Positions 1 through 64,000 of a DNA stretch of 64,000 nucleotides are shown here, piece by piece. The position numbers were made by a program, and so were the translations under genes. How positions within the stretch are numbered: the stretch's first letter is position 1; the number at the start of each line of letters is the position of its first letter. A model generated the notes under the pieces. It was not told the origin of the DNA. It made no database searches and worked only from the letters and a program-made list of their open reading frames with translations. Source of the stretch: Acidobacteriota bacterium. GTDB taxonomy: Bacteria; Acidobacteriota; Blastocatellia; UBA7656. The DNA is taken from NCBI GenBank assembly GCA_038040455.1, contig JBBPIH010000005.1, positions 99,614-163,613 of the forward strand. Reading direction: 5' to 3'.

Positions 1-504
1 GCTGTAGTTTTGCCGCACGGTGCGCTCTTCCGTATGGGCAAGGAGGGTGAGATGCGGAAAAAGATTCTTAACATGGATCTGCTCGAAGCCGTCATCGGCC
101 TCGGCCCGAATCTCTTTTACGGCGCCAGCCTCGCCGCGTGTATCCTCGTATTCCGCCAGCGCAAGGCAAAGGATCGGAAGAAGAAGGTTCTAATTCTGGA
201 CGCTTCGAAGGAGTTCAAGACCGGGCGTGCCCAGAACGAGCTGCTTCCTCAGCACGTCCAGCGCATTCACACCAGGTACCGCGATTTCGAGGATGTTGAC
301 GGCATCGCTCGCGTGGTCGCTCTCGACGATATCGCCGCCAATGATTACAACTTGAACATCCCGCGCTACGTCGAGCCGAAGAACGAGCAAGAAGTGCTGT
401 CGGTTGATGAGGCGTTGAAGCGACTACGTATCAGCGCGGAAGGGGTATTTGCAGCCGAGGATAGACTCGTTACTCTGCTCAAGCGGGAGGGATTGCTTAA
501 ATGA
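1..504 (+). CDS. hsdM: Type I R-M methyltransferase subunit HsdM (M1), C-terminal part; 5' end outside window
   Basis: Open from base 1: AVVLPHGALFR...EAVIGLGPNLFYG...DYNLNIPRYV are HsdM C-terminal motifs. Paralogous to 1717..4389 (LFPHGVLFR, VIGLGPNLFY). Confidence 0.9.
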   Translation, partial: AVVLPHGALFRMGKEGEMRKKILNMDLLEAVIGLGPNLFYGASLAACILVFRQRKAKDRKKKVLILDASKEFKTGRAQNELLPQHVQRIHTRYRDFEDVDGIARVVALDDIAANDYNLNIPRYVEPKNEQEVLSVDEALKRLRISAEGVFAAEDRLVTLLKREGLLK

Positions 505-641
505 AAGATCTTCAAAAGCCTGATCACGTCAGCCTCAACACGCCCGTGAATTATCTCCGCGACGGTCGCTTTGTTATCCCTGATTTCCAACGCGAGTTTG
601 AGTGGAAGCCACGGATTGAACTGGGAGAGGATAATTTATGA
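501..641 (+). pseudogene. 46-aa N-terminal stub of a DUF262 (GmrSD-type) protein
   Basis: My translation (not in the ORF track): MKDLQKPDHVSLNTPVNYLRDGRFVIPDFQREFEWKPRIELGEDNL*. IPDFQREFEW matches the DUF262 PxFQRxxxW motif. ATGA overlaps at both ends. Confidence 0.7.
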
Positions 642-1720
642 AGATGAGCCGAACACTACTCTACTATCCGTATATCGAGATTCCAACGAGCGGGCAATGG
701 CTACGATCGGCGCTCCTCTATTGGGATCAAGTCGCAGCTGTCGTGCCGAGAAGCTACGATGACATGCGAGACGAGGACGCAATTCAGCGGTATAGCTCCG
801 AGATCAGGGACCTGCACGCAAGAGGAATCTTTCGACCGATCAATCCAGACGGTCTCGTCCGCGACGAAGAGAAGATGCAGCGGTTGAAGACCGACGTTCT
901 TGAAAATGTAGATGCCTTCCTGAAGAACCGGGAACGGAAAACGCTTCGCTGCACAGAACCTATCTTTCAACAAAAGCTGACGATGGAACTTTCCTACGCC
1001 CTAGAAGAACGTGGTGTCGTAGAAAGGCGAAAGAAGACCCGGCAGGATCATTTTTGCTTCTATTTTGAACCGGCTGTGGCAGACATCTATATGGCGCTGC
1101 TCGCAGACTATCTCGCGCAGAATGAAAGATCATTGACGATACCAAGCACTGATCGACCTGACTGGATCATTAAGACCTTCGGAGGGACATCGGGCGCTGG
1201 AGCGTCCTTGGGTATCTCCACGCGCCTCTTAGACGTTCTGCCTCAGCCGGAGACGAGCGTTTCCATAGATAAATTACTTCGGTTTCGTGACAAGTACCGA
1301 GGGGAGCTTCTCGACTTTCGGCAGGAGATGGACAAGGTAGAGTCCGATCTTGCGAGCGCGAAAGATGACAAACAGATTAGAGACACAGTGACAAAAGCGA
1401 GCGAAAAAATTGAAAGGGAATGTCTAGTTATCAATAAGGCCCTCAAGGGATCAAGAATTGGCACACTTCTCGGTTCCATTAGTTCCCTGCTGAAGGCAGG
1501 CTCCCCCACGATTCTGGTTTCCGGGACTGCCCTGATGACGAACGTCGCATACAATTCTCAGGTTCCAGCCCTCGCCATTCTAAAGTGCGCGATCGCGGGC
1601 GGCTTTATTGAGGTGGCCGTAAACTATTTCAAAGAGCGGATAGAGCGTCGAAGTGCCGCTTTGAAGTCACCCTTTGCCTATCTGATTCTGGCTAAGAAGA
1701 AACGCTTACTTCGCCCATGA
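638..1720 (+). CDS. DUF6236-like hypothetical protein inside the R-M operon
   Basis: N-terminal LYYPYIEIP...WLRSALLYWDQV pattern, LLRFRDKYRGELLDFR coiled segment, hydrophobic C-terminus; coupled by ATGA overlaps. Confidence 0.6.
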   Translation: MKMSRTLLYYPYIEIPTSGQWLRSALLYWDQVAAVVPRSYDDMRDEDAIQRYSSEIRDLHARGIFRPINPDGLVRDEEKMQRLKTDVLENVDAFLKNRERKTLRCTEPIFQQKLTMELSYALEERGVVERRKKTRQDHFCFYFEPAVADIYMALLADYLAQNERSLTIPSTDRPDWIIKTFGGTSGAGASLGISTRLLDVLPQPETSVSIDKLLRFRDKYRGELLDFRQEMDKVESDLASAKDDKQIRDTVTKASEKIERECLVINKALKGSRIGTLLGSISSLLKAGSPTILVSGTALMTNVAYNSQVPALAILKCAIAGGFIEVAVNYFKERIERRSAALKSPFAYLILAKKKRLLRP

Positions 1721-4389
1721 GGATCTCTCAACAACAACTCGAATCCTATCTCTGGGGCGCGGCAACGCTCCTTCGCGGGACTATCGACGCGGGCGATTAC
1801 AAGCAGTTCATCTTCCCTTTGCTCTTTTACAAACGTCTCTGCGATGTCTTCGACGAAGAAACTCAGATCGCGCTAAGCGAGTCCGGCGGCGATCAGCAGT
1901 TTGCACTCTTCCCCGAGAATCATCGCTTCCAGATTCCACCTGAGGCTCACTGGCGCGAGGTGCGCCAGGCCGCAACAAATGTCGGCCGCGCGCTACAGTC
2001 CGCTATGCGCGCGATCGAGACCGCGAACCCAGACAAACTCTACGGCATTTTCGGTGATGCGCAGTGGACTAACAAGGATCGTTTATCGGATGCGATGCTG
2101 CGCGATCTCGTTGAACACTTCAGCGCGCTCGAACTTACTCTGGCCAATCTTCCCGAGGACGAACTGGGCAATGGCTACGAATACCTGATCAAGAAATTCG
2201 CGGACGACTCCGGGCACACCGCCGCCGAGTTCTATACAAATCGGACTATCGTCCATCTTATGACCGAGATGCTCGAGCCGCAGCCGGGCGAATCGATCTA
2301 CGACCCGACGTGCGGCTCGGGTGGCATGTTGCTCTCTTGCATCACCCACCTTCGTAGCCAAGGCAAGGAGTGGCGCAACGTCCGCCTATATGGTCAAGAG
2401 CGGAACCTCATGACCTCTTCGATCGCGCGGATGAACTGCTTCCTTCACGGTATCGAGGACTTTCAGATCGTGCGCGGCGACACGCTGTCCGAGCCGAAGC
2501 TCGTTCAGGGCGATCAACTCATGCTCTTCGATGTCGTGCTGGCCAATCCACCCTATTCGATCAAGCAGTGGGACCGCGATGCTTTCGCCTCTGACCCGTG
2601 GGGACGCAACTTATACGGCACACCTCCACAGGGCCGCGCGGACTACGCCTTCTGGCAACACATCCTGTGCAGCCTCGCGACGAAGACCGGTCGGTGCGCG
2701 ATCCTCTTTCCGCACGGGGTGCTCTTCCGTCAGGAGGAGGCGGAGATGCGGCGCAAGCTCATCGAAGCCGACCTTATTGAGTGCGTCATCGGGCTCGGCC
2801 CAAACCTTTTTTACAACTCGCCGATGGAAGCTTGCGTCGTCATTTGTCGCACGAACAAGGCTAAGGCCCGCCGCCGCAAAATCCTCTTCATCAACGCCAT
2901 CAATGAAGTCACCCGCGAACGCGCGCAAAGCTTCCTCACAGACGACCACATTGAACGCGTCGTCGGGGCCTATCGCGAGTTCAAGGATGAAGCCGGCCTC
3001 ACTCACGTGACGACGCTTGATGAAGTCCGGGCGAAGGACTGGAATCTCAACTTACCGCTTTATGTAGCCTCGACCGAAACTACTGACGGGAGGAACATCG
3101 TCGGTAACATCGACGTTGCCCAAGCTCTTTCCTCCTGGATAAGTTCGGCGTCCGAAGTTCGTGAAGCGTTGACTAATGTCATTGGACAAGGACTCGCTGC
3201 TGCCGAACTGCCACTGATACCGTCAATCGCTAAGCAATTTCCGAGTTGGCTTAAACGAAGCGAATGGACCCGACTTCCGTTCGCTTCGTTTGCCGAGAGC
3301 GTCAATGAACGAGTTGAGCCTGCAGACGCAGCGGATGACAACTACGTCGGCCTGGAGCATCTCGACTCTGGCAGCCTACACATTCGCCGCTCGGGCAAGG
3401 GCAGCGATGTCATCGGCACCAAGCTTCGCTTTCGCAAAGGCGACATCATCTTCGGACGGCGCAGGGCTTATCAACGAAAGCTCGCGGTCGCGGAGACAGA
3501 TGGGATTTGCTCAGCGCACGCGATGGTCGTGCGGGCGAAACAGGATTTGGTCCTTCCAGAGTTTTTGCCGTTCTTGATGATGAGCGACAAGTTCATGAAT
3601 CGAGCTGTCGAAATCTCCGTCGGTTCGCTCTCGCCTACCATCAACTGGAAGACGCTCAAGGTTGAGGAGTTCGACCTTCCGCCGCTCGACCAGCAGCGGC
3701 GCATTGCAGAAATCTTGTGGGCGGTGGATGACGTTCATTGTCGGTTTGAGGCTATGGCTGAAAGCGCAGCGAAGCTGCGGAAGGCGCATCTGCATTCCAC
3801 GTTCGCTCACCATAACACGCACACAACTCTCCCGGTGCGTGAAACTGGCTTGGTTCAGCTCGGAAGACAACGCGCTCCTAAGTACCAAACTGGCATCTCA
3901 ACGAAGCCGTATTTGAGAGTGGCGAACGTGTTCGACGGCTTCCTAGATTACAGCGATGTATTGCGGATGGACTTCGACTATGGCGACTTTGAAACCTATC
4001 GCCTTCGCGCGGGTGACATTCTACTCAACGAAGGGCAAAGCCGCGAACTAGTGGGAAGATGCGCCATCTACGATGGGGGTATTGAGGAGTGCTGCTTTCA
4101 GAATACTCTGATTCGTTACCGCGCGGGCGATCCTGTGCTGACCGAATACGCATTCACGTTCTTCCAATACTGCTTCCATTTTGGAATCTTCGCTGCCATT
4201 TCCAGCCAAACGACTTCGATGGCCCATCTCGGTGCTGAGCGGTTTGGAAGCCTGTCAATGCCGGTTCCTCCGAAGGTGGAGCAAAAGAGGATTGCGGAGG
4301 AGTTTGCCCAGATGCAGAGTTTGAAAGTCGGCATTGCAGATCATTTGCGCAAGGTGCGAAGGTTACGCGAGACTACGATCAATACATGA
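1717..4389 (+). CDS. Type I R-M HsdM-HsdS fusion (M2 with NPPY motif, fused to a two-TRD specificity subunit)
   Basis: AEFYT, DPTCGSGG (motif I), NPPY (motif IV). After about aa 510 come two TRDs, each followed by an HsdS conserved region (LPPLDQQRRIAEIL; VPPKVEQKRIAE). One continuous ORF. Confidence 0.9.
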   Translation: MRISQQQLESYLWGAATLLRGTIDAGDYKQFIFPLLFYKRLCDVFDEETQIALSESGGDQQFALFPENHRFQIPPEAHWREVRQAATNVGRALQSAMRAIETANPDKLYGIFGDAQWTNKDRLSDAMLRDLVEHFSALELTLANLPEDELGNGYEYLIKKFADDSGHTAAEFYTNRTIVHLMTEMLEPQPGESIYDPTCGSGGMLLSCITHLRSQGKEWRNVRLYGQERNLMTSSIARMNCFLHGIEDFQIVRGDTLSEPKLVQGDQLMLFDVVLANPPYSIKQWDRDAFASDPWGRNLYGTPPQGRADYAFWQHILCSLATKTGRCAILFPHGVLFRQEEAEMRRKLIEADLIECVIGLGPNLFYNSPMEACVVICRTNKAKARRRKILFINAINEVTRERAQSFLTDDHIERVVGAYREFKDEAGLTHVTTLDEVRAKDWNLNLPLYVASTETTDGRNIVGNIDVAQALSSWISSASEVREALTNVIGQGLAAAELPLIPSIAKQFPSWLKRSEWTRLPFASFAESVNERVEPADAADDNYVGLEHLDSGSLHIRRSGKGSDVIGTKLRFRKGDIIFGRRRAYQRKLAVAETDGICSAHAMVVRAKQDLVLPEFLPFLMMSDKFMNRAVEISVGSLSPTINWKTLKVEEFDLPPLDQQRRIAEILWAVDDVHCRFEAMAESAAKLRKAHLHSTFAHHNTHTTLPVRETGLVQLGRQRAPKYQTGISTKPYLRVANVFDGFLDYSDVLRMDFDYGDFETYRLRAGDILLNEGQSRELVGRCAIYDGGIEECCFQNTLIRYRAGDPVLTEYAFTFFQYCFHFGIFAAISSQTTSMAHLGAERFGSLSMPVPPKVEQKRIAEEFAQMQSLKVGIADHLRKVRRLRETTINT

Positions 4390-7376
4390 GTGCTTTCAAC
4401 GAGTCCAATACTGTCGAGCAGATGATTCTCGACGCCGTCGCAAGTGTCGGTGGTGCGAAGCGAACGGGTGCGTATGAAGAAGCGGCGCCGGGTTGGGGCC
4501 CTTCGCGCGGCGAGGAGTTGCGTCCGGCTCGCTGGGAATATGTTCCCCACGCACAGATCCCTCGCCAAAGCGCCGACGTGATGGTCGAGTCGTGGGTGCG
4601 CGATGCGTTGCTCAAGCTCAACCCGGAAATCGCTGCGCAGCCCGATCGCGCCGATGAAGTCATCTACAACCTGCGCGCTTGCATCCTCTCCGTCAACACC
4701 GACGGACTCGTGCGGGCGAATGAAAACTTCATGGCTTGGTTGCGCGGCGAAAAGACCATGCCTTTTGGCGCGAACGGCGAGCACGTCCCTGTGCGTCTTG
4801 TTGACGACGCTCAATCTGCCGGCAACCGCCTCACCGTCACCAATCAGTGGACCTATCAAACTGGCTCGGTTGAGAAGCGCTTCGACATAGTCTTCGTCGT
4901 CAACGGACTGCCGATCGTTATCGGCGAGGCCAAGACGCCGACGCGCAGCGCGGTCACGTGGTTCGACGGTGCGTTCCAGATTAATCAGATTTACGAGAGA
5001 GAAGTGCCGGCGATGTTTGTGCCGAACGTATTCTCATTCGCCACCGAGGGGCGCTTCTACCGCTACGGCTCGATCCGCATGCCTATCGACATGTGGGGTC
5101 CCTGGCGCGACGACGACAATCAAGACGAAGGCGAACTGCATCACGTGCAAGCCACGGTGACGAGCATGCTCCGTCCCGACGTGGTGCTGGACATCCTTCA
5201 AAACTTCACGCTCTTCGCCACGGACAAGAAGCACCGGCGGATCAAGATCATCTGCCGTTACCAGCAATACATCACCACCAACCAGATCGTTGACCGAGTT
5301 GTGAAGGGTCATCCGAAGAAGGGTTTGATCTGGCATTTCCAGGGCAGCGGCAAATCGCTGCTGATGGTCTTCGCGGCGCAGAAGCTCCGACTCCATCCGA
5401 AGCTTGGCAATCCCACGGTGATCATCGTAGTGGATCGCATCGACCTCGACACACAGATAACCGCCACCTTCAACGCCGCCGACGTGCCGAACATGGTCGG
5501 CGTTAGCACGCGTCAGGAGTTGCAGACGCTTCTAGGGCAGGACGTGCGCAAGGTGCTCATTACCACGATTCACAAGTTTGCCGAGGCCGGCGGCAAGCTA
5601 AACGAACGCACAAACATAATCGTGATGGTTGATGAAGCGCACCGCACTCAGGAGGGCGACCTCGGACGCAACATGCGCGAGGCATTGCCGAATGCTTTCC
5701 TTTTCGGCATGACCGGCACTCCCATCAACCGAGCCGATCGAAACACGTTCTGGGCCTTTGGAGCGGATGAGGACGAGAAGGGCTACCTGAGTCGCTATTC
5801 GTTTCAAGACTCAATCCGTGACAAGGCTACGCTGCCGCTTCATTTCGAGGCGCCGGAGATAAAGCTGAAGATCAATAAGGCGGCAATCGATGAGGCCTAT
5901 GCTGAGATCACCGGCAAACTGAGCGAGCAGGACCGCGATGACCTGGCCAAACGCGCAGCGAAGATGGCGGTGTTGGTGAAGAACTCCGAGCGCGTTCACG
6001 CAGTCGTCAACCACATCGTTAACCACTATCAGACGAAAGTGGAGCCGAACGGTTTCAAAGCGCAGGTAGTCACCTTCGATCGTGAGTGCTGTGTCCTCTA
6101 CAAGCAAGTGATGGATGAGTTGATCGGGCCGGAGGCCAGCGCAATAGTGATGACCACCGCTACCGGCGATCCGCCTGAGTGGAAACAGCACGTGCGCGAT
6201 AAGGACGAAGAGGAGAAACTGCTCGACCGCTTTCGCGATCCCGCTGACCCGCTCAACTTCGTCATTGTCACATCGAAACTCCTGACCGGCTTCGACGCAC
6301 CCATTCTGCAGGTGATGTATCTCGATAAGCCGATGAAGGACCACAACCTTCTGCAGGCGATCTGTCGAACCAACCGAACTTTTGGCCAGGAGAAGACACA
6401 CGGCCTGATCGTTGATTACATCGGCATCTTCGACGATGTAGCGCGCGCGTTGAACTTCGACGAGAAAGCGGTTCAGCAGGTAGTGTCGAATATCGACGAG
6501 TTGCGGAAGGCGCTGCCTGTCCAGGTACAGAAATGCGTCGCCTTCTTCACCGGCGTCGACCGAACGGTTGGCGGTTATGAGGGTCTGATGGCCGCACAGG
6601 AGTGTCTACCCAACAATGAGGTGCGCGACAAATTCGCGGCCGAGTACTCGGTTCTGGGCACAATTTGGGAAGCACTCTCACCAGACCCGTGCCTGAGTCC
6701 TTACGAGACGGACTACAGATGGCTCACCCTGGTGTATGAGTCAGTGAAGCCACCGAGCGGCAACGGCAAGCTGCTCTGGCACGCACTCGGCGCGAAGACG
6801 GTCGAACTCATCAACCAGAACGTGCATGTTGAATCGGTCCGGGACGACGTAGAGACGCTGGTGATGGATGCACAGATGCTTGAGAGTATTCTTCAGTCCG
6901 ATGATCCTGAGAAGAAGAGCCGCGAGATCGAAATCATGCTGGTCGCCAGACTGCGTCGCCACCTTGGCAATCCGATATTCGTCGCGCTCGGCGAACGGTT
7001 GGAACGAATCAAGCAGCGTCACGAGGAAGGATTCCTAAACAGCTTGCAGTTCCTGAAGGAAATCCTTGAGTTGGCCGCGGAGGTCCTCGAAAGCGAGAAG
7101 CAGGTTGATCCAGCCGAGGAACGCGACCGGGCCAAGGAGGCGCTCACTGAACTGTTCAACGAGGCCAAGAGCAACAACACGCACATTATCGTTGAGCGGA
7201 TTGTCGCCGACATCGACGAGATCGTGAGGACGGTTCGCTTCCCTGATTGGCAGCAGACTAGCCAGGGTGAACGGCTGGTGCAGCGGGAGCTTCGCCGTGC
7301 ATTACTCAAGTACAAGTTGCACACCGATCAGGAGCTTTTTGATAAAGCCTACGGTTATATCAAGCAGTATTACTGA
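4386..7376 (+). CDS. hsdR: Type I restriction endonuclease subunit R
   Basis: FDIVFVVNGLPIVIGEAK nuclease motif, WHFQGSGKS Walker A, DEAH, MTGTP, LLTGFDAP, QAICRTNR. Confidence 0.95.
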   Translation: MSAFNESNTVEQMILDAVASVGGAKRTGAYEEAAPGWGPSRGEELRPARWEYVPHAQIPRQSADVMVESWVRDALLKLNPEIAAQPDRADEVIYNLRACILSVNTDGLVRANENFMAWLRGEKTMPFGANGEHVPVRLVDDAQSAGNRLTVTNQWTYQTGSVEKRFDIVFVVNGLPIVIGEAKTPTRSAVTWFDGAFQINQIYEREVPAMFVPNVFSFATEGRFYRYGSIRMPIDMWGPWRDDDNQDEGELHHVQATVTSMLRPDVVLDILQNFTLFATDKKHRRIKIICRYQQYITTNQIVDRVVKGHPKKGLIWHFQGSGKSLLMVFAAQKLRLHPKLGNPTVIIVVDRIDLDTQITATFNAADVPNMVGVSTRQELQTLLGQDVRKVLITTIHKFAEAGGKLNERTNIIVMVDEAHRTQEGDLGRNMREALPNAFLFGMTGTPINRADRNTFWAFGADEDEKGYLSRYSFQDSIRDKATLPLHFEAPEIKLKINKAAIDEAYAEITGKLSEQDRDDLAKRAAKMAVLVKNSERVHAVVNHIVNHYQTKVEPNGFKAQVVTFDRECCVLYKQVMDELIGPEASAIVMTTATGDPPEWKQHVRDKDEEEKLLDRFRDPADPLNFVIVTSKLLTGFDAPILQVMYLDKPMKDHNLLQAICRTNRTFGQEKTHGLIVDYIGIFDDVARALNFDEKAVQQVVSNIDELRKALPVQVQKCVAFFTGVDRTVGGYEGLMAAQECLPNNEVRDKFAAEYSVLGTIWEALSPDPCLSPYETDYRWLTLVYESVKPPSGNGKLLWHALGAKTVELINQNVHVESVRDDVETLVMDAQMLESILQSDDPEKKSREIEIMLVARLRRHLGNPIFVALGERLERIKQRHEEGFLNSLQFLKEILELAAEVLESEKQVDPAEERDRAKEALTELFNEAKSNNTHIIVERIVADIDEIVRTVRFPDWQQTSQGERLVQRELRRALLKYKLHTDQELFDKAYGYIKQYY

Positions 7377-7519
7377 GTGCTTTTGGCTCGCTTCTTAGAC
7401 TCCCGCACTAAATACATACCCTACATGCTCGATTCTTTCAGCGGTTCGGCAGTCGCCTTGCAAACCTTCGTCCGAGCGCTCCCCTGGCAGCCAAATTTTG
7501 AAGGAAATCACGACTAGGA

Positions 7520-8362
7520 CTATTCGGACACAAGCTGTTCGAAGTGTAGTCCATCATAGTTCTTCTGAGAGTCATCGGCCAATTCCTGATATGTAGGAAC
7601 CTTAGAAAACTGAAATGGAGAATTCTGAAGTAAGTCGGCCAAGCCAAGTCTGACAAGATGGGAAGGTAAGGCTATGGTTATGTTGGTGCCCGGGAATCCT
7701 CCGTGGAGTAGTCCAACAACAGTAGGGGTATCTGGCAAGAATATCGGTGAACCGCTCCCGCCCCCTTGCATCATCACATCAATAGTGAATCCGTGAGGAA
7801 CAGAACACGGAAAAGGATACAAGCTGCTTATGATTCCGTGACGCAGAAGCGGAGTAATCTGATTGATGTTTCCATAGACAACAAGCGCATCGTTGCCAAG
7901 CGGGAACCCTGCTGTGGCAATAGACATTCCAATTTGCCACGTGTTTTTTCTTGTGGCCAATTCTAGGGCCGGGAGTTCGCATGCATCAATCTGGAGAAAT
8001 GCCATATCCGGTACAGGCTCGCCGTAATACTGTTGCGTTGAGGCGAAGCTATCTAGTACCCGGTAATCTCTTATGTCAACGAAGAACAGCCCTTGCACTT
8101 GGCCGTGCGCATCGTCGTGAACGGCCGGACTGGAAAGCATAGCGAAGGCGGTGTGGGCGCCAGTCTTCGGGTGTACTGGCAATTGCATAAGGTCATCGGC
8201 CACGTGTCTGTTGGTGACAACAATACCGCGAGGATCAACCACGAACCCGGTTCCAAGCAAAAAGGGGAACGGTGGTGTTTTTCCCGGCTTTGATATTGAG
8301 ATTCTAGAGCCAAGAGCAACAATACTGGGGCGGACAACTTCAAAATTCTCAGCTAAGGACAT
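7520..8362 (-). CDS. Cytoplasmic trypsin-like serine protease (Trypsin_2)
   Basis: LGTGFVV, TNRHV (His), PDMA (Asp), GGGSGSP (Ser); no signal peptide; AAGGA RBS. Confidence 0.85.
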   Translation of the reverse strand: MSLAENFEVVRPSIVALGSRISISKPGKTPPFPFLLGTGFVVDPRGIVVTNRHVADDLMQLPVHPKTGAHTAFAMLSSPAVHDDAHGQVQGLFFVDIRDYRVLDSFASTQQYYGEPVPDMAFLQIDACELPALELATRKNTWQIGMSIATAGFPLGNDALVVYGNINQITPLLRHGIISSLYPFPCSVPHGFTIDVMMQGGGSGSPIFLPDTPTVVGLLHGGFPGTNITIALPSHLVRLGLADLLQNSPFQFSKVPTYQELADDSQKNYDGLHFEQLVSE

Positions 8363-8375
8363 AGAGACTTCCTTG

Positions 8376-9257
8376 TCACCTTGAAGCGGCTTTTCGTTCG
8401 TCCACGACGGCTTGTTGCTTAGCTACGCCTTCCTCAAAAGTCCTTGGATCTCTGAAGTCTAACGGAAACTTTCCCTCTATCCAGTGACAGGGTAGCCTAA
8501 GAGTCGCAGAAACCACGGTGTTGTATCCCAAGTCTGCCCACTCAGTAACATCTAGCAAAGGTTCCGACGGTTCTCCGTGAAAAAACAGCGCCCATCCGAC
8601 AGGCCACCATGCAAGCTCGGATAAGATAGCAACCTTACCGGTAGTTCTGCTTCCCATTACACCAATGCTGGAGGTTCTTCCGGCCGGCTGACCAATCAAA
8701 TACATATACAGGCGCACGCCCTCGGGAAGTTCTGTTGCCTCTCGGTCAAGAACCAACCTGCGAATTTCCGGTAGAGCGTTGTGGGCCATAGATACATCCA
8801 TAAAGAGTTCAGGTGGGGGTAGATTTCCATCCCTTTTGGCAGACGGCGCACACGCCGCATCAAGCTTGGCTTTCTCGTTAGGATTGATGACGACAAGAAA
8901 GCTGCACAACACCTGCTTAACTACACGAAGGGGGTAGAAATCTGAGACGTCTATCTCTCCAAGTCCGACGTTCATCGGGCGAGCATAAGGCTGAATCTTC
9001 TTGACAAAGTTGATATAGTCCCGCGCATACCAATCGCCGGTGAGGTTATTGCATTCTTCGCACGTCGCGTAGCGGGCATTCCCGCCGTGTTTCTGGGTCT
9101 CATACCACACTAGCATATCGTCAACGCGCTTGTGCTGGTTAATACCCTGAACCTTAAAGCTGTCTCGGTTGTATGCTCCTTTGGGTGGGAAATGCTCCCG
9201 AGACAACTTGCCGTACTTTTGGCATATTCTACAAACACCTTCTACTTTCTTACCCAT
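8376..9257 (-). CDS. HNH-like zinc-binding endonuclease with unknown C-terminal domain
   Basis: CRIC...LSREHFPP...TCEECNN (CxxC/EH/CxxCN beta-beta-alpha-Me pattern); ends 13 bp upstream of the protease gene. Confidence 0.7.
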   Translation of the reverse strand: MGKKVEGVCRICQKYGKLSREHFPPKGAYNRDSFKVQGINQHKRVDDMLVWYETQKHGGNARYATCEECNNLTGDWYARDYINFVKKIQPYARPMNVGLGEIDVSDFYPLRVVKQVLCSFLVVINPNEKAKLDAACAPSAKRDGNLPPPELFMDVSMAHNALPEIRRLVLDREATELPEGVRLYMYLIGQPAGRTSSIGVMGSRTTGKVAILSELAWWPVGWALFFHGEPSEPLLDVTEWADLGYNTVVSATLRLPCHWIEGKFPLDFRDPRTFEEGVAKQQAVVDERKAASR

Positions 9258-9496
9258 GTCACGCCCCCTGCGGTGAACAAATCAGAATATAGTAGCGCAG
9301 GCAACGTGTAGCTCTCAATTAATTTCTTTCGACTAATTTCTACGCTGCGGCTCATCTTGTTGCCTCCATCCCTCTCTGTTCTTACAAAGTAGATGTTCCA
9401 CCGAGCTGACGCATTTTTATGTGTCGCAAGAGTTGTAAGAACCCTCGCGCATTCGAGTCGAACACAACAATAACCGAGGCCTTACGAACTTCTTCC

Positions 9497-9664
9497 TTTC
9501 TTCTCTTTTGCTTGCTCCCCCTTTTCGGACTTTCCTGCGGCACCCCGTGTGTCAACTCGCGCAAACTACGACGCGAGTCCTCCACTGCGTTCCGGCCCTG
9601 CGGGTGACACACGAGGCCCCGCCGCCAGGTTCTGTCCTTTAAGGGGAACAAGCAGTTAAGAAAG
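9497..9664. promoter_or_regulatory. Long imperfect hairpin, candidate single-strand (Frpo/ssi-like) promoter
   Basis: TGCTTGCTCCCC (9509) pairs with GGGGAACAAGCA (to 9654). Nested pairs GGAC/GTCC, CCTG/CAGG, CGTGTGTCA/TGACACACG, ACTCGCG/CGCGAGT. Lies just upstream of plasmid-type genes. Confidence 0.45.
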
Positions 9665-9734
9665 CTCTTTTTTTAACGGACAACTCCGCCCAAACAACGG
9701 AGACCAGTTAGACAAACCCTCGAAAGGAGATTTC

Positions 9735-10034
9735 ATGTCAGTGACTCAATCGCAGATCAAACAACCCTTGTTCGCACTAGGCAGACTCGTTGCCACGCCC
9801 GGCGCGTTGGAACTTCTAACACGCTCAGCGCAGACACCCTTGGAGTTTTTAGCCCGACATTCGCGCGGAGACTGGGGCGAGTGCTGTCCTGAAGACGCCA
9901 CAGAGAATGACTTCTCAGTCAAAGCCGGTTTCCGAATCTTCAGCGTCTATCGCACACGCAATGGCGAAAAGCTTTGGGTCATCACGGAAGCCGACCGCAG
10001 CGTAACAACCCTGCTTTTGCCGAGCGAATACTAA
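9735..10034 (+). CDS. Small conserved plasmid/ICE-associated protein
   Basis: LFALGRLVATPGA...RHSRGDWG...WVITEADRSVTTLLLPSEY is typical of this family; AAGGAGA RBS. Confidence 0.8.
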   Translation: MSVTQSQIKQPLFALGRLVATPGALELLTRSAQTPLEFLARHSRGDWGECCPEDATENDFSVKAGFRIFSVYRTRNGEKLWVITEADRSVTTLLLPSEY

Positions 10035-10109
10035 AACTGAAACGGGCTAGAAAGCGCGCCAACGCCTCTAGCCCAAAACACCGACCTTCAACCACCAGGG
10101 AGAAAATCG

Positions 10110-13100
10110 ATGCTCAGACAAGAATCTATCACCGCTGTTTCTCAACCGCCAACGGCAACCGCCACGCCCGATTGTGACCTGCTTCCAGGAACAGAGACAT
10201 TGATCGAAGAGATTCGACAACGTTTGCTCGCCGGTGAGTCAGTCAACAACCGAACGCTTACAGAGATTGCCGACAAAGCGTATGGCGGTAGCCGCGCACG
10301 AGGCACGTACACCGCGAAGGATGCTTACGACGCGACGGAAACCGCTGTCAACAAGATACTCGAAACCAAGGCGAGCGAGTTAATGACAATGAATGTAAGC
10401 GACGCGCTCAGTCAGAACTTGCGACCTCTCACCGAGCGATTGCCCAGGCAATCAGACCGCACACGCGAGCAGGTACAGTTTCAGCAATTCTCAACACCGC
10501 CCGCACTCTCTTATATCGCCGCTCGACTCTTGAATGCTTCACCAAGTGACATAGTGCTAGAACCCTCAGCAGGAACAGGCAGCCTTGCGATATGGCCGCG
10601 TGCTATCGGCGCTCGCGTGGTATGCAACGAGATAGGCCCGCGCCGCCGCATGCTCCTCGACCAGATACTAGGATTTGAAACACACGCCGTAGATGCCGAA
10701 TTCATTCACGATCTGCTCGACTCAGAGATAAGACCCACCGCCGTTCTAATGAATCCGCCATTCAGCACCACAGGCGGACGCGTGACCGCGAACCGAATGA
10801 TCTACGGCGCTCGACACGTTGAAAGCGCGCTCAGACGATTGCAGCAAGGCGGCAGACTCGTTGCGGTCGCAAGCGAAGCGATGGGCTTCACCCGACCGGC
10901 GTTTAGCGATTGGTGGAAGGTACTAGCCACGACCTACAACGTCCGCGCCAACTTCCATCTGAGCGGTAATGAATATGGCAAGTACGGCACAAGCTACGGT
11001 CTGCAAATTCTTGTTATCGAAAAAACAGGCCCGACGCGGGGCGACAATTGGGAGCAACGGCTTAGCAACATCAATTGGAGCGAAGGAGATAACCTCGAAA
11101 GCCTCTGGGAGTCACTTAAAGACCTAGCAACGCGCGAGACGGACAAGGCCGACGAGAGCGATAACGCAGAGCCGGTTAAGACCCTCTTCGTTCCTTACAC
11201 TCCAGCCAGGGTGAAAGGCGGCAAGCCTCACCCCGCGCCTATTGTCGAGTCAGCCTCAATGGCTGCCGTCCTACCACCAGAGATAACTTACAGGCCGCAC
11301 CTTTCGCGCGAGATCATATCCGAAGGCCGCTTGTCCGACATTCAGCTTGAGCGTGTCATCTATGCAGGACAGCGACACGAGCAGCGACTACCCGATGGCT
11401 CACGAGCGGGCTACTACGTTGGCGATGGTACAGGAGTAGGCAAAGGCCGCATTCTGGCCGGTATCATCCTCGACAACTTCAACCAACAGCGAAGGCGCGC
11501 CATCTGGCTATCGGTCAACAATGACTTGCTTGAATCCACCAGGAGAGACCTTTAACGACTTAGGCGCTAACATAGCGCTCGCACGCATCAACGACTACGC
11601 GGCAGCCGACGATATTACTTTGCCCGAAGGCGTCATCTTTAGTTCTTACTCTTCGCTTATAGCAGCAGCGAAGAACGGCGCGCGCCGATTCGATCAGATA
11701 CAGCGCTGGTTAGGCTCAGACGCCGTTGTCATCTTTGATGAAGCGCACAAAGCAAAGAATGCGCTGGCCGGCGGTCGCGGTGAACCTACCCAAACCGGAC
11801 AGGCGGTAATCGACCTGCAAGACTCCGAGAAAACCCCCGAGTATCGAATTGTCTATTCCAGCGCCACGGGAGCAACCGACGTTCGCAACATGGCTTATAT
11901 GACGAGGCTTGGGCTCTGGGGCGATCTAACCTCGTTCCCAGGCGGCTTTAGGCAATTCCTGACCGAGATAGATGCGGGCGGAGTAGGAGCTATGGAAATG
12001 ATTAGCCGCGACCTTAAGGCGATGGGGATTTATGCGTCCGCTTCGATCAGCTTCGGCAAATGCCCGCGATCCGGTAAACCTGTCGAGTATGGCGAACGCA
12101 TACACCGTCTGACACCACAGCAACGCAAGATGTATAACAGCGCTGCGGATGCTTGGCAGGTAGTGATGCAAAACATCGGCGAGGCGCTTGGCATCACGAA
12201 CGGAGGCCGACGCGCACGCGCTAACGCGCTCAACAAGTTTTGGGGAGACCATCAGAGATTCTTTCGACAAGTTATCTCTGCGTTCAAAGTGCCGACTGTG
12301 ATCGAAGAGACAGAGAAGGCGATTAGAGAAGGCAAGTCGGTTGTCATTTCTCTTGTTGGCACCGGAGAGGCTAGAACGCGTGAGCAGGTAGCAAGAGCCA
12401 AAGCAGCAGGCGGAACGCTTGAAGACCTCGACTTCAGCCCGCGTGAAGTCATAGCCAACATGGTAGACCGTGGTTTTCCGACTACGCTATATCGCGACGT
12501 GACAGACCCGATAACTGGCAAGACTATCCAGGAGCCGGTACGAGACGCAGACGGCAACATCGTACAAAGCCGCCAAGCAATCGAGATGAAGCAATCGCTC
12601 ATCGACGGACTGTCGGCACTTGAACTGCCAGAGAACCCGCTTGATCAGCTAGTGAATCACTTCGGAGAAAGCAACATTGCGGAACTCACCGGGCGAACAC
12701 GGCGCTTGATCCGCGACCCCCGCAGCGGTCGCGTCGAATACCGTAAGCGCGCGCCAGAAGGAATTCCGATGCAGAACGTGAACGTGTATGAGATGGCGCA
12801 GTTTCAACAAGGCAAAAAGCGAATTGCGATAATTTCGGATGCCGCATCAACCGGAATTTCACTGCACGCTTCTAACCGTGAAGCCAATCAACAGCGCCGC
12901 GTACACATAACGCTTGAACTAGGATGGAGCGCAGATAAGCAGATGCAGACGTTTGGCCGCACGCACCGATCCGACCAAGCGATACCGCCCGAGTATGTGT
13001 TGCTCTCGACTGAACTAGGCGGAGAGAAGCGCTTTTCGTCTACGATCGCGCGTAGGCTTGGCAGCCTTGGAGCATTGACCAAAGGCGACCGCGGAGCAGC

Positions 13101-14610
13101 AGACAACGGCGACCTCGCAAAGTACAACTTCGAGACTGAGGAAGGCAGAGCAGCGCTCGGTTTGTTATTTCGGTCTATCCTGTCGGGAAAAGCGCTACCT
13201 GGAATCGACAATCCGCGTCAGACGCTCAGAGACATGGGTTTGCTTGTCGAACGAGACGGAGTGGAGACGGTTCGAAAGGAAGATGAATACAATGTTCCTC
13301 GCTTCTTGAATCGAGTGCTCGCCCTGGATGTAGACCGACAGAATGCAATGTTTGATCATTACGCGAAGCTGTTTGACGAGATCGTAAGCTTTGCGAAGGC
13401 GAACGGAACCTTTGACGAAGGAGTCACCGACATCAAAGCGTTGTCAGTTCGTTTAGTCGACTCTAGCGTTGTGCATCGGGAACACTCAACAGGAGCCGAG
13501 ACCACACACTGCACGCTTGAAATCGACCAGCCTACTAAGAAGGTAAGCTTCACCGAGGCAGAAGAAGCGCACACAGGGAAAGGTGGCGCTTTATTCGAGC
13601 ACCTACGTAAAGGCTCATTCATTCTTGCGTTGGAGTCTGGCAGGCATACTGACCCGGCCACAGGTAGCACGTACTCCAACTTTGCGGTGTGGCGGCCAGA
13701 GGGCGCACGCATCAGTTACATTCGAGACGCGCAGCTAACCGAAACCTATCGACCGGTCGTACCAGAGAACGTGGGCGATTGGTGGACGGCAAAGTATGCG
13801 ACGATCCCCGATGTTCAGACCTCGAAGCTACACGTTATCGGCGGAGCGATAACCCCACTCTGGCAAAGCCTTAAGACAACCGAGGCAACCCACTTGCGCG
13901 TTGTAAGACTAACAACCGATGACGGCCAGCGCATTGTAGGAGTTCAGGTACCGAGCGACCACGTAGGAGAAATATTAGGCGCTCTGGGCGTTGCTCGGAC
14001 GTTGCGCGAGACGAATGAGATCTTCAACGCGGTATTAGACGACGGGGAAGAAATCGCGCTCACAGCGGGGCTCACGCTTAAACGCGGAGCCATTCACCGG
14101 GACCCTGTCATCGAGCTATCCGGCGCTCACCCAACTATGTTTGCAACTCTCAGAAAGCTTGGCTTAATAAACGAGCAGATAAGCTGGAAACAAAGATTCT
14201 TCGTCCCGATTGAGGAAGAGCGAGGCAATGCAGTCATAGCGGCTCTATTAGAGCAGTTCCCGGCTATCACGACTGACGATGACGAAAGAAACTGCGACGA
14301 ACGGCCCGACCTTGCTATGCCGTCTGCAAGCACTATGCTGCAGCCAATTGACCTGGAGAACTGGATCGTCGAAACAGCCGAGCCTCAACATAACAATGAC
14401 GCAGAGCAGGAACGCGTAGCAATCACGGAATGCGAAAGTGGCCCGACGAGTGATGAATCCGAACCAAGTTTCACACATCCGAGCCAGAGCGCATGTTTGC
14501 CAATTGCGCGTCAGGCAAGCGCGGCGGGCATGCTCCAGACTCTGCCACCGGACTACCGAACGGCAGCGGTTCAGATCGGTTTCAACTTCGCCGAAAGCGA
14601 GTCCACTTAG
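10110..14610 (+). CDS. Strawberry-notch-family DNA methylase-helicase, split by a frameshift near 11550
   Basis: LEPSAGTG and NPPF (MTase), GDGTGVGKGR (P-loop), DEAH, SATGA, QTFGRTHRS. ORFs 10110..11555 and 11521..14610 join as RRDL-NDLG if one T is removed from GACCTTTAAC. Confidence 0.85.
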
Positions 14611-14830
14611 GACTCGCTTTCACTCGACGCGCAGCAGATGCTTGCACGCTGCGAATCCCGCCCACCCACCCTCATGTCGATTAGCCGCTCACTGCGAACT
14701 AGCTTCCGCATGGGAAAAGCTTAGATCATTCTGTTGGAGTAAAGATGTGGGCCAACGATGATGTTACACGCGCGTCTTGAACCGCGGTGACAATGGTGGT
14801 AGAAATCCCGCGGACTCGCTGTGAGCCGCG

Positions 14831-14978
14831 CCTCGCAGGTTTATACGGAATCCGCATAAACCCGAAAGGGTCCGTCGGACGGTTGGCTTCTTGCGAGGAC
14901 AATTGACTTACCAGAATGCAGCATCCGGGTTTATACCGAAGGAAGCGCGGTCGTTGGGCTTATACGGATACCGTATGA
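14831..14978. repeat. Cluster of three GG(G)TTTATACGGA-like sites and nested hairpins
   Basis: GGTTTATACGGA-A-TCCGCATAAACC (14838-14862), GGGTTTATACCGA (14927), GGGCTTATACGGATACCGTATGA (14956-14978). Confidence 0.55.
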
Positions 14979-15259
14979 TCGGACGCTACCTTCAAATAGG
15001 TGCCTGTTCTCATGATTAACGTGCTAATTTTGGCAGACGGATCTTCCGCTGTTGATGAGATCTATACGATCCTCTCGTCGAGCGAATTTTGGAATTCCTT
15101 CGGCAGTGAGTTCCAGGCACAACCTTTCGTTGGGCCATTTCTGTCGTCCGACCTAGTTCTAGAGCCTGATTCGATACGCCAGTATTCAGCCTTGCTCCTG
15201 CTCGCTGGCTTTTGTCTCTTCCAGATAGTCCGATGTAACGGATCACTCTATACCGGAAT

Positions 15260-15485
15260 TCTCATTTGTGAAACACAGAAACCTCACGGTTCACACGTCG
15301 ATGGGTCGAATGACCCGCCTGACAAATGCTTCTCAAAGAAGTGGCGGACCCACAAGACTGCGTATGCGCTTTATTTCACACACCACAATTTCTGCCGAGT
15401 GCATTCATCGCCGAGAGTGACGCCAGCGATGGAAGCTCGTATAACGAACCACGTCTGGAGCTTGAATGAATCAGTCGCAGCCTAA
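15260..15485 (+). pseudogene. IS1-family transposase C-terminal remnant
   Basis: Across frameshifts reads ..LTVHTSMGRMTRLTN-FSKKW...ALYFTHHNFCRVHSSPRVTPAMEARITNHVWSL, the IS1 C-terminal signature. Confidence 0.75.
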
Positions 15486-15870
15486 ACGGGTGCTTTTCGT
15501 CTGCGTCGAGAACTCCAACCGCAGTCAAATGGCTGAAGCCTTCGCTCGAATGTATGGAGGCGACAAAGTAGAAGCCTACAGCGCGGGCTCCCGGCCCTCC
15601 GGCAAAGTGAATCTCAAGGCCATCGACGCAATGAAAGAGCTCGACTACGATCTTAGCAAACACGCTTCTAAATCTCTCACGGACATCCCTGATATTGAAT
15701 ATGACTTGGTTGCTACTATGGGATGCGGTGATCAGTGTCCCTTCGTTCGAGCAAAACGGCATGAGGACTGGGATATTCCTGACCCGAAAGACTTGGAACG
15801 TGATGAATTCCGCCAAATCCGAGATGCGATTGGAGCCAAGGTCAAAGCGGCCCTTTCAACACAAGATTAG
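15466..15870 (+). CDS. arsC: Arsenate reductase / LMW phosphotyrosine phosphatase family
   Basis: VLFVCVENSNRSQMAE, SAGS, TMGCGDQCP, DWDIPDPK. Confidence 0.85.
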   Translation: MNQSQPKRVLFVCVENSNRSQMAEAFARMYGGDKVEAYSAGSRPSGKVNLKAIDAMKELDYDLSKHASKSLTDIPDIEYDLVATMGCGDQCPFVRAKRHEDWDIPDPKDLERDEFRQIRDAIGAKVKAALSTQD

Positions 15871-15905
15871 GACCACCGGATTTTGAATTGGGATTTGCGA
15901 GTGTG

Positions 15906-16115
15906 TTAAGGATGCTGCTGGTCTTCAGCGTAGACTGACTCGGTCTTTTCGCAGCAAGGCATTATCATCTTCCCATCCCGCTCGGCCTCGTTCTTGACAT
16001 CGCCGCTAACATCGCTTTCCTTTCCGCACGATGGACAGGTAATGGAATAGCTGTCGGTATGGACGCCGTCTATTACGATTCGGCTGAATAGTATGCGCTT
16101 CATTCGCTCTGCCAT
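15906..16115 (-). CDS. Small hypothetical protein, possible zinc ribbon
   Basis: CPSC...PCC, 69 aa; divergent from the sigma gene. Confidence 0.4.
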   Translation of the reverse strand: MAERMKRILFSRIVIDGVHTDSYSITCPSCGKESDVSGDVKNEAERDGKMIMPCCEKTESVYAEDQQHP

Positions 16116-16218
16116 AGTCGACCCAGTTTACAACCAGCTTCAATCCCCAGCAACAGACATTAGGACGGTACCCAAATACAATTCCTTGACCCATCTAATC
16201 ACTTCCGGTATTTTTAGC

Positions 16219-16244
16219 GGCAAATCTTAGGCGCCTCACCGTCT
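16219..16244 (+). promoter_or_regulatory. Putative ECF promoter (variant copy) upstream of the sigma gene
   Basis: GGCAAAT-N11-CACCGTCT, same spacing as the three exact copies. Confidence 0.6.
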
Positions 16245-16510
16245 ATAACTATCGGGGACCTCACCACCCGCGAAGAGAGTAAGAATCGAATATCTCGCTT
16301 GCCCCGCTTGGTGGGATTATTTCGGTCTTTGCCGAGCAAGGGTTCAGTGGGCTCTGTTCATTTTTGGTATGGGACAGTCTGAAGCCATTGCGGTCGTTAA
16401 GTCACTCGCGCTCAATCGGGGCCAGTATACCTTTAGATCGCGAGCTACTTACCCGCTTTAGATCTTGTGCCTGACGGCTATGGGTTTCACGCTTTCGCCT
16501 CTGGGGGTCT

Positions 16511-17602
16511 ATGCCTTCTGACGTAACAGTCAATGACACTCTTCTGCAACCTTTCTTGATGGCGCAGGACTCTGCTGAGTCGCAGCGCCAGCTCTTGATT
16601 CTATTGTCTGAGCACGCGGAGGCGCGCATGAGGGGCATCATATTGGCCCGCCTCCGTTCCTACTTCACCAGTCAAGAGCACGCCGCGGATCCCGAGGATC
16701 TATACAGCGAGGCCAAAACACGATTGCTCACTTACCTGTTTGAGCTGAAGACGGGCCGGAGGACTGCTCCGTGCGAAGACTTTCGGGGGTACGTTGCGGC
16801 GATCGCTCACAATGCGTGCCACGACCACTTCCGCCAGATGTATCCAGCACGCACCCGACTCCACAAGAAGATTCGTGACCTGCTTCAAGCCCATCCGAAT
16901 TTTGCTTTGTGGAAATCTAAAGACCAAAACAAAGGTGAGTGGCTATGTGGGTTTCACTGCTGGCGGGGTCGAAGCAGTTCGTTTACATCAACTGCCTGGC
17001 TACGGCGTTTCTATGAGAACCCAGAGACTGTGATTGAAGCCCTTTCACCTGGTAGTGACATTCAGCTGATGGACATCGACGATCTGTTAGCTTCGATCTT
17101 CAAGGAAGTCGGGGTACCCATCGGCCTAACCGATGTGGTCAATGTCGTGGCTGATATCAGAGGCGTTAAGGACGCGCCGGTTGCGTCATTCGACGCGAAC
17201 GGGGCCAGCTTGAGTTTGCAACTCCCAGATTCAAAGCTTCGCGTCGATTCGGTGCTCGAAATGCGCGAGCCCTTGATGCGAATCTGGCAGGGCTTGCAAG
17301 AGCTACCTCACGATCAGTTGCGAGCCTATTTGCTATATGCACGGGATAGCTCAGGGGAAGACCTGATCAACCTGTGCCTGGCAGCAGAGATCGCAACCGA
17401 GTCGGAGATAGCATTGCACTTGAGGATGGGAATGGACCAGTTTCGAGATCTCCGGTTGAATAGGTTGCCGCTCGACAACGAAGGTATAAGTAAGGAACTA
17501 GGCGTGACCGTCGAACGCGTCTACAAGCTACGTTACCGGGCTGGCAAACGTTTGAAATCGCTTCTGTCTGAAATAATCCCACAAAAGAAATGGCCCATGT
17601 AG
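16511..17602 (+). CDS. ECF-like RNA polymerase sigma factor with long insertion between sigma2 and sigma4
   Basis: Sigma2-like EDLYSEAKTRLL...FRGYVAAIAHNACHDHFR; C-terminal HTH LDNEGISKELGVTVERVYKLRYRAGKRL; 363 aa; followed by an anti-sigma gene. Confidence 0.8.
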   Translation: MPSDVTVNDTLLQPFLMAQDSAESQRQLLILLSEHAEARMRGIILARLRSYFTSQEHAADPEDLYSEAKTRLLTYLFELKTGRRTAPCEDFRGYVAAIAHNACHDHFRQMYPARTRLHKKIRDLLQAHPNFALWKSKDQNKGEWLCGFHCWRGRSSSFTSTAWLRRFYENPETVIEALSPGSDIQLMDIDDLLASIFKEVGVPIGLTDVVNVVADIRGVKDAPVASFDANGASLSLQLPDSKLRVDSVLEMREPLMRIWQGLQELPHDQLRAYLLYARDSSGEDLINLCLAAEIATESEIALHLRMGMDQFRDLRLNRLPLDNEGISKELGVTVERVYKLRYRAGKRLKSLLSEIIPQKKWPM

Positions 17603-17627
17603 GAAGAATTCCTCTCTCTCACCGTCT
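17602..17627 (+). promoter_or_regulatory. Putative ECF promoter upstream of the anti-sigma gene
   Basis: GGAAGAA-TTCCTCTCTCT-CACCGTCT. Confidence 0.7.
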
Positions 17628-17678
17628 CATTATAGAGAACGGTATGTGGTCGTTTGTGACGCGCTTTGACTGGTACGT

Positions 17679-18947
17679 ATGCAGACACACCTGTCAACTG
17701 AAGAGATAAAGAGCTACCTCGGTCGCCGACTGACGCGCGGCGATTTCGATAGAGTAAGTGACCATGTGCATAGTTGTGGGAGCTGCTATGGGGACTTTCT
17801 CGCCGAACTACAAAAGCGGTTTCCTATTGAAATTGATCTGAATGAGCTCGCGGGGCTGCAAGGGTGGCATCTAGGGGACGAAGAGTTGGCGGCGTACGTA
17901 GAAGGCCGAATGGATGAGCTTGACTTTGAATGCGCCAGTCTCCACCTCCAAGAGTGCGGCTCGTGCATGGAGAAGGCATCAGCCGCTTCCGAGTATCCGC
18001 TCGAGTATACGGGCTTGAAACGACGCGCAAGCCGGAGAGAAGCATTGACTTGGAACCGATACATACCCGGCGTCCAGTCAATCTCAACGCCTCGCTTGCA
18101 ACTGGCCGCCGCTGCCGTATTGCTCGTTGCTTTGGCGCTGATCATATTGGCCCTGCTGCAACCGAGGTCTGAGAAACCCCAGCTTGCGGGAAGTCCACCG
18201 CCAGAGACGCGTTCGCCCGATCCCTCTCCCCATCAACCTACGGTGCCGGTTGATCCGGCTCCTCGCGCGGGGTCCGACAACCGTCAGAACGTTGACGAGC
18301 CGATGCCAGGGCAGATGGCTGCCACTGCACATTCGGAAAAGCATCGAGTCGGACGCCGAGAGGATGAGAAAGAGCGAGTGCTGATCGCCAGGGACCTGGT
18401 AATGCCGGCTGCCATCGAGATGCTTGACAGGACGCCGTCGATCGCGGTCCGCGGGAATCCCACCTCCATTCAATCCTTCTCGATCATTCGCCCTTTCACG
18501 ACGGTGATAAAAAATGATCTTCCGATATTCTGCTGGACCGCGTTGAACGGAGCCACAAGTTACACCATCTCGGTTTATGACGCAGATCTCCACCTGGTTA
18601 TCACGAGTGAGCCGCTTACTGAAACTCGGTGGGTGATTCAAGACCGTCTTAAAGCCGGAATGGTTTACACGTGGATGGTGACTGCGCTCAAGGACGGCAA
18701 AGAGATTATCGCGCCTGCGTCGCCCGCTCGTGCGGAGTTCAAGGTCCTTGGAAAGACTGATCGGCGTAAGCTGAATCGCATGGTCAGTGGAACTACATCG
18801 CACGCAGCGCGTGGAGTTCTCTATACAGAAGCCGGATTGCTGGACGAGGCCGAGAAGGAGTTTCAAGCACACTTGGAACTTCGGCCAGCCGACGAACGCG
18901 TAAAACGGTTGCTCCGGATCGTCAGGTCTTGGCGGTTTGTGTCGTGA
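17679..18947 (+). CDS. Transmembrane anti-sigma factor with two zf-HC2 (ZAS) domains
   Basis: HLS...HVHSCGSC and HLG...HLQECGSC; TM helix LAAAAVLLVALALIILALL; Pro-rich linker; beta-rich extracytoplasmic domain; TPR-like C-terminal helices. Confidence 0.8.
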   Translation: MQTHLSTEEIKSYLGRRLTRGDFDRVSDHVHSCGSCYGDFLAELQKRFPIEIDLNELAGLQGWHLGDEELAAYVEGRMDELDFECASLHLQECGSCMEKASAASEYPLEYTGLKRRASRREALTWNRYIPGVQSISTPRLQLAAAAVLLVALALIILALLQPRSEKPQLAGSPPPETRSPDPSPHQPTVPVDPAPRAGSDNRQNVDEPMPGQMAATAHSEKHRVGRREDEKERVLIARDLVMPAAIEMLDRTPSIAVRGNPTSIQSFSIIRPFTTVIKNDLPIFCWTALNGATSYTISVYDADLHLVITSEPLTETRWVIQDRLKAGMVYTWMVTALKDGKEIIAPASPARAEFKVLGKTDRRKLNRMVSGTTSHAARGVLYTEAGLLDEAEKEFQAHLELRPADERVKRLLRIVRSWRFVS

Positions 18948-19194
18948 TTCCTCAAGATCTACCTGCCCTTAGTCTCTCAACGATAATAAACTGTCCTATG
19001 TCGGCTTCGGTAAGAACCTTCCCGCTAGGCTGAAACTCACAACAAGGGCGCTGTTCCCGCAACCAAGCGCAGAGTACCATTGGGAATTGGAGTTCTTATT
19101 CCAACAGGGAGTAGCAGTGGAATCTATCTGGAAAACAGATAGGCATGAGTTAGGCCCACCTGCGATGATGAGACATGCTCAAAGGACATTTGCA

Positions 19195-20556
19195 ATGAAA
19201 CCATATCGAATTCACTTAGCTTTCTTTGCTCTGCTAGTGGCAATTGTGCCAGCGCTTTCGTCACAGGAAAAGACTGTTACCCTAAAGGTTGAAATCGGCC
19301 CGAATGTGCGTGTCAGCGACCGCGGTGCTTCACACGTTGAACCCTATATCGCTGCCCATCCGCAGGACCCGAGAAATCTGATTATTGTGGCTTCACATAA
19401 CGTCGAAGGTAAGGGCATTCTCGCAGAGGCGTTCTTCACGACGGATGCGGGTAAGACCTGGGGCGCCTCCCGCTTGCCTCAACTGCAAGAGGCACTCCTA
19501 GCCAACAAGCTTAAAACGGCTATTGACGATTGGGTAACGTACGCGCCAGATGGTGTGGCATACATCTCGACCTTGGCTGATATGGAGGTTCAAGACCGGC
19601 GGCCAGATCAAATACTTGTCTATCGTTCTGAGGATCAAGGCAAAACCTGGCAAGGTCCGACAGTGATTCCACCCCAAGGTAGCTTTGATCGTCCCTTGAT
19701 GCTTGCGACAGGGACCAAAAACAACAAGCGTATTTATTTGGTAGCCAGTGACCGCGGAGGCTTTGCCGTTTTGAGGTCCGACGATGGCGGGCTTTCCTTT
19801 AAGCCTACCGCGTTTATCGAGCCTGACAATCTTGCTCATCAACCTAAGAATCCACTTCTTTTACCAGATGGGTCACTCCTTGTTCCTTATAATGATTACC
19901 CCTATATCAGTGTCAAGGAGCTTGAGGAGATGCGCCGTGATCCACGGCAACGACGATTGAATTCGTCCAGAATCTATGTCGTGCGGTCACGGGATGGCGG
20001 TCTGACCTTCGACACGCCGCAATTCGTCGCAGACATCCCACGAATGATTCCCGACGGTCTCGAAATGGCCGTCGATCTCTCGAACAGCAGATTCCGGGGT
20101 CGGATCTACGCCGCCTGGAATGGCGAGCGCGGGGATAGCCGCAACATGACAATCGCTTACTCGGCAGATGCCGGCAAGAGATGGTTGAAATCTGCGTTCT
20201 TTCGGGCAGATAACGTGGGTCCTGCCTTTTTCCCCACTTTAGCCGTGTCTCCTGATGGTGCAGTGGGTGTGAGCTGGCTTCAACACGAAAAAGGCGAGGA
20301 GAAATCGCACTGTTACCGGATCTACTTCGCAGCTTCAATTGATGGAGGAGAAACTTTCACACCGCCCCGAGTCGTCTCCGAGACGGTTTCTTGCCCAAGC
20401 AGTGAATCAAATAGAGAAACCATCGATAGATGGTCGCGGGGTGGCGACTATATGGGTCTAGCGGCGGCGGCAGACGGGAGCTTTCACCCGGTGTGGATTG
20501 ATGCTCGTGATGGAGCGTTCCAAGTCTACAGCGCGCGCATCCAGTTGGGAAAATGA
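19195..20556 (+). CDS. Exported BNR/Asp-box repeat (sialidase-like beta-propeller) protein
   Basis: Signal peptide from M at 19195 (AAGGA RBS); six Asp-boxes (TTDAGKTW, SEDQGKTW, SDDGGLSF, SRDGGLTF, SADAGKRW, SIDGGETF). Confidence 0.85.
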   Translation: MKPYRIHLAFFALLVAIVPALSSQEKTVTLKVEIGPNVRVSDRGASHVEPYIAAHPQDPRNLIIVASHNVEGKGILAEAFFTTDAGKTWGASRLPQLQEALLANKLKTAIDDWVTYAPDGVAYISTLADMEVQDRRPDQILVYRSEDQGKTWQGPTVIPPQGSFDRPLMLATGTKNNKRIYLVASDRGGFAVLRSDDGGLSFKPTAFIEPDNLAHQPKNPLLLPDGSLLVPYNDYPYISVKELEEMRRDPRQRRLNSSRIYVVRSRDGGLTFDTPQFVADIPRMIPDGLEMAVDLSNSRFRGRIYAAWNGERGDSRNMTIAYSADAGKRWLKSAFFRADNVGPAFFPTLAVSPDGAVGVSWLQHEKGEEKSHCYRIYFAASIDGGETFTPPRVVSETVSCPSSESNRETIDRWSRGGDYMGLAAAADGSFHPVWIDARDGAFQVYSARIQLGK

Positions 20557-20717
20557 GGGCACTTAGTGTCTAAGATAATGACGAATTCCGCGAGCTTTGA
20601 GATGCTTGAGTCAGATGGACGGAACCTTTAAAGTTCGGTTCTTAGGACGCGCGGCAGTGGTAACATCGCCTGCTACCGAGCCAGTGCCGATTCCACTATG
20701 AGAGGCTCTAACGATCG

Positions 20718-21521
20718 ATGCATCCATCGGAGAATTTGGCCGCAGAATACTCAACCAAGGCAGCAGCGTACGCGCAGCACTGGGTCCCAGTAATTCGTCC
20801 AATGGGCCAGCATCTGCTTCAGGCGTTGCCGCTCGCTTCGGCACGCCAAGTTCTCGACATTGGTACTGGTACTGGAGCACTCCTTCCTGACCTTGGTGCG
20901 GGCGCACCTGATGCGAGCATTGTCGGTATGGATCGCGCCGAGGGAATGCTCCGGATCGCGCAACGCGGCACTAATCACCCATTAGCGGTAATGGATGCAC
21001 AGCGGCTGGCCCTGCGGTCCGAGACAATCGATGTGGCAGTGCTGGTGTTCATGCTTTTCCATTTGCCCGATGTATTGGCGGCACTCAACGAGGTCCACAG
21101 GGTATTGCGCGCAGGCGGGGCGGTGGGGATCGTCACCTGGGGCGAGGACCCGGGCGTGCCGGGTTTGTCGATCTGGATAGAAGAACTCGACGCGCACGGG
21201 GCGGCACCCGACTCTCGGGATCCCAGCGTGATGCAACAAGCTCAGATGGATACGCCGAAGAAACTGTCGGGGCTGCTGCAAGCGGCGGGCTATACCTCGG
21301 TGAGGGTGTGGAACAAGACTTTTCAGCATTGCTGGACAGTGGAGCACCTCTTGGAGTTGCAACTTTGTTGCTGCATGCCTGGTCGGCGCTTGATAAGCTT
21401 GCCGACATCGTTAAGGGCAGCTTGTCGATCACGAGCAGAGGCGCGCCTTGCTCGGCTCACCCCGGAGGAACTTGTGTACGAACCTGAAGTCTTGTTTGCG
21501 GTTGCGCACCGGCTGGCTTAA
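20718..21521 (+). CDS. Class I SAM-dependent methyltransferase
   Basis: [27 protein letters not shown]. Confidence 0.85.
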
Positions 21522-21602
21522 CTCGGTTGTTAGCCTGCGCGAGCATCGGAACGCTCACAGTGGGGCCCCGGTAGTCTCATTTGAGATCGACAGTTTGATA
21601 AT

Positions 21603-24602
21603 CTAAACTCCGCCGTCTCCCACCATGACGAAGCCGGCCCAGTAATAGGGCTTTAATCGGAATTGTGGTTCCTTAATCATCTGGAGAGCCGCCTGCCGAA
21701 GCGCCTCAGCCTTGGGTACTCTCTTCGCGTTTTCGTGAAAGGCAACCACTAGCCTGGCGGTGGTGTTGGATGGAACGGCCCATTGACTTGCTACAGTCGC
21801 AGGGACGCCAGCCACGAACAGCGCCCAGGTCATCCCTATCATCCCTTCGCCGGCACCAACCCGGCCCCTTGCGGTATCACAAGCCGAGAGCACGGCTAGT
21901 TCAGCCTTGAGGTCCATCTCCATCAACTCCCAGGCTTCAAGAAGCCCGTCCTCCTTTGAGTCGATGCTCGGTGCAAGAACGATGTACGAATAAAGCGGAT
22001 TCTGATTATCCAATACTCCGTGAGTTGCGAAGTGAAGCACTCTGTATCTACCTATCTCCGACTTTACAATCTCTTCCCGAGCAGCCGCACCAATGCGAAC
22101 TACAGTTGCCTGCGACCCGTACACTTCAGACGCAAGAGTCTCCACCTCTTTCTCCGTTTCTGGGAGCGGAACAAAAGGCGTATTCCGCAGTGTCTGCGCG
22201 CGTGCCAGCGCTTCGCCACCCAACGCGGGATTCGCAACAGCGTACAGCTGCGGTGTTTGAGCTTTCGATAACGAGGAATTGCCGTTCTGTTCGCTCTTGC
22301 TCAGAGGCAGTGATCGCAAGCTATCAGACCTTTTCCTCATTTCGCGAAGAACTTGAAGGGACGGAGCATAGTATATCGCGTACAGCTCCAACAGGTACTG
22401 ATCTCTGGCGTTCTGTAGCGCCTGGAAAGGAAGATTCCAGAGCGTATCATCAGGAACAATGCATACCGTATTCTTGTTGTTTAGAAACGGCTCCGCTGGT
22501 TTGATTAATAGATCATAAAGATCGAGACCGGTCTGCCTGAAGCCTGGATGATTCGTTGACAGTAGGTTCCGAAACCTCTCCACCAGAGCGGACAACGCGC
22601 TTTTCTTAATATCCATAGAGCAGACGCCGACGTTTACTTTGGCCCGAGTTGTTGAATCCCTAGTCAATACAAACAAAAATGTTCTTTCGTCTGTTACCAC
22701 GTATTCCAGAACTGTCGTCCGGGTATCTGATAGAAGCTCGCTCGCATCTTCTATAGTAAACGCGGGGAAGAGACCCCGTTTAGCTTTCAACTCCGGGTGT
22801 ACTGCGTACAGAGCTGCTTGCAATGCTTCATATGCGTTGCGGGCCTTTTGTAATCGATTCGCGAGTTCTTCTATTCGCGTTTCGTCTGGCAGCTGACGCA
22901 TCCTCTCGCCGCGAACCTGAGCATTGAGAGAAACCATTTCGCTGTACAGTTTCCGCTCTTCCGACTGCTCTCTTTGACTCAGCGACTTGTTAACGTCTAT
23001 CCGACCGTTACGGAAGACATCCAGCAACACACGTCCCTTCGCCCGCTCAGCGTACTTAAGGGCCTCTTCTGCTTTGCCTTGCTGGATGAGCATCGATACC
23101 ATTTCGAGGTAAGGAGAGATTCTATTCTCAAAGAAGAGTTGTTGCTCTTTCTCCGCACCTGCAATTTGATCTCGCATATGCTCAACTGCTTCGATTCCCT
23201 GTACGAAAGATTCGGACGCAAGCCCCTCTTCCTTTTGCGCGCGATAAGCCTTACCTTTGAGCGTTAGAGCTAAGTAATTCAGTAGGGGCGAGCGAAGTTG
23301 TCTTGCCAGGTCAGCCGCGCTACTAGCCGCAGCGCTTGATCCAGCGTAGTCACCTTGTGAATAGAACACCTGCCCTTTGCGCCAAAGAAGTTCCGTTATG
23401 CGAATCTTGTCCCCGACTGTTTGAGCGAGCGACAATGCCTTATCAAACCAAGCCGACGCTCTCGCATAATTGGCCTGCGCCTGGTACACGGACCCCAACC
23501 CCTCCTGGGCAGCGATGATTATTTCAACGGCGTCGATCTCCTCGGCCCTCTTAAGACTATCCTGAAATTCCTTTGAAGCGACTACGTACTTTCCTTGTCT
23601 GTAGTTTATTACCCCGATGTTCAAGAGGTTCCTTGCGATCTCTCGCCTATTGTTAGCCTGCATGTAGATTTTCAGACTTTGATTCACGAATTCAGAAGCC
23701 TTCAAATAATCGCCCTGTTCGATATATAAGACAGCCAGGTCGTTAAGCACGGCCGCCGTTCTGCCCTTATCGATCAATGTCTTTGCTGTATCCATTGCTT
23801 GAGACAAATAGTTTAGCGCCTGGAGATGATCACCCTTGACCTGGTACACATGACCGATCTCCGTCAAAGCATCCGCTAGGTTGCCGGCAGACCAGAAGCC
23901 GCGCTGCAGCAGTTGCTTCCACAAAGCAAGCGACCTTTTGAGATTATCAAGCGCACCGTCGTAATCGCCTTTCCACTTGGCTACCTGGCCAAGATTCGAC
24001 CACGCAATCGCAACCCCATATTCGTCGGGCAATGCACCGGCAGGCTCATTAATATTCTTTAGTGACGTCGCGCGAGCAATACTCTCCAATGAGTATTGCT
24101 CAGCCTTCAGGTAATCCGCCGCGTAAATGTGGAGCGTTCCCAGTTCACTCAGAACATAGATAAGGTCTCTGCGTGAACCAACTTCTTCGAATGCTGCTTT
24201 GCTTTGGAGGTATTCTTCTATCGCTAGTTTGATGTTGTCCTGCTCAAAATGAATGCGTCCAACCTTGTAAAGGACACGTGCGAGAACCTTCTTATCCTGT
24301 AGCTGTGCCGCCGTTGCCTTTCCGACTTCACAAAGGAACATCAATCTGGCTCTATCGCTTAGAGAGGAGGGCATAATCGCCGCCTGCAGCAAGGAATCGC
24401 AAAGTCGCGGCGTCACAAGCTCCTTGTTACCTCGCAATAACGATGAAGCCGTGAATTCATCACCTGTCTTCATCGACAGCAGCGCTGCAAGCAATTCGTC
24501 TTCGGTCCTGACCGTCTGAGTGCTCGTTGATTGAGAAAATGAGGCAATAGGTAGAAGAACAAGAAGGACAACACAAAGAAGTCGAACGGGCCTGGATAAC
24601 AT
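21603..24602 (-). CDS. Exported TPR-CHAT (caspase-like) cysteine protease
   Basis: Likely start at 24602 gives signal peptide MLSRPVRLLCVVLLVLLPIASFSQ. About 10 TPRs, AERAKGRVLLD, IVPDDTLWNLPF, HFATHG (His), LSACDT (Cys), PYYWAGF. Confidence 0.9.
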   Translation of the reverse strand: MLSRPVRLLCVVLLVLLPIASFSQSTSTQTVRTEDELLAALLSMKTGDEFTASSLLRGNKELVTPRLCDSLLQAAIMPSSLSDRARLMFLCEVGKATAAQLQDKKVLARVLYKVGRIHFEQDNIKLAIEEYLQSKAAFEEVGSRRDLIYVLSELGTLHIYAADYLKAEQYSLESIARATSLKNINEPAGALPDEYGVAIAWSNLGQVAKWKGDYDGALDNLKRSLALWKQLLQRGFWSAGNLADALTEIGHVYQVKGDHLQALNYLSQAMDTAKTLIDKGRTAAVLNDLAVLYIEQGDYLKASEFVNQSLKIYMQANNRREIARNLLNIGVINYRQGKYVVASKEFQDSLKRAEEIDAVEIIIAAQEGLGSVYQAQANYARASAWFDKALSLAQTVGDKIRITELLWRKGQVFYSQGDYAGSSAAASSAADLARQLRSPLLNYLALTLKGKAYRAQKEEGLASESFVQGIEAVEHMRDQIAGAEKEQQLFFENRISPYLEMVSMLIQQGKAEEALKYAERAKGRVLLDVFRNGRIDVNKSLSQREQSEERKLYSEMVSLNAQVRGERMRQLPDETRIEELANRLQKARNAYEALQAALYAVHPELKAKRGLFPAFTIEDASELLSDTRTTVLEYVVTDERTFLFVLTRDSTTRAKVNVGVCSMDIKKSALSALVERFRNLLSTNHPGFRQTGLDLYDLLIKPAEPFLNNKNTVCIVPDDTLWNLPFQALQNARDQYLLELYAIYYAPSLQVLREMRKRSDSLRSLPLSKSEQNGNSSLSKAQTPQLYAVANPALGGEALARAQTLRNTPFVPLPETEKEVETLASEVYGSQATVVRIGAAAREEIVKSEIGRYRVLHFATHGVLDNQNPLYSYIVLAPSIDSKEDGLLEAWELMEMDLKAELAVLSACDTARGRVGAGEGMIGMTWALFVAGVPATVASQWAVPSNTTARLVVAFHENAKRVPKAEALRQAALQMIKEPQFRLKPYYWAGFVMVGDGGV

Positions 24603-24705
24603 GGTTGGTTTGCCCGGAAAGAAATCAGACTTGAGTGAACGGTAAGGGGAAAGCAATGCTCTCCCCTCACCGAAGACAGTCATATTGTCTCGCACCCTGG
24701 TGCGC

Positions 24706-24900
24706 TCACCACAATTTACGTAGCGCGGCGGCTACGAGGGCCGCTAACTGTGCGAGTGTGAGGGATGCGCTTCCACTTGATTGTGAGTTAGAGGTATTCT
24801 GCGGCCCGCCATTCTCGGCACGAACGGCTGTCGGCTGGAAGAAAAGCCCAACTGTCAAAATGATAGCCAGGCTCAGCAGGATGGATCTGACTTTCTTCAT
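24706..24900 (-). CDS. Small secreted peptide (64 aa) upstream of the CHAT protease
   Basis: AAGGAG RBS; signal peptide ending AVRA; predicted 36-aa mature ENGGPQNTSNSQSSGSASLTLAQLAALVAAALRKLW. Confidence 0.75.
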   Translation of the reverse strand: MKKVRSILLSLAIILTVGLFFQPTAVRAENGGPQNTSNSQSSGSASLTLAQLAALVAAALRKLW

Positions 24901-25154
24901 GGCATCTCCTTAAGTGATCGGGATTTCAACACCGCTTGATAACGGCTTTCACATCGTGAGGCGACGTTGGTCAATCTGGCTTTTGCTGATGCGTCAGCTA
25001 ATAAATGAAGGCGGCGTTGCAAGGGTCTATTGTTCTTGAGGGGCTAGTGACTTTGAATAGATCCCTTACCCAACAACCGCATACTCAAATTGTAAAAACA
25101 ACCAGTTCATAGGGCTTCCGGTGTAGCTACTGGATCGGTACAAACTTCCACTGT

Positions 25155-27110
25155 TTACGGAGCCTGTTTCAGCAAATGCTCCTGTACAAATTGCGCGATC
25201 GCGTAGAGTCTGAAATCCCGGTTCGGTTTCTTGCTCCAGTCATGACCTTCATCTTTTGCTAAGAGGTACCAGATTGGAGCTCCATTCTTCTTTGCGGCCG
25301 CGACCATTTGCTGGCCTTCCGTAGCCGGAACCCGCGGATCGTTCTTTCCTTGAATAATGAAAAGGGGCTTCTTGATTTTGTCGGCTCTATTTGCCGGTGC
25401 GGTTCGCTCTAAGAACTCTCGAATCTTTGGATCGCGCTCGTCTCCGAACTCCACCCGCTGCAAATCTCGCCTCCAACCTGCAGTGTTCTCAATAAAGGTC
25501 ACGAGATTCGATGGTCCCGAATCCGATATGGCGGCACGAATACGTTCGCTGTAGTTCGTCGCCACTGAAAGCGCCATGTAACCGCCATAGCTGGCGCCTT
25601 GGACCATGACTCGATCAGCGTCGAGATCGCCTTGCGTCTTAATCCAATCGAACAGAGCACCGATATCTTTCCAGGCGTTCATTCGGAGCACGCCGTTGTC
25701 GAGTTTATGAAAGCTCTTGCCGTAGCCCAACGAGCCGCGCACGTTTGGAAAAATGAGAACTATTCCAAGCTCATTCAGGAAATAGTTGTTGTGATATCCG
25801 AACTCCGGTCGATACTGTTCTTCGGGACCTCCGTGAATATTGATAATAACGGGTCGCTTGCCAGTGAAGGTCGCAGGCGGTCGATAGAGGAAGCCAGATA
25901 TCATCTTGCCATCGAAGCTTTTCCAACTGATCTGCCGTGGTTCGGGCAGCTTGTCCAAATCGATTCCACCAGTTACACCCTTGTACCAGTGGTCGAGGTT
26001 ACCGGTATTCGTGTCAACTGAGTACACATCATTTGGAGTACGCCGCGATCTGAAATTGAAAGCCAGGTCAACTGAGTTAGTGTGCCATTGGAGATCCGCG
26101 ATGACGCCTGCCGGCAAAGCGGGAGCGACTTTCTCCTTGCCAGTCTTCGTGTCAAGGATATGAAGTCGAGAAGCGCCATCCTGGTTAGTGACAAACGCTA
26201 AGGTTTTCCCATCTGGCGAGAGTCTCAACTCCTCGACATCCCACCTGATGTGATCCGAAAGATACTTGTACTGCTTTGTTGTAAGGTCCAGATATGCGAG
26301 ACGCCGAAAATCTGAATCACGGTCCGTAACGACGTAGACCCCACTACCATCTTTGCTGAATTGCGGATAGTCGTAATACTCGTCCGGTTTTCCCTTCTTT
26401 GGACTCAGAAGAGTCTTCTCTCCAGTTGACACATCGATTATCCAAAGAGCGCTTACTGTGTTTGAAGCAAAGTCACAAAAGACAGCCCTATGGTCATCGG
26501 CTGACCAGTCATAGGCTTTCAAGTAGTTACCTTTGCCCGCCGCCAGCAAGCGCACCGTTTTCGGATCTAGCGGGTTGATAACAGACAGGTCCACGCCATT
26601 CCCATTTGGCGGCGACGAGCTAAAGATTATTCTGTCACCTCGATTGGACCAGACCGGCTCGGTATTTCTCGACTTCCCATCTGTGATCAACGTGCTTTTG
26701 CGCGTCGAGATGTCAAAAAGATAAAACTGAAAGAAATCGTTGCCATCAGTGTGTTTGTTATAGACAAGGTATTTCGACTGCGGTTGGTAGTACACATCGT
26801 ACACACCTGTGGGAACAAACATTGAAATACCCGGGGCGCTCCCTGGTGCTGCTGTCCGCAGAATCCATGTTTCGCTCGCCGCAAGGTTCTTGAGCAACAC
26901 TTCGCGCTTAGTCTCATCCCAACCTGCGAGCCGAAATCCGTAAGCGTTTGTATAGCGGTTAACCGTTTGAGCTAGAGAGGCCGATATCTTCGGAATGCCT
27001 TCTGCGATGAGATTATCTCCTGGAACAATCTCGGCATTGTTGGCGTTTTGCCCCAGGACGCAATTCCCTGCAAGCGCCAGGACCGCCAGGATTGTAGTAA
27101 GCCTCTTCAT
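25155..27110 (-). CDS. Exported S9-family peptidase (prolyl oligopeptidase/acylaminoacyl peptidase)
   Basis: Signal peptide; beta-propeller repeats; IHGGP, PNVRGS, GASYGG (Ser), NDPRV (Asp), EGH (His). Confidence 0.92.
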   Translation of the reverse strand: MKRLTTILAVLALAGNCVLGQNANNAEIVPGDNLIAEGIPKISASLAQTVNRYTNAYGFRLAGWDETKREVLLKNLAASETWILRTAAPGSAPGISMFVPTGVYDVYYQPQSKYLVYNKHTDGNDFFQFYLFDISTRKSTLITDGKSRNTEPVWSNRGDRIIFSSSPPNGNGVDLSVINPLDPKTVRLLAAGKGNYLKAYDWSADDHRAVFCDFASNTVSALWIIDVSTGEKTLLSPKKGKPDEYYDYPQFSKDGSGVYVVTDRDSDFRRLAYLDLTTKQYKYLSDHIRWDVEELRLSPDGKTLAFVTNQDGASRLHILDTKTGKEKVAPALPAGVIADLQWHTNSVDLAFNFRSRRTPNDVYSVDTNTGNLDHWYKGVTGGIDLDKLPEPRQISWKSFDGKMISGFLYRPPATFTGKRPVIINIHGGPEEQYRPEFGYHNNYFLNELGIVLIFPNVRGSLGYGKSFHKLDNGVLRMNAWKDIGALFDWIKTQGDLDADRVMVQGASYGGYMALSVATNYSERIRAAISDSGPSNLVTFIENTAGWRRDLQRVEFGDERDPKIREFLERTAPANRADKIKKPLFIIQGKNDPRVPATEGQQMVAAAKKNGAPIWYLLAKDEGHDWSKKPNRDFRLYAIAQFVQEHLLKQAP

Positions 27111-27162
27111 GTGACTATTAAGCTATCAGGTTCTCCCGAGAGTCGTCGTTTACGTGTATTAA

Positions 27163-27188
27163 AGACGGTGACGATCGCGAGTTCTTCC
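27163..27188 (-). promoter_or_regulatory. Putative ECF promoter upstream of the S9 peptidase
   Basis: Minus strand GGAAGAA-CTCGCGATCGT-CACCGTCT, 52 bp before the ATG. Confidence 0.7.
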
Positions 27189-27413
27189 ACCCGTAATAAG
27201 ATTTTTTCGCGATGCAGCATAACTGTCAACTCTGCGACTTATATACGTCAGCAATGGGACCTCTCTCATCGCCCCTGCTAGATACCCCTAGAGTGAGGGC
27301 TATGCAGGCTTATTGCTGATGTCCCGGCATCTATCGTCGGCGACAACAGCCAACACCGAACATAAGAGTCCGACCAGAACGGCTCATCTAAAATCGCGAT
27401 CACAAGGGCTGAC

Positions 27414-27439
27414 GGAAGAATCGCTTGTCGCCACCGTCT
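27414..27439 (+). promoter_or_regulatory. Putative ECF promoter, divergent from the S9 promoter
   Basis: GGAAGAA-TCGCTTGTCGC-CACCGTCT. Confidence 0.7.
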
Positions 27440-27609
27440 TCATAATGTGGGCGAGGGACAAAGCGGTTCTCACTTCTCTTCATTCGTTCCCACGTTTGGA
27501 GAGAATAGAGATCGCGAAAGCAAATCCCGCGCTCGGCAAAGAATGACACATCCGTATTCATGGGTCCTGGCCTTGACGATGAACGATTTCTGGACCAGGA
27601 GGCATACCG

Positions 27610-27846
27610 ATGCGCAAGCGCACCGAGACCACACATAAAGCAACACGAACAATCACCATGCCTGATGAGGTTGACCTGACCACCTATAACTCGCTCGATG
27701 TTTCCTTTATGGATGGCAAGGGAAACGAGATCCTGAACCTTCAATTTCGCCGCGATGCGGACACGTTGCCCCAGTTGGCTATCAACGTAATCGGTCCGAA
27801 TGGCGACGTGATTAGCGCCCTCACTTTATTCGATCTGGAAGTATGA
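27610..27846 (+). CDS. Small hypothetical protein (78 aa)
   Basis: AGGAGG RBS 7 nt before the ATG; downstream of the promoter motif at 27414. Confidence 0.55.
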   Translation: MRKRTETTHKATRTITMPDEVDLTTYNSLDVSFMDGKGNEILNLQFRRDADTLPQLAINVIGPNGDVISALTLFDLEV

Positions 27847-28061
27847 CTGATTGCTTTGACTCGACCTAGCTGCGCCCGACTCGTAACTAGGGTAGTTTCT
27901 CGAAACTCAATTACTAGGGCTAAGCTGAATGACGTCGCATACGCGACGATGGGATCATCCGTGTCGTGCGCAAATCATGTTCGAATCGGAGCTTTGAAGA
28001 TGAAGGGAGAATCGGAAAGATGTTGTGTCCAACTGTGTACGCGCTCACCCGAACTTTTCGG

Positions 28062-31000
28062 TCAATGAAGCGACGTATCAAGCATAAACGCAGCGACCCT
28101 TATGTCTCCCACCGATAAATCTACTGCTTGTTCGCTATACCTTTGTTGAGCTTTTTCCATGGTGATTCTTGGAGCGACCTGTTTCCGATAGTCACTACCG
28201 TCCCATTGATCGCAATTAAACCAGCCCACAAGGTAGAGACCATGTTTGCACTTGTTATCCTGAAGGTAACGATCAACCAGTTGAGTCTTCATCGAATCAT
28301 CGAGATCTCGATTCCAGCAACCTTTTGTCTCTATTATCACGGTAGCAACGCCAAACGGCTCTTCCTGCATGTTGCCTGAAAGAGTGACCGCATTGACGTG
28401 AATGTCGGTTCGCTCCCCGCGATGGATTCTTACCTCTCTATTGATGACTATGCCCCTTTCGGTGAGGTCACGCTCCAATTCTCTTTTTACATAATCAGCC
28501 AAATGGTTCTCATCCTTGGGCCGAGAGACTCGTCTCCGATGTATGCGTCCAACCTCTGATCGCATCGGCTTATCAGAACTGTTGCCGCCGTCCGGCAAGT
28601 CGTTCCATAGGTCGCTAACAGCAGGGGTCTCTCCTTGAAGTCTTGTCTGCAGCCGAGTTAGCGATTCAATCACGACATCCAAGAGTTGCTGCGAGTTCTG
28701 AACGAGCCGATTATCGGTGTTACTAACTAGATTCAAAATGTATTCGGGTGATACGGGCATCCAAGTCTGCCGTCGCGCTGTATCCCAAGCTTCGCGTAGC
28801 TGCCACTTCATCCAGTCTAGCTCCGGGCAAGCATGTGCGATTCGCTGCATTCCGTGGCACGCCTCCAAAGTACCTCTCTGACGCAACTCAACCAGCACTG
28901 CGTCTCGAAGGGAACCGAGTCCACCAATTACCTCGCCAAAGAAACCATAGGAAGAGCTGGAAGGAGAGTATGGGTAGCGTCGCACGAGCCAGAGATATAG
29001 ATCGACTAATTCGTCGACGGCTAATTCGTGGAGCAGCCGCTTCGCCCTTCGGTCATTATTAGTGATGCGGCCGATGACCTCATCCCCGAACGATGGATCC
29101 GATTGCATTTGCTTCCAGACTACTCGTCGCCCGTGAATTTCACCGTGCACAGCTAGCGTGATGCCGATGACTATACCTCGCTCTCTTTCATCGTCAATCT
29201 TCGGCACTGACGAAACCGTCAACCAATTGAGATCTTGTTCTGGTGTTTCCAGCTCTATAGTGGGTCTCGCCTCAAGCGTGGCGATGATCTCCTCCGCGAA
29301 AGCCCGAGCCGACAAGCTATCGTGATCAAGAAGGTGCGCAAGTATATGGCTTGTCGTCGTAGGCTTGAGATGCTGCTCCTTAAGCTTAACGGTTAGTGAG
29401 TCGGCCAACCTTTGACTCCAACAGCACTCCACGCGACGCAACGGACAATGGTTGTGGTCCAACGCAAAGCTCGTCGCATCGATTACCACTGACTCAGACA
29501 CTTGATTTGCCAGCTTAACTAGCTTCTGATTCAATTCCCATCCATCATCTCTCAGGGGAAATAGGAGAATGACAGGTAGCCACTCTCTCCACCGGTCAGC
29601 GCCAAGCTTTGCCAGTTCTGTCGGAGACTCTTTCAGCAACAACACAAGAGCCTTGTAACCCGCCCAGGAGTCGAGAAAGATGAGCGAATCGCCTGCGATC
29701 CACCGACTCGTATCATCGCCGCAATAATGCAGGTAATCATGAGCGATTGCTATCAATCGTTGCTTCGTAGCGCCGTCCGCAGCTTTCCACCCTGGTAATT
29801 GAGTTATGTCGGCCTGATACTCGTCGCCCCAATGAACGCTAGTCGGCTCAAGGGCTAGTAACCGGCAGATCTGCCACCATCTAACAGGTTGCCCCGACTC
29901 GCAAATGTCTAAAAGAGTCAGAATCTGCTCGTGAGGTGGAGGACTGAGTACTGGTGGATTCCTTTCCTGCTGCTCAACTGTCAATTGGTGGGTATACTCC
30001 TCCCGCATGCTCCGTGCTACTTCCGAATCTAATTGAATTGGGCCGAAAAACCACCGTAATTCAACAGCCAAAGCTTTGCTCTCTTGTATCGCTCGATACA
30101 TAGTGTCAACGTGATCCGGGTCGCGCCAATCGAATACTCTGCTAAGCATACGGGCAAGAGTCGTATGTAGTATACCGGTTGCAGTTTGCAGCTTTTCTGC
30201 CATCCAGTGCAGATCCAATTGGGACAAGAAGGTGTTCTTGGACGTGGCCAGCCAGCGAAAATCCGTATTTTCATCCGTTACTGAGTTCAATAGAGCGTCC
30301 AACACTAGTCGCCGTCTTTCTTGATTTTCAAGCACGTGTTCACTCATCGACCGCCGACCAGGCCCAAACAGTCCGCGAAACGAATTATTGTCGTCGACGA
30401 TGTCGTCGAAGAATACAAGCCTGGAACGAACAGCCCGCGCGAATGATTCGATCAAGCCAGGAAGCTCTAAATTCCTCCAACCCTTAAGCATGATCTCATC
30501 AATCAAATTGCAGCAGTCGTATGACAGGTCTCGGCGGGGTTGTTGAGACTCAACCCACCGCAACGCGACGGGCAGATCGATGGGCTTCAACTTTTTCACG
30601 AGCTCATATCGAAGGAAGTATTCATAGCTGCCGCTGTAGGATTCACGGTGCACAGGCGCGAGGACTTCAAATAACGCCTGCGCACTCGGGCTATCGGGCC
30701 AGATTGCTTGAAGCGCGTAGCCCTTCAAATCCTGGTCGGGGTCCTCAGAAATATCGGCCTCAATCAGCGGCTCCAATCTTCTTTTAGTTTCGTTGTCTCC
30801 AATACGAAGCACAGCAGACGCCGCGTTAACGCGAATGCCATATGAATCAGCCCGATCAAGCGCAATATCGGCTAATTCGTTCTGAAGTTCTTTGACATCG
30901 CAGGCTTCAGCAATATCAGCAGCCGCTCGCCGACAGATTATTCCTCGCTCTTTATCTTCGAGGTACGGCAGCAGCTGGCACGCCAAACCATCGTACTTAA

Positions 31001-32385
31001 GTTTCCGGTATTGGGTCCTAATTGCAAAAGTATCGAGCAGCTGTTCTGCTTCGTATAGATTGAGAAGAGTACCTACCAAAGCCTCTCGGTCTGCGAGATC
31101 CGCAGACGCAACGTCACTCCGCAACAGAACGTCAGCCTCGACATCCATTATTCCTTGAAATAGCTTGTTCGACATTCCCCCGAGCCACGCTGCCGTCTCA
31201 TGGAGTTGGGGAATCAGCTTGCCATTAGGATCATTCGGGTGACGGAGAAGGCCAAGGATCTGGGACACTTGGATTCCGTGCTCGACGAGGTACCGCGCTG
31301 CTAAAAACTCAGCATACGTCTGATGTGCCCAGCCCATGCGGTCAGGACCTCGTGCCGAAAATAATCCAGTTGCCAGCGTTTCTCTTATCGCAGCCTCGGT
31401 ACACTCGAAGCGCATCCCTCCGGCGGCCTCCACGCCGCCACACAGTTGCTGCGCGTGCATATCGTCGGGCACGCCGCCCAGGTCGACGTCGGTCCAAACG
31501 GCATACTGGTTCGAAAAGATCATTAACGCTGCAATCCGACTAGCAACCGCGAGGCGCTGATCGCCCGTCAATGAGGTTACGCGCCTATCTTCTCGCCTTC
31601 GTTTGTCCGGCTCTTCGCACAGCCGCCGACAACCCTGCTGGTATAACTCTCTCTGAGTATTTGGGAAGCCGCCGTTCTCGTGGAAGATGTCTAGAAGAAA
31701 GCGAACGGTGATGGGCTTGACAGCTAACGGAACCACGCCGGAGCGGTCGATCTCGTCGAGGAAACGCGCTGAGTCAAGGTGATGATCTATAGCTGCCAGC
31801 TCAACATCTCGCTTCCGCAAAGGAAGGAGTTCATATACTCCAACCGCGTCTTCGCCCCAAAGCTTCCTGAAGCTATCCTCTAGGCTAGTCGGCCACTCTG
31901 CCGTTCGACACGCGATCCGAAGTCTGAGCCGATCAGTAAGGGCACTTCTGCAGCCTTTCGTCTAGGATGGAGGAAAGCGTTTCGATTCGCATCCGGGCTT
32001 CGTCAAAGCTATCGAGAAACAGATAGAGATTGTGGGTCCCTTCGAGCCAAGTAAGGAATTCAGGAGCCTCGAACACTTCACGAATTAGTCTGCTCTCTTC
32101 CCCGTAACTCCGAAGATCCTTGTGGAACAGAACTCCATCGACGGCAGCCGCTTCGATTGCTGCTTCTTCCAGTGCCGATTTCATTGTGAAGCTCTTTCCT
32201 AGTCCGGGCTCTCCCAGAAGCACCAGGCACTTCTTGGCGGAAATTGACTCGAAGATCAGTGCATTCTTGTTAAACAGGCGTTCGTACTCCGAGTCGGGAT
32301 CGGTCAAGTATCCTCCGTCAGACACGTGGAACGTGCCTCCCCTTTCGCACCAGAAACGCTTCCAATTGTGGGTTACTACTGCCAT
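28062..32385 (-). CDS. NACHT/STAND NTPase with helical repeats and C-terminal PD-(D/E)xK nuclease; frameshift near 31935
   Basis: LLGEPGLGKS (Walker A), LFLDSFDEA (Walker B). Removing one base in TGCCCTTACT joins the ORFs as CP-TDRLRLRIACRTAEW...LLPLRKRD. WAHQTYAEFLAA; C-terminal REVRI...RTDIHV...IIETKG. Confidence 0.8.
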
Positions 32386-32617
32386 CAGCAAGTAAGCTAT
32401 CAATACCGGGATCACCGAAACAAAGCAAGATCACAACAGGCTTGCTTTCTTACGAGGCAGGTTAGCGGGACGATACAGCCGTCTAAATCAGGTTATGAAT
32501 GACGAGAATCGACATCGAGACGGCTTTGCACGCCAGCGTACGCGGAATACATGCAATGGACTCGACGGTGATTAGACATGGTTAGCGCGAGATGTAGGGC
32601 AACAATAGAATAGAATA

Positions 32618-34381
32618 ATGAAATCAGCAACGAGCCTTCTAGATGTAAGTCTTGTTTTCAGTCAGCGGATGCCGCTCACGCCCGCGAAATTCATAGACGA
32701 ATATAAGCGAAGAGAACTGCGGTCTGACCTATCGCTTTCTCTGTGGGACCAGCTTGAGGCGTTACATCGCGCTCGGGCACTCATCCCTGTGTATCGATTC
32801 AGAAAGAACGTGGTGCCGATTTTAAGCGAATGTCGCCGTCAGAGTATTGACGTAGTCTCCGCTTTGACTCATCAACTCGGTGATGAGGTGTCCTTATCGC
32901 GTTATCTGAACGGACTCTCCGGCGTTGGTCAGCTCTGCGATCCGAGCACTGATCGTTTTCGGCCGTGGCCGAGCTACATTCGAAAAATCGAAGGACACTT
33001 GCTTTGGACTAGCACCTTCTTCTATTCACACTACCAATTGCTGCTTGTTCCTATGTTGCGATACGTCATTCCGAAGCTGCGCGCAAGGCACGCAACTAGG
33101 GAATACTCAAGCCTCGATCTTAGTTATTCTCTAAGACTCAGTGAGAAGATGCGTGAATACGTTGAAAAGGAGAGGGCTGAGAATGATGAACTGGTCATTA
33201 TTCTCAGCGCGCTTGAACCCACCTATCTTCCCTGGATTGTAGGGCATGCGACGAATCATCGCACTGATGAGCTGGAATCCATTTTTGAAAACAAGCGCAC
33301 GTTTCGACCAATCGCCACACTGGATTGGCTTGGTTGGGATGCAGAAAGAGTAAGGATAGCCGCGGAACGCTTGTTAGGGGTCGCAGAAAGCCTTGACCCA
33401 CTCAATGACTGGTATGAACTTACCCGTCTCTGTAGACCCGACAGATGGTACAAATTGCGTGGGGATGCTCTAGTGGCCGTGGACTACCGGGTCGCCGCAG
33501 AGATTCTTCTCAGGTTCTATGAAGACTTGGCGACCGCTGGTGCGGCCTCCCCACTCGAGCCAGTCCCAAAACAATTCTACGCTGCAAGGCGCAGACGCCT
33601 GAACACAGATCGATCCGAACTCGATCAGGTTCTGACGGAATTCGGCTTGTCCCCCCAGCCGTCCCTTGTTTTGGTACTTGAAGGCGATACCGAATGGTTC
33701 TTGGTTCCGCGCACAATGGACCTGATGGGTTTTCCGCGTCAGAGAACTTTTATCGAGCTTTTCAAAGGTCGGGGCGTAGATACAGATTTCGGGCTTCTTG
33801 CTTCATACATTTCTGTTCCGTACCTTGGTGAACCAATCAGCAAAGGATTTGTGTTAACTCGGCCACCCACTCATTTCTTAGTTGCGGTTGATGCCGAGGG
33901 GAAATTTCTTACCAAAGATTCTTCTGAAAAACAGCGCAGAAAGTGGGTTGAGCAGATTTACAAGGCAATTCCGAAAGACAATCGCACACCCAATCTTCGA
34001 AATGACGTATTGTCGCTCGTCAGCGTTGAAACGTGGGATGGTCAGTCTTTCGAGTTTGCTCATTTTACTGACGAGGAGATCACGAGCGGTATTCTAGATG
34101 CTTATGAAGGGCCAAGCCCTCCCTTCTTCACAGACTTGCGGATTTGGGTAGGAAGCGTCAGAGCGAAATCAGGAAATCTCGAGCGATTGTGGGAGACTTG
34201 GGCACCTCCGCGCCCAAGAAAAACAAAGTTAGCTGAAAAGCTATGGCCCATTTTGGAGCGAAAAATTGAGGATGCCATATCGCGAAACGACACTTCATCT
34301 ATTCCAGTCGTTCGTGTCTTACACCAGGCATATCAGCTAGCTTCTGAGCTACCGCGTTATAGTGTCATGATCCGAAAATAA
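32618..34381 (+). CDS. Hypothetical protein with C-terminal TOPRIM-like domain
   Basis: LVLVLEGDTE...KGRG...LVAVDAEG...SFEFAHF resembles OLD-type TOPRIM motifs; N-terminal ~340 aa unrecognised. Confidence 0.55.
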   Translation: MKSATSLLDVSLVFSQRMPLTPAKFIDEYKRRELRSDLSLSLWDQLEALHRARALIPVYRFRKNVVPILSECRRQSIDVVSALTHQLGDEVSLSRYLNGLSGVGQLCDPSTDRFRPWPSYIRKIEGHLLWTSTFFYSHYQLLLVPMLRYVIPKLRARHATREYSSLDLSYSLRLSEKMREYVEKERAENDELVIILSALEPTYLPWIVGHATNHRTDELESIFENKRTFRPIATLDWLGWDAERVRIAAERLLGVAESLDPLNDWYELTRLCRPDRWYKLRGDALVAVDYRVAAEILLRFYEDLATAGAASPLEPVPKQFYAARRRRLNTDRSELDQVLTEFGLSPQPSLVLVLEGDTEWFLVPRTMDLMGFPRQRTFIELFKGRGVDTDFGLLASYISVPYLGEPISKGFVLTRPPTHFLVAVDAEGKFLTKDSSEKQRRKWVEQIYKAIPKDNRTPNLRNDVLSLVSVETWDGQSFEFAHFTDEEITSGILDAYEGPSPPFFTDLRIWVGSVRAKSGNLERLWETWAPPRPRKTKLAEKLWPILERKIEDAISRNDTSSIPVVRVLHQAYQLASELPRYSVMIRK

Positions 34382-34671
34382 CTTCCGCTCGCAGCCCTTG
34401 CTCTACCGACGGCGCAAAGATCCGTGGTCATCTATTAGTGCCGAGCTCAACATGGTGGGTTGATCCCCGGAGGTCAACCAAAAGGTCTAATGCTCGTGTA
34501 AGGAGTCTGCGAGAGGCTAATGTTAATCAAATCAAACGGTTATTACCGAAGGTTGGAAATCCTCGGCACTCACTAGAGGATTTGTTGCGCTCACGGTGGT
34601 TGCCCATTCGTTCGCGCCATTTTAACGGTAATCATGGAAATGTCCTTCGTCCGTCTGTCGGCCACGGAGGC

Positions 34672-34693
34672 TTGTGGCATATTTGTGGCAGGA
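34672..34693 (-). repeat. Integrase arm-type direct repeat TGCCACA-N4-TGCCACA
   Basis: Minus strand CCTGCCACAAATATGCCACAAG; degenerate copy CCTGCCACTAATCCGGCCCAAG at about 34907-34928. Confidence 0.55.
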
Positions 34694-34805
34694 CTTCGTA
34701 GAAAACCGTAGTAAACGGTCGAAATTGACTGCAATCCGGCTGGCTACAAATCGCAGTAGATAGAACGTTTTAGGGTTAGATAGAAAAGTAAGGACGAGCA
34801 TTGCG

Positions 34806-34849
34806 TGGGGTTATGAATCCCACGCTCTAACCACCTGAGCTACGCCGCC
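34806..34849 (-). tRNA. 5' half of tRNA-Met(CAT), truncated after the anticodon stem (att-site fragment)
   Basis: GGCGGCG-TA-GCTC-AGGTGGTTA-GAGC-G-TGGGA-TTCATAA-CCCCA, then non-tRNA sequence with no T-arm or acceptor 3' strand. Confidence 0.85.
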
Positions 34850-34871
34850 ATATCTTTTTTTTGTCTGCTTC

Positions 34872-35069
34872 TTACGGCCTGCCTTCACGCCGTCGACCTT
34901 CAAGGGCTTGGGCCGGATTAGTGGCAGGATCTTGTTTGCCCCGCCGCCTCACCGCCACGGCTTCTACCGCGCCGACGCTTGCCCTCATCCATCGCATGAA
35001 CATAGCGCATGGTTGTGCGTATGTCCACGTGACCGTCACCTCTTTGACCGCGCTAACTGGGACCTCAGC
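34872..35069 (-). pseudogene. Tyrosine integrase C-terminal remnant
   Basis: With two frameshifts reads AEVPVSAVKEV-GHVDIRTTMRYVHAMDEGKRR-AVEAVA...PATNPAQ...* (GH-x5-T-x2-Y catalytic box). Stop is 22 bp before the tRNA fragment. Confidence 0.75.
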
Positions 35070-35560
35070 CGGGATGCCTTATCGAACGATCGACGAGAAT
35101 CCGACCGACAGATTAGACTTTGCCACAGTACTGTCATCGAGAGCCCAGCGGGTCGGAGGTCTTGCAGCATCCGCAAAGTGCTTTGGCATCTTGTAGGGCA
35201 GGCCTCACCGGCTCTTCGGTCGTTTTAATTGACTTCCTTACAACCCTATTTGGATTGTCAGGGACGCATTTCGCGTCATAGAGAATGGGAAGTATCACCT
35301 AAGGCTGTGATTTCGCTCCTTGGTTCTACTTTCCGAGGTTGTTGGACTCAAAGGCAAAGAACAAACTAATGGGCAGCCAGCGATTACGATGTGAATGTTT
35401 TATCTCGAATTCTCATGCCTTTTTTGAGACTGTAAACATACCTTCTCGCCGCTGGTCTCCACTGCGTATGGGCGACCTCGAAGGAACCTGAGGTTGCAGG
35501 TGACCCTCAGATGAGGTTCCGCAGCGACCTTGGATAACGGCCTTAAGGAAGGAGCAGGAT

Positions 35561-36970
35561 ATGAAGCCAGCTACAATTCTATTGCTCGACCTTTCCCCTC
35601 CAGACGGCATGTCTGATGCCGTGCGCGAGCTCCTCGAGACAACATTGCGCTCGGCCGTAAAGATTGAACACAAATCCGTGGCCACAGCGGAACCCGGCGC
35701 AGAGCTGGACGATCGCTTCAAAATCGTCTCGCGGCTGAAACCATCACTTCTATTCCTCACTCTGCAGTCCAGCCGGCTGGGCGAAACCGTCAGCACGCTC
35801 CGCTCGATCCGGACGGAATCCTCAGACGTGCCGGTAATCGTCGTGGTCGATGCGTGCGAGCCTGATGTGATGCTGGAACTGCTCAGAGAGGGAGCGTCTG
35901 ACTTCATCACTTGCCCATTCAAAGCCATCGATATAGTTCCGCGCGTGTGGCGATTGTTAGAGCAATCACAGCGAGCAGCCTCGCCGGTGCGCGCGTTGAA
36001 GGAGAGACTCGGGCTTAGGCGTTTGGTTGGCGAAAGCCCGGCGTTCCTCTCCGAAGTCAACAAGTTTCCCGCGGTTGCCAGAAGCGACGCGAGCATCTTG
36101 ATCCTTGGCGAGACTGGTACGGGAAAAGAACTCTGCGCCAGGGCCATTCACTACCTGAGTCCGCGCGCGAGCAAACCATTCGTGCCGGTCAACTGCGGAG
36201 CAATACCCCTTGACCTCGTGGAGAACGAATTGTTCGGCCACGAACGCGAAGCGTTCACCGGCGCTGCCACGTCGCGGCTGGGTTTGATTCACGAAGCCGG
36301 CGGCGGCACGCTTTTCATGGATGAAATTGATTGCCTTCCCCTGCTGGCGCAGGTAAAGCTCCTGCGCTTCCTTCAAGAGAAGGAATACCGGCCGCTGGGT
36401 TCGATGAAGATGCGCCAGGCTGACGTGCGAGTCATGGCGGCGACTAATGTCGATCTGGAGGAGGCGGTAAGAAAGGGCAGGCTGCGGCAAGACCTTTACT
36501 ATCGCCTGAACGTGATTCCTCTGGTGCTTCCCCCGCTACGAGAGAGGCGCGAAGATATCCCGCTTCTCGTCCGTCACTTTCTCGCCAAATACTCAGAAGA
36601 GTCCGACAAGCAAATTGCCGACTTGTCGCAAGACGCGATGCACATGCTGCTGGTTTACGAATGGCCGGGGAACGTTCGCGAGCTCGAGCACGTGATCCAA
36701 CGAGCCGTCGTTATGTGCGAGCAAGGCGTGATCGGCACCAAAGACATCTATCTGCCACGAGCGCAGACCCGCGCCGCGGCGGCCTCGTTTCGGGAGATGA
36801 AAGCCGGAATGATCGCACAGTTCGAGCGGACCTACATCAACAGCCTGTTGCGCGCGCATGATGGAAATATCACCAAGGCCGCGCGGGCGGCGCAGAAGGA
36901 CCCGCGCGCTCTTCGTCAACTGATGCACAAGCACAGTATCGACGGGCGAAGTTTTAGGTCCGGGGCCTAG
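35561..36970 (+). CDS. Sigma54-dependent transcriptional activator (atypical REC, AAA+, Fis-type HTH)
   Basis: GETGTGKE, ELFGHEREAFTGA, FMDEI, RQDLYYRL, WPGNVREL, GNITKAAR. The receiver lacks the usual phospho-Asp (LLFLTL). Confidence 0.92.
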   Translation: MKPATILLLDLSPPDGMSDAVRELLETTLRSAVKIEHKSVATAEPGAELDDRFKIVSRLKPSLLFLTLQSSRLGETVSTLRSIRTESSDVPVIVVVDACEPDVMLELLREGASDFITCPFKAIDIVPRVWRLLEQSQRAASPVRALKERLGLRRLVGESPAFLSEVNKFPAVARSDASILILGETGTGKELCARAIHYLSPRASKPFVPVNCGAIPLDLVENELFGHEREAFTGAATSRLGLIHEAGGGTLFMDEIDCLPLLAQVKLLRFLQEKEYRPLGSMKMRQADVRVMAATNVDLEEAVRKGRLRQDLYYRLNVIPLVLPPLRERREDIPLLVRHFLAKYSEESDKQIADLSQDAMHMLLVYEWPGNVRELEHVIQRAVVMCEQGVIGTKDIYLPRAQTRAAAASFREMKAGMIAQFERTYINSLLRAHDGNITKAARAAQKDPRALRQLMHKHSIDGRSFRSGA

Positions 36971-37121
36971 TAGTCGGACAACTGTCGGCGCGACGCGGAT
37001 ATTTTTGTCCCACCGGGATTTTGAGCCGCAATCGGCCCCGACGGTCCTCCAAATCAAAACTGCCGGGACACAAAGGACCCACCTCGCATCATCGCAACAC
37101 GACGTACAAACCACTTGAGCC

Positions 37122-37138
37122 GCGGCGCACCGATTGCT
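37122..37138 (+). promoter_or_regulatory. Sigma54 -24/-12 promoter of the eCIS operon
   Basis: GCGGCGCACCGATTGCT (GG-N10-GC). Upstream inverted pair TTTTTGTCCC (37002) / GGGACACAAA (37065) is a candidate activator site. Confidence 0.65.
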
Positions 37139-37170
37139 GCTGATTGCGCGCACGACAAGAAGGTGAGTGT

Positions 37171-37449
37171 GTGGCCTGCACAACGGAAAAGTCAGAGATC
37201 GCTCGCGACGTTTTGGGCTACCTGATCGACAACCCCGAAGCGCAGGACACACTGGAAGGGATCGTCGAGTGGTGGCTGCTTGAGAGGAAGATTGAGAGCC
37301 GGACTTCGAAGGTCAGGGAAGCGCTTGCGGAGTTAGCGGCCACGGGGTTGATCCTCGAGCGCAAGGGGCCTGACTCCCGCGTCCGCTACCTGATCAACAG
37401 CCAAAGACAAGAGGAAATCCGCGCGCTGCTCGAGCGGGGCGCCAAGTAA
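37171..37449 (+). CDS. Small winged-helix-like protein preceding the eCIS genes
   Basis: GTG start after AAGGTGA; YLIDNPEAQDTLEGIVEWWL...ALAELAATGLI. Confidence 0.7.
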   Translation: MACTTEKSEIARDVLGYLIDNPEAQDTLEGIVEWWLLERKIESRTSKVREALAELAATGLILERKGPDSRVRYLINSQRQEEIRALLERGAK

Positions 37450-37548
37450 TTCGTCAGAACTCATCTGATTCGCATTCGTCGTGATCGCGCTTGCTCATCG
37501 CGGTGAAGTTGAGTGTTGATCGGACAACCGTACAGGAGGCAAACAATT

Positions 37549-39246
37549 ATGCCAAGTGCGCTGACCTTTCCAGGAGTATACATCGAGGAAATCCCAAGTG
37601 GAGTGCGCACCATCACCGGCGTTGCCACTTCAATTACGGCCTTCATTGGTCGAGCTCTGCGCGGGCCAGCCGACGAACCGGTGGTCATCAGCAGCTACGG
37701 TGATTTTGAGCGCATCTTCGGCGGGCTGTGGGTCGAAAGCAGCCTCGGTTATGCCGTGCGCGATTTCTATCTTAATGGCGGGAGTCAGGCGATCATCGTG
37801 CGACTGTTTCATCCTGAATCCGCGTCGGGTGCAGTCAAGGGGAAAGCCGAGTTCGACGTGGGCGGCCTGAATCTTGAGGCTGCCGAAGAAGGATTGTGGG
37901 GAAAATCTCTGCGAGCCAGCTTAAACCAGGATGTTTCCGAAGAAGTCGCGACTCGATTAGGGCTGGCGAAGGCTGATCTGTTTAACCTTACTGTGAAAGA
38001 GGTGGCGGCTGACGGAACTGCCGTTCGGACGGAAAGTTTCCTGAACGTCTCGGTAAAAGAGAGCGCGCGCCGAATCGACAGAGTCGTAAAGGATGACTCA
38101 CAACTGGTCAGATGGAGGGGTGCTTTCCCGGCACAGAATACGTTGCCGTCGGTGACTGAAGGGGATGACCCGGTTACTGCGGCTGAGATTGAATTTGCAG
38201 AAGCAAAGAAAGAATTGGAGGCTGCGAAAAAGGCTACCCCGCCGGTTCCGGCAAATATCTCTGCGGCAGAAACCAAAGTCACCAAGGCCACCGCAGATGT
38301 CAATGCAGCTAAGGATGCGATAAAAGGCTCGGACGGGCTGAAACCTGATCAGGGCGATTTCAACGGATCGGGCAAAGAGACAGCAAAAGCTGGCCTTTTC
38401 GCGCTTGAAAAAGCCGACCTCTTCAATTTGCTCTGCATACCGCCATATAAAGATGACGGCAATGTTGACAGCACGCTGGTGGGAGCGGCTGCGGCCTACT
38501 GCGAGAAAAAGCGCGCAATGCTCTTAGTAGATCCTTTAGCAGCGTGGGACACCGTCGCAGAAGTGATCGCCGGTCTGCCGAACATCGGGACGACCAGTAA
38601 GAACGCCGCCCTTTTCTTCCCACGGCTCCGCCAGCCTAATCCGCTACATGACAACAAGCTTGAAGATTACGTGCCTTGTGGAGCTGTTGCCGGCATCTTC
38701 GCACGCACGGATGCTCAGCGCGGAGTCTGGAAGGCGCCGGCTGGGCTTGACGCGACGCTGGTTGGCGTTCCCCAACTCACCGTGCCACTGACCAACGACG
38801 AAAACGGGCAGCTCAATCCCCTCGGGGTTAACTGCCTGCGCTCAATGCCGGCCGCCGGTAGGGTCGTGTGGGGATCTCGAACTCTTCAGGGGAATGACCG
38901 GCTGGCCTCGGAATGGAAGTACGTTCCGGTTCGCCGCACTGCGTTGTTCCTCGAAGAGAGTCTTTATCGTGCTCTTCAATGGGTCGTCTTCGAGCCGAAC
39001 GATGAGCCGCTCTGGGCGCAGATTCGGCTCAACGTCGGGGCGTTCATGAACTCGCTCTTCCGCCAAGGCGCGTTTCAGGGCACGACGCCGCGCGAGGCTT
39101 ACTTCGTCAAGTGCGACAAGGAGACCACCACCCAGAACGACATCGATCGCGGCATCGTGAATATTCTGGTGGGCTTCGCGCCGCTCAAGCCCGCGGAGTT
39201 TGTGGTCATCAAGCTCCAGCAGATCGCCGGACAGCTTCAAACGTAA
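37549..39246 (+). CDS. eCIS contractile tail sheath protein (Afp2/3/4-like)
   Basis: FPGVYIEEIPSG, TAFIG, GVWKAPAG, WGSRTL, WKYVPVRR, WVVFEPND, APLKPAEFV; AGGAGG RBS. Confidence 0.95.
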   Translation: MPSALTFPGVYIEEIPSGVRTITGVATSITAFIGRALRGPADEPVVISSYGDFERIFGGLWVESSLGYAVRDFYLNGGSQAIIVRLFHPESASGAVKGKAEFDVGGLNLEAAEEGLWGKSLRASLNQDVSEEVATRLGLAKADLFNLTVKEVAADGTAVRTESFLNVSVKESARRIDRVVKDDSQLVRWRGAFPAQNTLPSVTEGDDPVTAAEIEFAEAKKELEAAKKATPPVPANISAAETKVTKATADVNAAKDAIKGSDGLKPDQGDFNGSGKETAKAGLFALEKADLFNLLCIPPYKDDGNVDSTLVGAAAAYCEKKRAMLLVDPLAAWDTVAEVIAGLPNIGTTSKNAALFFPRLRQPNPLHDNKLEDYVPCGAVAGIFARTDAQRGVWKAPAGLDATLVGVPQLTVPLTNDENGQLNPLGVNCLRSMPAAGRVVWGSRTLQGNDRLASEWKYVPVRRTALFLEESLYRALQWVVFEPNDEPLWAQIRLNVGAFMNSLFRQGAFQGTTPREAYFVKCDKETTTQNDIDRGIVNILVGFAPLKPAEFVVIKLQQIAGQLQT

Positions 39247-39348
39247 GGTTTCAGACAAAGGCGGACGGCAGGTTAATCGGCTTCAGCTCTCGCCGGTTCG
39301 GCATGGCGAGGAGGCCAATCATTCGAATACGCGTTCGGAGGAGCAGCT

Positions 39349-39870
39349 ATGGCACAGTTCAGCGTCAACATTCAGCCGCAACGGTTCGATCCATACAAGA
39401 ACTTCAAGTTCAGGATCAAATGGGATGGACGTTTCGTGGCGGGGGTCAGTAAGATCGGCGCGCTCAAGCGCACTACTGAAGTCGTAAAACACCGGGAAGG
39501 CGGCGATCCGAGCAGCACCCGCAAGTCGCCGGGCCGCTCCGAGTATGAAGCCATCACGCTCGAGCGCGGGGTGACGCACGACCTGGAATTCGAGAAGTGG
39601 GCGGGCAAGGTCTGGGACTTCAGTTCCGGTCTCGGCAAGGAGGTGTCCCTCAAGGATTTTCGCAAGGACATCATCATCGAGCTGTACAACGAATCCGGCC
39701 AAAAGGTGATCGCCTACAAGGTCTTTCGCTGCTGGGTGTCCGAATATCAGGCTCAGGCCGATCTGGATGCCAACGCCAATGCTGTTCTGATCCAAACTAT
39801 CAAACTGGAAAACGAAGGTTGGGAGCGCGACACAGACGTTGTCGAACCTCCCGAGCCGACTTTGACCTAG
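39349..39870 (+). CDS. eCIS tail tube protein (T4 gp19/Afp1-like)
   Basis: DPYKNFKF, HREGG, KSPG, ITLERG, RKDIIIELYNE. Confidence 0.95.
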   Translation: MAQFSVNIQPQRFDPYKNFKFRIKWDGRFVAGVSKIGALKRTTEVVKHREGGDPSSTRKSPGRSEYEAITLERGVTHDLEFEKWAGKVWDFSSGLGKEVSLKDFRKDIIIELYNESGQKVIAYKVFRCWVSEYQAQADLDANANAVLIQTIKLENEGWERDTDVVEPPEPTLT

Positions 39871-39910
39871 GCTGAGCGCTCAGGTTCGAGTGATGATCGA
39901 AGATTGAACG

Positions 39911-40711
39911 ATGAACGAGGTCAGCTTTTCCGGTTCATCTTCGCTCGCTCGCGGGGCGATTGGGTCCGTGGAGTCGGTGTCTCCGGCGGAATTGCTGGAC
40001 GTGTGGGAACGTGGACAGCATCAAGCGCCCGTGGAGAGGGCGTTGACGATGTTGGCTGCAGCCTGCCCGGGTGCTTCGCGTGAAACGCTGGCCGCGCTTA
40101 GCATAGGTCAGCGCGATGCGTGTCTCATTGCGTTGCGGGAGAGGCTATTTGGCGAGCAGTTGACTAGCTTGGCCGACTGTCCGGCGTGCGGCGAACGTCT
40201 CGAGATGAGCTTCAGCGTGGTGGACATTCGCGCATCGTCAAACGCTGAGCCTGCGCCCATGCTCTCGTTTGATCGATCAGGTTATGAGCTGCGGCTTCGT
40301 CTACCCAACAGTCTTGATCTGCTCGCGCTGGCTGGGTGCGCAAGCCCTGCCGAGATGCGCGGCAGGTTATTTGAGCGGTGCGTGCTGAGCATTCGACATC
40401 AAGGCCGAACAGAATCCGCCGCTCTTACCGCGGAAATGCCCGCGGAGATTATCGACGCCGCGATCGAGCAAATTGCGCAGGCTGATCCCCAGGCTGATGT
40501 GCAAGTGGATTTGATATGCCCGTGTTGCCGGCACCAATGGCAGGCGGGCTTCGACATTGTTTCTTACCTCTGGAGCGAACTGCATGCGCGGGCGATCCAT
40601 CTGCTGCGCGAGATCCATTTGCTCGCTTCGGCCTATGGATGGCGCGAATCAGACATCCTCAATATGAGTTCCTGGCGCAGGGAATGCTATCTGGAGATGC
40701 TGGCCGGATGA
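39911..40711 (+). CDS. eCIS-associated baseplate/hub assembly protein (two CxxC motifs)
   Basis: LSIGQRD...CPACGERLE...RLPNS...ADPQA...CPCC...EIHLLASAYGWRESDIL. Confidence 0.75.
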   Translation: MNEVSFSGSSSLARGAIGSVESVSPAELLDVWERGQHQAPVERALTMLAAACPGASRETLAALSIGQRDACLIALRERLFGEQLTSLADCPACGERLEMSFSVVDIRASSNAEPAPMLSFDRSGYELRLRLPNSLDLLALAGCASPAEMRGRLFERCVLSIRHQGRTESAALTAEMPAEIIDAAIEQIAQADPQADVQVDLICPCCRHQWQAGFDIVSYLWSELHARAIHLLREIHLLASAYGWRESDILNMSSWRRECYLEMLAG

Positions 40712-41730
40712 GTGACTATTTCGACAATCTGGTGGTCCGAAGTTTTCGGCCCCTGCTGCCAGTCCAGCCGCTCCTGGCGCCGACACCGGAGGTCCCTCAT
40801 GCTCTCGCGCCTTCGACCCCGGAGGAATTTGAGGACCCCTTTGCGCAGGCAACCGTTGCCGGTGATCAACTCACCGAAGAGCCGGAACAGCCTCCAGCGT
40901 CCGGTGATCCTTCGCCGGAGAAGAACACAAAACTTCGACCGCCCGTCATAAAGGATCGAAGGCCGTCTGAGGCTGCGTTGTTTGAGAACGATCGACGCCT
41001 CAAAACGCCGGCGCGTTCAGTCGAATCCTCGACCGGTCTGGAACCTGTTGCGCCCCGCAATCAGCGCATTCCGCATTCATCGGACGAAGCCTTGCCTACA
41101 CCGGCGAGGATACCAACCTCGAATGCCGGACCTCTGGTTGGCAAACCGCTGCAACCATCTTCCGATGAGCCGCTCGACCCATCGAAGCCACCTTCTTCGA
41201 CCCCAGCCAGGGACGTTACGCGTTCAGAGTTTCGGCCGGCGCCGGTCAAGAGATCGGCCGAGATCAACTCAGCGTTGCCGCTCAGCTCATCGCCTCAGCA
41301 AGCGGTCGCGCCGCCGAGGAAGAAACTTTCCGCGCCTGGACAAGGCTCGCCGCCTTCTTTCCAACGGGCTCCGTCGCTTGAGCAGCCCACGCCGTCATCT
41401 GCGATAGAGCGAGTGGTCGTTCAACGAATCACGGAGACCATCGAAAAGGATCAGTCAACGCCGGCTCCGCTCACCACCTTGATTCCCCGGCCAGGCGCGG
41501 AGCTCTTGCTTCCGCCAACTCACAAGGCACGCTCAAACCTATTGCCGAGCGCGCCGAACGCAACCGGCGCTGACGGTCCCCTACCTGAAACGATCATCAA
41601 CGTCTCGATTGGCCGCATTGAAGTCTGCGCCACACCGCCAAAGGCGACCAGACCCGAAAAGCAGCGCAACGCGCCGCAGGTGATGAACCTGGATGAGTAC
41701 CTGCGCCAGCGAAGTGGAGGCAGCCGGTGA
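40708..41730 (+). CDS. Pro-rich low-complexity eCIS-associated protein
   Basis: ATGA-coupled start MSDYFDNL; C-terminal INVSIGRIEV...LDEYLRQR. Confidence 0.7.
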   Translation: MSDYFDNLVVRSFRPLLPVQPLLAPTPEVPHALAPSTPEEFEDPFAQATVAGDQLTEEPEQPPASGDPSPEKNTKLRPPVIKDRRPSEAALFENDRRLKTPARSVESSTGLEPVAPRNQRIPHSSDEALPTPARIPTSNAGPLVGKPLQPSSDEPLDPSKPPSSTPARDVTRSEFRPAPVKRSAEINSALPLSSSPQQAVAPPRKKLSAPGQGSPPSFQRAPSLEQPTPSSAIERVVVQRITETIEKDQSTPAPLTTLIPRPGAELLLPPTHKARSNLLPSAPNATGADGPLPETIINVSIGRIEVCATPPKATRPEKQRNAPQVMNLDEYLRQRSGGSR

Positions 41731-43046
41731 GCAACCATCTGGCCATCGCCACTGTGACTGCCACGCTCGCGCAATTTCTTCAAAGCGTCGTGGAGCAAGA
41801 TGTGTCCGGCTTGACGGTCACGACGACTCGTCCCGATGGCGCCAATGCTCCCGTCTCCGGCACCAGGGTCAACATCTACTTGTATCAGGTTACGCCGAAT
41901 GCGGCGTGGCGCAACGCCGATCTGCCGACGCGCAGTGACGACGGCAGGCTGATTCAGAAACCGCGAGCGGCGCTTGACCTGCACTACCTGCTTACCTTTT
42001 ACGGCAGTGAGGCACAGTTCGAGCCGCAGCGATTGTTGGGCAGCACGGTTCGCGCACTGCATTCTCAGCCGGTGCTGACGCGGGAGCAGATTCGGCAGAC
42101 GATCAACAGTCCGACGCTGACCTTTCTAGCGCAATCGAATCTAGCCGAAGACATCGAGCTGATTAAGTTCACGCCGACTTCGCTTTCACTCGAAGAGCTT
42201 TCAAAACTCTGGGGCGTGTTCTTCCAAACACAATACACGCTCTCGACTACGTACCAGGGGACGGTCGTGTTGATCGAAGGCGATGACGCTCCCGGCGCTC
42301 CACTGCCAGTGCTCGAACGCAATGTTTACACAGTGCCGTTCCGCGTACCTGTGATCCAGGAGATCAAGCTGGATGCCGCAACCATCGGGCCCATCACGGC
42401 GGGCAGTAGCATCGTCATCGTTGGCAGAGCGCTGGGCGGCGATGTGACACAGGTGAGCTTCGGCGGCAGCTTGCTGCCACCGGTTGTTCCCGCGTCGGTG
42501 GCCGACACCGAGATCAAACTGACGCTGCCCGCCGACCTTCGGTCTGGCGTCCAGGGCTTGCAGGTCGAGCAACAATTCTTGATGGGCACGCCGCCCGCGC
42601 CGCATCGGGGCTTTGAATCGAACGTCGCGGCGTTCGTGCTCGCGCCGGTCATCACGCAACCCACGCTGCCGAGTTTCATAACACCGGTTGATCCTGTGAC
42701 ACAACAAGTGACCCGGAAAATCTCCGTGAACTTCAAACCGATAGTCGGCAGGTCTCAGCGAGTGACGCTGTTGTTGAACGAATTCAATCCGCCAGCGACT
42801 CGGGCTCCGCGCAGTTTCATCCTTAGTGCGCCGAGGGATAACGGCATCCCCGTCGACAACCAGGGTAACCCCATCAACAACCAGCAGGACACAGCTACGA
42901 TCGATTTTGAAATCAAAGGCGTACCGGCCGGTGATTATCTGGTGCGCACGCAGGTGGACGGCGCGGAAAGCCCGCTGGAGCGTGATTTGAACAACGCCAG
43001 CCCGACCTTCAATCAATTCATCGGGCCGCAGGTAACAATCCCATGA
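41727..43046 (+). CDS. DUF4255 / Pvc16-Afp16-like cap protein with C-terminal Ig-like domains
   Basis: MSNHLAIATVT, VNIYLYQV..NAAWRN, LDLHYLLT, EELSKLW. Confidence 0.88.
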   Translation: MSNHLAIATVTATLAQFLQSVVEQDVSGLTVTTTRPDGANAPVSGTRVNIYLYQVTPNAAWRNADLPTRSDDGRLIQKPRAALDLHYLLTFYGSEAQFEPQRLLGSTVRALHSQPVLTREQIRQTINSPTLTFLAQSNLAEDIELIKFTPTSLSLEELSKLWGVFFQTQYTLSTTYQGTVVLIEGDDAPGAPLPVLERNVYTVPFRVPVIQEIKLDAATIGPITAGSSIVIVGRALGGDVTQVSFGGSLLPPVVPASVADTEIKLTLPADLRSGVQGLQVEQQFLMGTPPAPHRGFESNVAAFVLAPVITQPTLPSFITPVDPVTQQVTRKISVNFKPIVGRSQRVTLLLNEFNPPATRAPRSFILSAPRDNGIPVDNQGNPINNQQDTATIDFEIKGVPAGDYLVRTQVDGAESPLERDLNNASPTFNQFIGPQVTIP

Positions 43047-45244
43047 ACGACGCGAATCAATGGCACGAAGACAATGCACGGTTTCTTTCAGCGGCGCTCG
43101 CGTGGTTGCGGCTGCGGCTTGAGACGCAGGCCCTTCGCGAATCGGGCCATTGGCACTCGGTCAGCGAATTGCCCGCGCCCGCAACTCAGCCTCAAGAGCC
43201 ATCGCTGTTTGCCCGCTTAAAGGGACAGAAACCGTCAGCGGCGGCTGCCCCAATGGCGAGCCGGCCTGTCGGGCTACTGCCCCCGGCTGATAAGCAGATC
43301 AGCGATGAACAGCTCGCGCAGGCCGCGGCTGAGATGGAAGCTGCCGCGGCGATTGATCCGCCCCCGGCCCTGCATATTCTGGCTCAGCGATTCGGGTTAT
43401 CCCGCTTTGAGAGCGACGTGCTTCTGCTATGCGCGGGAATGGAGCTGGACACCGCAGTGGCGGGGCTGTGCGGTCTGACTCAGGGCAATCCGAATCGCCC
43501 TTATCCCACTTTTGCGCTGGCTCTGACGCTGTTTGATGAACCGGTCTGGGAAGCGCTCTCGCCCGAACGGCCGCTACGTTATTGGCGGCTCATCGAAATC
43601 AATCAGCCGGGCGCCGAGCCGCTGACCACCAGCGCATTGCGCGCAGATGAGCGCATAGTGAATTACCTGAAGGGCTTGAACTATCTCGATGATCGTCTGG
43701 CTCCGTTGTTGGTTCCGGTCGAGCCTGCGCACGGCGTGATGCCGCTTCCTGCGTCGCAGCAGAAGGCAGTCGAGACAATCCTCGGCCGGCTTGAGCAGGC
43801 AAAGCAGACTGCGCGGCTCCCGGTCATTCAATTGCCCGGCAAGGATTCTTCCAGCAAACAACTGATCGCGTGGCAGGCGGCCAACTCGCTCGGGTTGCAT
43901 CTTTACCGTTTGCCGGCTGAGTGGCTGCCGGGAAATGCGGGTGAGCTGGAAACGCTGGCGCGATTCCTCAACCGCGAGAGCATTCTGATTCCGGTGGCTT
44001 TCTATCTGGACGCCTCCGAGGCCGACAAGCCCGCCGCCGAATCGCCCGAAAGCAACCGGTCATCAGCCTTACCTCGGTTTCTTTCGCGCATCAGTTGTCT
44101 CTTTTTTCTGGACACGCGTGACGTGCGCCAATTGTCATCAAGCGAAGCCATCACGCTCGACGTAGGCAAACCAACGCGAGCCGAACAGCAGACGGCGTGG
44201 GCGCAAGCGCTGGGTGATTCAGCCGCCGATAGTCCGGCGCTGCTCGCGGGCCAATTCAATCTGGGCCTGCCGGAGATCGATCGCATAGCGGGCGCGGTGG
44301 CCGGCGCAGCCCCGGACGCGGCGATGGATGACACGCGCACGCGGCACCAGCGGCTCTGGGACGGATGTCTGGCCAGCACGCGCCCACGGCTCGACGAGTT
44401 GGCGCAGCGGCTCGACGCCAAAGCAACGTGGAATGATATCGTGCTGCCGCCCCAGGAGGCCCGACTGCTTCATCAGATCGCCGCCCAGGTCAGCCAGCGC
44501 GCGAAGGTCTATGAGGATTGGGGCTTCAGTCAGAAGATGAACCGCGGTCTGGGCATCAGCGCGCTGTTTGCCGGAGACAGCGGCACAGGCAAAACGATGG
44601 CCGCCGAAGTCATCGCCAACGAGTTGCGCCTGAATCTCTACCGCATAGATCTGTCCGCGGTTGTCAGCAAGTACATCGGCGAAACTGAAAAGAACCTGCG
44701 CCGTCTATTCGACGCAGCCGAAGACGGCGGCGCGATTCTGTTCTTCGACGAAGCCGACGCCCTGTTTGGCAAACGCAGTGAAGTTCGCGACAGCCACGAC
44801 CGCTACGCCAACATCGAGATCAATTACCTGTTGCAACGTTTGGAGGCTTACCGGGGCCTGGCGATTCTGGCGACGAATATGAAGAACGCGCTGGATGCGG
44901 CGTTCACGCGCCGCCTGCGCTTTATCGTCACCTTCCCCTTCCCCGGCTTGGCCGAGCGGCGCGAAATCTGGCGCAAGGTCTTTCCGACACAAACCTTGAC
45001 CAAGGGATTGGATTTCGACCGTCTGGCCCGGCTCAACCTGACCGGCGGAAACGTTCACAACGTCGCGCTGAACGCGGCCTTCCTGGCTGCCAAAGCAAAC
45101 CAGCCGGTGACGATGCCGCTGATCTTCGACGCTGCGCGCGCGGAGTTCGGCAAACTCGAGCGCCCGGTGAGCGAAGCCGATTTGTACTGGCCCGCGGAAG
45201 CAGACCCGGAGACTGGGCGAGCGCAAAGCAAGGGGGCCGCTTGA
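43043..45244 (+). CDS. eCIS AAA+ ATPase (Afp15/Pvc15-like)
   Basis: GDSGTGKT, VSKYIGETEKNL, FFDEAD, DRYANIE, ATN. Confidence 0.93.
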   Translation: MNDANQWHEDNARFLSAALAWLRLRLETQALRESGHWHSVSELPAPATQPQEPSLFARLKGQKPSAAAAPMASRPVGLLPPADKQISDEQLAQAAAEMEAAAAIDPPPALHILAQRFGLSRFESDVLLLCAGMELDTAVAGLCGLTQGNPNRPYPTFALALTLFDEPVWEALSPERPLRYWRLIEINQPGAEPLTTSALRADERIVNYLKGLNYLDDRLAPLLVPVEPAHGVMPLPASQQKAVETILGRLEQAKQTARLPVIQLPGKDSSSKQLIAWQAANSLGLHLYRLPAEWLPGNAGELETLARFLNRESILIPVAFYLDASEADKPAAESPESNRSSALPRFLSRISCLFFLDTRDVRQLSSSEAITLDVGKPTRAEQQTAWAQALGDSAADSPALLAGQFNLGLPEIDRIAGAVAGAAPDAAMDDTRTRHQRLWDGCLASTRPRLDELAQRLDAKATWNDIVLPPQEARLLHQIAAQVSQRAKVYEDWGFSQKMNRGLGISALFAGDSGTGKTMAAEVIANELRLNLYRIDLSAVVSKYIGETEKNLRRLFDAAEDGGAILFFDEADALFGKRSEVRDSHDRYANIEINYLLQRLEAYRGLAILATNMKNALDAAFTRRLRFIVTFPFPGLAERREIWRKVFPTQTLTKGLDFDRLARLNLTGGNVHNVALNAAFLAAKANQPVTMPLIFDAARAEFGKLERPVSEADLYWPAEADPETGRAQSKGAA

Positions 45245-45498
45245 AGATCAATGTTCAAATCGAGCGATTGATTTTGGACGGGTTGCCCATGGAGCGCCAT
45301 CACGGTCCGCTGCTGAAAGCTGCCGTGGAGGCGGAATTGGGCCGTCTCCTCGCGGCCGATGGATTGGCAGACAGTTTGATGTCGGGTGGCGCGATGCCTT
45401 CAATGCGTGCTCCCGGTATTCGCCTGCCGAGTGACAGCAACCCGACCCGACTGGGTCAACAGATCGGCCGCGCGGTCTATGGAGGCATCGGCCGATGA
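45241..45498 (+). CDS. Small eCIS-associated protein
   Basis: INVQIERLILDGL...LGQQIGRAVYG; overlaps both neighbours. Confidence 0.75.
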   Translation: MKINVQIERLILDGLPMERHHGPLLKAAVEAELGRLLAADGLADSLMSGGAMPSMRAPGIRLPSDSNPTRLGQQIGRAVYGGIGR

Positions 45499-47339
45499 AT
45501 CGCCAGGCTGCATCGCAGACGCATCAAGAATCCGCCGCGGTGCCTCTTCTTGCTAGCGGCACCCTTCAGCGCAAGTGCGATTGTGGGCAACACACGATTG
45601 CCGGCGGCGAGTGTGATGAATGCGGAAAAAAACACCTTTCGCTTCAACGCGCAACTCAAAACTCGGAACTCGAAACCCGAAACTCCGGCGGCGTGCCGCC
45701 GATTGTTCATGAAGTGCTGCGCTCACCGGGTCAACCTCTCGATGCACAGACGAGAGCTCTTATGGAACCGCGTTTCGGCCATGACTTTAGCAACGTGCGC
45801 GTTCACGCGGATGCGAAAGGAGCCGAATCTGCCAGGGCTGTTCGTGCGCTGGCTTACACGGTAGGGCCTGATGTCGTATTCGGGGCCGGCCAATATGCAT
45901 TGAGCACGAAATCCGGGCAAAGCTTGTTGGCCCACGAACTAACTCATGTCGTCCAACAGACCTCCTCCGTTTCCACCTTGCAGGCGGAACTCGAGGTTGG
46001 AGCACCTCACAGTCCGGCTGAGATCGAGGCGGATCAGAGAGCGCATGACGTCATGCAAGACATTCCGCTCGGGAACATCCGGGCAGATGCTCCGACCCTT
46101 CGCAGGCAGGATCTCATTGACGTGGAATTGGTGCCAGTTACGCGCGAAGCCCAAGAAGAAAACAAAAAGCTGGGTATTGATCTACCAACGGTTAGCCATG
46201 GAGTTTGGCGCATCATCGGCGGCGTTGCCGACAACGCGAAAAAGACTCTGATCGAGCCTGAAAAGAAGAATATTCAGACCGTTCTCAAGAACGCGAAGAT
46301 CCCGGCAGGAACTCCTCTAGCCTCACCTCTCGGCGGCAGATTTTTGTTGCATGACACTTCAGCAGCCGTTGCGCCTGGGGCGATTCAGGCGCAGCAAACC
46401 AAAGGGCGTGGCCCCCTCGGCTCCGGCGTTAGCGCTTACGTTCCTGCCCAGGGCGCCGCTACCATCACGCGGCCTAATTTCTTTGAGGCGCGCCGTCCTT
46501 CGACTTCCGAGTTTGAGAAGAATCTTGAAAGCTTTGCCCAACCTGCGGACAAAACGCTGTCGTCTGGTGCGAAGATTAAGGCCTGGAAGAAAAGACGAGA
46601 CGTCCTATTTCGCGACGTGTGGAACGCCACACAGCCGTCAAAGCAAACTGGAGCATTTAACAAGGCTCTCGCGGGAACTCAATTGACGGCGACAGAGATA
46701 AAAGAAGAAAGGACGGGTAACAACAAAAAGCGAGATGATGACGATTTCAACCCGGGTGTGGACGCCGCCCTGAAAGCCGGATCGACGGAGAAGATTACAA
46801 CTAGCAGTGCGTGGACCGTCGAAGAGATTTGTAAGCTAGTCACTCCCGCCACCGTTAGTTCAGTGGCTGTTGCGGGACAAGAATCAAACTTGACAAGCAA
46901 CTGTGCATCGCTGTCCGCCTTTTTCACCGAACGCAACTTGCGGGTTTCTTCGACCGTGCCTGTCGAAATCGTGCAGCCTGGCGTAAAAAAGGGGGCTACG
47001 AACCAGAATACTTGCGATCCAACCAACCCTGACATCATACCCCTGTCAAATCCGCCCTACTCAGCAGACCAATATAACAATATTGCGCTGTTATACCTGC
47101 GCGCCGCCAATATTGCCGGTATGTTTCCGGAAATTACGACTCACTTTGTCGTTGATGCATTTATTCAGGGGCACTGCGATCCGAGGTGTTTCAATCTTAA
47201 CCAACTGTACGATGTAATCTCCGGGACAATGGGACATGGCAAGGGTAGCACCTACGGCGTGAAGCCAAGTTACGGAAGACGTTGGGGAACCGATAGCGTG
47301 TGGTGGAACGATACTATCTGCCACGGTCCCCATCCTTAA
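45495..47339 (+). CDS. DUF4157 protein 1 with C-terminal Amidase_2-like domain
   Basis: LQRKCDCG..CxxC leader; GQPLD..MEPRFGHDFSNVRVH..AYTVG..LLAHELTHVVQQ; C-terminal LLHDT...VEIV...YSADQY...ITTH...HCDP. Confidence 0.85.
   Translation: MNRQAASQTHQESAAVPLLASGTLQRKCDCGQHTIAGGECDECGKKHLSLQRATQNSELETRNSGGVPPIVHEVLRSPGQPLDAQTRALMEPRFGHDFSNVRVHADAKGAESARAVRALAYTVGPDVVFGAGQYALSTKSGQSLLAHELTHVVQQTSSVSTLQAELEVGAPHSPAEIEADQRAHDVMQDIPLGNIRADAPTLRRQDLIDVELVPVTREAQEENKKLGIDLPTVSHGVWRIIGGVADNAKKTLIEPEKKNIQTVLKNAKIPAGTPLASPLGGRFLLHDTSAAVAPGAIQAQQTKGRGPLGSGVSAYVPAQGAATITRPNFFEARRPSTSEFEKNLESFAQPADKTLSSGAKIKAWKKRRDVLFRDVWNATQPSKQTGAFNKALAGTQLTATEIKEERTGNNKKRDDDDFNPGVDAALKAGSTEKITTSSAWTVEEICKLVTPATVSSVAVAGQESNLTSNCASLSAFFTERNLRVSSTVPVEIVQPGVKKGATNQNTCDPTNPDIIPLSNPPYSADQYNNIALLYLRAANIAGMFPEITTHFVVDAFIQGHCDPRCFNLNQLYDVISGTMGHGKGSTYGVKPSYGRRWGTDSVWWNDTICHGPHP
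45653..45687 (+). repeat. Five tandem AACTCGA-like heptamers (also at 47574-47608)
   Basis: AACTCAA AACTCGG AACTCGA AACCCGA AACTCCG. Confidence 0.7.
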
Positions 47340-47412
47340 CACTGTGTGGCCTGCCATCGGCCTTTTAGTGTGAACTTTCTTGACTCGATCACGGTCGCAA
47401 CAGAGTGATTTT

Positions 47413-47640
47413 ATGAGCGCAAACTCGCACGGCGAAGTGAAGTATAGAGCCAACTCAGACTTGCTCGTGTCCTCGTTCTCGAACACTGTGCTTCAGCGCG
47501 CCTGCGGTCAGCACACTATTGCGGACGGCGAGTGCGCCGAGTGCAACAAGATGCACCTATCGCTTCAACGCGCAACTCGAAACTCGGAACTCGAAATCAG
47601 CAACTCGAACAGGGTATCGCCGTTGTGCCCGATGTGCAAT
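47413..47640 (+). pseudogene. Orphan, degenerate copy of the DUF4157 leader
   Basis: LQRACGQHTIADGECAECNKMHLSLQRATRNSELE closely matches the protein 1 leader, then breaks off before the DUF4157 core. Confidence 0.7.
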
Positions 47641-47705
47641 TTGTCCTACGAGAGTGAGCGCATCCGGGCAACAAGGCGAACTGAAACCACAAAAACGGAG
47701 GAATT

Positions 47706-48386
47706 ATGAGCAGAGAAATCGATCGTCGAGACCACAGCATCAACCGAGTCACGCCCCTGCGCGAGGCCGAAATGCACGAACGTGCGGCAGCCGCTTCGGA
47801 TCGTTTGCCGGGCGCTCATCGCGTTCGAATAGCGGGACTGGACCCTAATACCGGCAACCCGGCCCTGATCGCTTCGGAAAGCGCGCCGGCCGAGGAGGGC
47901 AACTATGTCCAGCGCGCCATGGACCACGTCCGGGGTCTCAGCGGAGTGCTGGGTTTAGCAGCAGACCAACCAAAAGAGTACCAGGCCGATCCGGATTATC
48001 AGGAGACCAGCAGCGGCTCGGTGGCGGTGCATTTGCAGCAGCGTTACAAGGGCATTCCCATTTTCCAGGCGGCCGAGACGGTACGTTTTGAACCGGGCGG
48101 TGCGATTCAGGAAACCGTCGGCAGCAGCATCACCATCCCCGAGGAAGTGACGGTGTCGTCGGCATTGACCGTCGAGCAGGCCATGCTCAAGGCCGCTCAG
48201 CACGTGGCATGATAAATCGGGAGGCAGCGAAGACAACCTGATACGTAGCTTTGACTCAGTTTCCAGCCCGGCCCTGGCGCCGTTGATAGGACAGGCAACT
48301 CAGGGCAACTGGACATTGCGCGTCCGCGACCTGGCGCGCAGGACGTAGGGAAGCTTAACCGGTGGAGTCTGGATCTGGCGCTCTAG
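47706..48386 (+). pseudogene. Internally deleted M36/M4-type metallopeptidase (FTP propeptide joined to P-domain tail)
   Basis: 47706..48212 has the FTP motif VHLQQRYKGIPIF. Immediately after, another frame reads HDKSGGSEDNL...GNWTLRVRDLA-QDVGKLNRWSLDLAL* (P-domain). The catalytic domain is absent. Confidence 0.7.
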
Positions 48387-48588
48387 GGGCGCCGCAATTG
48401 CAGGCGTGCGCGGACAGACACTTCAAGGGGCGTGGCGACTGAAGGTTGCCAACCTGGAAGCAGTAGACGAGGGAAAGCTAAGGCGTTGGAGCTTGAAGAT
48501 CGTGCGCAAACCGTAAGCCTATTTTGGCGGCGCTTCGTGCGGGCGGACTGAACAGAGCAGAGACAAGACAGCACAAGGAACAGAAACA

Positions 48589-49851
48589 TTGAGAATGCAG
48601 TTGCAGCCCAAGACCAAGTTCACGCCAGTGATTCCGGCGCCTCTTCACGGTGGCATGTTGCAGCGCGAGTGTGCCTGCGGCCAGCACACAGTCGCCGGAG
48701 GCGAGTGTTCGGCGTGTAGCAAAGAACGCGAGGCCAGCTTGCAGCGCTCCGCGCTTAGTCGTGAGCGTGGCAATGGGCATGACAACGCTGTGCCGACCAT
48801 CGTGCCCGAAGTGCTGCGCGCACCGGGGCAGCCGCTCGACGCAGCCACGCGCGCGTTTATGGAGCCGCGCTTCGGCCATGACTTCAGCCATGTGCGAGTG
48901 CATACAGATGCGCGAGCAATGGAGTCGGCGCGCACGGTGAATGCGCTGGCCTACACAGTCGGCAACAATATAGTTTTCGGAGGGGGACAATACGCGCCGG
49001 GGGCAACGTCGGGAAGCCGACTCCTCGCTCACGAGTTGACGCATGTCTTGCAGCAGGAAGCTGCCGGTTTGAGCTCTGTCCAGACCAAGCTGCCAGTGGA
49101 TCAGCCCGGAAGCCCGTTTGAACGAGAAGCTGATTTCATGGCCGATGCTATCACGCGCCGGCCCTCATCGCCGCTGAACGGACACAAGGGCACCACATTG
49201 CCGTATCGCGAGGCGACTGAGCTAGCGACATGCATACGGATCATGGGAGAGGGGAACACTGATTATTGTCGTCAGGTGGTGCTCGGCGAGAAGCCGAAGC
49301 CTACTGAGAAGGCATCAATGTGGACTCGTAAACATACAAAGGGGCCAAGATTAATGGATGGAGACAGGCCTTCTTATCAGGTTTGGTTTGATCACATCCC
49401 TCCCGCTGTGCCGAATGGTGTGACACAGACGTGGCAGGTTGTTGAGACTACAAAGACATTCTTAACTGATAAATGCGAATTCAAAACTGAGCAGGATTTT
49501 ATGATTGACGTTGTCAACATTGGTAATCGCAAGGAGATACCTGATAACTGGGTATGGATTAGAAGGGAGGACCCCTGTTTTGCGATGGAAGTGAGCAAAG
49601 CCACGATAGGATTTGATGACCAGAAAAGCAATCTTGCTGAACAGACCAGTGTTGCCGCGACGGAAAAGCTTGCAAAAGATACGTTAGATAACATGACTGG
49701 CCCAAAGGGCACCTATTCCGGCATCTATACCTTCGTCAAGAGTAAGAATTGCAAAGACTGTCCTGAAACGCTAAAGGAACTACAGGAGAAGAATAAAGCG
49801 CCGAATGGGGAAGCCTTGACAATCGAAGGGGTCGGTAGTTGGCCGTCTTAG
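48589..49851 (+). CDS. DUF4157 protein 2 with unknown C-terminal domain
   Basis: LQRECACG leader; HELTH core; unrecognised beta-rich C-terminus. Confidence 0.85.
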   Translation: MRMQLQPKTKFTPVIPAPLHGGMLQRECACGQHTVAGGECSACSKEREASLQRSALSRERGNGHDNAVPTIVPEVLRAPGQPLDAATRAFMEPRFGHDFSHVRVHTDARAMESARTVNALAYTVGNNIVFGGGQYAPGATSGSRLLAHELTHVLQQEAAGLSSVQTKLPVDQPGSPFEREADFMADAITRRPSSPLNGHKGTTLPYREATELATCIRIMGEGNTDYCRQVVLGEKPKPTEKASMWTRKHTKGPRLMDGDRPSYQVWFDHIPPAVPNGVTQTWQVVETTKTFLTDKCEFKTEQDFMIDVVNIGNRKEIPDNWVWIRREDPCFAMEVSKATIGFDDQKSNLAEQTSVAATEKLAKDTLDNMTGPKGTYSGIYTFVKSKNCKDCPETLKELQEKNKAPNGEALTIEGVGSWPS

Positions 49852-49959
49852 TGTGAATGAACAGATTTTGGCGGACAGGAGGCCAGAGTCAAACTGGATG
49901 CATAAGAGAGGCAAAAACGCGGGGCACGGTTACCTCAACGTCTATGCCGGGCTCAGGTA

Positions 49960-51375
49960 ATGAGTATGAGCATGCAAACCAAAGCAAAAGCCGCATCACC
50001 TCCCGTGGGCCCATTCACCTTGATGCCTTCTCACATCCTGCAGCGCAAGTGCGCATCGTGCGGACAACACACTGTAGCGGGCGGCGGATGCTCCGACTGC
50101 GAGAAGAAGGAGGGCTTGCTACAGCGCAGCGCATTGAGCAATGAAACGGCAAGCGAAGTGCCGCCGCTTGTCCACGAGGTGCTCAGCTCATCGGGGCAGC
50201 CGCTTGACGCAGCCACGCGCGCCTTCATGGAGCCGCGCTTTGGCCACGACTTCAGTCGCGTTCGGGTACACGCGGATACAAGGGCAGCGGAGTCGGCGCG
50301 AGCGGTGAATGCACTGGCTTACACAGTTGGCAACAAGGTGGTGTTAGGCGAGGGACAATATGCACCGCGCACGATCGAGGGCCGCAGGCTGATGGCTCAT
50401 GAACTCGCGCACACTGTTCAGCAATCCTCGGCGCACTATGTCCACGGAGCGCCGCTGCAGGTGTCTCACGAAGACAGCGCCGGCGAGCGCGAGGCCGATG
50501 CCGCCGCGTCGCTGATAGATTCGGGAGTTGCGGCCACCGGACTCTCGCTAGCTCAACTCCAAGTTCAGCGAAGCCCGCAGACCTCTGACGACATTCACGG
50601 TCCCGTGATCGAGGATTATCGCCGCAAACATGGGCTGCCGCCCGGTGGCGTTGATGAATCCGGCCAACGGGTGGGTCCGAGCGACGCCCAAATCAAATAC
50701 CATCAGGGTCGGACGGCGCCGCTCTGCCCTGAGGTCCCCCCTGGCTCGACAGGTCTCGACTTCCGCATAGCCGCATGCTCCCGTCCGTCGCCGCCGGGAA
50801 CTCCGGCCGAATGTGAATTCAGACCGGGACAACTCAAAGCATTGCGGTCTGCCCAAAGCGAGGCCGCCGGGCGCGTCCGGCGTGCAAAAGATCGCGTTGG
50901 CGCCGGCCCGGAAGGGCGAAAGTTGGCCGGAGAACTCGCGACGCGATTATTCGTTGCCGACGCCCCGTCGCCGGCTACTGTAGTCAACATTCTCGGCAAG
51001 GTCGGATCACTTCTTTCGGGCAGCGATGTCCGGTTCGCCGGCCGAACCTGCGCGGACGAAACGTGTAAGATACCGCCCACGGTTGGCTATGTTACCGCTC
51101 CGGGCCAATTGCCGATTTTCATCTGCCCGGTCGCGTTCCACGAACCCGAGACTCTTTTTCGAACGGTGCTGCACGAGGCGTTGCATTGGGCGGGTATCGT
51201 CGTCGATCCGCGCCTGCCCGAGATTTATTGCTCGGAGTTCGACTGCCAGGCGCCATGCGGGACCGCGGACGTCGCCGATGCGTGGATGCACTACATTAGC
51301 TGTCTGGGGGAACCGCTGACGCTGCGGCGAAGCTTCATACCGGAAATGGTGAAATCGGTGGAGGACATCGATTGA
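49960..51375 (+). CDS. DUF4157 protein 3 with M35-like (HEXXH) metalloprotease C-terminus
   Basis: LQRKCASCG leader; HELAH core; IFICPVAF...TVLHEALH...ADAW. Confidence 0.85.
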   Translation: MSMSMQTKAKAASPPVGPFTLMPSHILQRKCASCGQHTVAGGGCSDCEKKEGLLQRSALSNETASEVPPLVHEVLSSSGQPLDAATRAFMEPRFGHDFSRVRVHADTRAAESARAVNALAYTVGNKVVLGEGQYAPRTIEGRRLMAHELAHTVQQSSAHYVHGAPLQVSHEDSAGEREADAAASLIDSGVAATGLSLAQLQVQRSPQTSDDIHGPVIEDYRRKHGLPPGGVDESGQRVGPSDAQIKYHQGRTAPLCPEVPPGSTGLDFRIAACSRPSPPGTPAECEFRPGQLKALRSAQSEAAGRVRRAKDRVGAGPEGRKLAGELATRLFVADAPSPATVVNILGKVGSLLSGSDVRFAGRTCADETCKIPPTVGYVTAPGQLPIFICPVAFHEPETLFRTVLHEALHWAGIVVDPRLPEIYCSEFDCQAPCGTADVADAWMHYISCLGEPLTLRRSFIPEMVKSVEDID

Positions 51376-51516
51376 AGCACGACCAGGTAATGAGAGGTCT
51401 GAGAAGAAGCGTTGACCTGAAGACGTCTTGATGATGGCGGCCGAAGCACGGCCGATTCTGTTGAAAGGGCGAAGCGGAATGATGGGACGACGAACAGGCT
51501 GATGAGGAATTAACTG

Positions 51517-52767
51517 GTGAGCAATCGCAAGACAATGCGAGCAACAACATCCGGGCCGAACTTGCAGATGGGCGGCATATTGCAACGAAAGTGCGCTTCT
51601 TGCGGGCAGCACACTGTAGCGGGCGGCGGATGCTCCGACTGCGAGAAGAAGAAGGGATTGCTACAGCGCAGGGCGTCAAGCAGTGAGGCGACGAGCGAAG
51701 TGCCGCCGATTGTCCACGAAGTGCTGAGGTCGTCAGGCCAGCCGCTCGACGCTTCAACGCGGGCATTCATGGGGCCACGCTTTGGGCACGACTTCAGTGG
51801 CGTGCGTGTGCATGCGGATACCCGTGCTGCGGAATCGGCGCAAGCGGTCAATGCGTTAGCTTACACGATGGGAAAGAATGTCGTTTTTGATCAAGGGTTG
51901 TACGATCCCCACTCTGACTCCGGACATAAATTGTTGGCGCACGAACTCGCTCATGTCGTCCAACAGCAAGGTGAGACAGCCCTACCGGCATCCAAAATCA
52001 AAATCGGCTCTCCAAGCGACCCAGCCGAGAAGGCTGCTGATCGGTTAGCTGCTGAAGTGACTGCATCCTCGCGCTTCAACCCAGCGAGCACATCAAACAA
52101 CGGTGGAACGACGCGGCAAGAGAGGGGAACCGCAGGAACGCTGCAACGAGTTGTTAACGAGCGTAAAGTGGGATGTCGGAATACTGGCATTCCCTCGCTA
52201 GGTCTTACCGGAGCCGATGCCGTTCAAGCAATTCGCCAAGCGAATGAGGAAGCCATTGTGATGTCGCAACGAGCGGAGAATCTCCTCTTTTTCGAGCGTC
52301 TGACCTTCGGCATCGGCGCGCCGGATCCAGACTTTACCACCATTCTAAATGAAGAATTGGGTCTGGACATTAACAACGCAGCAGATCGGCGGAGGACGGA
52401 AATTGTCGAAAGAAGATTCGCGGCAATTAGAACGAGGGTGCTCGAAAGTGATTTTACGGGCTACACCTGTATAGGTGCCGCTGCAGTGTCTTTGGCTTCT
52501 GGAACTCCAGCCGCTGTCGCTGGTGAATGTTGTACTGGAAGCTCACGAGCTTGTTCCGCATCCGGAGTGAGTCATATGGTTTTATGCCGTCCGTGGTGGA
52601 CGGGAGATGCGCCACTAAGACCCGGAACACTGATTCACGAACCGTTCCACATGTTCTTTAACCTCGACGATTTCACGAATGCAAAACTCAACGATGCCCA
52701 TTGCTATACCGCTTTCGCGGAAAGACTGGCAGGTGTTGCGCCGTTCGCTTCCTGTGCGGGTCGTTGA
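51517..52767 (+). CDS. DUF4157 protein 4 with M35-like (HEXXH) metalloprotease C-terminus
   Basis: LQRKCASCG leader; HELAH core; MVLCRPWW...GTLIHEPFH...NDAHCY. Confidence 0.85.
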   Translation: MSNRKTMRATTSGPNLQMGGILQRKCASCGQHTVAGGGCSDCEKKKGLLQRRASSSEATSEVPPIVHEVLRSSGQPLDASTRAFMGPRFGHDFSGVRVHADTRAAESAQAVNALAYTMGKNVVFDQGLYDPHSDSGHKLLAHELAHVVQQQGETALPASKIKIGSPSDPAEKAADRLAAEVTASSRFNPASTSNNGGTTRQERGTAGTLQRVVNERKVGCRNTGIPSLGLTGADAVQAIRQANEEAIVMSQRAENLLFFERLTFGIGAPDPDFTTILNEELGLDINNAADRRRTEIVERRFAAIRTRVLESDFTGYTCIGAAAVSLASGTPAAVAGECCTGSSRACSASGVSHMVLCRPWWTGDAPLRPGTLIHEPFHMFFNLDDFTNAKLNDAHCYTAFAERLAGVAPFASCAGR

Positions 52768-52827
52768 TCGAATCTCGTCGGCTTCGATGGAAAAGAAAGA
52801 CTTTTTGCACAACTTTGGTAGAAAACC

Positions 52828-53484
52828 ATGAGTAGCTTCCCCAACTCCCCGCGACTCCTCAAAGGCGCAATCATCGGGCTCGACCCGCTCAAGCCGCTCG
52901 CCAGCGTAGTCGTGTTTCAGTACAACCCCGACACTCTGACGCGGCGGATTGATGCTCGATCCAGCGGCGGTAGCGACAATGCCGACCGCTCTGAAGCCTT
53001 TCGGCTGACCGGGCCGCCCAAAGAGACGATCACGCTCAGCGTTGAGATCGATGCTACGGATCAATTGGAGCAGGCCAATCCGCTGGCTGTGGTTTCGGGG
53101 ATTCATCCGACGTTGGCGGCGCTCGAGATGCTGCTCTATCCCGGGAGCGCGCTGACCATCGCCAACACGGCGCTGGCGCTGACCGGCATTCTCGAGATCA
53201 TTCCGCCAGAGGCTCCGCTGACGCTGTTCTTCTGGGGACCGGCGCGGGTGGTGCCGGTGCGGATCACCAGTCTCAGCATCACCGAAGAAGCTCACGACAC
53301 GCTGCTCAATCCGATTCGCGCCAAAGTAGATCTGACGTTGCAAGTGCTCAGCTACTTCGATTTGAAGGTGACTAACCCGGGTTACCAGCTTTTCCTGGCG
53401 CACCACATTGCGAAAGAGGTGCTTGCCAATGCCAATGTAGCCAACAGCGCCGTGAACCTGAGCGCTTCCCTGAAGCTGTTCTAG
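52828..53484 (+). CDS. CIS tube/initiator-like protein (Afp7-like)
   Basis: VFQYNPDTLTR, LFFWG, ITEEAHD..LNPIRAKVDL. Confidence 0.8.
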   Translation: MSSFPNSPRLLKGAIIGLDPLKPLASVVVFQYNPDTLTRRIDARSSGGSDNADRSEAFRLTGPPKETITLSVEIDATDQLEQANPLAVVSGIHPTLAALEMLLYPGSALTIANTALALTGILEIIPPEAPLTLFFWGPARVVPVRITSLSITEEAHDTLLNPIRAKVDLTLQVLSYFDLKVTNPGYQLFLAHHIAKEVLANANVANSAVNLSASLKLF

Positions 53485-53549
53485 CGCGAAGCGGCGGGCC
53501 GCACGCCGGCGCGCTCGCTTCCGATGTGTTCGACCATTGAGGTGAAAAG

Positions 53550-53843
53550 ATGTTTCCACGAACCAGTCGTTATTACAGCATCGAGATTGTGAAATACGTG
53601 AGGGCCGATCAACGAGAGATCGTTTATCTGCGCCGGCGTTTTCTGCCGCCTTCGGCAGAGGCGGTGATCATCGCCGAACACAAAGTCGAAGAAGGCGACC
53701 GGCTCGACAACGTTACGGCGAAGTACCTCGGGGATCCGGAGCAGTTCTGGCAGGTGTGTGATGTAAACGATGCGATGCGGCCCGATGAATTGACCGAAGA
53801 GATCGGGCGCCGGCTGAAGATTCCGATGCCGACAGGAGGTTAA
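53550..53843 (+). CDS. LysM-like baseplate protein
   Basis: HKVEEGDRLDNVTAKYLGDPEQFWQVCDVN. Confidence 0.85.
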   Translation: MFPRTSRYYSIEIVKYVRADQREIVYLRRRFLPPSAEAVIIAEHKVEEGDRLDNVTAKYLGDPEQFWQVCDVNDAMRPDELTEEIGRRLKIPMPTGG

Positions 53844-53847
53844 TGAC

Positions 53848-54972
53848 GTGCCTGATCTTGGGGTAAAACTACAACTGCTGATCGGCGCGAACCTGCCGCG
53901 CCCCGCGCCCTATGAGGTGATCGATTCATTCCTTGAGCTGGAAGTGACCAACAACGACCGCGAACGCGACGGGTTTCAGATGGATTTCAGTTTGGGGAAA
54001 GACTCGCTGCTCGATTACGGACTGCTGCTGAACGGTTATTTCAATCCGCCGAATCGTATCGTCATCACGGTGATGATGGGTGTCTTGCCGGAAGTGCTGA
54101 TCGATGGCGTCATAACCAGCCACCAAGTCGTGCCGAGCAACCGTCCTGGCGAATCAACTCTGGTAGTAACAGGAGAAGACATCAGCCTTATGCTCGATCT
54201 TGATCCAAGAAGCGAGACACATCCGAACCAGCCGGATTCGGTTATAGTAGGGAAGCTGCTGGGAAAATACGCCACCTTCCGCATCACGCCGCAGGTTACT
54301 CCGACTACCGATATACCAATCGAGGTCAATCGCGTGCCTTCACAGCAGGAGACCGATCTGGGCTACATACGGCGGCTGGCGCAACGCAATGGATTTGTTT
54401 TTTACATCGAGCCTACGCTGGTGCCGGGCGTCAGCAAGGCCTACTGGGGACTGGACAAACGTGTGGGACGTCCGCAGCCCGCGCTGTCGATAAACATGGG
54501 GCCGCAAACCAACCTGGATACACCAATCAATTTTCATTTCAACGCGCTTGGGCCAGTTGCGCCACAGGTCACGATCCTCGACCCGATCACGAAGACTCCG
54601 ATCACGATTCCGGCGCCAAGCGGGTTGCGTCCTCCGCTGGCGTTGCGCCGGACAGCATCGCTGCGAACTTCCATTGCGCGCGATAGCGCCAACCTTGATG
54701 CGAGCCAGGGCTTGCTGCGCGCGCAATCATCGACCGCCGAAACTTCAGACGCAGTGACCGCGACGGGCGAGATTGATGCGGTGCGTTACGGTCAGATTCT
54801 ACACTCGCGGGAACTGGTGGACGTGCGAGGCGCAGGCGCGGGCTATAACGGTACGTACTACGTCAAGCAGGTTAAGCACCGTATAAAGCGCGGCGAATAC
54901 AAACAAAGTTTCACGCTGACGCGCGAAGGGCACGGGTCGCTGACGCCGCTGGTCGTGCCGCAAACCAGTTGA
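53848..54972 (+). CDS. Baseplate hub / late control protein D-like (VgrG N-terminal-like)
   Basis: ETDLGYIRRLAQRNGF; VRGAG..YNGTYYVKQVKH. Confidence 0.8.
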   Translation: MPDLGVKLQLLIGANLPRPAPYEVIDSFLELEVTNNDRERDGFQMDFSLGKDSLLDYGLLLNGYFNPPNRIVITVMMGVLPEVLIDGVITSHQVVPSNRPGESTLVVTGEDISLMLDLDPRSETHPNQPDSVIVGKLLGKYATFRITPQVTPTTDIPIEVNRVPSQQETDLGYIRRLAQRNGFVFYIEPTLVPGVSKAYWGLDKRVGRPQPALSINMGPQTNLDTPINFHFNALGPVAPQVTILDPITKTPITIPAPSGLRPPLALRRTASLRTSIARDSANLDASQGLLRAQSSTAETSDAVTATGEIDAVRYGQILHSRELVDVRGAGAGYNGTYYVKQVKHRIKRGEYKQSFTLTREGHGSLTPLVVPQTS

Positions 54973-54988
54973 AGGAAGCGAACGGAAT

Positions 54989-55486
54989 ATGAACGGGCAA
55001 GGACCACCATTCTTCGGCAAGTTTCGCGGCAAGGTTACTGACAACCGCGACCCGCTGATGTTGGGCCGCGTGCGCGTCAAAGCGCCGGACGTTTTCGGCG
55101 AGAACGAAAGCGGCTGGGCTATGCCCGCGCTGCCTTATACCGGAAACGGTGTCGGTCTGTTCTTGATTCCGCCGACGGATGCTTCGGTTTGGGTCGAGTT
55201 TGAACATGGCGATCCCGAGTATCCGATCTGGGCCGGCGGGTTCTGGGCGCAGGGTGAGCTGCCCGCCTCACCCGCGGTTGCCGAGATGAAAGTTCTCAAG
55301 ACCGACACGGCTACGATCACGATCAACGATCTGCCCGGAGCGGGCGGCATCACCATCGAAACGCAGACCGGGATGAAGATCAAGATTGACACCACCGGAA
55401 TCGAGATCAACAACGGGAAGGGCGGCAGCATCAAGCTCACCGGACCACAGGTTTCGATCAATAGCGGCGCGCTGGAGGTGATCTAA
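54989..55486 (+). CDS. Baseplate assembly protein V / spike OB-fold
   Basis: GKFRGKVTDNRDP..GRVRV...VWVEFEHGDPEYPIWAG. Confidence 0.88.
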   Translation: MNGQGPPFFGKFRGKVTDNRDPLMLGRVRVKAPDVFGENESGWAMPALPYTGNGVGLFLIPPTDASVWVEFEHGDPEYPIWAGGFWAQGELPASPAVAEMKVLKTDTATITINDLPGAGGITIETQTGMKIKIDTTGIEINNGKGGSIKLTGPQVSINSGALEVI

Positions 55487-55806
55487 TGCCGGGCTTCTTA
55501 CTGCATCTGGGCGCGACCGTGTTGTGCTCGCATCCGCCGGGGCAGGCGCAGCCGGTCGTGACCAATCCGCGGGTTAGAGTCGGCGGGCAGCCGATCGTGA
55601 CGCAGACAAGCCAGTACGTGATCGCCGGCTGCGCGCTTGCCACCGTGCCGAGTCCGCCGTGCGCCACGGCGCAATGGGTAACCGCCGCCACGCGCGTGCG
55701 CGCTGGTAGCGTGCCCGTGCTGTTGCAGGACAGCCAGTCCGTCTGCGTGCCAACCGGGACGCCGCTCAACATTATCGTTACTCAAGTGCGAGTGAAGGGG
55801 ACGTGA
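55486..55806 (+). CDS. PAAR-like spike tip protein
   Basis: GATVLCSH...RVRVGGQP...GC...PC..AQW...PVLL; follows the spike gene. Confidence 0.75.
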   Translation: MPGFLLHLGATVLCSHPPGQAQPVVTNPRVRVGGQPIVTQTSQYVIAGCALATVPSPPCATAQWVTAATRVRAGSVPVLLQDSQSVCVPTGTPLNIIVTQVRVKGT

Positions 55807-56162
55807 TGAACATTGACTTCCCGTTTCATTTTAACGGTCGCGGGAGCACAGCCACGACCGGCGACGACGATCACATCCGCGACATGCTTGAGCAATTGCT
55901 CTTCACCAGCCCGGGCGAACGGGTCAATCGCCCTGACTTCGGCTCCGGGCTGCTGAAAATGGTGTTTGCGCCGAATAGCAAGGAGCTGGCGAGCACGCTG
56001 CAAGGGGCGGTTCAGGCGGCAATTCAGCGATGGCTTGGCGACCTGATCGAATTACAGAAGCTCGAAGTCACCGCTGAAGAGTCTACGCTCAGCCTCGAGT
56101 TGAGCTATCTGGTGCGGCGCACGAATGAACTCAGGACAGCCGAGCTCTCGCGCAGGGTGTAG
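55803..56162 (+). CDS. GPW/gp25 baseplate wedge protein
   Basis: LLFTSPGERVNRPDFGSGL. Confidence 0.9.
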   Translation: MMNIDFPFHFNGRGSTATTGDDDHIRDMLEQLLFTSPGERVNRPDFGSGLLKMVFAPNSKELASTLQGAVQAAIQRWLGDLIELQKLEVTAEESTLSLELSYLVRRTNELRTAELSRRV

Positions 56163-56180
56163 CGCCGGAAGGAACCCGTT

Positions 56181-58967
56181 ATGAAAACTCCTGAACTCTG
56201 TGAGGAAGATTTGCGACGTCAGTTGGTGCGCGAACATCGCAACGCGAAGGGCCACCCTGATCTCAACGGCATCGACTACGTAGAGATCAGCGAAGATCAG
56301 CGCACGCTCCGCGTTTACTTCCTCGTCAAAGCTCCCGAGCCAATCAGCAAGAACAACATAGTTATCTCCGGCGGCCGGCGCGTGACTGGAATCAGAGCCA
56401 CGCACATCGACGTATGCCGGACGGCAGGCAAGGACCTGGATGACTGTCTGAAGATCACGGTGGATAAGCCCGGAGATTTTTCCGATTATACGCTGCGCTT
56501 TGTCGAGACGGATAAACGCGGGCGTCCGACCGATCGCCCCTTGCGCGGTTTCGACCCGCGGTTTGCTGAAATCGTTTTTTCATTCAAGACCGGTTGCAAA
56601 AGCGATCTCGACTGCTTGCCCGTACACGTGTGTCCGCCGAGGCAGTTGCCTCAGCCCGAAATCAGCTATCTGGCAAAGGACTACTCGAGCTTTCGACAAA
56701 TAATCTTCGATCGCCTTTCGCTTATCATGCCGGACTGGCGCGAACGTCACGTGCCGGACATCGGCATCGCGCTGGTGGAGGTGCTGGCTTACGCGGGCGA
56801 TCACCTCAGTTATTATCAGGATGCGGTTGCGACGGAGGCCTACCTGGACACAGCGCGCCAGCGAATTTCGGTGCGCCGTCACGCTCGGCTTGTCGATTAC
56901 CTGATGCACGAAGGCTGCAATGCCCGCGCCTGGGTCTTTGTTGAAACGAAGGGAGGCAACGTCACCCTTAAGAAAAGCGAGGTCGCCTTCATCACGCTGC
57001 ACAACAAGGCCCTCCCCGAAGGCACGCGAGTGCTGACGCGCGAGACCCTGCGCCAACTCAACCTACAGCGCGAGAACTACGAAGTCTTCGAGGCGATGGG
57101 AGCGGACGAAATACCACTGTTTGAGGCGCACAACGAGATACATTTTTACACCTGGGGCGATTTCGAGTGTTGTCTGCCGCGCGGCGCAACAATTGCGACT
57201 CTGGTCGATGAATATTTGCCGGTTACGCCGCCTCCTCCTCCGCCGGACGAGTGCGCCGACGACAACCCGGATCAACACGTCTCTAAGGAAAAACGACACC
57301 ATTACAATGACGACAACCCGGATCAAGACGTCTCTGAGGAAAAACGACACCATCACAATGACGAGCACTACGAACCCCACAGTGACGACAGCCAATCGGA
57401 GCCGAAACGCAAACTGAACCTGCACGCCGGCGATGTGCTGATTTTCGAGGAGATCATCAGCCCGGGCGCCGGAGAAGCCGCGGATGTTGATCGGGCTCAT
57501 CGGCACGCCGTGTTGCTGACGAAAGTCACTCTCGACAAAGACCATCTCACGGGTCAGCCGGTAGTCGAAGTCGAATGGGCGGCCGCCGACGCGCTTCCGT
57601 TCCCGCTCTGTCTGTCAGCGATCGGCAACGCGCCGGACTGCGAAAGGCTCGAGAACGTCACCATCGCGAGAGGCAACATCATTCTGGTCGATCACGGCCG
57701 GACAATCGGTCGCCGTGTCGTGGATGATGAAGACCCGGAAGACCTTGGCAGTGTGCCGACGCACGAGACGCTGGCCGAATGCTCTTGCACCTCTTGCATC
57801 CCCGAAGTCGCCATCGTACCGGGCCTTTTCAGACCCCGTCTGAAAGAAGGTCCCTTGACGTTTGGCCAGCCGCTTCCGCCTTTGAATTCATCCACGCCGG
57901 ATGAATTAGAGGAGCCGGATGAAGATCCTTGTCCAAAGACAGAGATTTCTGCCACAAGCCTGCTACAGCAAGACCCGCAACAGGCGTTGCCGCAAATCAC
58001 GCTGACGAGTTTGCTTCCGGGCGATGCTTCTGCGATCGGCTGGCAACCTCGCTATGACCTGCTGGCCAGCGGCGCCGATGATAATCACTACGTTGTCGAG
58101 ATGGACAATCAGGGGAGAGCCCATTTGCGATTCGGTGATGGCGAGGCGGGGCGCGCTCCACAGTCCGGCGAACATTTCGTCGCCAGCTACCGCATCGGCA
58201 ACGGCGCTGAAGGCAACGTCGGAGCCGAGGCCATCTCGCACATCGTGCTCAAAAACACATTCAGCGGGGTCACGTTGCAACCGCGTAATCCAATAGCCGC
58301 GGCCGGCGGCGCCGAGCCCGAAACAACGGCCCGAGTCAGACTGTTTGCGCCTTATGCCTTCCGGTCAACTCTGCAACGCGCGATCACCGCCGAAGATTAC
58401 GCCATCATTGCCGCGCGGCACCCGCGCGTGCAAAGAGCAACAGCAATTCTTCGATGGACAGGGTCCTGGTACGAAGTAGTCGTGGCGGTCGATCCAAAAG
58501 AGAAAGCCGAAGCTGATGAAAAACTGTTGGACGAAATCGAATGCATGCTTCGCCCCTTCCGCCGGATCGGCCACGAGGTGAGAGTGAATAAGGCCATTTA
58601 CGTGCCGCTCGATATTGAGCTGACGGTCTGCGTCAAACCTGGCTACCTGTCGGGTCACGTAAAGGCCGAGCTAATTGATCTGTTCAGCAATCGCTCGTTG
58701 GCCGATGGTCGCGTGGGCTTTTTCCATCCCGACAATCTCACTTTCGGCGCAGGCATCATGGTCAGCAAACTGGTGGCGCTCGCGCAATCGGTGACAGGAG
58801 TCGAAAACGTCGTGGCGACCAAATTGCAGCGCTTCGACGAACCCGCGGGCAGGGAGCTGGCCGACGGCATTTTGAAGCTCGGCTCGATGGAAATCGCGCG
58901 GCTCGACAACGATCGGCAGTCTCCCGAAAACGGCAAGATCAAATTCAAGATGGTGGGCGGGCGATGA
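56181..58967 (+). CDS. Baseplate J-like protein 1 (Afp11-like)
   Basis: YLAKDYSSFR, LSYYQDAVATEAYL.TAR.R.SV, RFGDG, GNVGAEAI, RAITAEDY. Confidence 0.9.
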   Translation: MKTPELCEEDLRRQLVREHRNAKGHPDLNGIDYVEISEDQRTLRVYFLVKAPEPISKNNIVISGGRRVTGIRATHIDVCRTAGKDLDDCLKITVDKPGDFSDYTLRFVETDKRGRPTDRPLRGFDPRFAEIVFSFKTGCKSDLDCLPVHVCPPRQLPQPEISYLAKDYSSFRQIIFDRLSLIMPDWRERHVPDIGIALVEVLAYAGDHLSYYQDAVATEAYLDTARQRISVRRHARLVDYLMHEGCNARAWVFVETKGGNVTLKKSEVAFITLHNKALPEGTRVLTRETLRQLNLQRENYEVFEAMGADEIPLFEAHNEIHFYTWGDFECCLPRGATIATLVDEYLPVTPPPPPPDECADDNPDQHVSKEKRHHYNDDNPDQDVSEEKRHHHNDEHYEPHSDDSQSEPKRKLNLHAGDVLIFEEIISPGAGEAADVDRAHRHAVLLTKVTLDKDHLTGQPVVEVEWAAADALPFPLCLSAIGNAPDCERLENVTIARGNIILVDHGRTIGRRVVDDEDPEDLGSVPTHETLAECSCTSCIPEVAIVPGLFRPRLKEGPLTFGQPLPPLNSSTPDELEEPDEDPCPKTEISATSLLQQDPQQALPQITLTSLLPGDASAIGWQPRYDLLASGADDNHYVVEMDNQGRAHLRFGDGEAGRAPQSGEHFVASYRIGNGAEGNVGAEAISHIVLKNTFSGVTLQPRNPIAAAGGAEPETTARVRLFAPYAFRSTLQRAITAEDYAIIAARHPRVQRATAILRWTGSWYEVVVAVDPKEKAEADEKLLDEIECMLRPFRRIGHEVRVNKAIYVPLDIELTVCVKPGYLSGHVKAELIDLFSNRSLADGRVGFFHPDNLTFGAGIMVSKLVALAQSVTGVENVVATKLQRFDEPAGRELADGILKLGSMEIARLDNDRQSPENGKIKFKMVGGR
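57258..57364 (+). repeat. In-frame 51-bp tandem duplication in baseplate gene
   Basis: Encodes DDNPDQHVSKEKRHHYN / DDNPDQDVSEEKRHHHN. Confidence 0.9.
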
Positions 58968-61900
58968 AAGAAATGAAACAGAAGACGCAAACTCCAGAAA
59001 CCTGTGACTGCTGCAAGGGCGTGGAAGTTCTGACTCCGGTCGCGACCTTCAATCGCCCGGGGCTGAATACCATTGCGTATCGCGCCGGCACGCACGGCAG
59101 TTTTCTGGAAACGATGAAAGCCCGGCTGTCGAGCAGCGAATTTCCGAAGCTCGCAGGATTGACCACGCGAGAGAGCAGCGATGCATCGATCGCGCTGCTC
59201 GATGCGTGGGCGATTGTCGCTGACGTGTTGACGTTTTATCAGGAACGTATAGCCATCGAAGGTTTCCTGCGCACGGCAACCGAACGCCGGTCTATTCTCG
59301 AGCTCGCGCGGCTGGTGGGGTATCGTCTTCGCCCCGGTCTTGCGGCCAGCGTCTATCTCGCATACACGCTGGAGCCGACTCAGCAGACAACAATTATCGA
59401 CATCGGCAACAAAGCACAAAGCCTTCCGGGCCCCAACGAAACGCCGCAGGTCTTTGAGACGGCGGAAAAGCTTATCGCCCACTCCGGTTTGAATTTGATG
59501 AGACCGCGACTAACGCATTCGCAGGTTTTCCAAAGTGCGGAGCAGCTCATCAATCCCACCGTGACTCTCAAGGGCGTTGCGACTAACCTCCGGTCAAATG
59601 ACGTATTGCTGCTGGACTTCGCGATGATAAACACAGTTCAGTCGGTGACTGCCGTTTATCGCGCGAATGAAGTCGGGGCGGATCCCCAGCTCGACCGGAC
59701 GACGGTGAGAGTGAGTCTCCAGGGCCAGGCGCCGTCTCTAGCTTTGGGGGTGGTCAACCCTGTGGCGGCGCAGTCTGGCGACGCGTTGACGGCTATTGCG
59801 GCCAAGTATCAGAGGCTCGACTCGTTCGGTCTATCCTCAACGTCCGTCATCGTCAAGCGCGTCACGGCGCGGCTGGTGAAGTTGACAACAGATGTTTCCG
59901 CGCTTGCCGGAGATGAGGCCTCCAAGAAGCAGGCTCTCGCAGCGGAGTTGAGTGTGCTGATCCGGGACTTGACCGGCGAATATACCTTCGCTTCCGCTCG
60001 CGGCTACGTAAAGATTTCTCCGTGGTTGTCCGGGATTAAGCACGAGCTGGAAGCGACCCAAACATTTCTGAACTCGCCGTCCACCACGCCGACTACACAA
60101 ACCGTTCCTCCGCCGCCGGCAACTACCACGACGCCCTCCTTCGTTCAACTGTTCCAGTCGTTTAAGGACCCGCAGTCGAATCAACCGCGCAACGAGGCGA
60201 ACCTTGATCGGAAAGCCGAACAGATTCTTTCTCAGAAGTCCGAGTTTGTCGCGCAGGCCTATGCCGCTCTTCAACCAAGGGCGGCGCCGTTTGTGAATTC
60301 GGTGCTGGCCAACGCAAGCTCGATTCAGGTTGTGCCGCCCTCGCCGAAGACCCCTGCGGCGGCCGGCTTGAGCAAGGTTCAAGCGTTGCGTATCAAGGCT
60401 GGACTCGCCGGGCGCAACCTTCCGACAATCATAAGAGAAACATCCGATCCCGATGGCGCGAAGGTCTCGACGAGAATGTCACCGCCGACCCTCCGGGACT
60501 ATGTGACCGCTCTTGCGGCTGCCCACTTTCCGGCAACTGTTTCGCAAGCGCTGGTGTTTGTCGCGCTCGATGCCCAGTACGATCAAATCAAGGCTGGCAG
60601 CACAGTTGCCATCGAGCGTCCGGTTGTAGGTTCAGTCGTGGGAGTTCCGGGCGCCTTCACGAGAACCATTCACAAGGTCACTGCGGTTCGAAACGCATCT
60701 CTTAGCTTCTTTGACGTCTCGTCGGTCTCGACTGTGCTGACTCTGGATAGCCCATGGCTAAGCGCCGTTGAGGTTGGCCAGGCTGCGGCAACCAACTCGC
60801 TCATCACTAACACCCTGGTTTTTGCCCAAAGCGAGGAACTCAGCCTGGCGGAGACAGACATCACCGATGACATAAGCTTCGCTCCCGACGATTCCGATCC
60901 TGTAATTGAGCTTGACGGGTTTTATTCAAGCCTCGAACCCGGCCGCTGGGCCATCATTTCAGGTTCGCGCGTGGTTCGCGATACGCAGACCAAGGAGGCA
61001 ATCAACACCGGCGTCGAGGTCAGCGAGCTTTTCATGGTGGCTGCGGTCGTGCACGAGGCGAAGACCTTTGTGGGCAAGGAGGCGCTGGAGGTGAAGGGCG
61101 AGAAGCTGCATACGTTCATCCATCCGGCGAAGCCTCTGGCCTACCGATACAGACGCAGCACAGTGAAGATCTACGGTAATGTGGTTCGCGCGACGCACGG
61201 CGAAACACGCAACGAAGTTCTCGGCAGCGGAGATGGCAGCAAGATGCTGCAATCATTCCCGTTGCGCCAGCCGCCGCTTACTTACCTTGCCGCGCCTACT
61301 CCTTCGGGCGCAGGGACGACGCTCGACGTGCGCGTCAACGACGTGCGATGGCGCGAAGCCGACAACCTCTTCGTGCTCGATCGGCTCGATCGCAAGTACG
61401 TAACGAAGACCGACGACGAAGGTAAGACGACGGTGATCTTCGGCGACGGCCAACACGGAGCCCGGCTCACGACAGGGGTCGAAAACGTCAAAGCGGTCTA
61501 CCGTTCAGGCATTGGCAGAGCGGGCAACGTCAAGGCCGAACAAATCAAGCTGCCGATGACCAAACCGCTCGGCGTCAAAGGAGTCATCAATCCGCTGCCC
61601 GCCAGCGGAGGCGCGGACAGGGAGACGCGCGATCAGGCCCGCCGCAATGCGCCAATCGGCGTGCTCGCGCTGGATCGGTTGGTGTCGGTGCAGGACTACG
61701 CCTTCTTTGCGCGGACGTTCGCCGGCATAGCTAAAGCCAGCGCCCGGCGCCTTTCTGATGGCGCTCGTGAAGTCGTGCACCTAACGATCTCTGGAGTGGG
61801 AGATATTCCAATCGATCTGACTTCTGATCTCTATCGCAACCTGGTTGCCGCCCTGAAGCGTTTCGGCGATCCGCTTCAGCCGCTTCAAGTCGAGGCGTCC

Positions 61901-62278
61901 GAGCGGGTGCTTCTGGTGGTCAGCGCACAGGTCAAGTTGCTTCCCGATTATCTGTGGGTAAGCGTCAATGCGAAGATTCGGGCCGCGCTGTTTGACAAGT
62001 TCGGATTTGAAAGCCGTGATCTCGGTCAGGATGTGCCCCAGAGCGAAGTGCTGAGCGTGATTCAGTCAGTGCCTGGAGTGGACTACATCGATCTCGACTT
62101 GCTCGATTCAGTGAACGAAGCAAAGCTCGCAGATCCCAACTTCGGAGCGAAGCTGACATTGAAGTCGCGTGTCAACGCCGATCTGGCGAGGATGCCCGAC
62201 AACGACATTTTGCCTGCTCAACTGGTCTTCCTGAGTCCAGGAGCAGCCGACACCTTGATTCTCGGGGAGGCCGCATGA
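58964..62278 (+). CDS. Baseplate J-like protein 2 (Afp12-like)
   Basis: LTFYQERIAIEGFLRTATERRS, GNVVRATHGET, FGDG, DRLVSVQDY. Confidence 0.9.
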   Translation: MKEMKQKTQTPETCDCCKGVEVLTPVATFNRPGLNTIAYRAGTHGSFLETMKARLSSSEFPKLAGLTTRESSDASIALLDAWAIVADVLTFYQERIAIEGFLRTATERRSILELARLVGYRLRPGLAASVYLAYTLEPTQQTTIIDIGNKAQSLPGPNETPQVFETAEKLIAHSGLNLMRPRLTHSQVFQSAEQLINPTVTLKGVATNLRSNDVLLLDFAMINTVQSVTAVYRANEVGADPQLDRTTVRVSLQGQAPSLALGVVNPVAAQSGDALTAIAAKYQRLDSFGLSSTSVIVKRVTARLVKLTTDVSALAGDEASKKQALAAELSVLIRDLTGEYTFASARGYVKISPWLSGIKHELEATQTFLNSPSTTPTTQTVPPPPATTTTPSFVQLFQSFKDPQSNQPRNEANLDRKAEQILSQKSEFVAQAYAALQPRAAPFVNSVLANASSIQVVPPSPKTPAAAGLSKVQALRIKAGLAGRNLPTIIRETSDPDGAKVSTRMSPPTLRDYVTALAAAHFPATVSQALVFVALDAQYDQIKAGSTVAIERPVVGSVVGVPGAFTRTIHKVTAVRNASLSFFDVSSVSTVLTLDSPWLSAVEVGQAAATNSLITNTLVFAQSEELSLAETDITDDISFAPDDSDPVIELDGFYSSLEPGRWAIISGSRVVRDTQTKEAINTGVEVSELFMVAAVVHEAKTFVGKEALEVKGEKLHTFIHPAKPLAYRYRRSTVKIYGNVVRATHGETRNEVLGSGDGSKMLQSFPLRQPPLTYLAAPTPSGAGTTLDVRVNDVRWREADNLFVLDRLDRKYVTKTDDEGKTTVIFGDGQHGARLTTGVENVKAVYRSGIGRAGNVKAEQIKLPMTKPLGVKGVINPLPASGGADRETRDQARRNAPIGVLALDRLVSVQDYAFFARTFAGIAKASARRLSDGAREVVHLTISGVGDIPIDLTSDLYRNLVAALKRFGDPLQPLQVEASERVLLVVSAQVKLLPDYLWVSVNAKIRAALFDKFGFESRDLGQDVPQSEVLSVIQSVPGVDYIDLDLLDSVNEAKLADPNFGAKLTLKSRVNADLARMPDNDILPAQLVFLSPGAADTLILGEAA

Positions 62279-64000
62279 ACGGTACCGGTGAAGAAACTCC
62301 TCAGTCGCTCGACCGGCTCTATCAGTTGCTGCCGGTTGTTTATCGCCAGCGCGACGAAGAGCTCGGAGGACCGCTGCGTGACCTGTTACGCGTGATCGCC
62401 GAGCAGGTCAACGTGGTCGAAGACGACATACGGCAGCTTTATGAAAACTGGTTTATCGAAACCTGTCAGGATTGGGCGGTTCCCTACATCAGCGAGCTTA
62501 TCGGCTACCAGCCGGTTCACGAAGCGGGCGAGCCGGGCGAGGCGGCTACCGCACAAGGACAGTTACGCAACCGAATCCTGATCCCGCGCCGCGAAGTCGC
62601 CAGAACGATTCAATCGCGCCGGCGCAGAGGAACGCTGGCTCTGCTTGAAGAGGTGGCGCGGGACGCCGCCGCATGGCCATCGCGCGCGGTCGAATTTTTC
62701 CGGCTACTCAGCTTTACTCAAGCCATCAACTCCCCGCACCTCGGGCGCGGCCGGATCGTTGATCTTCGGAAAATGAGTGCGTTCGATTTGCTCGACGGCC
62801 CCTTCGACAAGCTGGCGCACACGGTGGAAGTACGTCGTGTAATCTCGCGTTTCAGAACGGGGCGTTACAATCTGCCGAATGTCGGATTGTTTGTCTGGAG
62901 ACTGAAAGAGTATCCGGTTACCGTGGGCCAATCCGCTTGCCTTGAAGAAGACGGGATGCCTCACGCCTACACCTTCAGTTTCCTGGGCAATGACGCTCCG
63001 CTGTTCGCGCGCACGCAGCCGGAAACCGATCCGACGCACATTGCTGATGAGACAAACCTGCCGGCGCCGATCCGGCGGCTGGCGTTCGAGCGAGACATCA
63101 AGTCCGCGCAAGACCGCAAGCAAAAAGCGAGTCGTTACTACGGCGAAAGCAAGAGCCTGCAAATCTTGATCGGCGGTCAAAACGGCGGCAAGACGCCGAT
63201 GCCGATCGCCTTGGATCGTATCGTCCCAGCCGACCTGAGCGATTGGAATCGTTACCGCACGCCGCAAGGCTCCGTCGCCGTCGATCCCGTTCTCGGCCGC
63301 ATTGCCTTTCACCCTGAAGAATCGCCCGCCGGAGTGTGGGCGTCATACTACTACGGTTTCAGCGCCGATATCGGCGGCGGCGAATATCATCGCCAGCTCC
63401 GGCAGCCTGGCCGGACCGGTCTGTTCACCGACCTGGATTTCAAGAACCTGGCCGGCCTGGCAAAGCAGTTGAAAGCCGCGGCCGGCCCGCTGAATCGCTA
63501 TCTTAGCGAACGGCTCTCTCCCGAGACTAAGCAACTGTTGAAAGACTACGACGGCTCGGATTCAATGCCGGATAGTTTGCGGAAGCCCCTGGTTGCGGCT
63601 TTGATTGAAGATCTGAATCGGGAACTTTTTGACGAGAAGCTCTACGATGAAAAACGCTTTGCCGGTATCACTCTGGATCCGGAGATCGTCCATGAGGTTA
63701 CCCAACTAGTCGCCCGGTTGCTTGAAGGAAGGCTACGACGCGAAGAGCTGGGCCGCCTCAATCGGCTGTTGCTCGAGCAGGCGTACAAAAACGATCTCGC
63801 CCAATACATTCGCCTCTACCGCGTAGGCGAAGGCGCTGCTTTCTTGAGCATCGAAAAAGCGATCGAGCGGTGGGGCAAGGACAATCCGCGGAGCGCCATA
63901 ATCGAGATCACCGACAACGGTGTTTACTCTGAGCCGCTGGATATCAGGCTTAAGCGAGGTCAAAGCCTTCAAATCCGCGCGGCTGACCGCAAACGTCCGA
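62275..64000 (+). CDS. Tail/baseplate protein I-like large eCIS protein, truncated by the window end
   Basis: ATGA-coupled ATG at 62275; my translation reads DRLYQLLPVVYRQRD...QLYENWFIETCQDWAVPYI...RRRRGTL...VAVDPVLGRIAF. Absent from the ORF track because it has no stop in the window. Confidence 0.85.
   Translation, partial: MNGTGEETPQSLDRLYQLLPVVYRQRDEELGGPLRDLLRVIAEQVNVVEDDIRQLYENWFIETCQDWAVPYISELIGYQPVHEAGEPGEAATAQGQLRNRILIPRREVARTIQSRRRRGTLALLEEVARDAAAWPSRAVEFFRLLSFTQAINSPHLGRGRIVDLRKMSAFDLLDGPFDKLAHTVEVRRVISRFRTGRYNLPNVGLFVWRLKEYPVTVGQSACLEEDGMPHAYTFSFLGNDAPLFARTQPETDPTHIADETNLPAPIRRLAFERDIKSAQDRKQKASRYYGESKSLQILIGGQNGGKTPMPIALDRIVPADLSDWNRYRTPQGSVAVDPVLGRIAFHPEESPAGVWASYYYGFSADIGGGEYHRQLRQPGRTGLFTDLDFKNLAGLAKQLKAAAGPLNRYLSERLSPETKQLLKDYDGSDSMPDSLRKPLVAALIEDLNRELFDEKLYDEKRFAGITLDPEIVHEVTQLVARLLEGRLRREELGRLNRLLLEQAYKNDLAQYIRLYRVGEGAAFLSIEKAIERWGKDNPRSAIIEITDNGVYSEPLDIRLKRGQSLQIRAADRKRP

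Follow-up and report, generated by a model that had tools for sequence, protein, structure and literature searches.

The question raised by this locus is whether a short two-block element that recurs around a sigma/anti-sigma gene pair is a promoter and, if so, which sigma factor would read it. The initial annotation of the window, meaning the whole 64-kb stretch of DNA analysed here, had described three exact copies of GGAAGAA-N11-CACCGTCT and one variant, GGCAAAT-N11-CACCGTCT, as the promoters of a sigma regulon. All four were re-found at the same positions, the variant carrying three mismatches to the exact form. They are listed below with the distance from CGTCT to the start codon.

16219 to 16244, plus strand: promoter-like site before the sigma gene, GGCAAAT-N11-CACCGTCT, variant -35; 266 nt to the ATG
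17602 to 17627, plus strand: promoter-like site before the anti-sigma gene, consensus form; 51 nt to the ATG
27163 to 27188, minus strand: promoter-like site of consensus form ahead of the S9 peptidase gene; 52 nt to the ATG
27414 to 27439, plus strand: promoter-like site of consensus form ahead of the gene for the 78-aa protein, divergent from the S9 site; 170 nt to the ATG

The three exact matches compare with 0 in every one of 100 dinucleotide-preserving shuffles. The degenerate pattern GGHARAH-N11-CACCGTCT recovered only the same four sites and matched in 0 of 100 shuffles. The relaxed core GGHARA-N15-CGTCT also returned these four sites alone in 64 kb; its mean in the shuffles was 0.20, and four matches were reached in none of the 100. 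With a weight matrix built from 14 sites of other genomes, the four sites scored 24.8–32.0 bits (26.1 bits for the sigma-gene site and 32.0 bits, the top score, for the S9 site). The runner-up position in the window, antisense inside a gene, scored 17.1 bits, and the maximum over 200 Markov simulations of the window was 22.6 bits. As previously described, the spacers are all 11 nt long and unlike in sequence, and the copies are intergenic and directed into genes. The sole gene overlap among the four is one base, the 17602 copy beginning with the G that closes the sigma stop codon. A weaker copy, AGCAAAA-N11-CAACGTCG at 24962–24987 (minus strand), had been placed before the peptide-CHAT unit. 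The sequence is indeed present, but at -4.7 bits (rank 141 among 127,926 positions) it scores at chance level, the site is not conserved, and it is not supported as a fifth promoter.

A scan of homologous loci, which the initial annotation had proposed, was performed on both strands of the window and six orthologous loci (L001–L006) from Acidobacteriota MAGs, 171,421 bp altogether, using the pattern GG[ACT]A[AG]A-N14-16-CGTCT with CGTCT required. In these loci, all picked for carrying the sigma gene, 22 matches were obtained, and every one of them precedes a module gene of its own strand, by 45–266 nt. Module genes encode the sigma, the anti-sigma, the S9 peptidase and the 78-aa protein; three loci add a sigma-54 activator. 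One common spacing is found in 21 of the 22; the L002 copy of the 78-aa gene site has a spacer longer by 1 nt. The anti-sigma site occupies the same place in all seven loci (45–51 nt to the start), the S9 site is present in all five loci where the region upstream of S9 is covered (52–56 nt), and the 78-aa gene site in all three loci that encode this protein. The sigma-gene site was detected in four of seven loci (the window, L001, L002 and L005), and the variant -35, GGCAAAT or GGCAAAC, precedes sigma in L001, L002 and L005. Upstream of sigma in L003, L004 and L006 it is absent, and a variant site faces a divergent sigma-54 activator gene instead (3/3 loci); self-activation would thus not be universal. 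The claim that the motif defines the regulon is supported within the window and the sigma-bearing loci, where every match falls at a module gene.

Spacers and flanks hold approximately 0–0.4 bits of information against the maximum in the two blocks, although the 18 sites used for information content, like the 14 used for the weight matrix, were anchored on CACCGTCT, which makes the invariance of that block partly a product of construction. The two-block signal keeps its positions across the six orthologous loci as spacers and flanks diverge, in agreement with the earlier promoter reading. CCGTCT occurs at each of the four window sites and at the 18 sites from other loci. In L005, where the sigma is 50% identical, GGAAGAA is kept and the start of the -10 block varies (GACCGTCT, GGCCGTCT and CGCCGTCT); because only the first bases of the block vary, the core is given as GGAAGAA-N13-CCGTCT. 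Most anti-sigma, S9 and 78-aa gene sites also have an A-tract 12–22 nt upstream of the -35 (approximately 14 nt for the S9 site of the window), which we take to resemble an UP element. Three distant loci, with sigma proteins 28–31% identical, carry a related signal, GAGTGGAAT[TA]T-N13-NCGT[CT]T, at equal spacing. It precedes sigma in L008 and L009 and the CHAT row in L010, and the -10 in these loci is CGTCT or CGTTT.

The genes onto which the four sites are directed, together with those that follow the S9 gene, are listed below.

16511 to 17602, plus strand: sigma-70-family, ECF-like sigma, 363 aa (TIGR02937 and hhalign)
17679 to 18947, plus strand: membrane anti-sigma, 422 aa, with two tandem HxxxCxxC motifs (ZAS-type) and one transmembrane helix
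21603 to 24695, minus strand: exported TPR-CHAT (caspase-like) protease, 1030 aa (Pfam CHAT, E 3.5e-71, plus TPR repeats)
24706 to 24900, minus strand: gene for an exported 64-aa peptide between S9 and CHAT, conserved in L003, L005 and L006
25155 to 27110, minus strand: exported S9 prolyl-oligopeptidase-family peptidase, 651 aa (Pfam Peptidase_S9, E 9e-35)
27610 to 27846, plus strand: conserved cytoplasmic 78-aa protein

The sigma protein contains a sigma2 region at approximately residues 45–115, followed by ~140 unassigned residues and a sigma4-like C-terminus with an extra helix-turn-helix-like segment. TIGR02937 matched residues 45–351 with 44.4 bits (cutoff 42.9). Pfam Sigma70_r2 stayed below cutoff in the window protein (17.5 vs 24) and was matched by 20 of 26 family members. 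Alignment of sigma2 by hhalign with two canonical ECFs (L014 and L015) gave a probability of 95–96% (E ~4e-9), which places the protein in the sigma-70 family. The C-terminus is less clearly assigned: Sigma70_r4_2 was matched in 8 of 26 members, in two pieces (~255–280 and 321–348) that are all below cutoff, and the hhalign probability was a weak 1–10%. A sequence search against solved sigma structures gave no significant match, the best being FliA (E 0.32). Homologues share the N-terminus that begins at the ATG at 16511, and a length of ~350–370 aa is maintained across the family, which comprises 2,715 clusters at 50% identity. Family members are mostly annotated generically (sigma-70 family) or as hypothetical, and are not placed in any ECF group described in the available part of the sources. 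Reported ECF hallmarks are CGT in the -10, AAC in the -35 and a sigma2-sigma4 linker of <50 residues (PMC8103513). Here sigma2 ends at ~115 and the first sigma4-like match begins at ~255, so that the linker is well beyond that length. Judged by these profile matches, the adjacent gene encodes a divergent sigma-70-family protein and not a canonical ECF.

The N-terminal HxxxCxxC of the anti-sigma is present in two copies and is followed by a hydrophobic helix at approximately residues 141–162, as in ZAS-type proteins; a periplasmic part of ~260 aa ends in a TPR-like segment. Residues H4, H29, C33, C36 and H64, H89, C93, C96 are invariant across 26 anti-sigma sequences. The zf-HC2 profile was above cutoff in the L003 orthologue (26.4 vs 22.2) and in 5/5 distant loci; the window protein gave no zf-HC2 hit even when E values up to 5 were allowed, and the RsrA model gave a weak match (E 5.8e-5). 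The sigma and anti-sigma genes are separated by 76 nt, with no terminator-like site found between them, and the pair is kept in 7/7 close loci as well as in distant loci.

On the minus strand, the S9 peptidase, which has a visible signal peptide, heads a row of S9, small peptide and TPR-CHAT genes. The same order was observed in all six other loci, as far as they are covered, and no terminator-like site was found from S9 to CHAT on that strand. The peptide-CHAT unit is more likely read from the S9 promoter. The TPR-CHAT protein has a signal-peptide-like N-terminus and both the His and Cys motifs (FATHG and SACD). In the distant loci L007, L010 and L011, and to some extent in L012, CHAT is likewise a neighbour of the sigma and anti-sigma genes. 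The 78-aa family consists of 38 proteins, nearly all of 78 aa, with a mean column identity of 78%; the protein had no match in Pfam, NCBIfam or PADLOC.

The repeated element appears to be a genuine ECF-type regulon signal of an unclassified sigma family. With good confidence, the four sites can be interpreted as ECF-type promoters read by RNA polymerase with the sigma encoded at 16511–17602, an interpretation drawn from sequence comparison. GGAAGAA would be the -35 element, touched by the sigma4-like C-terminus, and CCGTCT, mostly CACCGTCT, the -10 element, touched by sigma2; transcription would start a few bases downstream of the -10 within an A/T-rich stretch. In the resting state the sigma would be held by the adjacently encoded membrane anti-sigma, and its release would allow transcription of four units. 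Reading of its own gene through the weaker -35 variant GGCAAAT would provide positive feedback, and reading of the anti-sigma gene from its own full-consensus promoter would provide negative feedback. The remaining targets would be the exported S9 peptidase, probably on one transcript with the 64-aa peptide and TPR-CHAT, and the divergent gene for the 78-aa protein. Such an arrangement is normal for regulators of this kind and is seen here in an unstudied protein family of soil Acidobacteria.

The sites could instead be ECF-type promoters read by another sigma encoded elsewhere, for example a paralogue, with the adjacent sigma gene merely one of the targets. Same-specificity paralogues do exist: one MAG contributed both L001 and L002, as two contigs, and each has the module with the same motif, so more than one sigma copy shares the signal. 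Two readers could also account for the split at position 3 of the -35, which is C or T in 7/7 sigma- and activator-gene sites and A in the 15 others. The motif nevertheless accompanies the sigma gene in 7/7 loci and is found nowhere else in 171 kb. A further argument for reading by the adjacent sigma comes from distant relatives, where the last helix of the sigma C-terminus also differs in the loci with an altered signal, the -35 and the helix changing together. A Pfam scan of 41 window ORFs revealed no second sigma gene. Reading by a different sigma is thus considered unlikely.

We regard as quite improbable the explanation that an ordinary DNA-binding regulator, whether repressor or activator, binds the two blocks and that the true promoters lie elsewhere. 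It draws on sigma-70-like hexamers located just upstream of two sites, at 16186–16214 and 27229–27201, the first of which is the following.

16186 to 16214, plus strand: sigma-70-type promoter-like site TTGACC-17-TATTTT, just upstream of the ECF-type sigma-gene site

Hexamers of this kind are not enriched, however, with 10 in the window against 8.2 expected from shuffles. The blocks are asymmetric and gene-directed in 22/22 cases, the anti-sigma and S9 sites sit tightly 45–56 nt from the start codon, and the spacing and the CGT block fit recognition by a sigma better than by a dimeric regulator. Descent of the copies from a repeated or mobile element, or their occurrence by coincidence, is very improbable even for an island-like region, since they share only two short blocks amid differing spacers and flanks, the chance expectation is 0, and syntenic sites are kept in genomes whose proteins are only 50–79% identical.

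For promoters read by the adjacent sigma, the closest described framework is that of autoregulated ECF (group 4)/zinc-finger anti-sigma modules (Staron 2009, Casas-Pastor 2021 classification; PMC7826278, PMC8103513). As in those modules, the gene downstream of sigma encodes a membrane anti-sigma with HxxxCxxC, and a conserved -35/-10 pair lies upstream of the sigma gene and of neighbouring targets. The initial assignment of GGAA and CGTC to ECF boxes was borne out in geometry, GGAAG-N16-CGTCT corresponding to the GGAAC-N16-CGT/CGTT type, and in the CGT of the -10. The -35 is GGAAGAA, GGAAGAT or GGCAAAT; it is rich in A but contains AAC at just two of the 22 sites, as GGCAAAC in L005 and as GGAAAAC in L002. 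Neither GGAAGA nor CCGTC appears in the ECF group descriptions in the available part of the PMC7826278 supplement. Further differences are the length of the sigma (~360 aa, with ~140 residues between sigma2 and the sigma4-like part), the two tandem zinc-finger motifs of the anti-sigma and its own full-consensus promoter.

Three systems that combine sigma factors with TPR-CHAT proteins provide a second comparison. In DdvS-DdvA of Myxococcus xanthus (PMC11506125, PMC6061681), a transmembrane zinc-binding anti-sigma holds an ECF-type sigma. That sigma has a functional link to a periplasmic TPR-CHAT protease module and drives several promoters in its own neighbourhood, and its island contains defence genes; the present locus, as interpreted here, would resemble it in these respects. 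In DdvA the TPR-CHAT part is fused to the anti-sigma, with an active site described as incomplete, a fused form that its authors reported only from Myxococcota and one Comamonas. No CHAT match was obtained in the 422-aa anti-sigma, which therefore is not a DdvA-type fusion; the search for its relatives covered lengths of 232–739 aa. TPR-CHAT is here a separate exported protein encoded on the other strand, and it retains the His and Cys motifs. An S9 peptidase and a 64-aa peptide are encoded alongside it, and the window has no motif-bearing CBASS or CRISPR genes. The type III-E CRISPR Craspase (Csx29 TPR-CHAT, Csx30 and CASP-sigma; PMC10028731) similarly couples a TPR-CHAT protease to an ECF-like sigma, genetically and functionally, through cleavage of a sigma inhibitor, and has motif copies inside the sigma's own locus. 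Craspase acts in the cytoplasm under RNA guidance, with an inhibitor outside the ZAS type, whereas the CHAT protein here has a signal peptide and CRISPR genes are absent. ECF54 of Actinobacteria shares TPR-CHAT and exported serine peptidases as conserved neighbours, and is listed in the accessible entries of the PMC7826278 supplement with no obvious anti-sigma, a predicted promoter GTATCAG / CTCC and subtilases. Membership in ECF54 was rejected: the motif here is GGAAGAA / CCGTCT, an anti-sigma is present, the peptidase is S9 and the relatives are from Acidobacteriota and Blastocatellia MAGs.

More tentatively, the motif could be the operating signal of a large sigma family with a 'split DdvA-like' device, in which exported proteases with genes of their own, themselves sigma-driven, would release a membrane anti-sigma carrying tandem zinc fingers, and promoter strength would be graded by class. 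This proposal is possible though rather doubtful. The proteases would be TPR-CHAT, here with the S9 peptidase and the small peptide, and their suggested role would be to free the sigma. If correct, the locus would constitute a self-contained protease-sigma feedback loop, and the grading would assign consensus GGAAGAA to anti-sigma and effector genes (15/15) and C or T at position 3 to regulator genes (7/7).

Two further elements were noted upstream of sigma. The sigma-70-type site at 16186–16214 may provide basal transcription of the sigma gene and is offered as a lead only; TTGACC and TATTTT are both conserved in L001 and L002, and TATTTT in L003, L004 and L006. The second lies in the sigma leader.

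16256 to 16269, plus strand: box GGACCTCACCACCC in the sigma leader, identified by conservation

The leader with this box showed no conserved RNA fold and no Rfam match. The window contains the box a single time, where 0.02 would be expected; L001, L002, L003, L005 and L006 each have it once ahead of sigma, and L004 has a variant. As a general observation, the island-like region also includes restriction-modification genes, a NACHT-like gene, a contractile injection system cluster and a degraded tRNA-like fragment.

Four sites in the window share a two-block, promoter-like arrangement in which GGAAGAA, or a variant of it, is followed after 11 nt by the block CACCGTCT:

16219-16244, plus strand: variant GGCAAAT-N11-CACCGTCT, facing the sigma gene
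17602-17627, plus strand: exact GGAAGAA-N11-CACCGTCT, facing the anti-sigma gene
27163-27188, minus strand: exact GGAAGAA-N11-CACCGTCT, facing the S9 peptidase gene
27414-27439, plus strand: exact GGAAGAA-N11-CACCGTCT, facing the 78-aa ORF

These three exact copies and the variant had been listed in the initial annotation, and their positions and strands were confirmed. Within the 64 kb there are three copies of the exact form, and none of 100 dinucleotide-preserving shuffles had one. The degenerate form GGHARAH-N11-CACCGTCT recovered exactly the same four sites and had no match in any of the 100 shuffles. Relaxation to GGHARA-N15-CGTCT still returned just four window sites (shuffle mean 0.20; four reached in 0 of 100). 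As the initial annotation had also stated, the spacers differ in sequence and not in length (11 nt throughout), and all four sites are intergenic and oriented into genes. The site at 17602 shares one base with the sigma stop codon. From the CGTCT side to the ATG, the distances are 266 nt (sigma), 51 nt (anti-sigma), 52 nt (S9) and 170 nt (78-aa ORF).

A weight matrix was trained on 14 sites from L001-L006, orthologous loci from Acidobacteriota metagenome-assembled genomes (MAGs), with the window sites left out. Because CACCGTCT served as the anchor for locating training sites, part of the invariance of this block follows from how they were chosen; spacing, orientation, position and the -35 block were left free. 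The four window sites scored 24.8-32.0 bits with this matrix, compared with a top score of 22.6 in 200 second-order Markov simulations of the window. The best window position after the four sites scored 17.1 bits and lies antisense within a gene. Two near-matches were rejected: one at 9035-9060 (minus strand), inside an ORF, and one at 44722-44747 (minus strand), inside an ORF and antisense, whose 17.1 bits fall within the simulated null range.

The comparison loci were obtained from the sigma protein, for which a word-indexed protein search returned 94 close relatives from metagenomes and Blastocatellia/Acidobacteriota MAGs. An alignment of 26 of these was used to pull 15 loci from the genome collection. 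Sigma identity to the window protein is 50-79% in L001-L006 and 26-32% in the seven loci L007-L013. Loci were selected by presence of the sigma gene, and L001-L006 retain the module of sigma, anti-sigma, convergent TPR-CHAT, small ORF and S9. Several loci are labelled Clostridia or Heliobacteriaceae; these labels look doubtful because the genes resemble those of Blastocatellia.

A motif scan of homologous loci had been proposed with the initial annotation. The pattern GG[ACT]A[AG]A-N14-16-CGTCT was searched on both strands of the window and L001-L006 (171,421 bp), and all 22 matches lie on the same strand as a module gene and 45-266 nt upstream of it. Spacing is identical in 21 of them; the L002 site facing the 78-aa gene has one extra base. 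The motif precedes the anti-sigma gene in seven of seven loci (45-51 nt from the start), S9 in all five loci with the S9 5' end in the available sequence (52-56 nt), the 78-aa gene in all three loci encoding one, and sigma in four of seven (window, L001, L002 and L005). Wherever a divergently transcribed sigma-54 activator gene adjoins sigma, in L003, L004 and L006, the motif precedes it as well. Spacers and flanks are unconserved between loci. Since the opening bases of the -10 block vary in L005 (GACCGTCT, GGCCGTCT, CGCCGTCT), the constant core is GGAAGAA-N13-CCGTCT.

On sequence evidence, the four sites are a real ECF-type regulon signal, attributable to an unclassified family of ECF-like sigma factors. 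The initial reading of the motif as the promoter of a sigma regulon is supported by its excess, its syntenic conservation, its fixed spacing and orientation and the adjacent sigma/anti-sigma pair, with the exception of a fifth, weaker site. That site, AGCAAAA-N11-CAACGTCG at 24962-24987 (minus strand), is present in the sequence as originally described; its membership of the motif was rejected. It scored -4.7 bits (rank 141 of 127,926 positions), and neither block is kept upstream of the peptide gene in the aligned L003, L005 and L006 sequences. For the peptide-CHAT pair, a place at the far end of the S9 transcript would be the simpler explanation. A different block, ..CCTCAC..GTG..AGCCGTTATC.., lies nearer the start of the 64-aa peptide gene (window ~24915-24975, minus strand). 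It is partly conserved with L003 and L006 and does not match the motif geometry; it might act as an RNA element or an internal promoter.

The genes facing the sites, and their neighbours, are as follows:

16511-17602, plus strand: sigma-like gene, 363 aa
17679-18947, plus strand: anti-sigma gene, 422 aa
19087-21521, plus strand: BNR-repeat protein and SAM methyltransferase, between the anti-sigma and CHAT genes
21603-24695, minus strand: TPR-CHAT protease, 1030 aa, with a signal-peptide-like N-terminus, downstream of S9
24706-24900, minus strand: 64-aa signal-peptide ORF, downstream of S9
25155-27110, minus strand: exported S9-family peptidase
27610-27846, plus strand: 78-aa ORF

No terminator-like sites were found on the minus strand between S9, the 64-aa ORF and CHAT, and the order S9, small ORF, CHAT is retained in every locus over the sequence available for each. 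The BNR-repeat/methyltransferase insertion is present in this window only; the same place holds a Gp49/HTH pair in L001 and nothing in L002, L004 and L005. Transcription from the anti-sigma promoter may extend into these two genes. PADLOC gave no match for sigma, anti-sigma, S9, the peptide or the 78-aa protein and only generic TPR hits for CHAT, and membership of a known defence system was rejected for the module on this result. L001 and L002 are contigs of the same MAG, each with a full module and the same motif. A single promoter specificity is therefore shared by paralogous modules within one genome, which could allow cross-talk between them.

The sigma protein itself was matched by the NCBIfam sigma-70/ECF superfamily model at 44.4 bits (cutoff 42.9), the match spanning residues 45-351 although the model has 165 positions. 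Pfam Sigma70_r2 was below cutoff in the window sigma and matched 20 of 26 family members; the Sigma70_r4_2 match, seen in 8 of 26 members, comes in two pieces (around residues 255-280 and 321-348). When profiles were compared with those of two canonical ECF sigmas (from loci L014 and L015), the sigma2 region aligned at 95-96% probability, with nothing aligned to residues 110-250. The C-terminus reached 1-10% probability against the same profiles, and its last helix-turn-helix aligns by eye. A sequence search of solved sigma structures gave no significant match. In the available text of PMC8103513, a hallmark of ECF sigmas is that sigma2 and sigma4 are joined by fewer than 50 residues, and the window sigma departs from it. 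Because of the NCBIfam, Pfam and profile-comparison results, the protein is assigned to the sigma-70 family and is predicted to work like an ECF sigma.

In a profile search against 1.84 billion cluster representatives, 2,715 matched at E ≤ 0.001, and 1,357 did so at E ≤ 1e-30. The former number counts representatives at 50% clustering, and the family, whose members are typically about 350-370 aa, is abundant in metagenomes. The best 150 of the 2,715 hits are mostly about 340-380 aa and aligned over nearly the whole profile. Precomputed Pfam domains are given for few members, Pfam being mostly silent; some sources name the proteins only "sigma-70 family" and others hypothetical, and the atlas clusters matched by the sigma are named "hypothetical protein" (Acidobacteriota). 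No description of the family or the motif was found in the literature, and the full ECF group tables or the ECF Hub might list the group. Neither GGAAGA nor CCGTC is present in the portion of the PMC7826278 supplement text examined.

The anti-sigma contains two complete tandem zinc-finger units (H4, H29xxxC33xxC36 and H64, H89xxxC93xxC96), whose residues are invariant in 26 sequences, followed by one transmembrane helix and a periplasmic domain of ~260 aa. Ordinary ZAS anti-sigmas have one such unit. The second could be a contact point for the sigma's extra part or for another partner. Pfam zf-HC2 was above cutoff in the L003 orthologue and in five of five distant loci, with no match above cutoff in the window anti-sigma itself. 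A sequence search of solved structures gave no significant match to the anti-sigma, and its periplasmic part returned only sub-0.9 leads with a named family from the protein atlas (DUF928, MtxA Ig-like).

The -35 blocks fall into two classes. The third position is A at all 15 anti-sigma, S9 and 78-aa sites (GGAAGAA, GGAAGAT, GGAAAAA, GGAAAAC) and C or T at all seven regulator-gene sites (GGCAAAT or GGCAAAC before sigma; GGCAAAA, GGCAGAA or GGTAGAA before the activator). This split by gene class could reflect two readers; we read it as probable graded promoter strength. Most anti-sigma, S9 and 78-aa sites have an A-tract 12-22 nt upstream of the -35, which we take to resemble an UP element. The sigma leader carries a 14-nt box, RRACCTCACYNCCY, which resembles CCTCACCGTCT of the sigma-gene -10 region:

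16256-16269 of the window, plus strand: box RRACCTCACYNCCY
L001 5296-5309; L002 2154-2167; L003 9703-9716; L005 9845-9858; L006 9691-9704: box RRACCTCACYNCCY

The box is present in six of seven loci, with a variant in L004, and occurs once per locus (once in the window compared with 0.02 expected). No Rfam match and no conserved RNA fold were found in the sigma leader, and an RNA element there was rejected on both grounds.

The activator-facing sites are the following:

L003 9583-9608; L004 8148-8173; L006 9571-9596, minus strand: variant motif facing the divergent sigma-54 enhancer-binding activator gene

Because the variant motif points from sigma towards the activator gene in three loci, a sigma-to-sigma-54 cascade is suggested for these genomes. 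The window has its own sigma-54 activator gene at 35561-36970, which was rejected as an orthologue (38% identity, generic ATPase core); no motif was found upstream of it.

Among the loci with distant sigma relatives, the TPR-CHAT gene adjoins the sigma/anti-sigma pair in L007, L010 and L011 and partly in L012; S9 was not found in these four neighbourhoods. A relaxed pattern, GGAA-N3-N13-NCGTNT, gave nine matches in L007-L013 compared with 3.1 expected. Three of the nine carry GAGTGGAAT[TA]T-N13-NCGT[CT]T with an A/T tract before it, located before sigma in L008 and L009 and, in L010, before a transposase ORF with the CHAT gene behind it:

L010 1707-1732, plus strand: related signal before a DDE transposase ORF, with the CHAT gene next

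An insertion sequence may have landed between promoter and gene in L010. The sigmas of L008, L009 and L010 diverge from the window sigma in the last helix, which would fit co-variation of sigma4 with the -35 between groups, on the basis of three sites.

In the proposed mechanism, GGAAGAA and CCGTCT would serve as the -35 and -10 of promoters read by the neighbouring sigma, with transcription starting a few bases past the -10. The sigma gene, under the weaker variant, would be subject to positive feedback. A basal sigma-70-type promoter at 16186-16214 perhaps stands beside this site, such promoter-like sites showing no enrichment over shuffles in the window. The anti-sigma, with its own full-strength promoter and read-through from the sigma gene, would provide fast negative feedback, and S9, the 64-aa peptide and CHAT would be produced together. 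Exported TPR-CHAT and/or S9 could then cut the periplasmic part of the anti-sigma and free the sigma. This protease-release step is more speculative and is proposed by analogy with DdvA, where TPR-CHAT is fused to an anti-sigma (PMC11506125 and PMC6061681, available text), and Craspase, where the TPR-CHAT protein Csx29 cleaves Csx30, an inhibitor of an ECF-like sigma (PMC10028731, available text).

A sigma with a shared promoter motif beside its own gene is in itself textbook behaviour. The module resembles autoregulated ECF sigma/anti-sigma modules in its working arrangement and group-specific promoter (the standard picture in the available text of PMC7826278). It differs from them in the long insert of the sigma, a -35 without AAC, the tandem zinc fingers and separate promoter of the anti-sigma, and a CHAT partner that is split off and exported. 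CHAT-TPR and peptidase genes are likewise found beside ECF54 of Actinobacteria, but its promoter is predicted as GTATCAG / CTCC and it has no anti-sigma, according to the same portion of PMC7826278. After DdvA and Craspase, the module is a third, independent case in which TPR-CHAT proteases are genetically tied to control by an ECF-like sigma. Here the parts are separate and exported, and whether CHAT proteases cleave anti-sigma factors is therefore testable in a simpler system. The analysis provides a precise, testable promoter specificity for a metagenome-abundant sigma family with generic or hypothetical names, together with a minimal regulon of four transcription units. Given its very clean signal, the promoter/sigma/anti-sigma set could serve as an orthogonal expression switch.

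The surroundings of the module include the following:

1-7376, plus strand: type I restriction-modification system (partial second methylase at the window start, fused HsdM-HsdS, HsdR)
10110-11555 and 11521-14610, plus strand: Strawberry-notch-like helicase as two overlapping ORFs (span 10110-14610)
28062-31820, minus strand: NACHT-like protein, 1252 aa
34789-34849, minus strand: degraded tRNA-like fragment (CAU anticodon arm; T arm mostly absent)
37513-64000, plus strand: extracellular contractile injection system genes (sheath, tube, baseplate, Pvc16_N, AAA ATPase, spike)
45495-52767: four tandem eCIS_core-domain proteins

The sigma module looks like part of a defence or mobile island. Similarity of the NACHT-like protein to EruA and HyoA, which are antiphage proteins, is partial and far below cutoff. 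The AAA_34 domain of the helicase is divided between both ORFs at profile position 109/110, and the split is a frameshift or sequencing error; in L005 the same gene lies immediately upstream of sigma. The tRNA-like fragment scored 22.2 bits (gathering score 29), and ARAGORN, run on the window, reported no tRNA. Lying between the NACHT region and the injection-system cluster, the fragment may be what is left of an old integration site. The injection-system cluster is preceded by the window's sigma-54 activator gene, and GC content rises there from ~0.51 to ~0.59.

Follow-up and report, generated by a model that had tools for sequence, protein, structure and literature searches.

In the RseA/DegS/RseP/sigmaE system, a single-pass anti-sigma factor receives a periplasmic site-1 cut, after which an M50 protease makes the site-2 cut. 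This regulated intramembrane proteolysis is also covered in PMC11506125. The parts of that paper used here describe DdvA of Myxococcus xanthus, which carries a transmembrane anti-sigma factor and a periplasmic TPR-CHAT region in the same protein; its partner DdvS is an ECF sigma factor, and the pair is also a subject of PMC6061681. The proposed order of events is a cut by CHAT, then by RseP, then release of sigma. CHAT autoproteolysis is itself a proposal in PMC11506125 and is hard to isolate within a fused protein. DdvA-like proteins are stated in the same parts of the paper to be confined to Myxococcota and one Comamonas.

Sigma control by proteases has also been described or proposed elsewhere; the statements that follow refer to the parts of the sources used here. 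The type III-E craspase comprises Cas7-11, the TPR-CHAT protease Csx29, Csx30 and RpoE, and is cytoplasmic, RNA-guided and CRISPR-linked (PMC10028731). CalpL/CalpT/CalpS consists of a SAVED-Lon protease, an anti-sigma factor and a sigma factor of ECF-like type, and is activated by cyclic oligoadenylate. ECF54 sigma factors of Actinobacteria have CHAT, subtilase and carboxypeptidase genes nearby; proteolysis is proposed as their control, and they are described as being without an anti-sigma factor (PMC8999054).

We analysed a window of 64,000 nucleotides from an Acidobacteriota bacterium. In our main reading, to which we assign a probability of about 0.5, the locus encodes a trans-envelope signalling module of three proteins, a DdvA/DdvS-type switch in split form, in which a soluble periplasmic CHAT protease would clip the anti-sigma factor.

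Organization of the locus

The sigma and anti-sigma genes lie on the + strand; the S9 peptidase gene, a 64-aa ORF and the TPR-CHAT gene lie on the opposite strand. Gene calls and domain searches agreed with the initial annotation on this gene set (sigma, transmembrane anti-sigma, S9, 64-aa peptide and exported TPR-CHAT). The features are listed below.

16219-16244, + strand: promoter P1, GGCAAAT-N11-CACCGTCT, ~270 nt upstream of the sigma gene
16511-17602, + strand: ECF-like sigma factor, 363 aa (TIGR02937)
17602-17627, + strand: promoter P2, GGAAGAA-N11-CACCGTCT, in the sigma/anti-sigma gap, toward the anti-sigma gene
17679-18947, + strand: single-pass anti-sigma factor, 422 aa; two HxxxCxxC motifs ahead of a single predicted TM helix, then a folded domain at the C-terminus
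19087-20556, + strand: BNR/sialidase-like gene with exported product (Pfam), outside the system
20718-21521, + strand: SAM methyltransferase gene (Pfam), outside the system
21603-24602, - strand: exported TPR-CHAT protease (Pfam CHAT), 999 aa from ATG; the ORF reaches a GTG at 24695 (1030 aa)
24706-24900, - strand: 64-aa signal-peptide ORF with an AAGGAG ribosome-binding site before its ATG
25155-27110, - strand: exported S9 (prolyl-oligopeptidase family) serine peptidase (Pfam Peptidase_S9 and beta-propeller)
27188-27163, - strand: promoter P3, GGAAGAA-N11-CACCGTCT, toward the S9 gene
27414-27439, + strand: promoter P4, GGAAGAA-N11-CACCGTCT, toward the 78-aa ORF
27610-27846, + strand: 78-aa ORF, no signal peptide by eye, with tblastn matches in L015 and L016

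Read by eye, the translations of S9, the 64-aa ORF and TPR-CHAT each start with a signal-peptide-like segment. The BNR/sialidase-like and methyltransferase genes, which were absent from the initial annotation, separate the anti-sigma gene from the CHAT gene. A tblastn search of 20 relatives' loci found neither gene between anti-sigma and CHAT, and the single weak methyltransferase match (L029) sat past CHAT. Judged from sequence, the two genes are unrelated to the system. The 78-aa ORF had no match in Pfam or PADLOC; its tblastn relatives in L015 (55%) and L016 (41%) lie beside S9.

Comparison with described systems

Like DdvA, as described in the parts of the paper used here, the system has a zinc-type N-terminal anti-sigma domain, one TM helix, a long flexible linker and a periplasmic TPR-CHAT with a His/Cys dyad, and the same order of events is proposed. 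Unlike in DdvA, the TPR-CHAT is a separate exported protein (two genes, on opposite strands), and the anti-sigma factor ends in an Fn3-like/TPR-like domain, has two tandem anti-sigma domains and belongs to an acidobacterial family. The sigma factor differs from DdvS by a 135-residue insert. The top four genome matches of the promoter motif are all local, with none at the neighbouring defence genes, which also sets the locus apart from DdvA/DdvS. A DdvA-type anti-sigma factor with all parts in one polypeptide was rejected, as anti-sigma and CHAT are encoded by separate genes. A single query for a longer protein matching the anti-sigma ectodomain found none, which is weak evidence. DdvA is thus a precedent, as a transmembrane anti-sigma factor with a periplasmic TPR-CHAT (PMC11506125), for what had been presented as a new system; the analogy to protease-controlled release of sigma was supported.

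The protease resembles that of craspase in being TPR-CHAT; there the cut frees sigma from its inhibitor, and here this is proposed. Unlike the craspase protease, CHAT here carries a signal peptide. Membership in Csx29 was rejected (NF041237, 19.4 bits vs a cut-off of 300). No CRISPR-like array or repeats were found in the window, and no cas families among the ORFs scanned. As in the RseA system, the anti-sigma factor is single-pass, and candidate parts for regulated intramembrane proteolysis are present, namely an M50 protease in the genome (467 aa, RseP-like) and a predicted CHAT:ectodomain interface; the presumed site-1 protease, however, is a caspase-like cysteine protease encoded beside its substrate, not a PDZ serine protease. 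The conserved context of a sigma and a CHAT gene recalls ECF54 as described in the source, but the conserved transmembrane anti-sigma factor, the phylum and the sigma architecture differ. CalpL/CalpT/CalpS shares the three-part logic of protease, anti-sigma and sigma; its protease is, in contrast, Lon-type, cytoplasmic and activated by cyclic oligoadenylate.

Conserved core

The sigma factor, the anti-sigma factor and CHAT, and only these, form the conserved core. Of 80 related loci, 57 had CHAT no more than 1.5 kb from the sigma/anti-sigma pair; nearly all were from Acidobacteriota (class Blastocatellia). CHAT was convergent and immediately after the anti-sigma gene in 46 of these 57, downstream on the same strand in 1, upstream on the same strand in 5, and upstream and divergent in 5. 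Among the rest of the 80, CHAT was 2-5 kb off in 4 loci and absent from 3 fully assessable loci, and 16 lay on contigs too short for judging its presence. In a set of 20 loci of related genomes, which shares some members with the 80, 14 contained CHAT; outside the class but within the phylum, CHAT adjoined the pair in 7 of 15 loci. Because the pair occurred without nearby CHAT in the 3 assessable loci and in about half of the out-of-class loci, either the pair can exist without CHAT or CHAT is encoded elsewhere in these genomes.

Full-length sigma relatives were present in 27 of 41 related genomes, and at least 470 relatives were found in one-genome-per-species contigs. The 7.1-Mb genome has no paralogue of sigma or anti-sigma. 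It has 13 matches to the CHAT model; none of 6 other CHAT loci had a sigma or anti-sigma domain nearby (41 of the 77 neighbouring ORFs called were scanned).

Architecture of the sigma and anti-sigma factors

ECF sigma factors normally consist of sigma2 and sigma4 only, joined by a short linker, ~170-200 aa in total. The sigma factor matched NCBIfam TIGR02937 (sigma70-ECF) over aa 45-351 (E 1.3e-11; 44.4 bits, cut-off 42.9); its match to Pfam Sigma70_r2 was under the family cut-off. In the structure model (overall pLDDT 78), sigma2 (~aa 8-110) and sigma4 (~aa 250-357) flank an inserted folded domain (~aa 112-220; pLDDT ~80-90). VIA-align of the model with SigC sigma2 gave Z 8.4 and rmsd 2.5 (79 aligned), and with sigmaE region 4 gave Z 8.8 and rmsd 2.5 (69 aligned); ECF sigma2 and sigma4 chains ranged over Z 8.2-8.8 and rmsd 1.9-2.5. 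With recognisable sigma2 and sigma4, the protein belongs to the ECF (group 4) sigma-70 family. It departs from the textbook ECF plan in its length of 363 aa, with ~135 additional residues in place of a short linker. The insert was kept in 20 of 20 aligned relatives; its sole match, to the N-terminal domain of RNA polymerase delta, was weak (E 0.005).

The anti-sigma factor has tandem zinc-type domains (H4/H29/C33/C36 and H64/H89/C93/C96) on the N-terminal side of its single TM helix (138-159), followed by a disordered Pro-rich linker (160-222). The model places an Fn3-like sandwich at 269-356 and a four-helix TPR-like tail at 359-419. HxxxCxxC with an upstream His/Cys ligand in a helical domain occurs twice, making this a double ZAS class I protein. 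Both sets of zinc ligands were invariant in 45 of 45 homologues, and two HxxxCxxC motifs were present in all 67 homologues searched for them. In a profile search of the PDB, the best match was the anti-sigma domain of DdvA (8rlz_A, E 1.1e-4); the anti-sigma domains of RslA, ChrR and RsiW also matched. Fold matches of the model were the MtxA C-terminal domain (E 9e-7) and Fn3 domains.

CHAT and its predicted contact with the anti-sigma ectodomain

The TPR-CHAT protein matched Pfam CHAT (PF12770) with E 3.5e-71. Its catalytic residues are His861/Cys908 in the 999-aa numbering (His892/Cys939 in the 1030-aa ORF), and the dyad was invariant in 45 of 45 homologues. With both the domain and the catalytic His and Cys, it is a predicted caspase-like protease of the CHAT family. 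By an ad hoc hydrophobicity rule, the N-terminus is signal-peptide-like in 46 of 51 CHAT homologues.

Complex prediction with protease residues 200-999 placed the Fn3-like domain of the anti-sigma factor on the CHAT domain, with ipSAE of 0.67, 0.65 and 0.65 versus 0.00 for the best of 3 controls. Contact agreement was at least 94% and partner pLDDT at least 81. Among solved complexes, 58 of 80 attain the mark used for such predictions, and so do 2 of 110 mismatched pairs; these counts are only rough because our own alignments served as input. The predicted interface comprises CHAT residues 682-690, 734, 942-946 and 979-986, and anti-sigma residues 248, 255-259, 298-306, 331, 333, 344 and 348-351. 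Pairwise distances of CHAT and anti-sigma were correlated (r 0.62-0.71; attained by 0 of 2000 permutations) at the level found between two halves of one protein, a correlation that shared ancestry by itself would also give.

The functional link among sigma, anti-sigma and CHAT drawn in the initial annotation is supported by synteny (57/80), the invariant dyad and a predicted complex that passes its controls. Of the checks it named, co-occurrence of the sigma family with CHAT and modelling of CHAT with the ectodomain turned out in its favour; the CHAT His/Cys is intact, and predicted export and topology agree on an extracytoplasmic CHAT and anti-sigma C-terminus.

CHAT may instead bind the ectodomain without cutting it, shielding the anti-sigma factor from another site-1 protease or exposing it, in the manner of RseB, which acts on RseA, or of a ligand sensor, and may direct its own proteolysis at other periplasmic or foreign proteins. 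A predicted interface that is a domain-domain contact rather than a peptide in a groove would suit such a role, as would promoters that drive exported hydrolases and surface proteins, potential CHAT substrates; however, conserved anti-sigma aa 255-259 before the Fn3-like domain (GxLMG in most homologues) also contact CHAT in the model, the dyad is invariant, and DdvA is a precedent for cleavage. We consider binding alone unlikely and favour cleavage of the anti-sigma factor by CHAT.

Promoter motif and regulon

The motif GG[AC]A[AG]A[AT]-N11-CACCGTCT occurs four times in the locus, each time intergenic and facing a gene. The sequence TCACCGTCT was seen 3 times in the window versus 0.43 expected, and 0 of 100 shuffles attained 3. 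In a PWM scan of the whole genome (7.1 Mb), P1-P4, on which the PWM had in part been trained, ranked top with 28.9-40.0 bits (P3 highest, 40.0); the next match scored 20.5. These four sites are the four best matches of the genome. The single motif for four transcription units in the initial annotation was supported. Promoter sites were kept in position in four related genomes: the P1 motif columns were invariant in a 5-genome alignment, P3 was kept in L013-L016, and P4 had equivalents in L016 and, with a 12-nt spacer, in L015. The 78-aa ORF is probably a fourth sigma-dependent unit. By eye, a sigma-70-like TTGACC-N17-TATTTT lies immediately upstream of P1.

In the wider family, 53 of 63 loci carried the equivalent of P2, TGGTAATAT-N14-CnTCTTA, in the sigma/anti-sigma gap, before the anti-sigma gene. 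At a PWM score of at least 10, the CHAT upstream region had a sigma-type promoter directed away from CHAT in 26 of 49 loci, versus 5 with one directed at CHAT, a pattern which fits CHAT better as an input component than as an output. The genes behind these promoters differ between loci, and sigma seems to govern a very small local regulon of exported proteins, different from lineage to lineage. Induction of the whole module, as the initial annotation envisaged, is plausible only in the clade of the window; in the wider family the promoter directions run against it.

The same data bear on whether CHAT is a mere regulon member, an exported effector protease induced by sigma and placed beside it through co-regulation. 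In the window clade S9, the peptide and CHAT succeed one another on one strand after P3, and the minus strand showed no terminator-like site from S9 to CHAT; being downstream of a sigma-type promoter, CHAT could equally be an output there. A palindromic site faces both directions in L051, L053 and L064. Yet promoters toward CHAT are few, sigma-upstream and CHAT-upstream regions were no more similar than a reverse-strand control (17.8 vs 18.3 matches of 28), CHAT stays constant where the promoter-driven genes vary, and the predicted CHAT:ectodomain complex passes its controls. We regard this reading as rather improbable; in the preferred one, CHAT would act upstream of sigma as protease of the anti-sigma factor.

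S9 peptidase and the 64-aa peptide

The S9 protein matched PF00326 (E 9.2e-35) and PF02897 (E 4.4e-11). Its translation contains GASYGG, NDPRV and EGHD, which we take to be the Ser-Asp-His triad motifs, and it is a predicted S9 family member with a beta-propeller and an alpha/beta-hydrolase domain. Of the 20 relatives' loci, 4 had S9, with tblastn orthologues in L013-L016 only. It is possibly the first gene of an S9-peptide-CHAT transcript. Because other genes for exported proteins fill its slot elsewhere, preceded by this type of promoter, S9 looks like an output rather than an input, and is probably sigma-dependent.

The 64-aa peptide was found in the window and in two relatives' loci, L013 (78%) and L016 (48%). 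Its mature part of ~36 aa contains the conserved motif GPQNTS.SQS.G and has Trp at its C-terminus. In L014 and L015 the slot is taken by a small secreted ORF of unrelated sequence. A small signal-peptide-like ORF upstream of CHAT, the expected co-occurring partner in the initial annotation, was present in 4 of 49 wider-family loci, none convincing.

In the model of the initial annotation, the secreted peptide, trimmed by S9, is the ligand that gates TPR-CHAT; the head-to-tail S9, peptide and CHAT genes, a credible peptide gene (ribosome-binding site, signal peptide, conserved mature motif) and some small secreted ORF between S9 and CHAT in 5 of 5 clade genomes speak for it, but with two unrelated peptide families in the slot, S9 and peptide not found at the locus outside the clade, and S9 having a sigma-type promoter to itself, as variable cargo genes do in other loci, we consider it very unlikely. 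These sequence comparisons do not support peptide and S9 as general parts of the system, and gating by them would be at most a clade-specific add-on.

Discussion

In the module that we propose, sigma would be held at the membrane in the resting state by the tandem zinc-type cytoplasmic domains of the anti-sigma factor, and the periplasmic Fn3-like/TPR-like domain of the latter would sit on the CHAT domain of the separately exported TPR-CHAT cysteine protease. A periplasmic cue would be read through the TPR or N-terminal region of the protease. Activated CHAT would then make the site-1 cut in the anti-sigma factor, on the stretch that separates the membrane from the Fn3-like domain, and an RseP-type intramembrane protease, for which the 467-aa M50 protein is a candidate, would free sigma. 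Freed sigma would transcribe the anti-sigma gene, resetting the switch, and neighbouring genes for exported proteins; targets in this genome would be the sigma gene itself, S9 (perhaps with peptide and CHAT behind it) and the 78-aa ORF. We infer the cleavage by CHAT, the direction of signal flow, the site-2 step and the nature of the cue. Because protease and proposed substrate are two proteins here, binding, cleavage and the activating cue are separately testable with purified parts.

Unusual features of the family are the doubled zinc anti-sigma domain, the large insert between sigma2 and sigma4, and a promoter placed before the anti-sigma gene and not the sigma gene. The host bacteria abound in soil, and few studies have addressed their signalling. 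We suggest, more tentatively than for the locus itself, that split DdvA-like switches are widespread in Acidobacteriota. In these, a soluble periplasmic CHAT would serve a tandem-zinc anti-sigma factor as its dedicated site-1 protease, acting in trans, and the freed, insert-bearing sigma factor would drive a small, locally encoded set of exported proteins that changes from lineage to lineage. Should this hold, CHAT would be the first protease of its kind to act in trans in regulated intramembrane proteolysis, and the family would reveal a modular wiring of one envelope sensor to varied secreted outputs.

Organization of the module

Nine ORFs lie within the span of the module in the window, among them the following:

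16511-17602, + strand, sigma-like protein, 363 aa
17679-18947, + strand, anti-sigma, 422 aa, with two HxxxCxxC motifs and one hydrophobic helix
19087-20556, + strand, BNR/sialidase-like protein, exported
20718-21521, + strand, SAM methyltransferase
21603-24695, - strand, TPR-CHAT protein (CHAT; Pfam CHAT E 3.5e-71)
24706-24900, - strand, 64-aa ORF (the peptide)
25155-27110, - strand, S9 peptidase
27610-27846, + strand, 78-aa ORF, divergent from S9

The minus-strand S9, 64-aa ORF and CHAT genes converge on the plus-strand genes. The BNR and methyltransferase genes had gone unmentioned in the initial annotation. In tblastn searches of 20 relatives' loci neither was found between anti-sigma and CHAT, and the lone weak methyltransferase match, in locus L029 of a related genome, lies past CHAT; the two genes were therefore treated as an insertion. 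An Rfam search of window 15800-28200 gave nothing at E 0.1 or better. With PADLOC, the sigma, anti-sigma, S9 and 78-aa ORF had no match, and a TPR model was the sole match for CHAT.

The module sits in a defence-island-like stretch, judged from type I restriction-modification, helicase and NACHT genes around it. Upstream are a fused HsdM/HsdS-like gene and then HsdR (1717-7376, + strand). After HsdR comes a Strawberry-notch-like helicase (10110-14610, + strand), apparently split into two overlapping ORFs:

10110-11555, + strand, helicase ORF 1, AAA_34 model positions 1-109, PADLOC model mad2
11521-14610, + strand, helicase ORF 2, AAA_34 positions 110-305 plus Helicase_C_4

On the other side, a 1252-aa ORF (28062-31820, - strand) matched the NCBIfam model of the NACHT antiphage protein EruA (E 4e-57; 194 bits, cut-off 1000) as well as HyoA (E 5.8e-29), and matched nothing in Pfam or PADLOC. 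Its residues 15-590 correspond to EruA model positions 154-713, which may mean a truncated N-terminus or a wrongly called start. Further on (35561-47339, + strand) are a sigma-54 activator and then extracellular contractile injection system genes (tail sheath, T4-type baseplate, Pvc16_N, AAA ATPase and eCIS core domain). The module's promoter motif was not found in this stretch.

Conservation of the sigma, anti-sigma and CHAT genes

Full-length sigma relatives were present in 27 of 41 related genomes. In 20 loci taken around them the anti-sigma gene followed the sigma gene nearly always, and 14 of the retrieved stretches contained a CHAT gene. With one genome scanned per species, 470 sigma relatives were found. 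The locus census was made on the best 80 of these, nearly all of which carry the label Blastocatellia, Pyrinomonadaceae or Acidobacteriota; the 20-locus and 80-locus sets have some loci in common, and related genomes do not count as independent. Among the best 80, CHAT was no more than 1.5 kb from the sigma/anti-sigma pair in 57 loci (convergent and directly after anti-sigma in 46, upstream and divergent in 5, and on the same strand in 6, of which 5 have it upstream and 1 downstream) and 2-5 kb off in 4 more. It was absent from 3 loci that could be assessed in full, and 16 contigs were too short for a judgement. The co-occurrence of sigma and CHAT that the initial annotation had expected was thus borne out. 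Across 401 sampled genomes of the phylum, sigma was detected at E 1e-20 or better in 25, 13 of them outside the class, and CHAT was adjacent in 7 of 15 loci from out-of-class genomes.

The genome has 13 CHAT-model matches. tblastn revealed no paralogues of sigma, anti-sigma or peptide in it, and sigma/anti-sigma domains were found at none of 6 other CHAT loci (41 nearest ORFs scanned). These findings indicate that the link of sigma and anti-sigma to this CHAT is specific. One contig, L088 (1-17623), carries two complete sigma/anti-sigma/CHAT sets less than 18 kb apart, and 2-6 sigma paralogues occur in several genomes; it seems that the module is duplicated as a whole.

Properties of the three proteins

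The sigma passed the NCBI ECF superfamily model narrowly (44.4 bits, cut-off 42.9; aa 45-351 matched). Foldseek with its AlphaFold model (pLDDT 78) returned nothing at E 0.001 or better, and the fold comparison therefore rests on VIA-align. Residues 8-110 superposed on ECF sigma2 domains (e.g. SigC sigma2, Z 8.4, rmsd 2.5, 79 aligned) and residues 250-357 on ECF sigma4 domains (e.g. sigmaE region 4, Z 8.8, rmsd 2.5, 69 aligned). A folded insert of ~135 residues separates the two and is kept in all 20 aligned relatives. The narrow model pass, taken with the superpositions and the insert, indicates that this predicted protein is ECF-like and not a textbook ECF sigma. Within the insert, aa 177-223 (window ~17039-17179) gave a weak profile match to the RNA polymerase delta N-terminal domain (2krc_A, E 0.005), which is not strong enough to identify the fold and is the only lead for the insert.

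The anti-sigma has a tandem of two complete zinc-type domains, whose His/His/Cys/Cys ligands are unchanged in 45/45 sequences; the two HxxxCxxC motifs were present in all 67 homologues. Beyond these domains the protein runs through a TM helix (138-159) and a disordered linker rich in Pro to an Fn3-like sandwich (269-356), and it ends in a TPR-like tail of four helices. Searched against PDB sequences, its profile matched best the DdvA anti-sigma domain (8rlz_A, E 1.1e-4), followed by RslA, ChrR and RsiW.

By our own simple hydrophobicity rule, a signal-peptide-like start is present on the window's CHAT and on 46 of 51 homologues, and the His/Cys dyad is invariant in 45/45 homologues. Directly after the signal peptide, many homologues (loci L033, L036, L039, L042, L050 and others) have a conserved 'ALRALAExFFAAYxKKD'-type stretch that is absent from the window's CHAT; by eye we take it to resemble NTF2/SnoaL-like domains.

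Predicted binding of CHAT to the anti-sigma

Modelling of CHAT with the anti-sigma ectodomain, as proposed in the initial annotation, predicted binding. Complexes of CHAT residues 200-999 and anti-sigma residues 223-422, modelled from an alignment of 45 rows for either protein, gave ipSAE 0.67, 0.65 and 0.65, versus 0.00 for the best of 3 controls, with contact agreement of at least 94% and partner pLDDT of at least 81. Of 80 solved complexes 58 reach the ipSAE mark used, as do 2 of 110 mismatched pairs, counts that are only rough here because our own alignments were used. In the predicted interface, the Fn3-like sandwich and a conserved pre-Fn3 segment (aa 255-259) lie on CHAT 682-690, 734, 942-946 and 979-986, a surface beside invariant residues W941, V943, P985 and W988. 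The models, whose scores express confidence in a prediction and are not measurements, support binding of CHAT to the anti-sigma ectodomain. Pairwise distances of the two proteins were correlated (r 0.62-0.71; reached in 0 of 2000 permutations) as strongly as those between halves of one protein; this correlation could come from shared ancestry alone.

The closest system is DdvA/DdvS of Myxococcus xanthus. DdvA is described as a transmembrane anti-sigma of the zinc type that has a TPR-CHAT as its periplasmic part, and CHAT autoproteolysis in the linker, followed by RseP, is proposed (PMC11506125). By that account the parts are the same, divided here between two proteins; the present system also has a docking domain that is Fn3-like, a further anti-sigma domain and a sigma that bears an insert. 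A search for the fused form found no 740-2110 aa protein matching the anti-sigma ectodomain, which is weak evidence. At another place the genome encodes an RseP-like M50 protease. A split DdvA-like switch, in which CHAT would be the site-1 protease acting on the separate anti-sigma, is the most likely mechanism; we give it a probability of about 0.5. A CHAT that partners the anti-sigma without cleaving it is considerably less probable.

Promoters and the genes they face

The claim that four transcription units share one promoter motif held. GG[AC]A[AG]A[AT]-N11-CACCGTCT lies ahead of sigma, anti-sigma, S9 and the 78-aa ORF, and TCACCGTCT has 3 copies in the window versus 0.43 expected. A weight matrix (PWM) of 17 sites from five genomes, whose training set included the four window sites, ranked these four top in a scan of the whole genome (7.1 Mb), at 28.9-40.0 bits with the next at 20.5. 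The sites hold position in four related genomes. Promoter P1 is followed by a leader of ~270 nt ahead of sigma (16260-16510, + strand). In it a GGGGACCTCAC box, ~10 nt past the -10 element, is invariant in 5/5 genomes (alignment A7); the leader had no Rfam match.

In the wider family, loci beyond the window's own clade, the motif differs: 53 of 63 loci have TGGTAATAT-N14-CnTCTTA in the gap between sigma and anti-sigma, directed at anti-sigma. The PWM made from these sites took its orientation from the gaps; 7 of the 53 were dropped by eye as misaligned (L063, L066, L073, L077, L079, L084 and L087). The cut-off was 10, with random-window 95th and 99th percentiles of 4.4 and 25.2, the latter inflated because random windows contained true sites. 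K-mer enrichment upstream of sigma genes revealed no clear motif, and comparison of sigma-upstream with CHAT-upstream 28-nt windows was no better than the reverse-strand control. The genes faced by the wider-family promoter (38 scanned) vary from locus to locus, and most of their products have signal peptides. Many of these proteins belong to no known family; the others include four outer-membrane barrels, two subtilases and a trypsin-like protease, a GH3 enzyme, CARDB, FG-GAP and propeller proteins, a DsbA/SurA protein and a few regulators.

Of 49 loci examined upstream of CHAT, 26 had the motif pointing away from CHAT and 5 had it pointing toward CHAT (score 10 or more). CHAT, a constant neighbour usually without the sigma's promoter, fits an input component; that it is an output is unlikely. 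In the subclade of L051, L053, L063 and L064 (~15750-16035 in each), the promoter that separates CHAT from a divergent outer-membrane-barrel gene forms an almost perfect palindrome, GTAATAAGCCG ... CGGCTTATTAC. Either strand scores as a promoter, and the two genes may both be driven from it.

S9 is assigned to the variable output slot. It accompanies the trio in 4 of 20 relatives' loci, 2 of which, like the window, carry the 64-aa peptide; in the other two an unrelated small secreted ORF takes its place. The window has no sigma-type site directly ahead of peptide or CHAT and no terminator-like site between S9 and CHAT, so a single S9-peptide-CHAT transcript is possible. A small signal-peptide-like ORF ahead of CHAT, expected in the initial annotation as a companion, was found in 4 of 49 wider-family loci, none convincing, and gating of CHAT by the peptide and S9 is the least probable reading. 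The observation in the initial annotation was confirmed, and its interpretation supported in part.

Relation to other CHAT systems

Identity with a Csx29-type craspase was ruled out: the window's CHAT scored 19.4 bits against a cut-off of 300 and has a signal peptide, and no CRISPR-like array was found in the window. Actinobacterial ECF54 has been noted for CHAT genes in its vicinity and is described as without an anti-sigma (PMC8999054), whereas the present module has one. Table S7 of PMC11506125 (DdvA-like proteins) and the group descriptions of PMC7826278 may be relevant to any earlier cataloguing of the sigma family or its context; 'CHAT' is absent from the main text of the latter, an ECF re-classification. 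A full-text literature search of main texts found no account of a separate exported CHAT protease with a transmembrane anti-sigma. The value of the system lies in protease and substrate being separate proteins, which makes the proposed cut directly testable.
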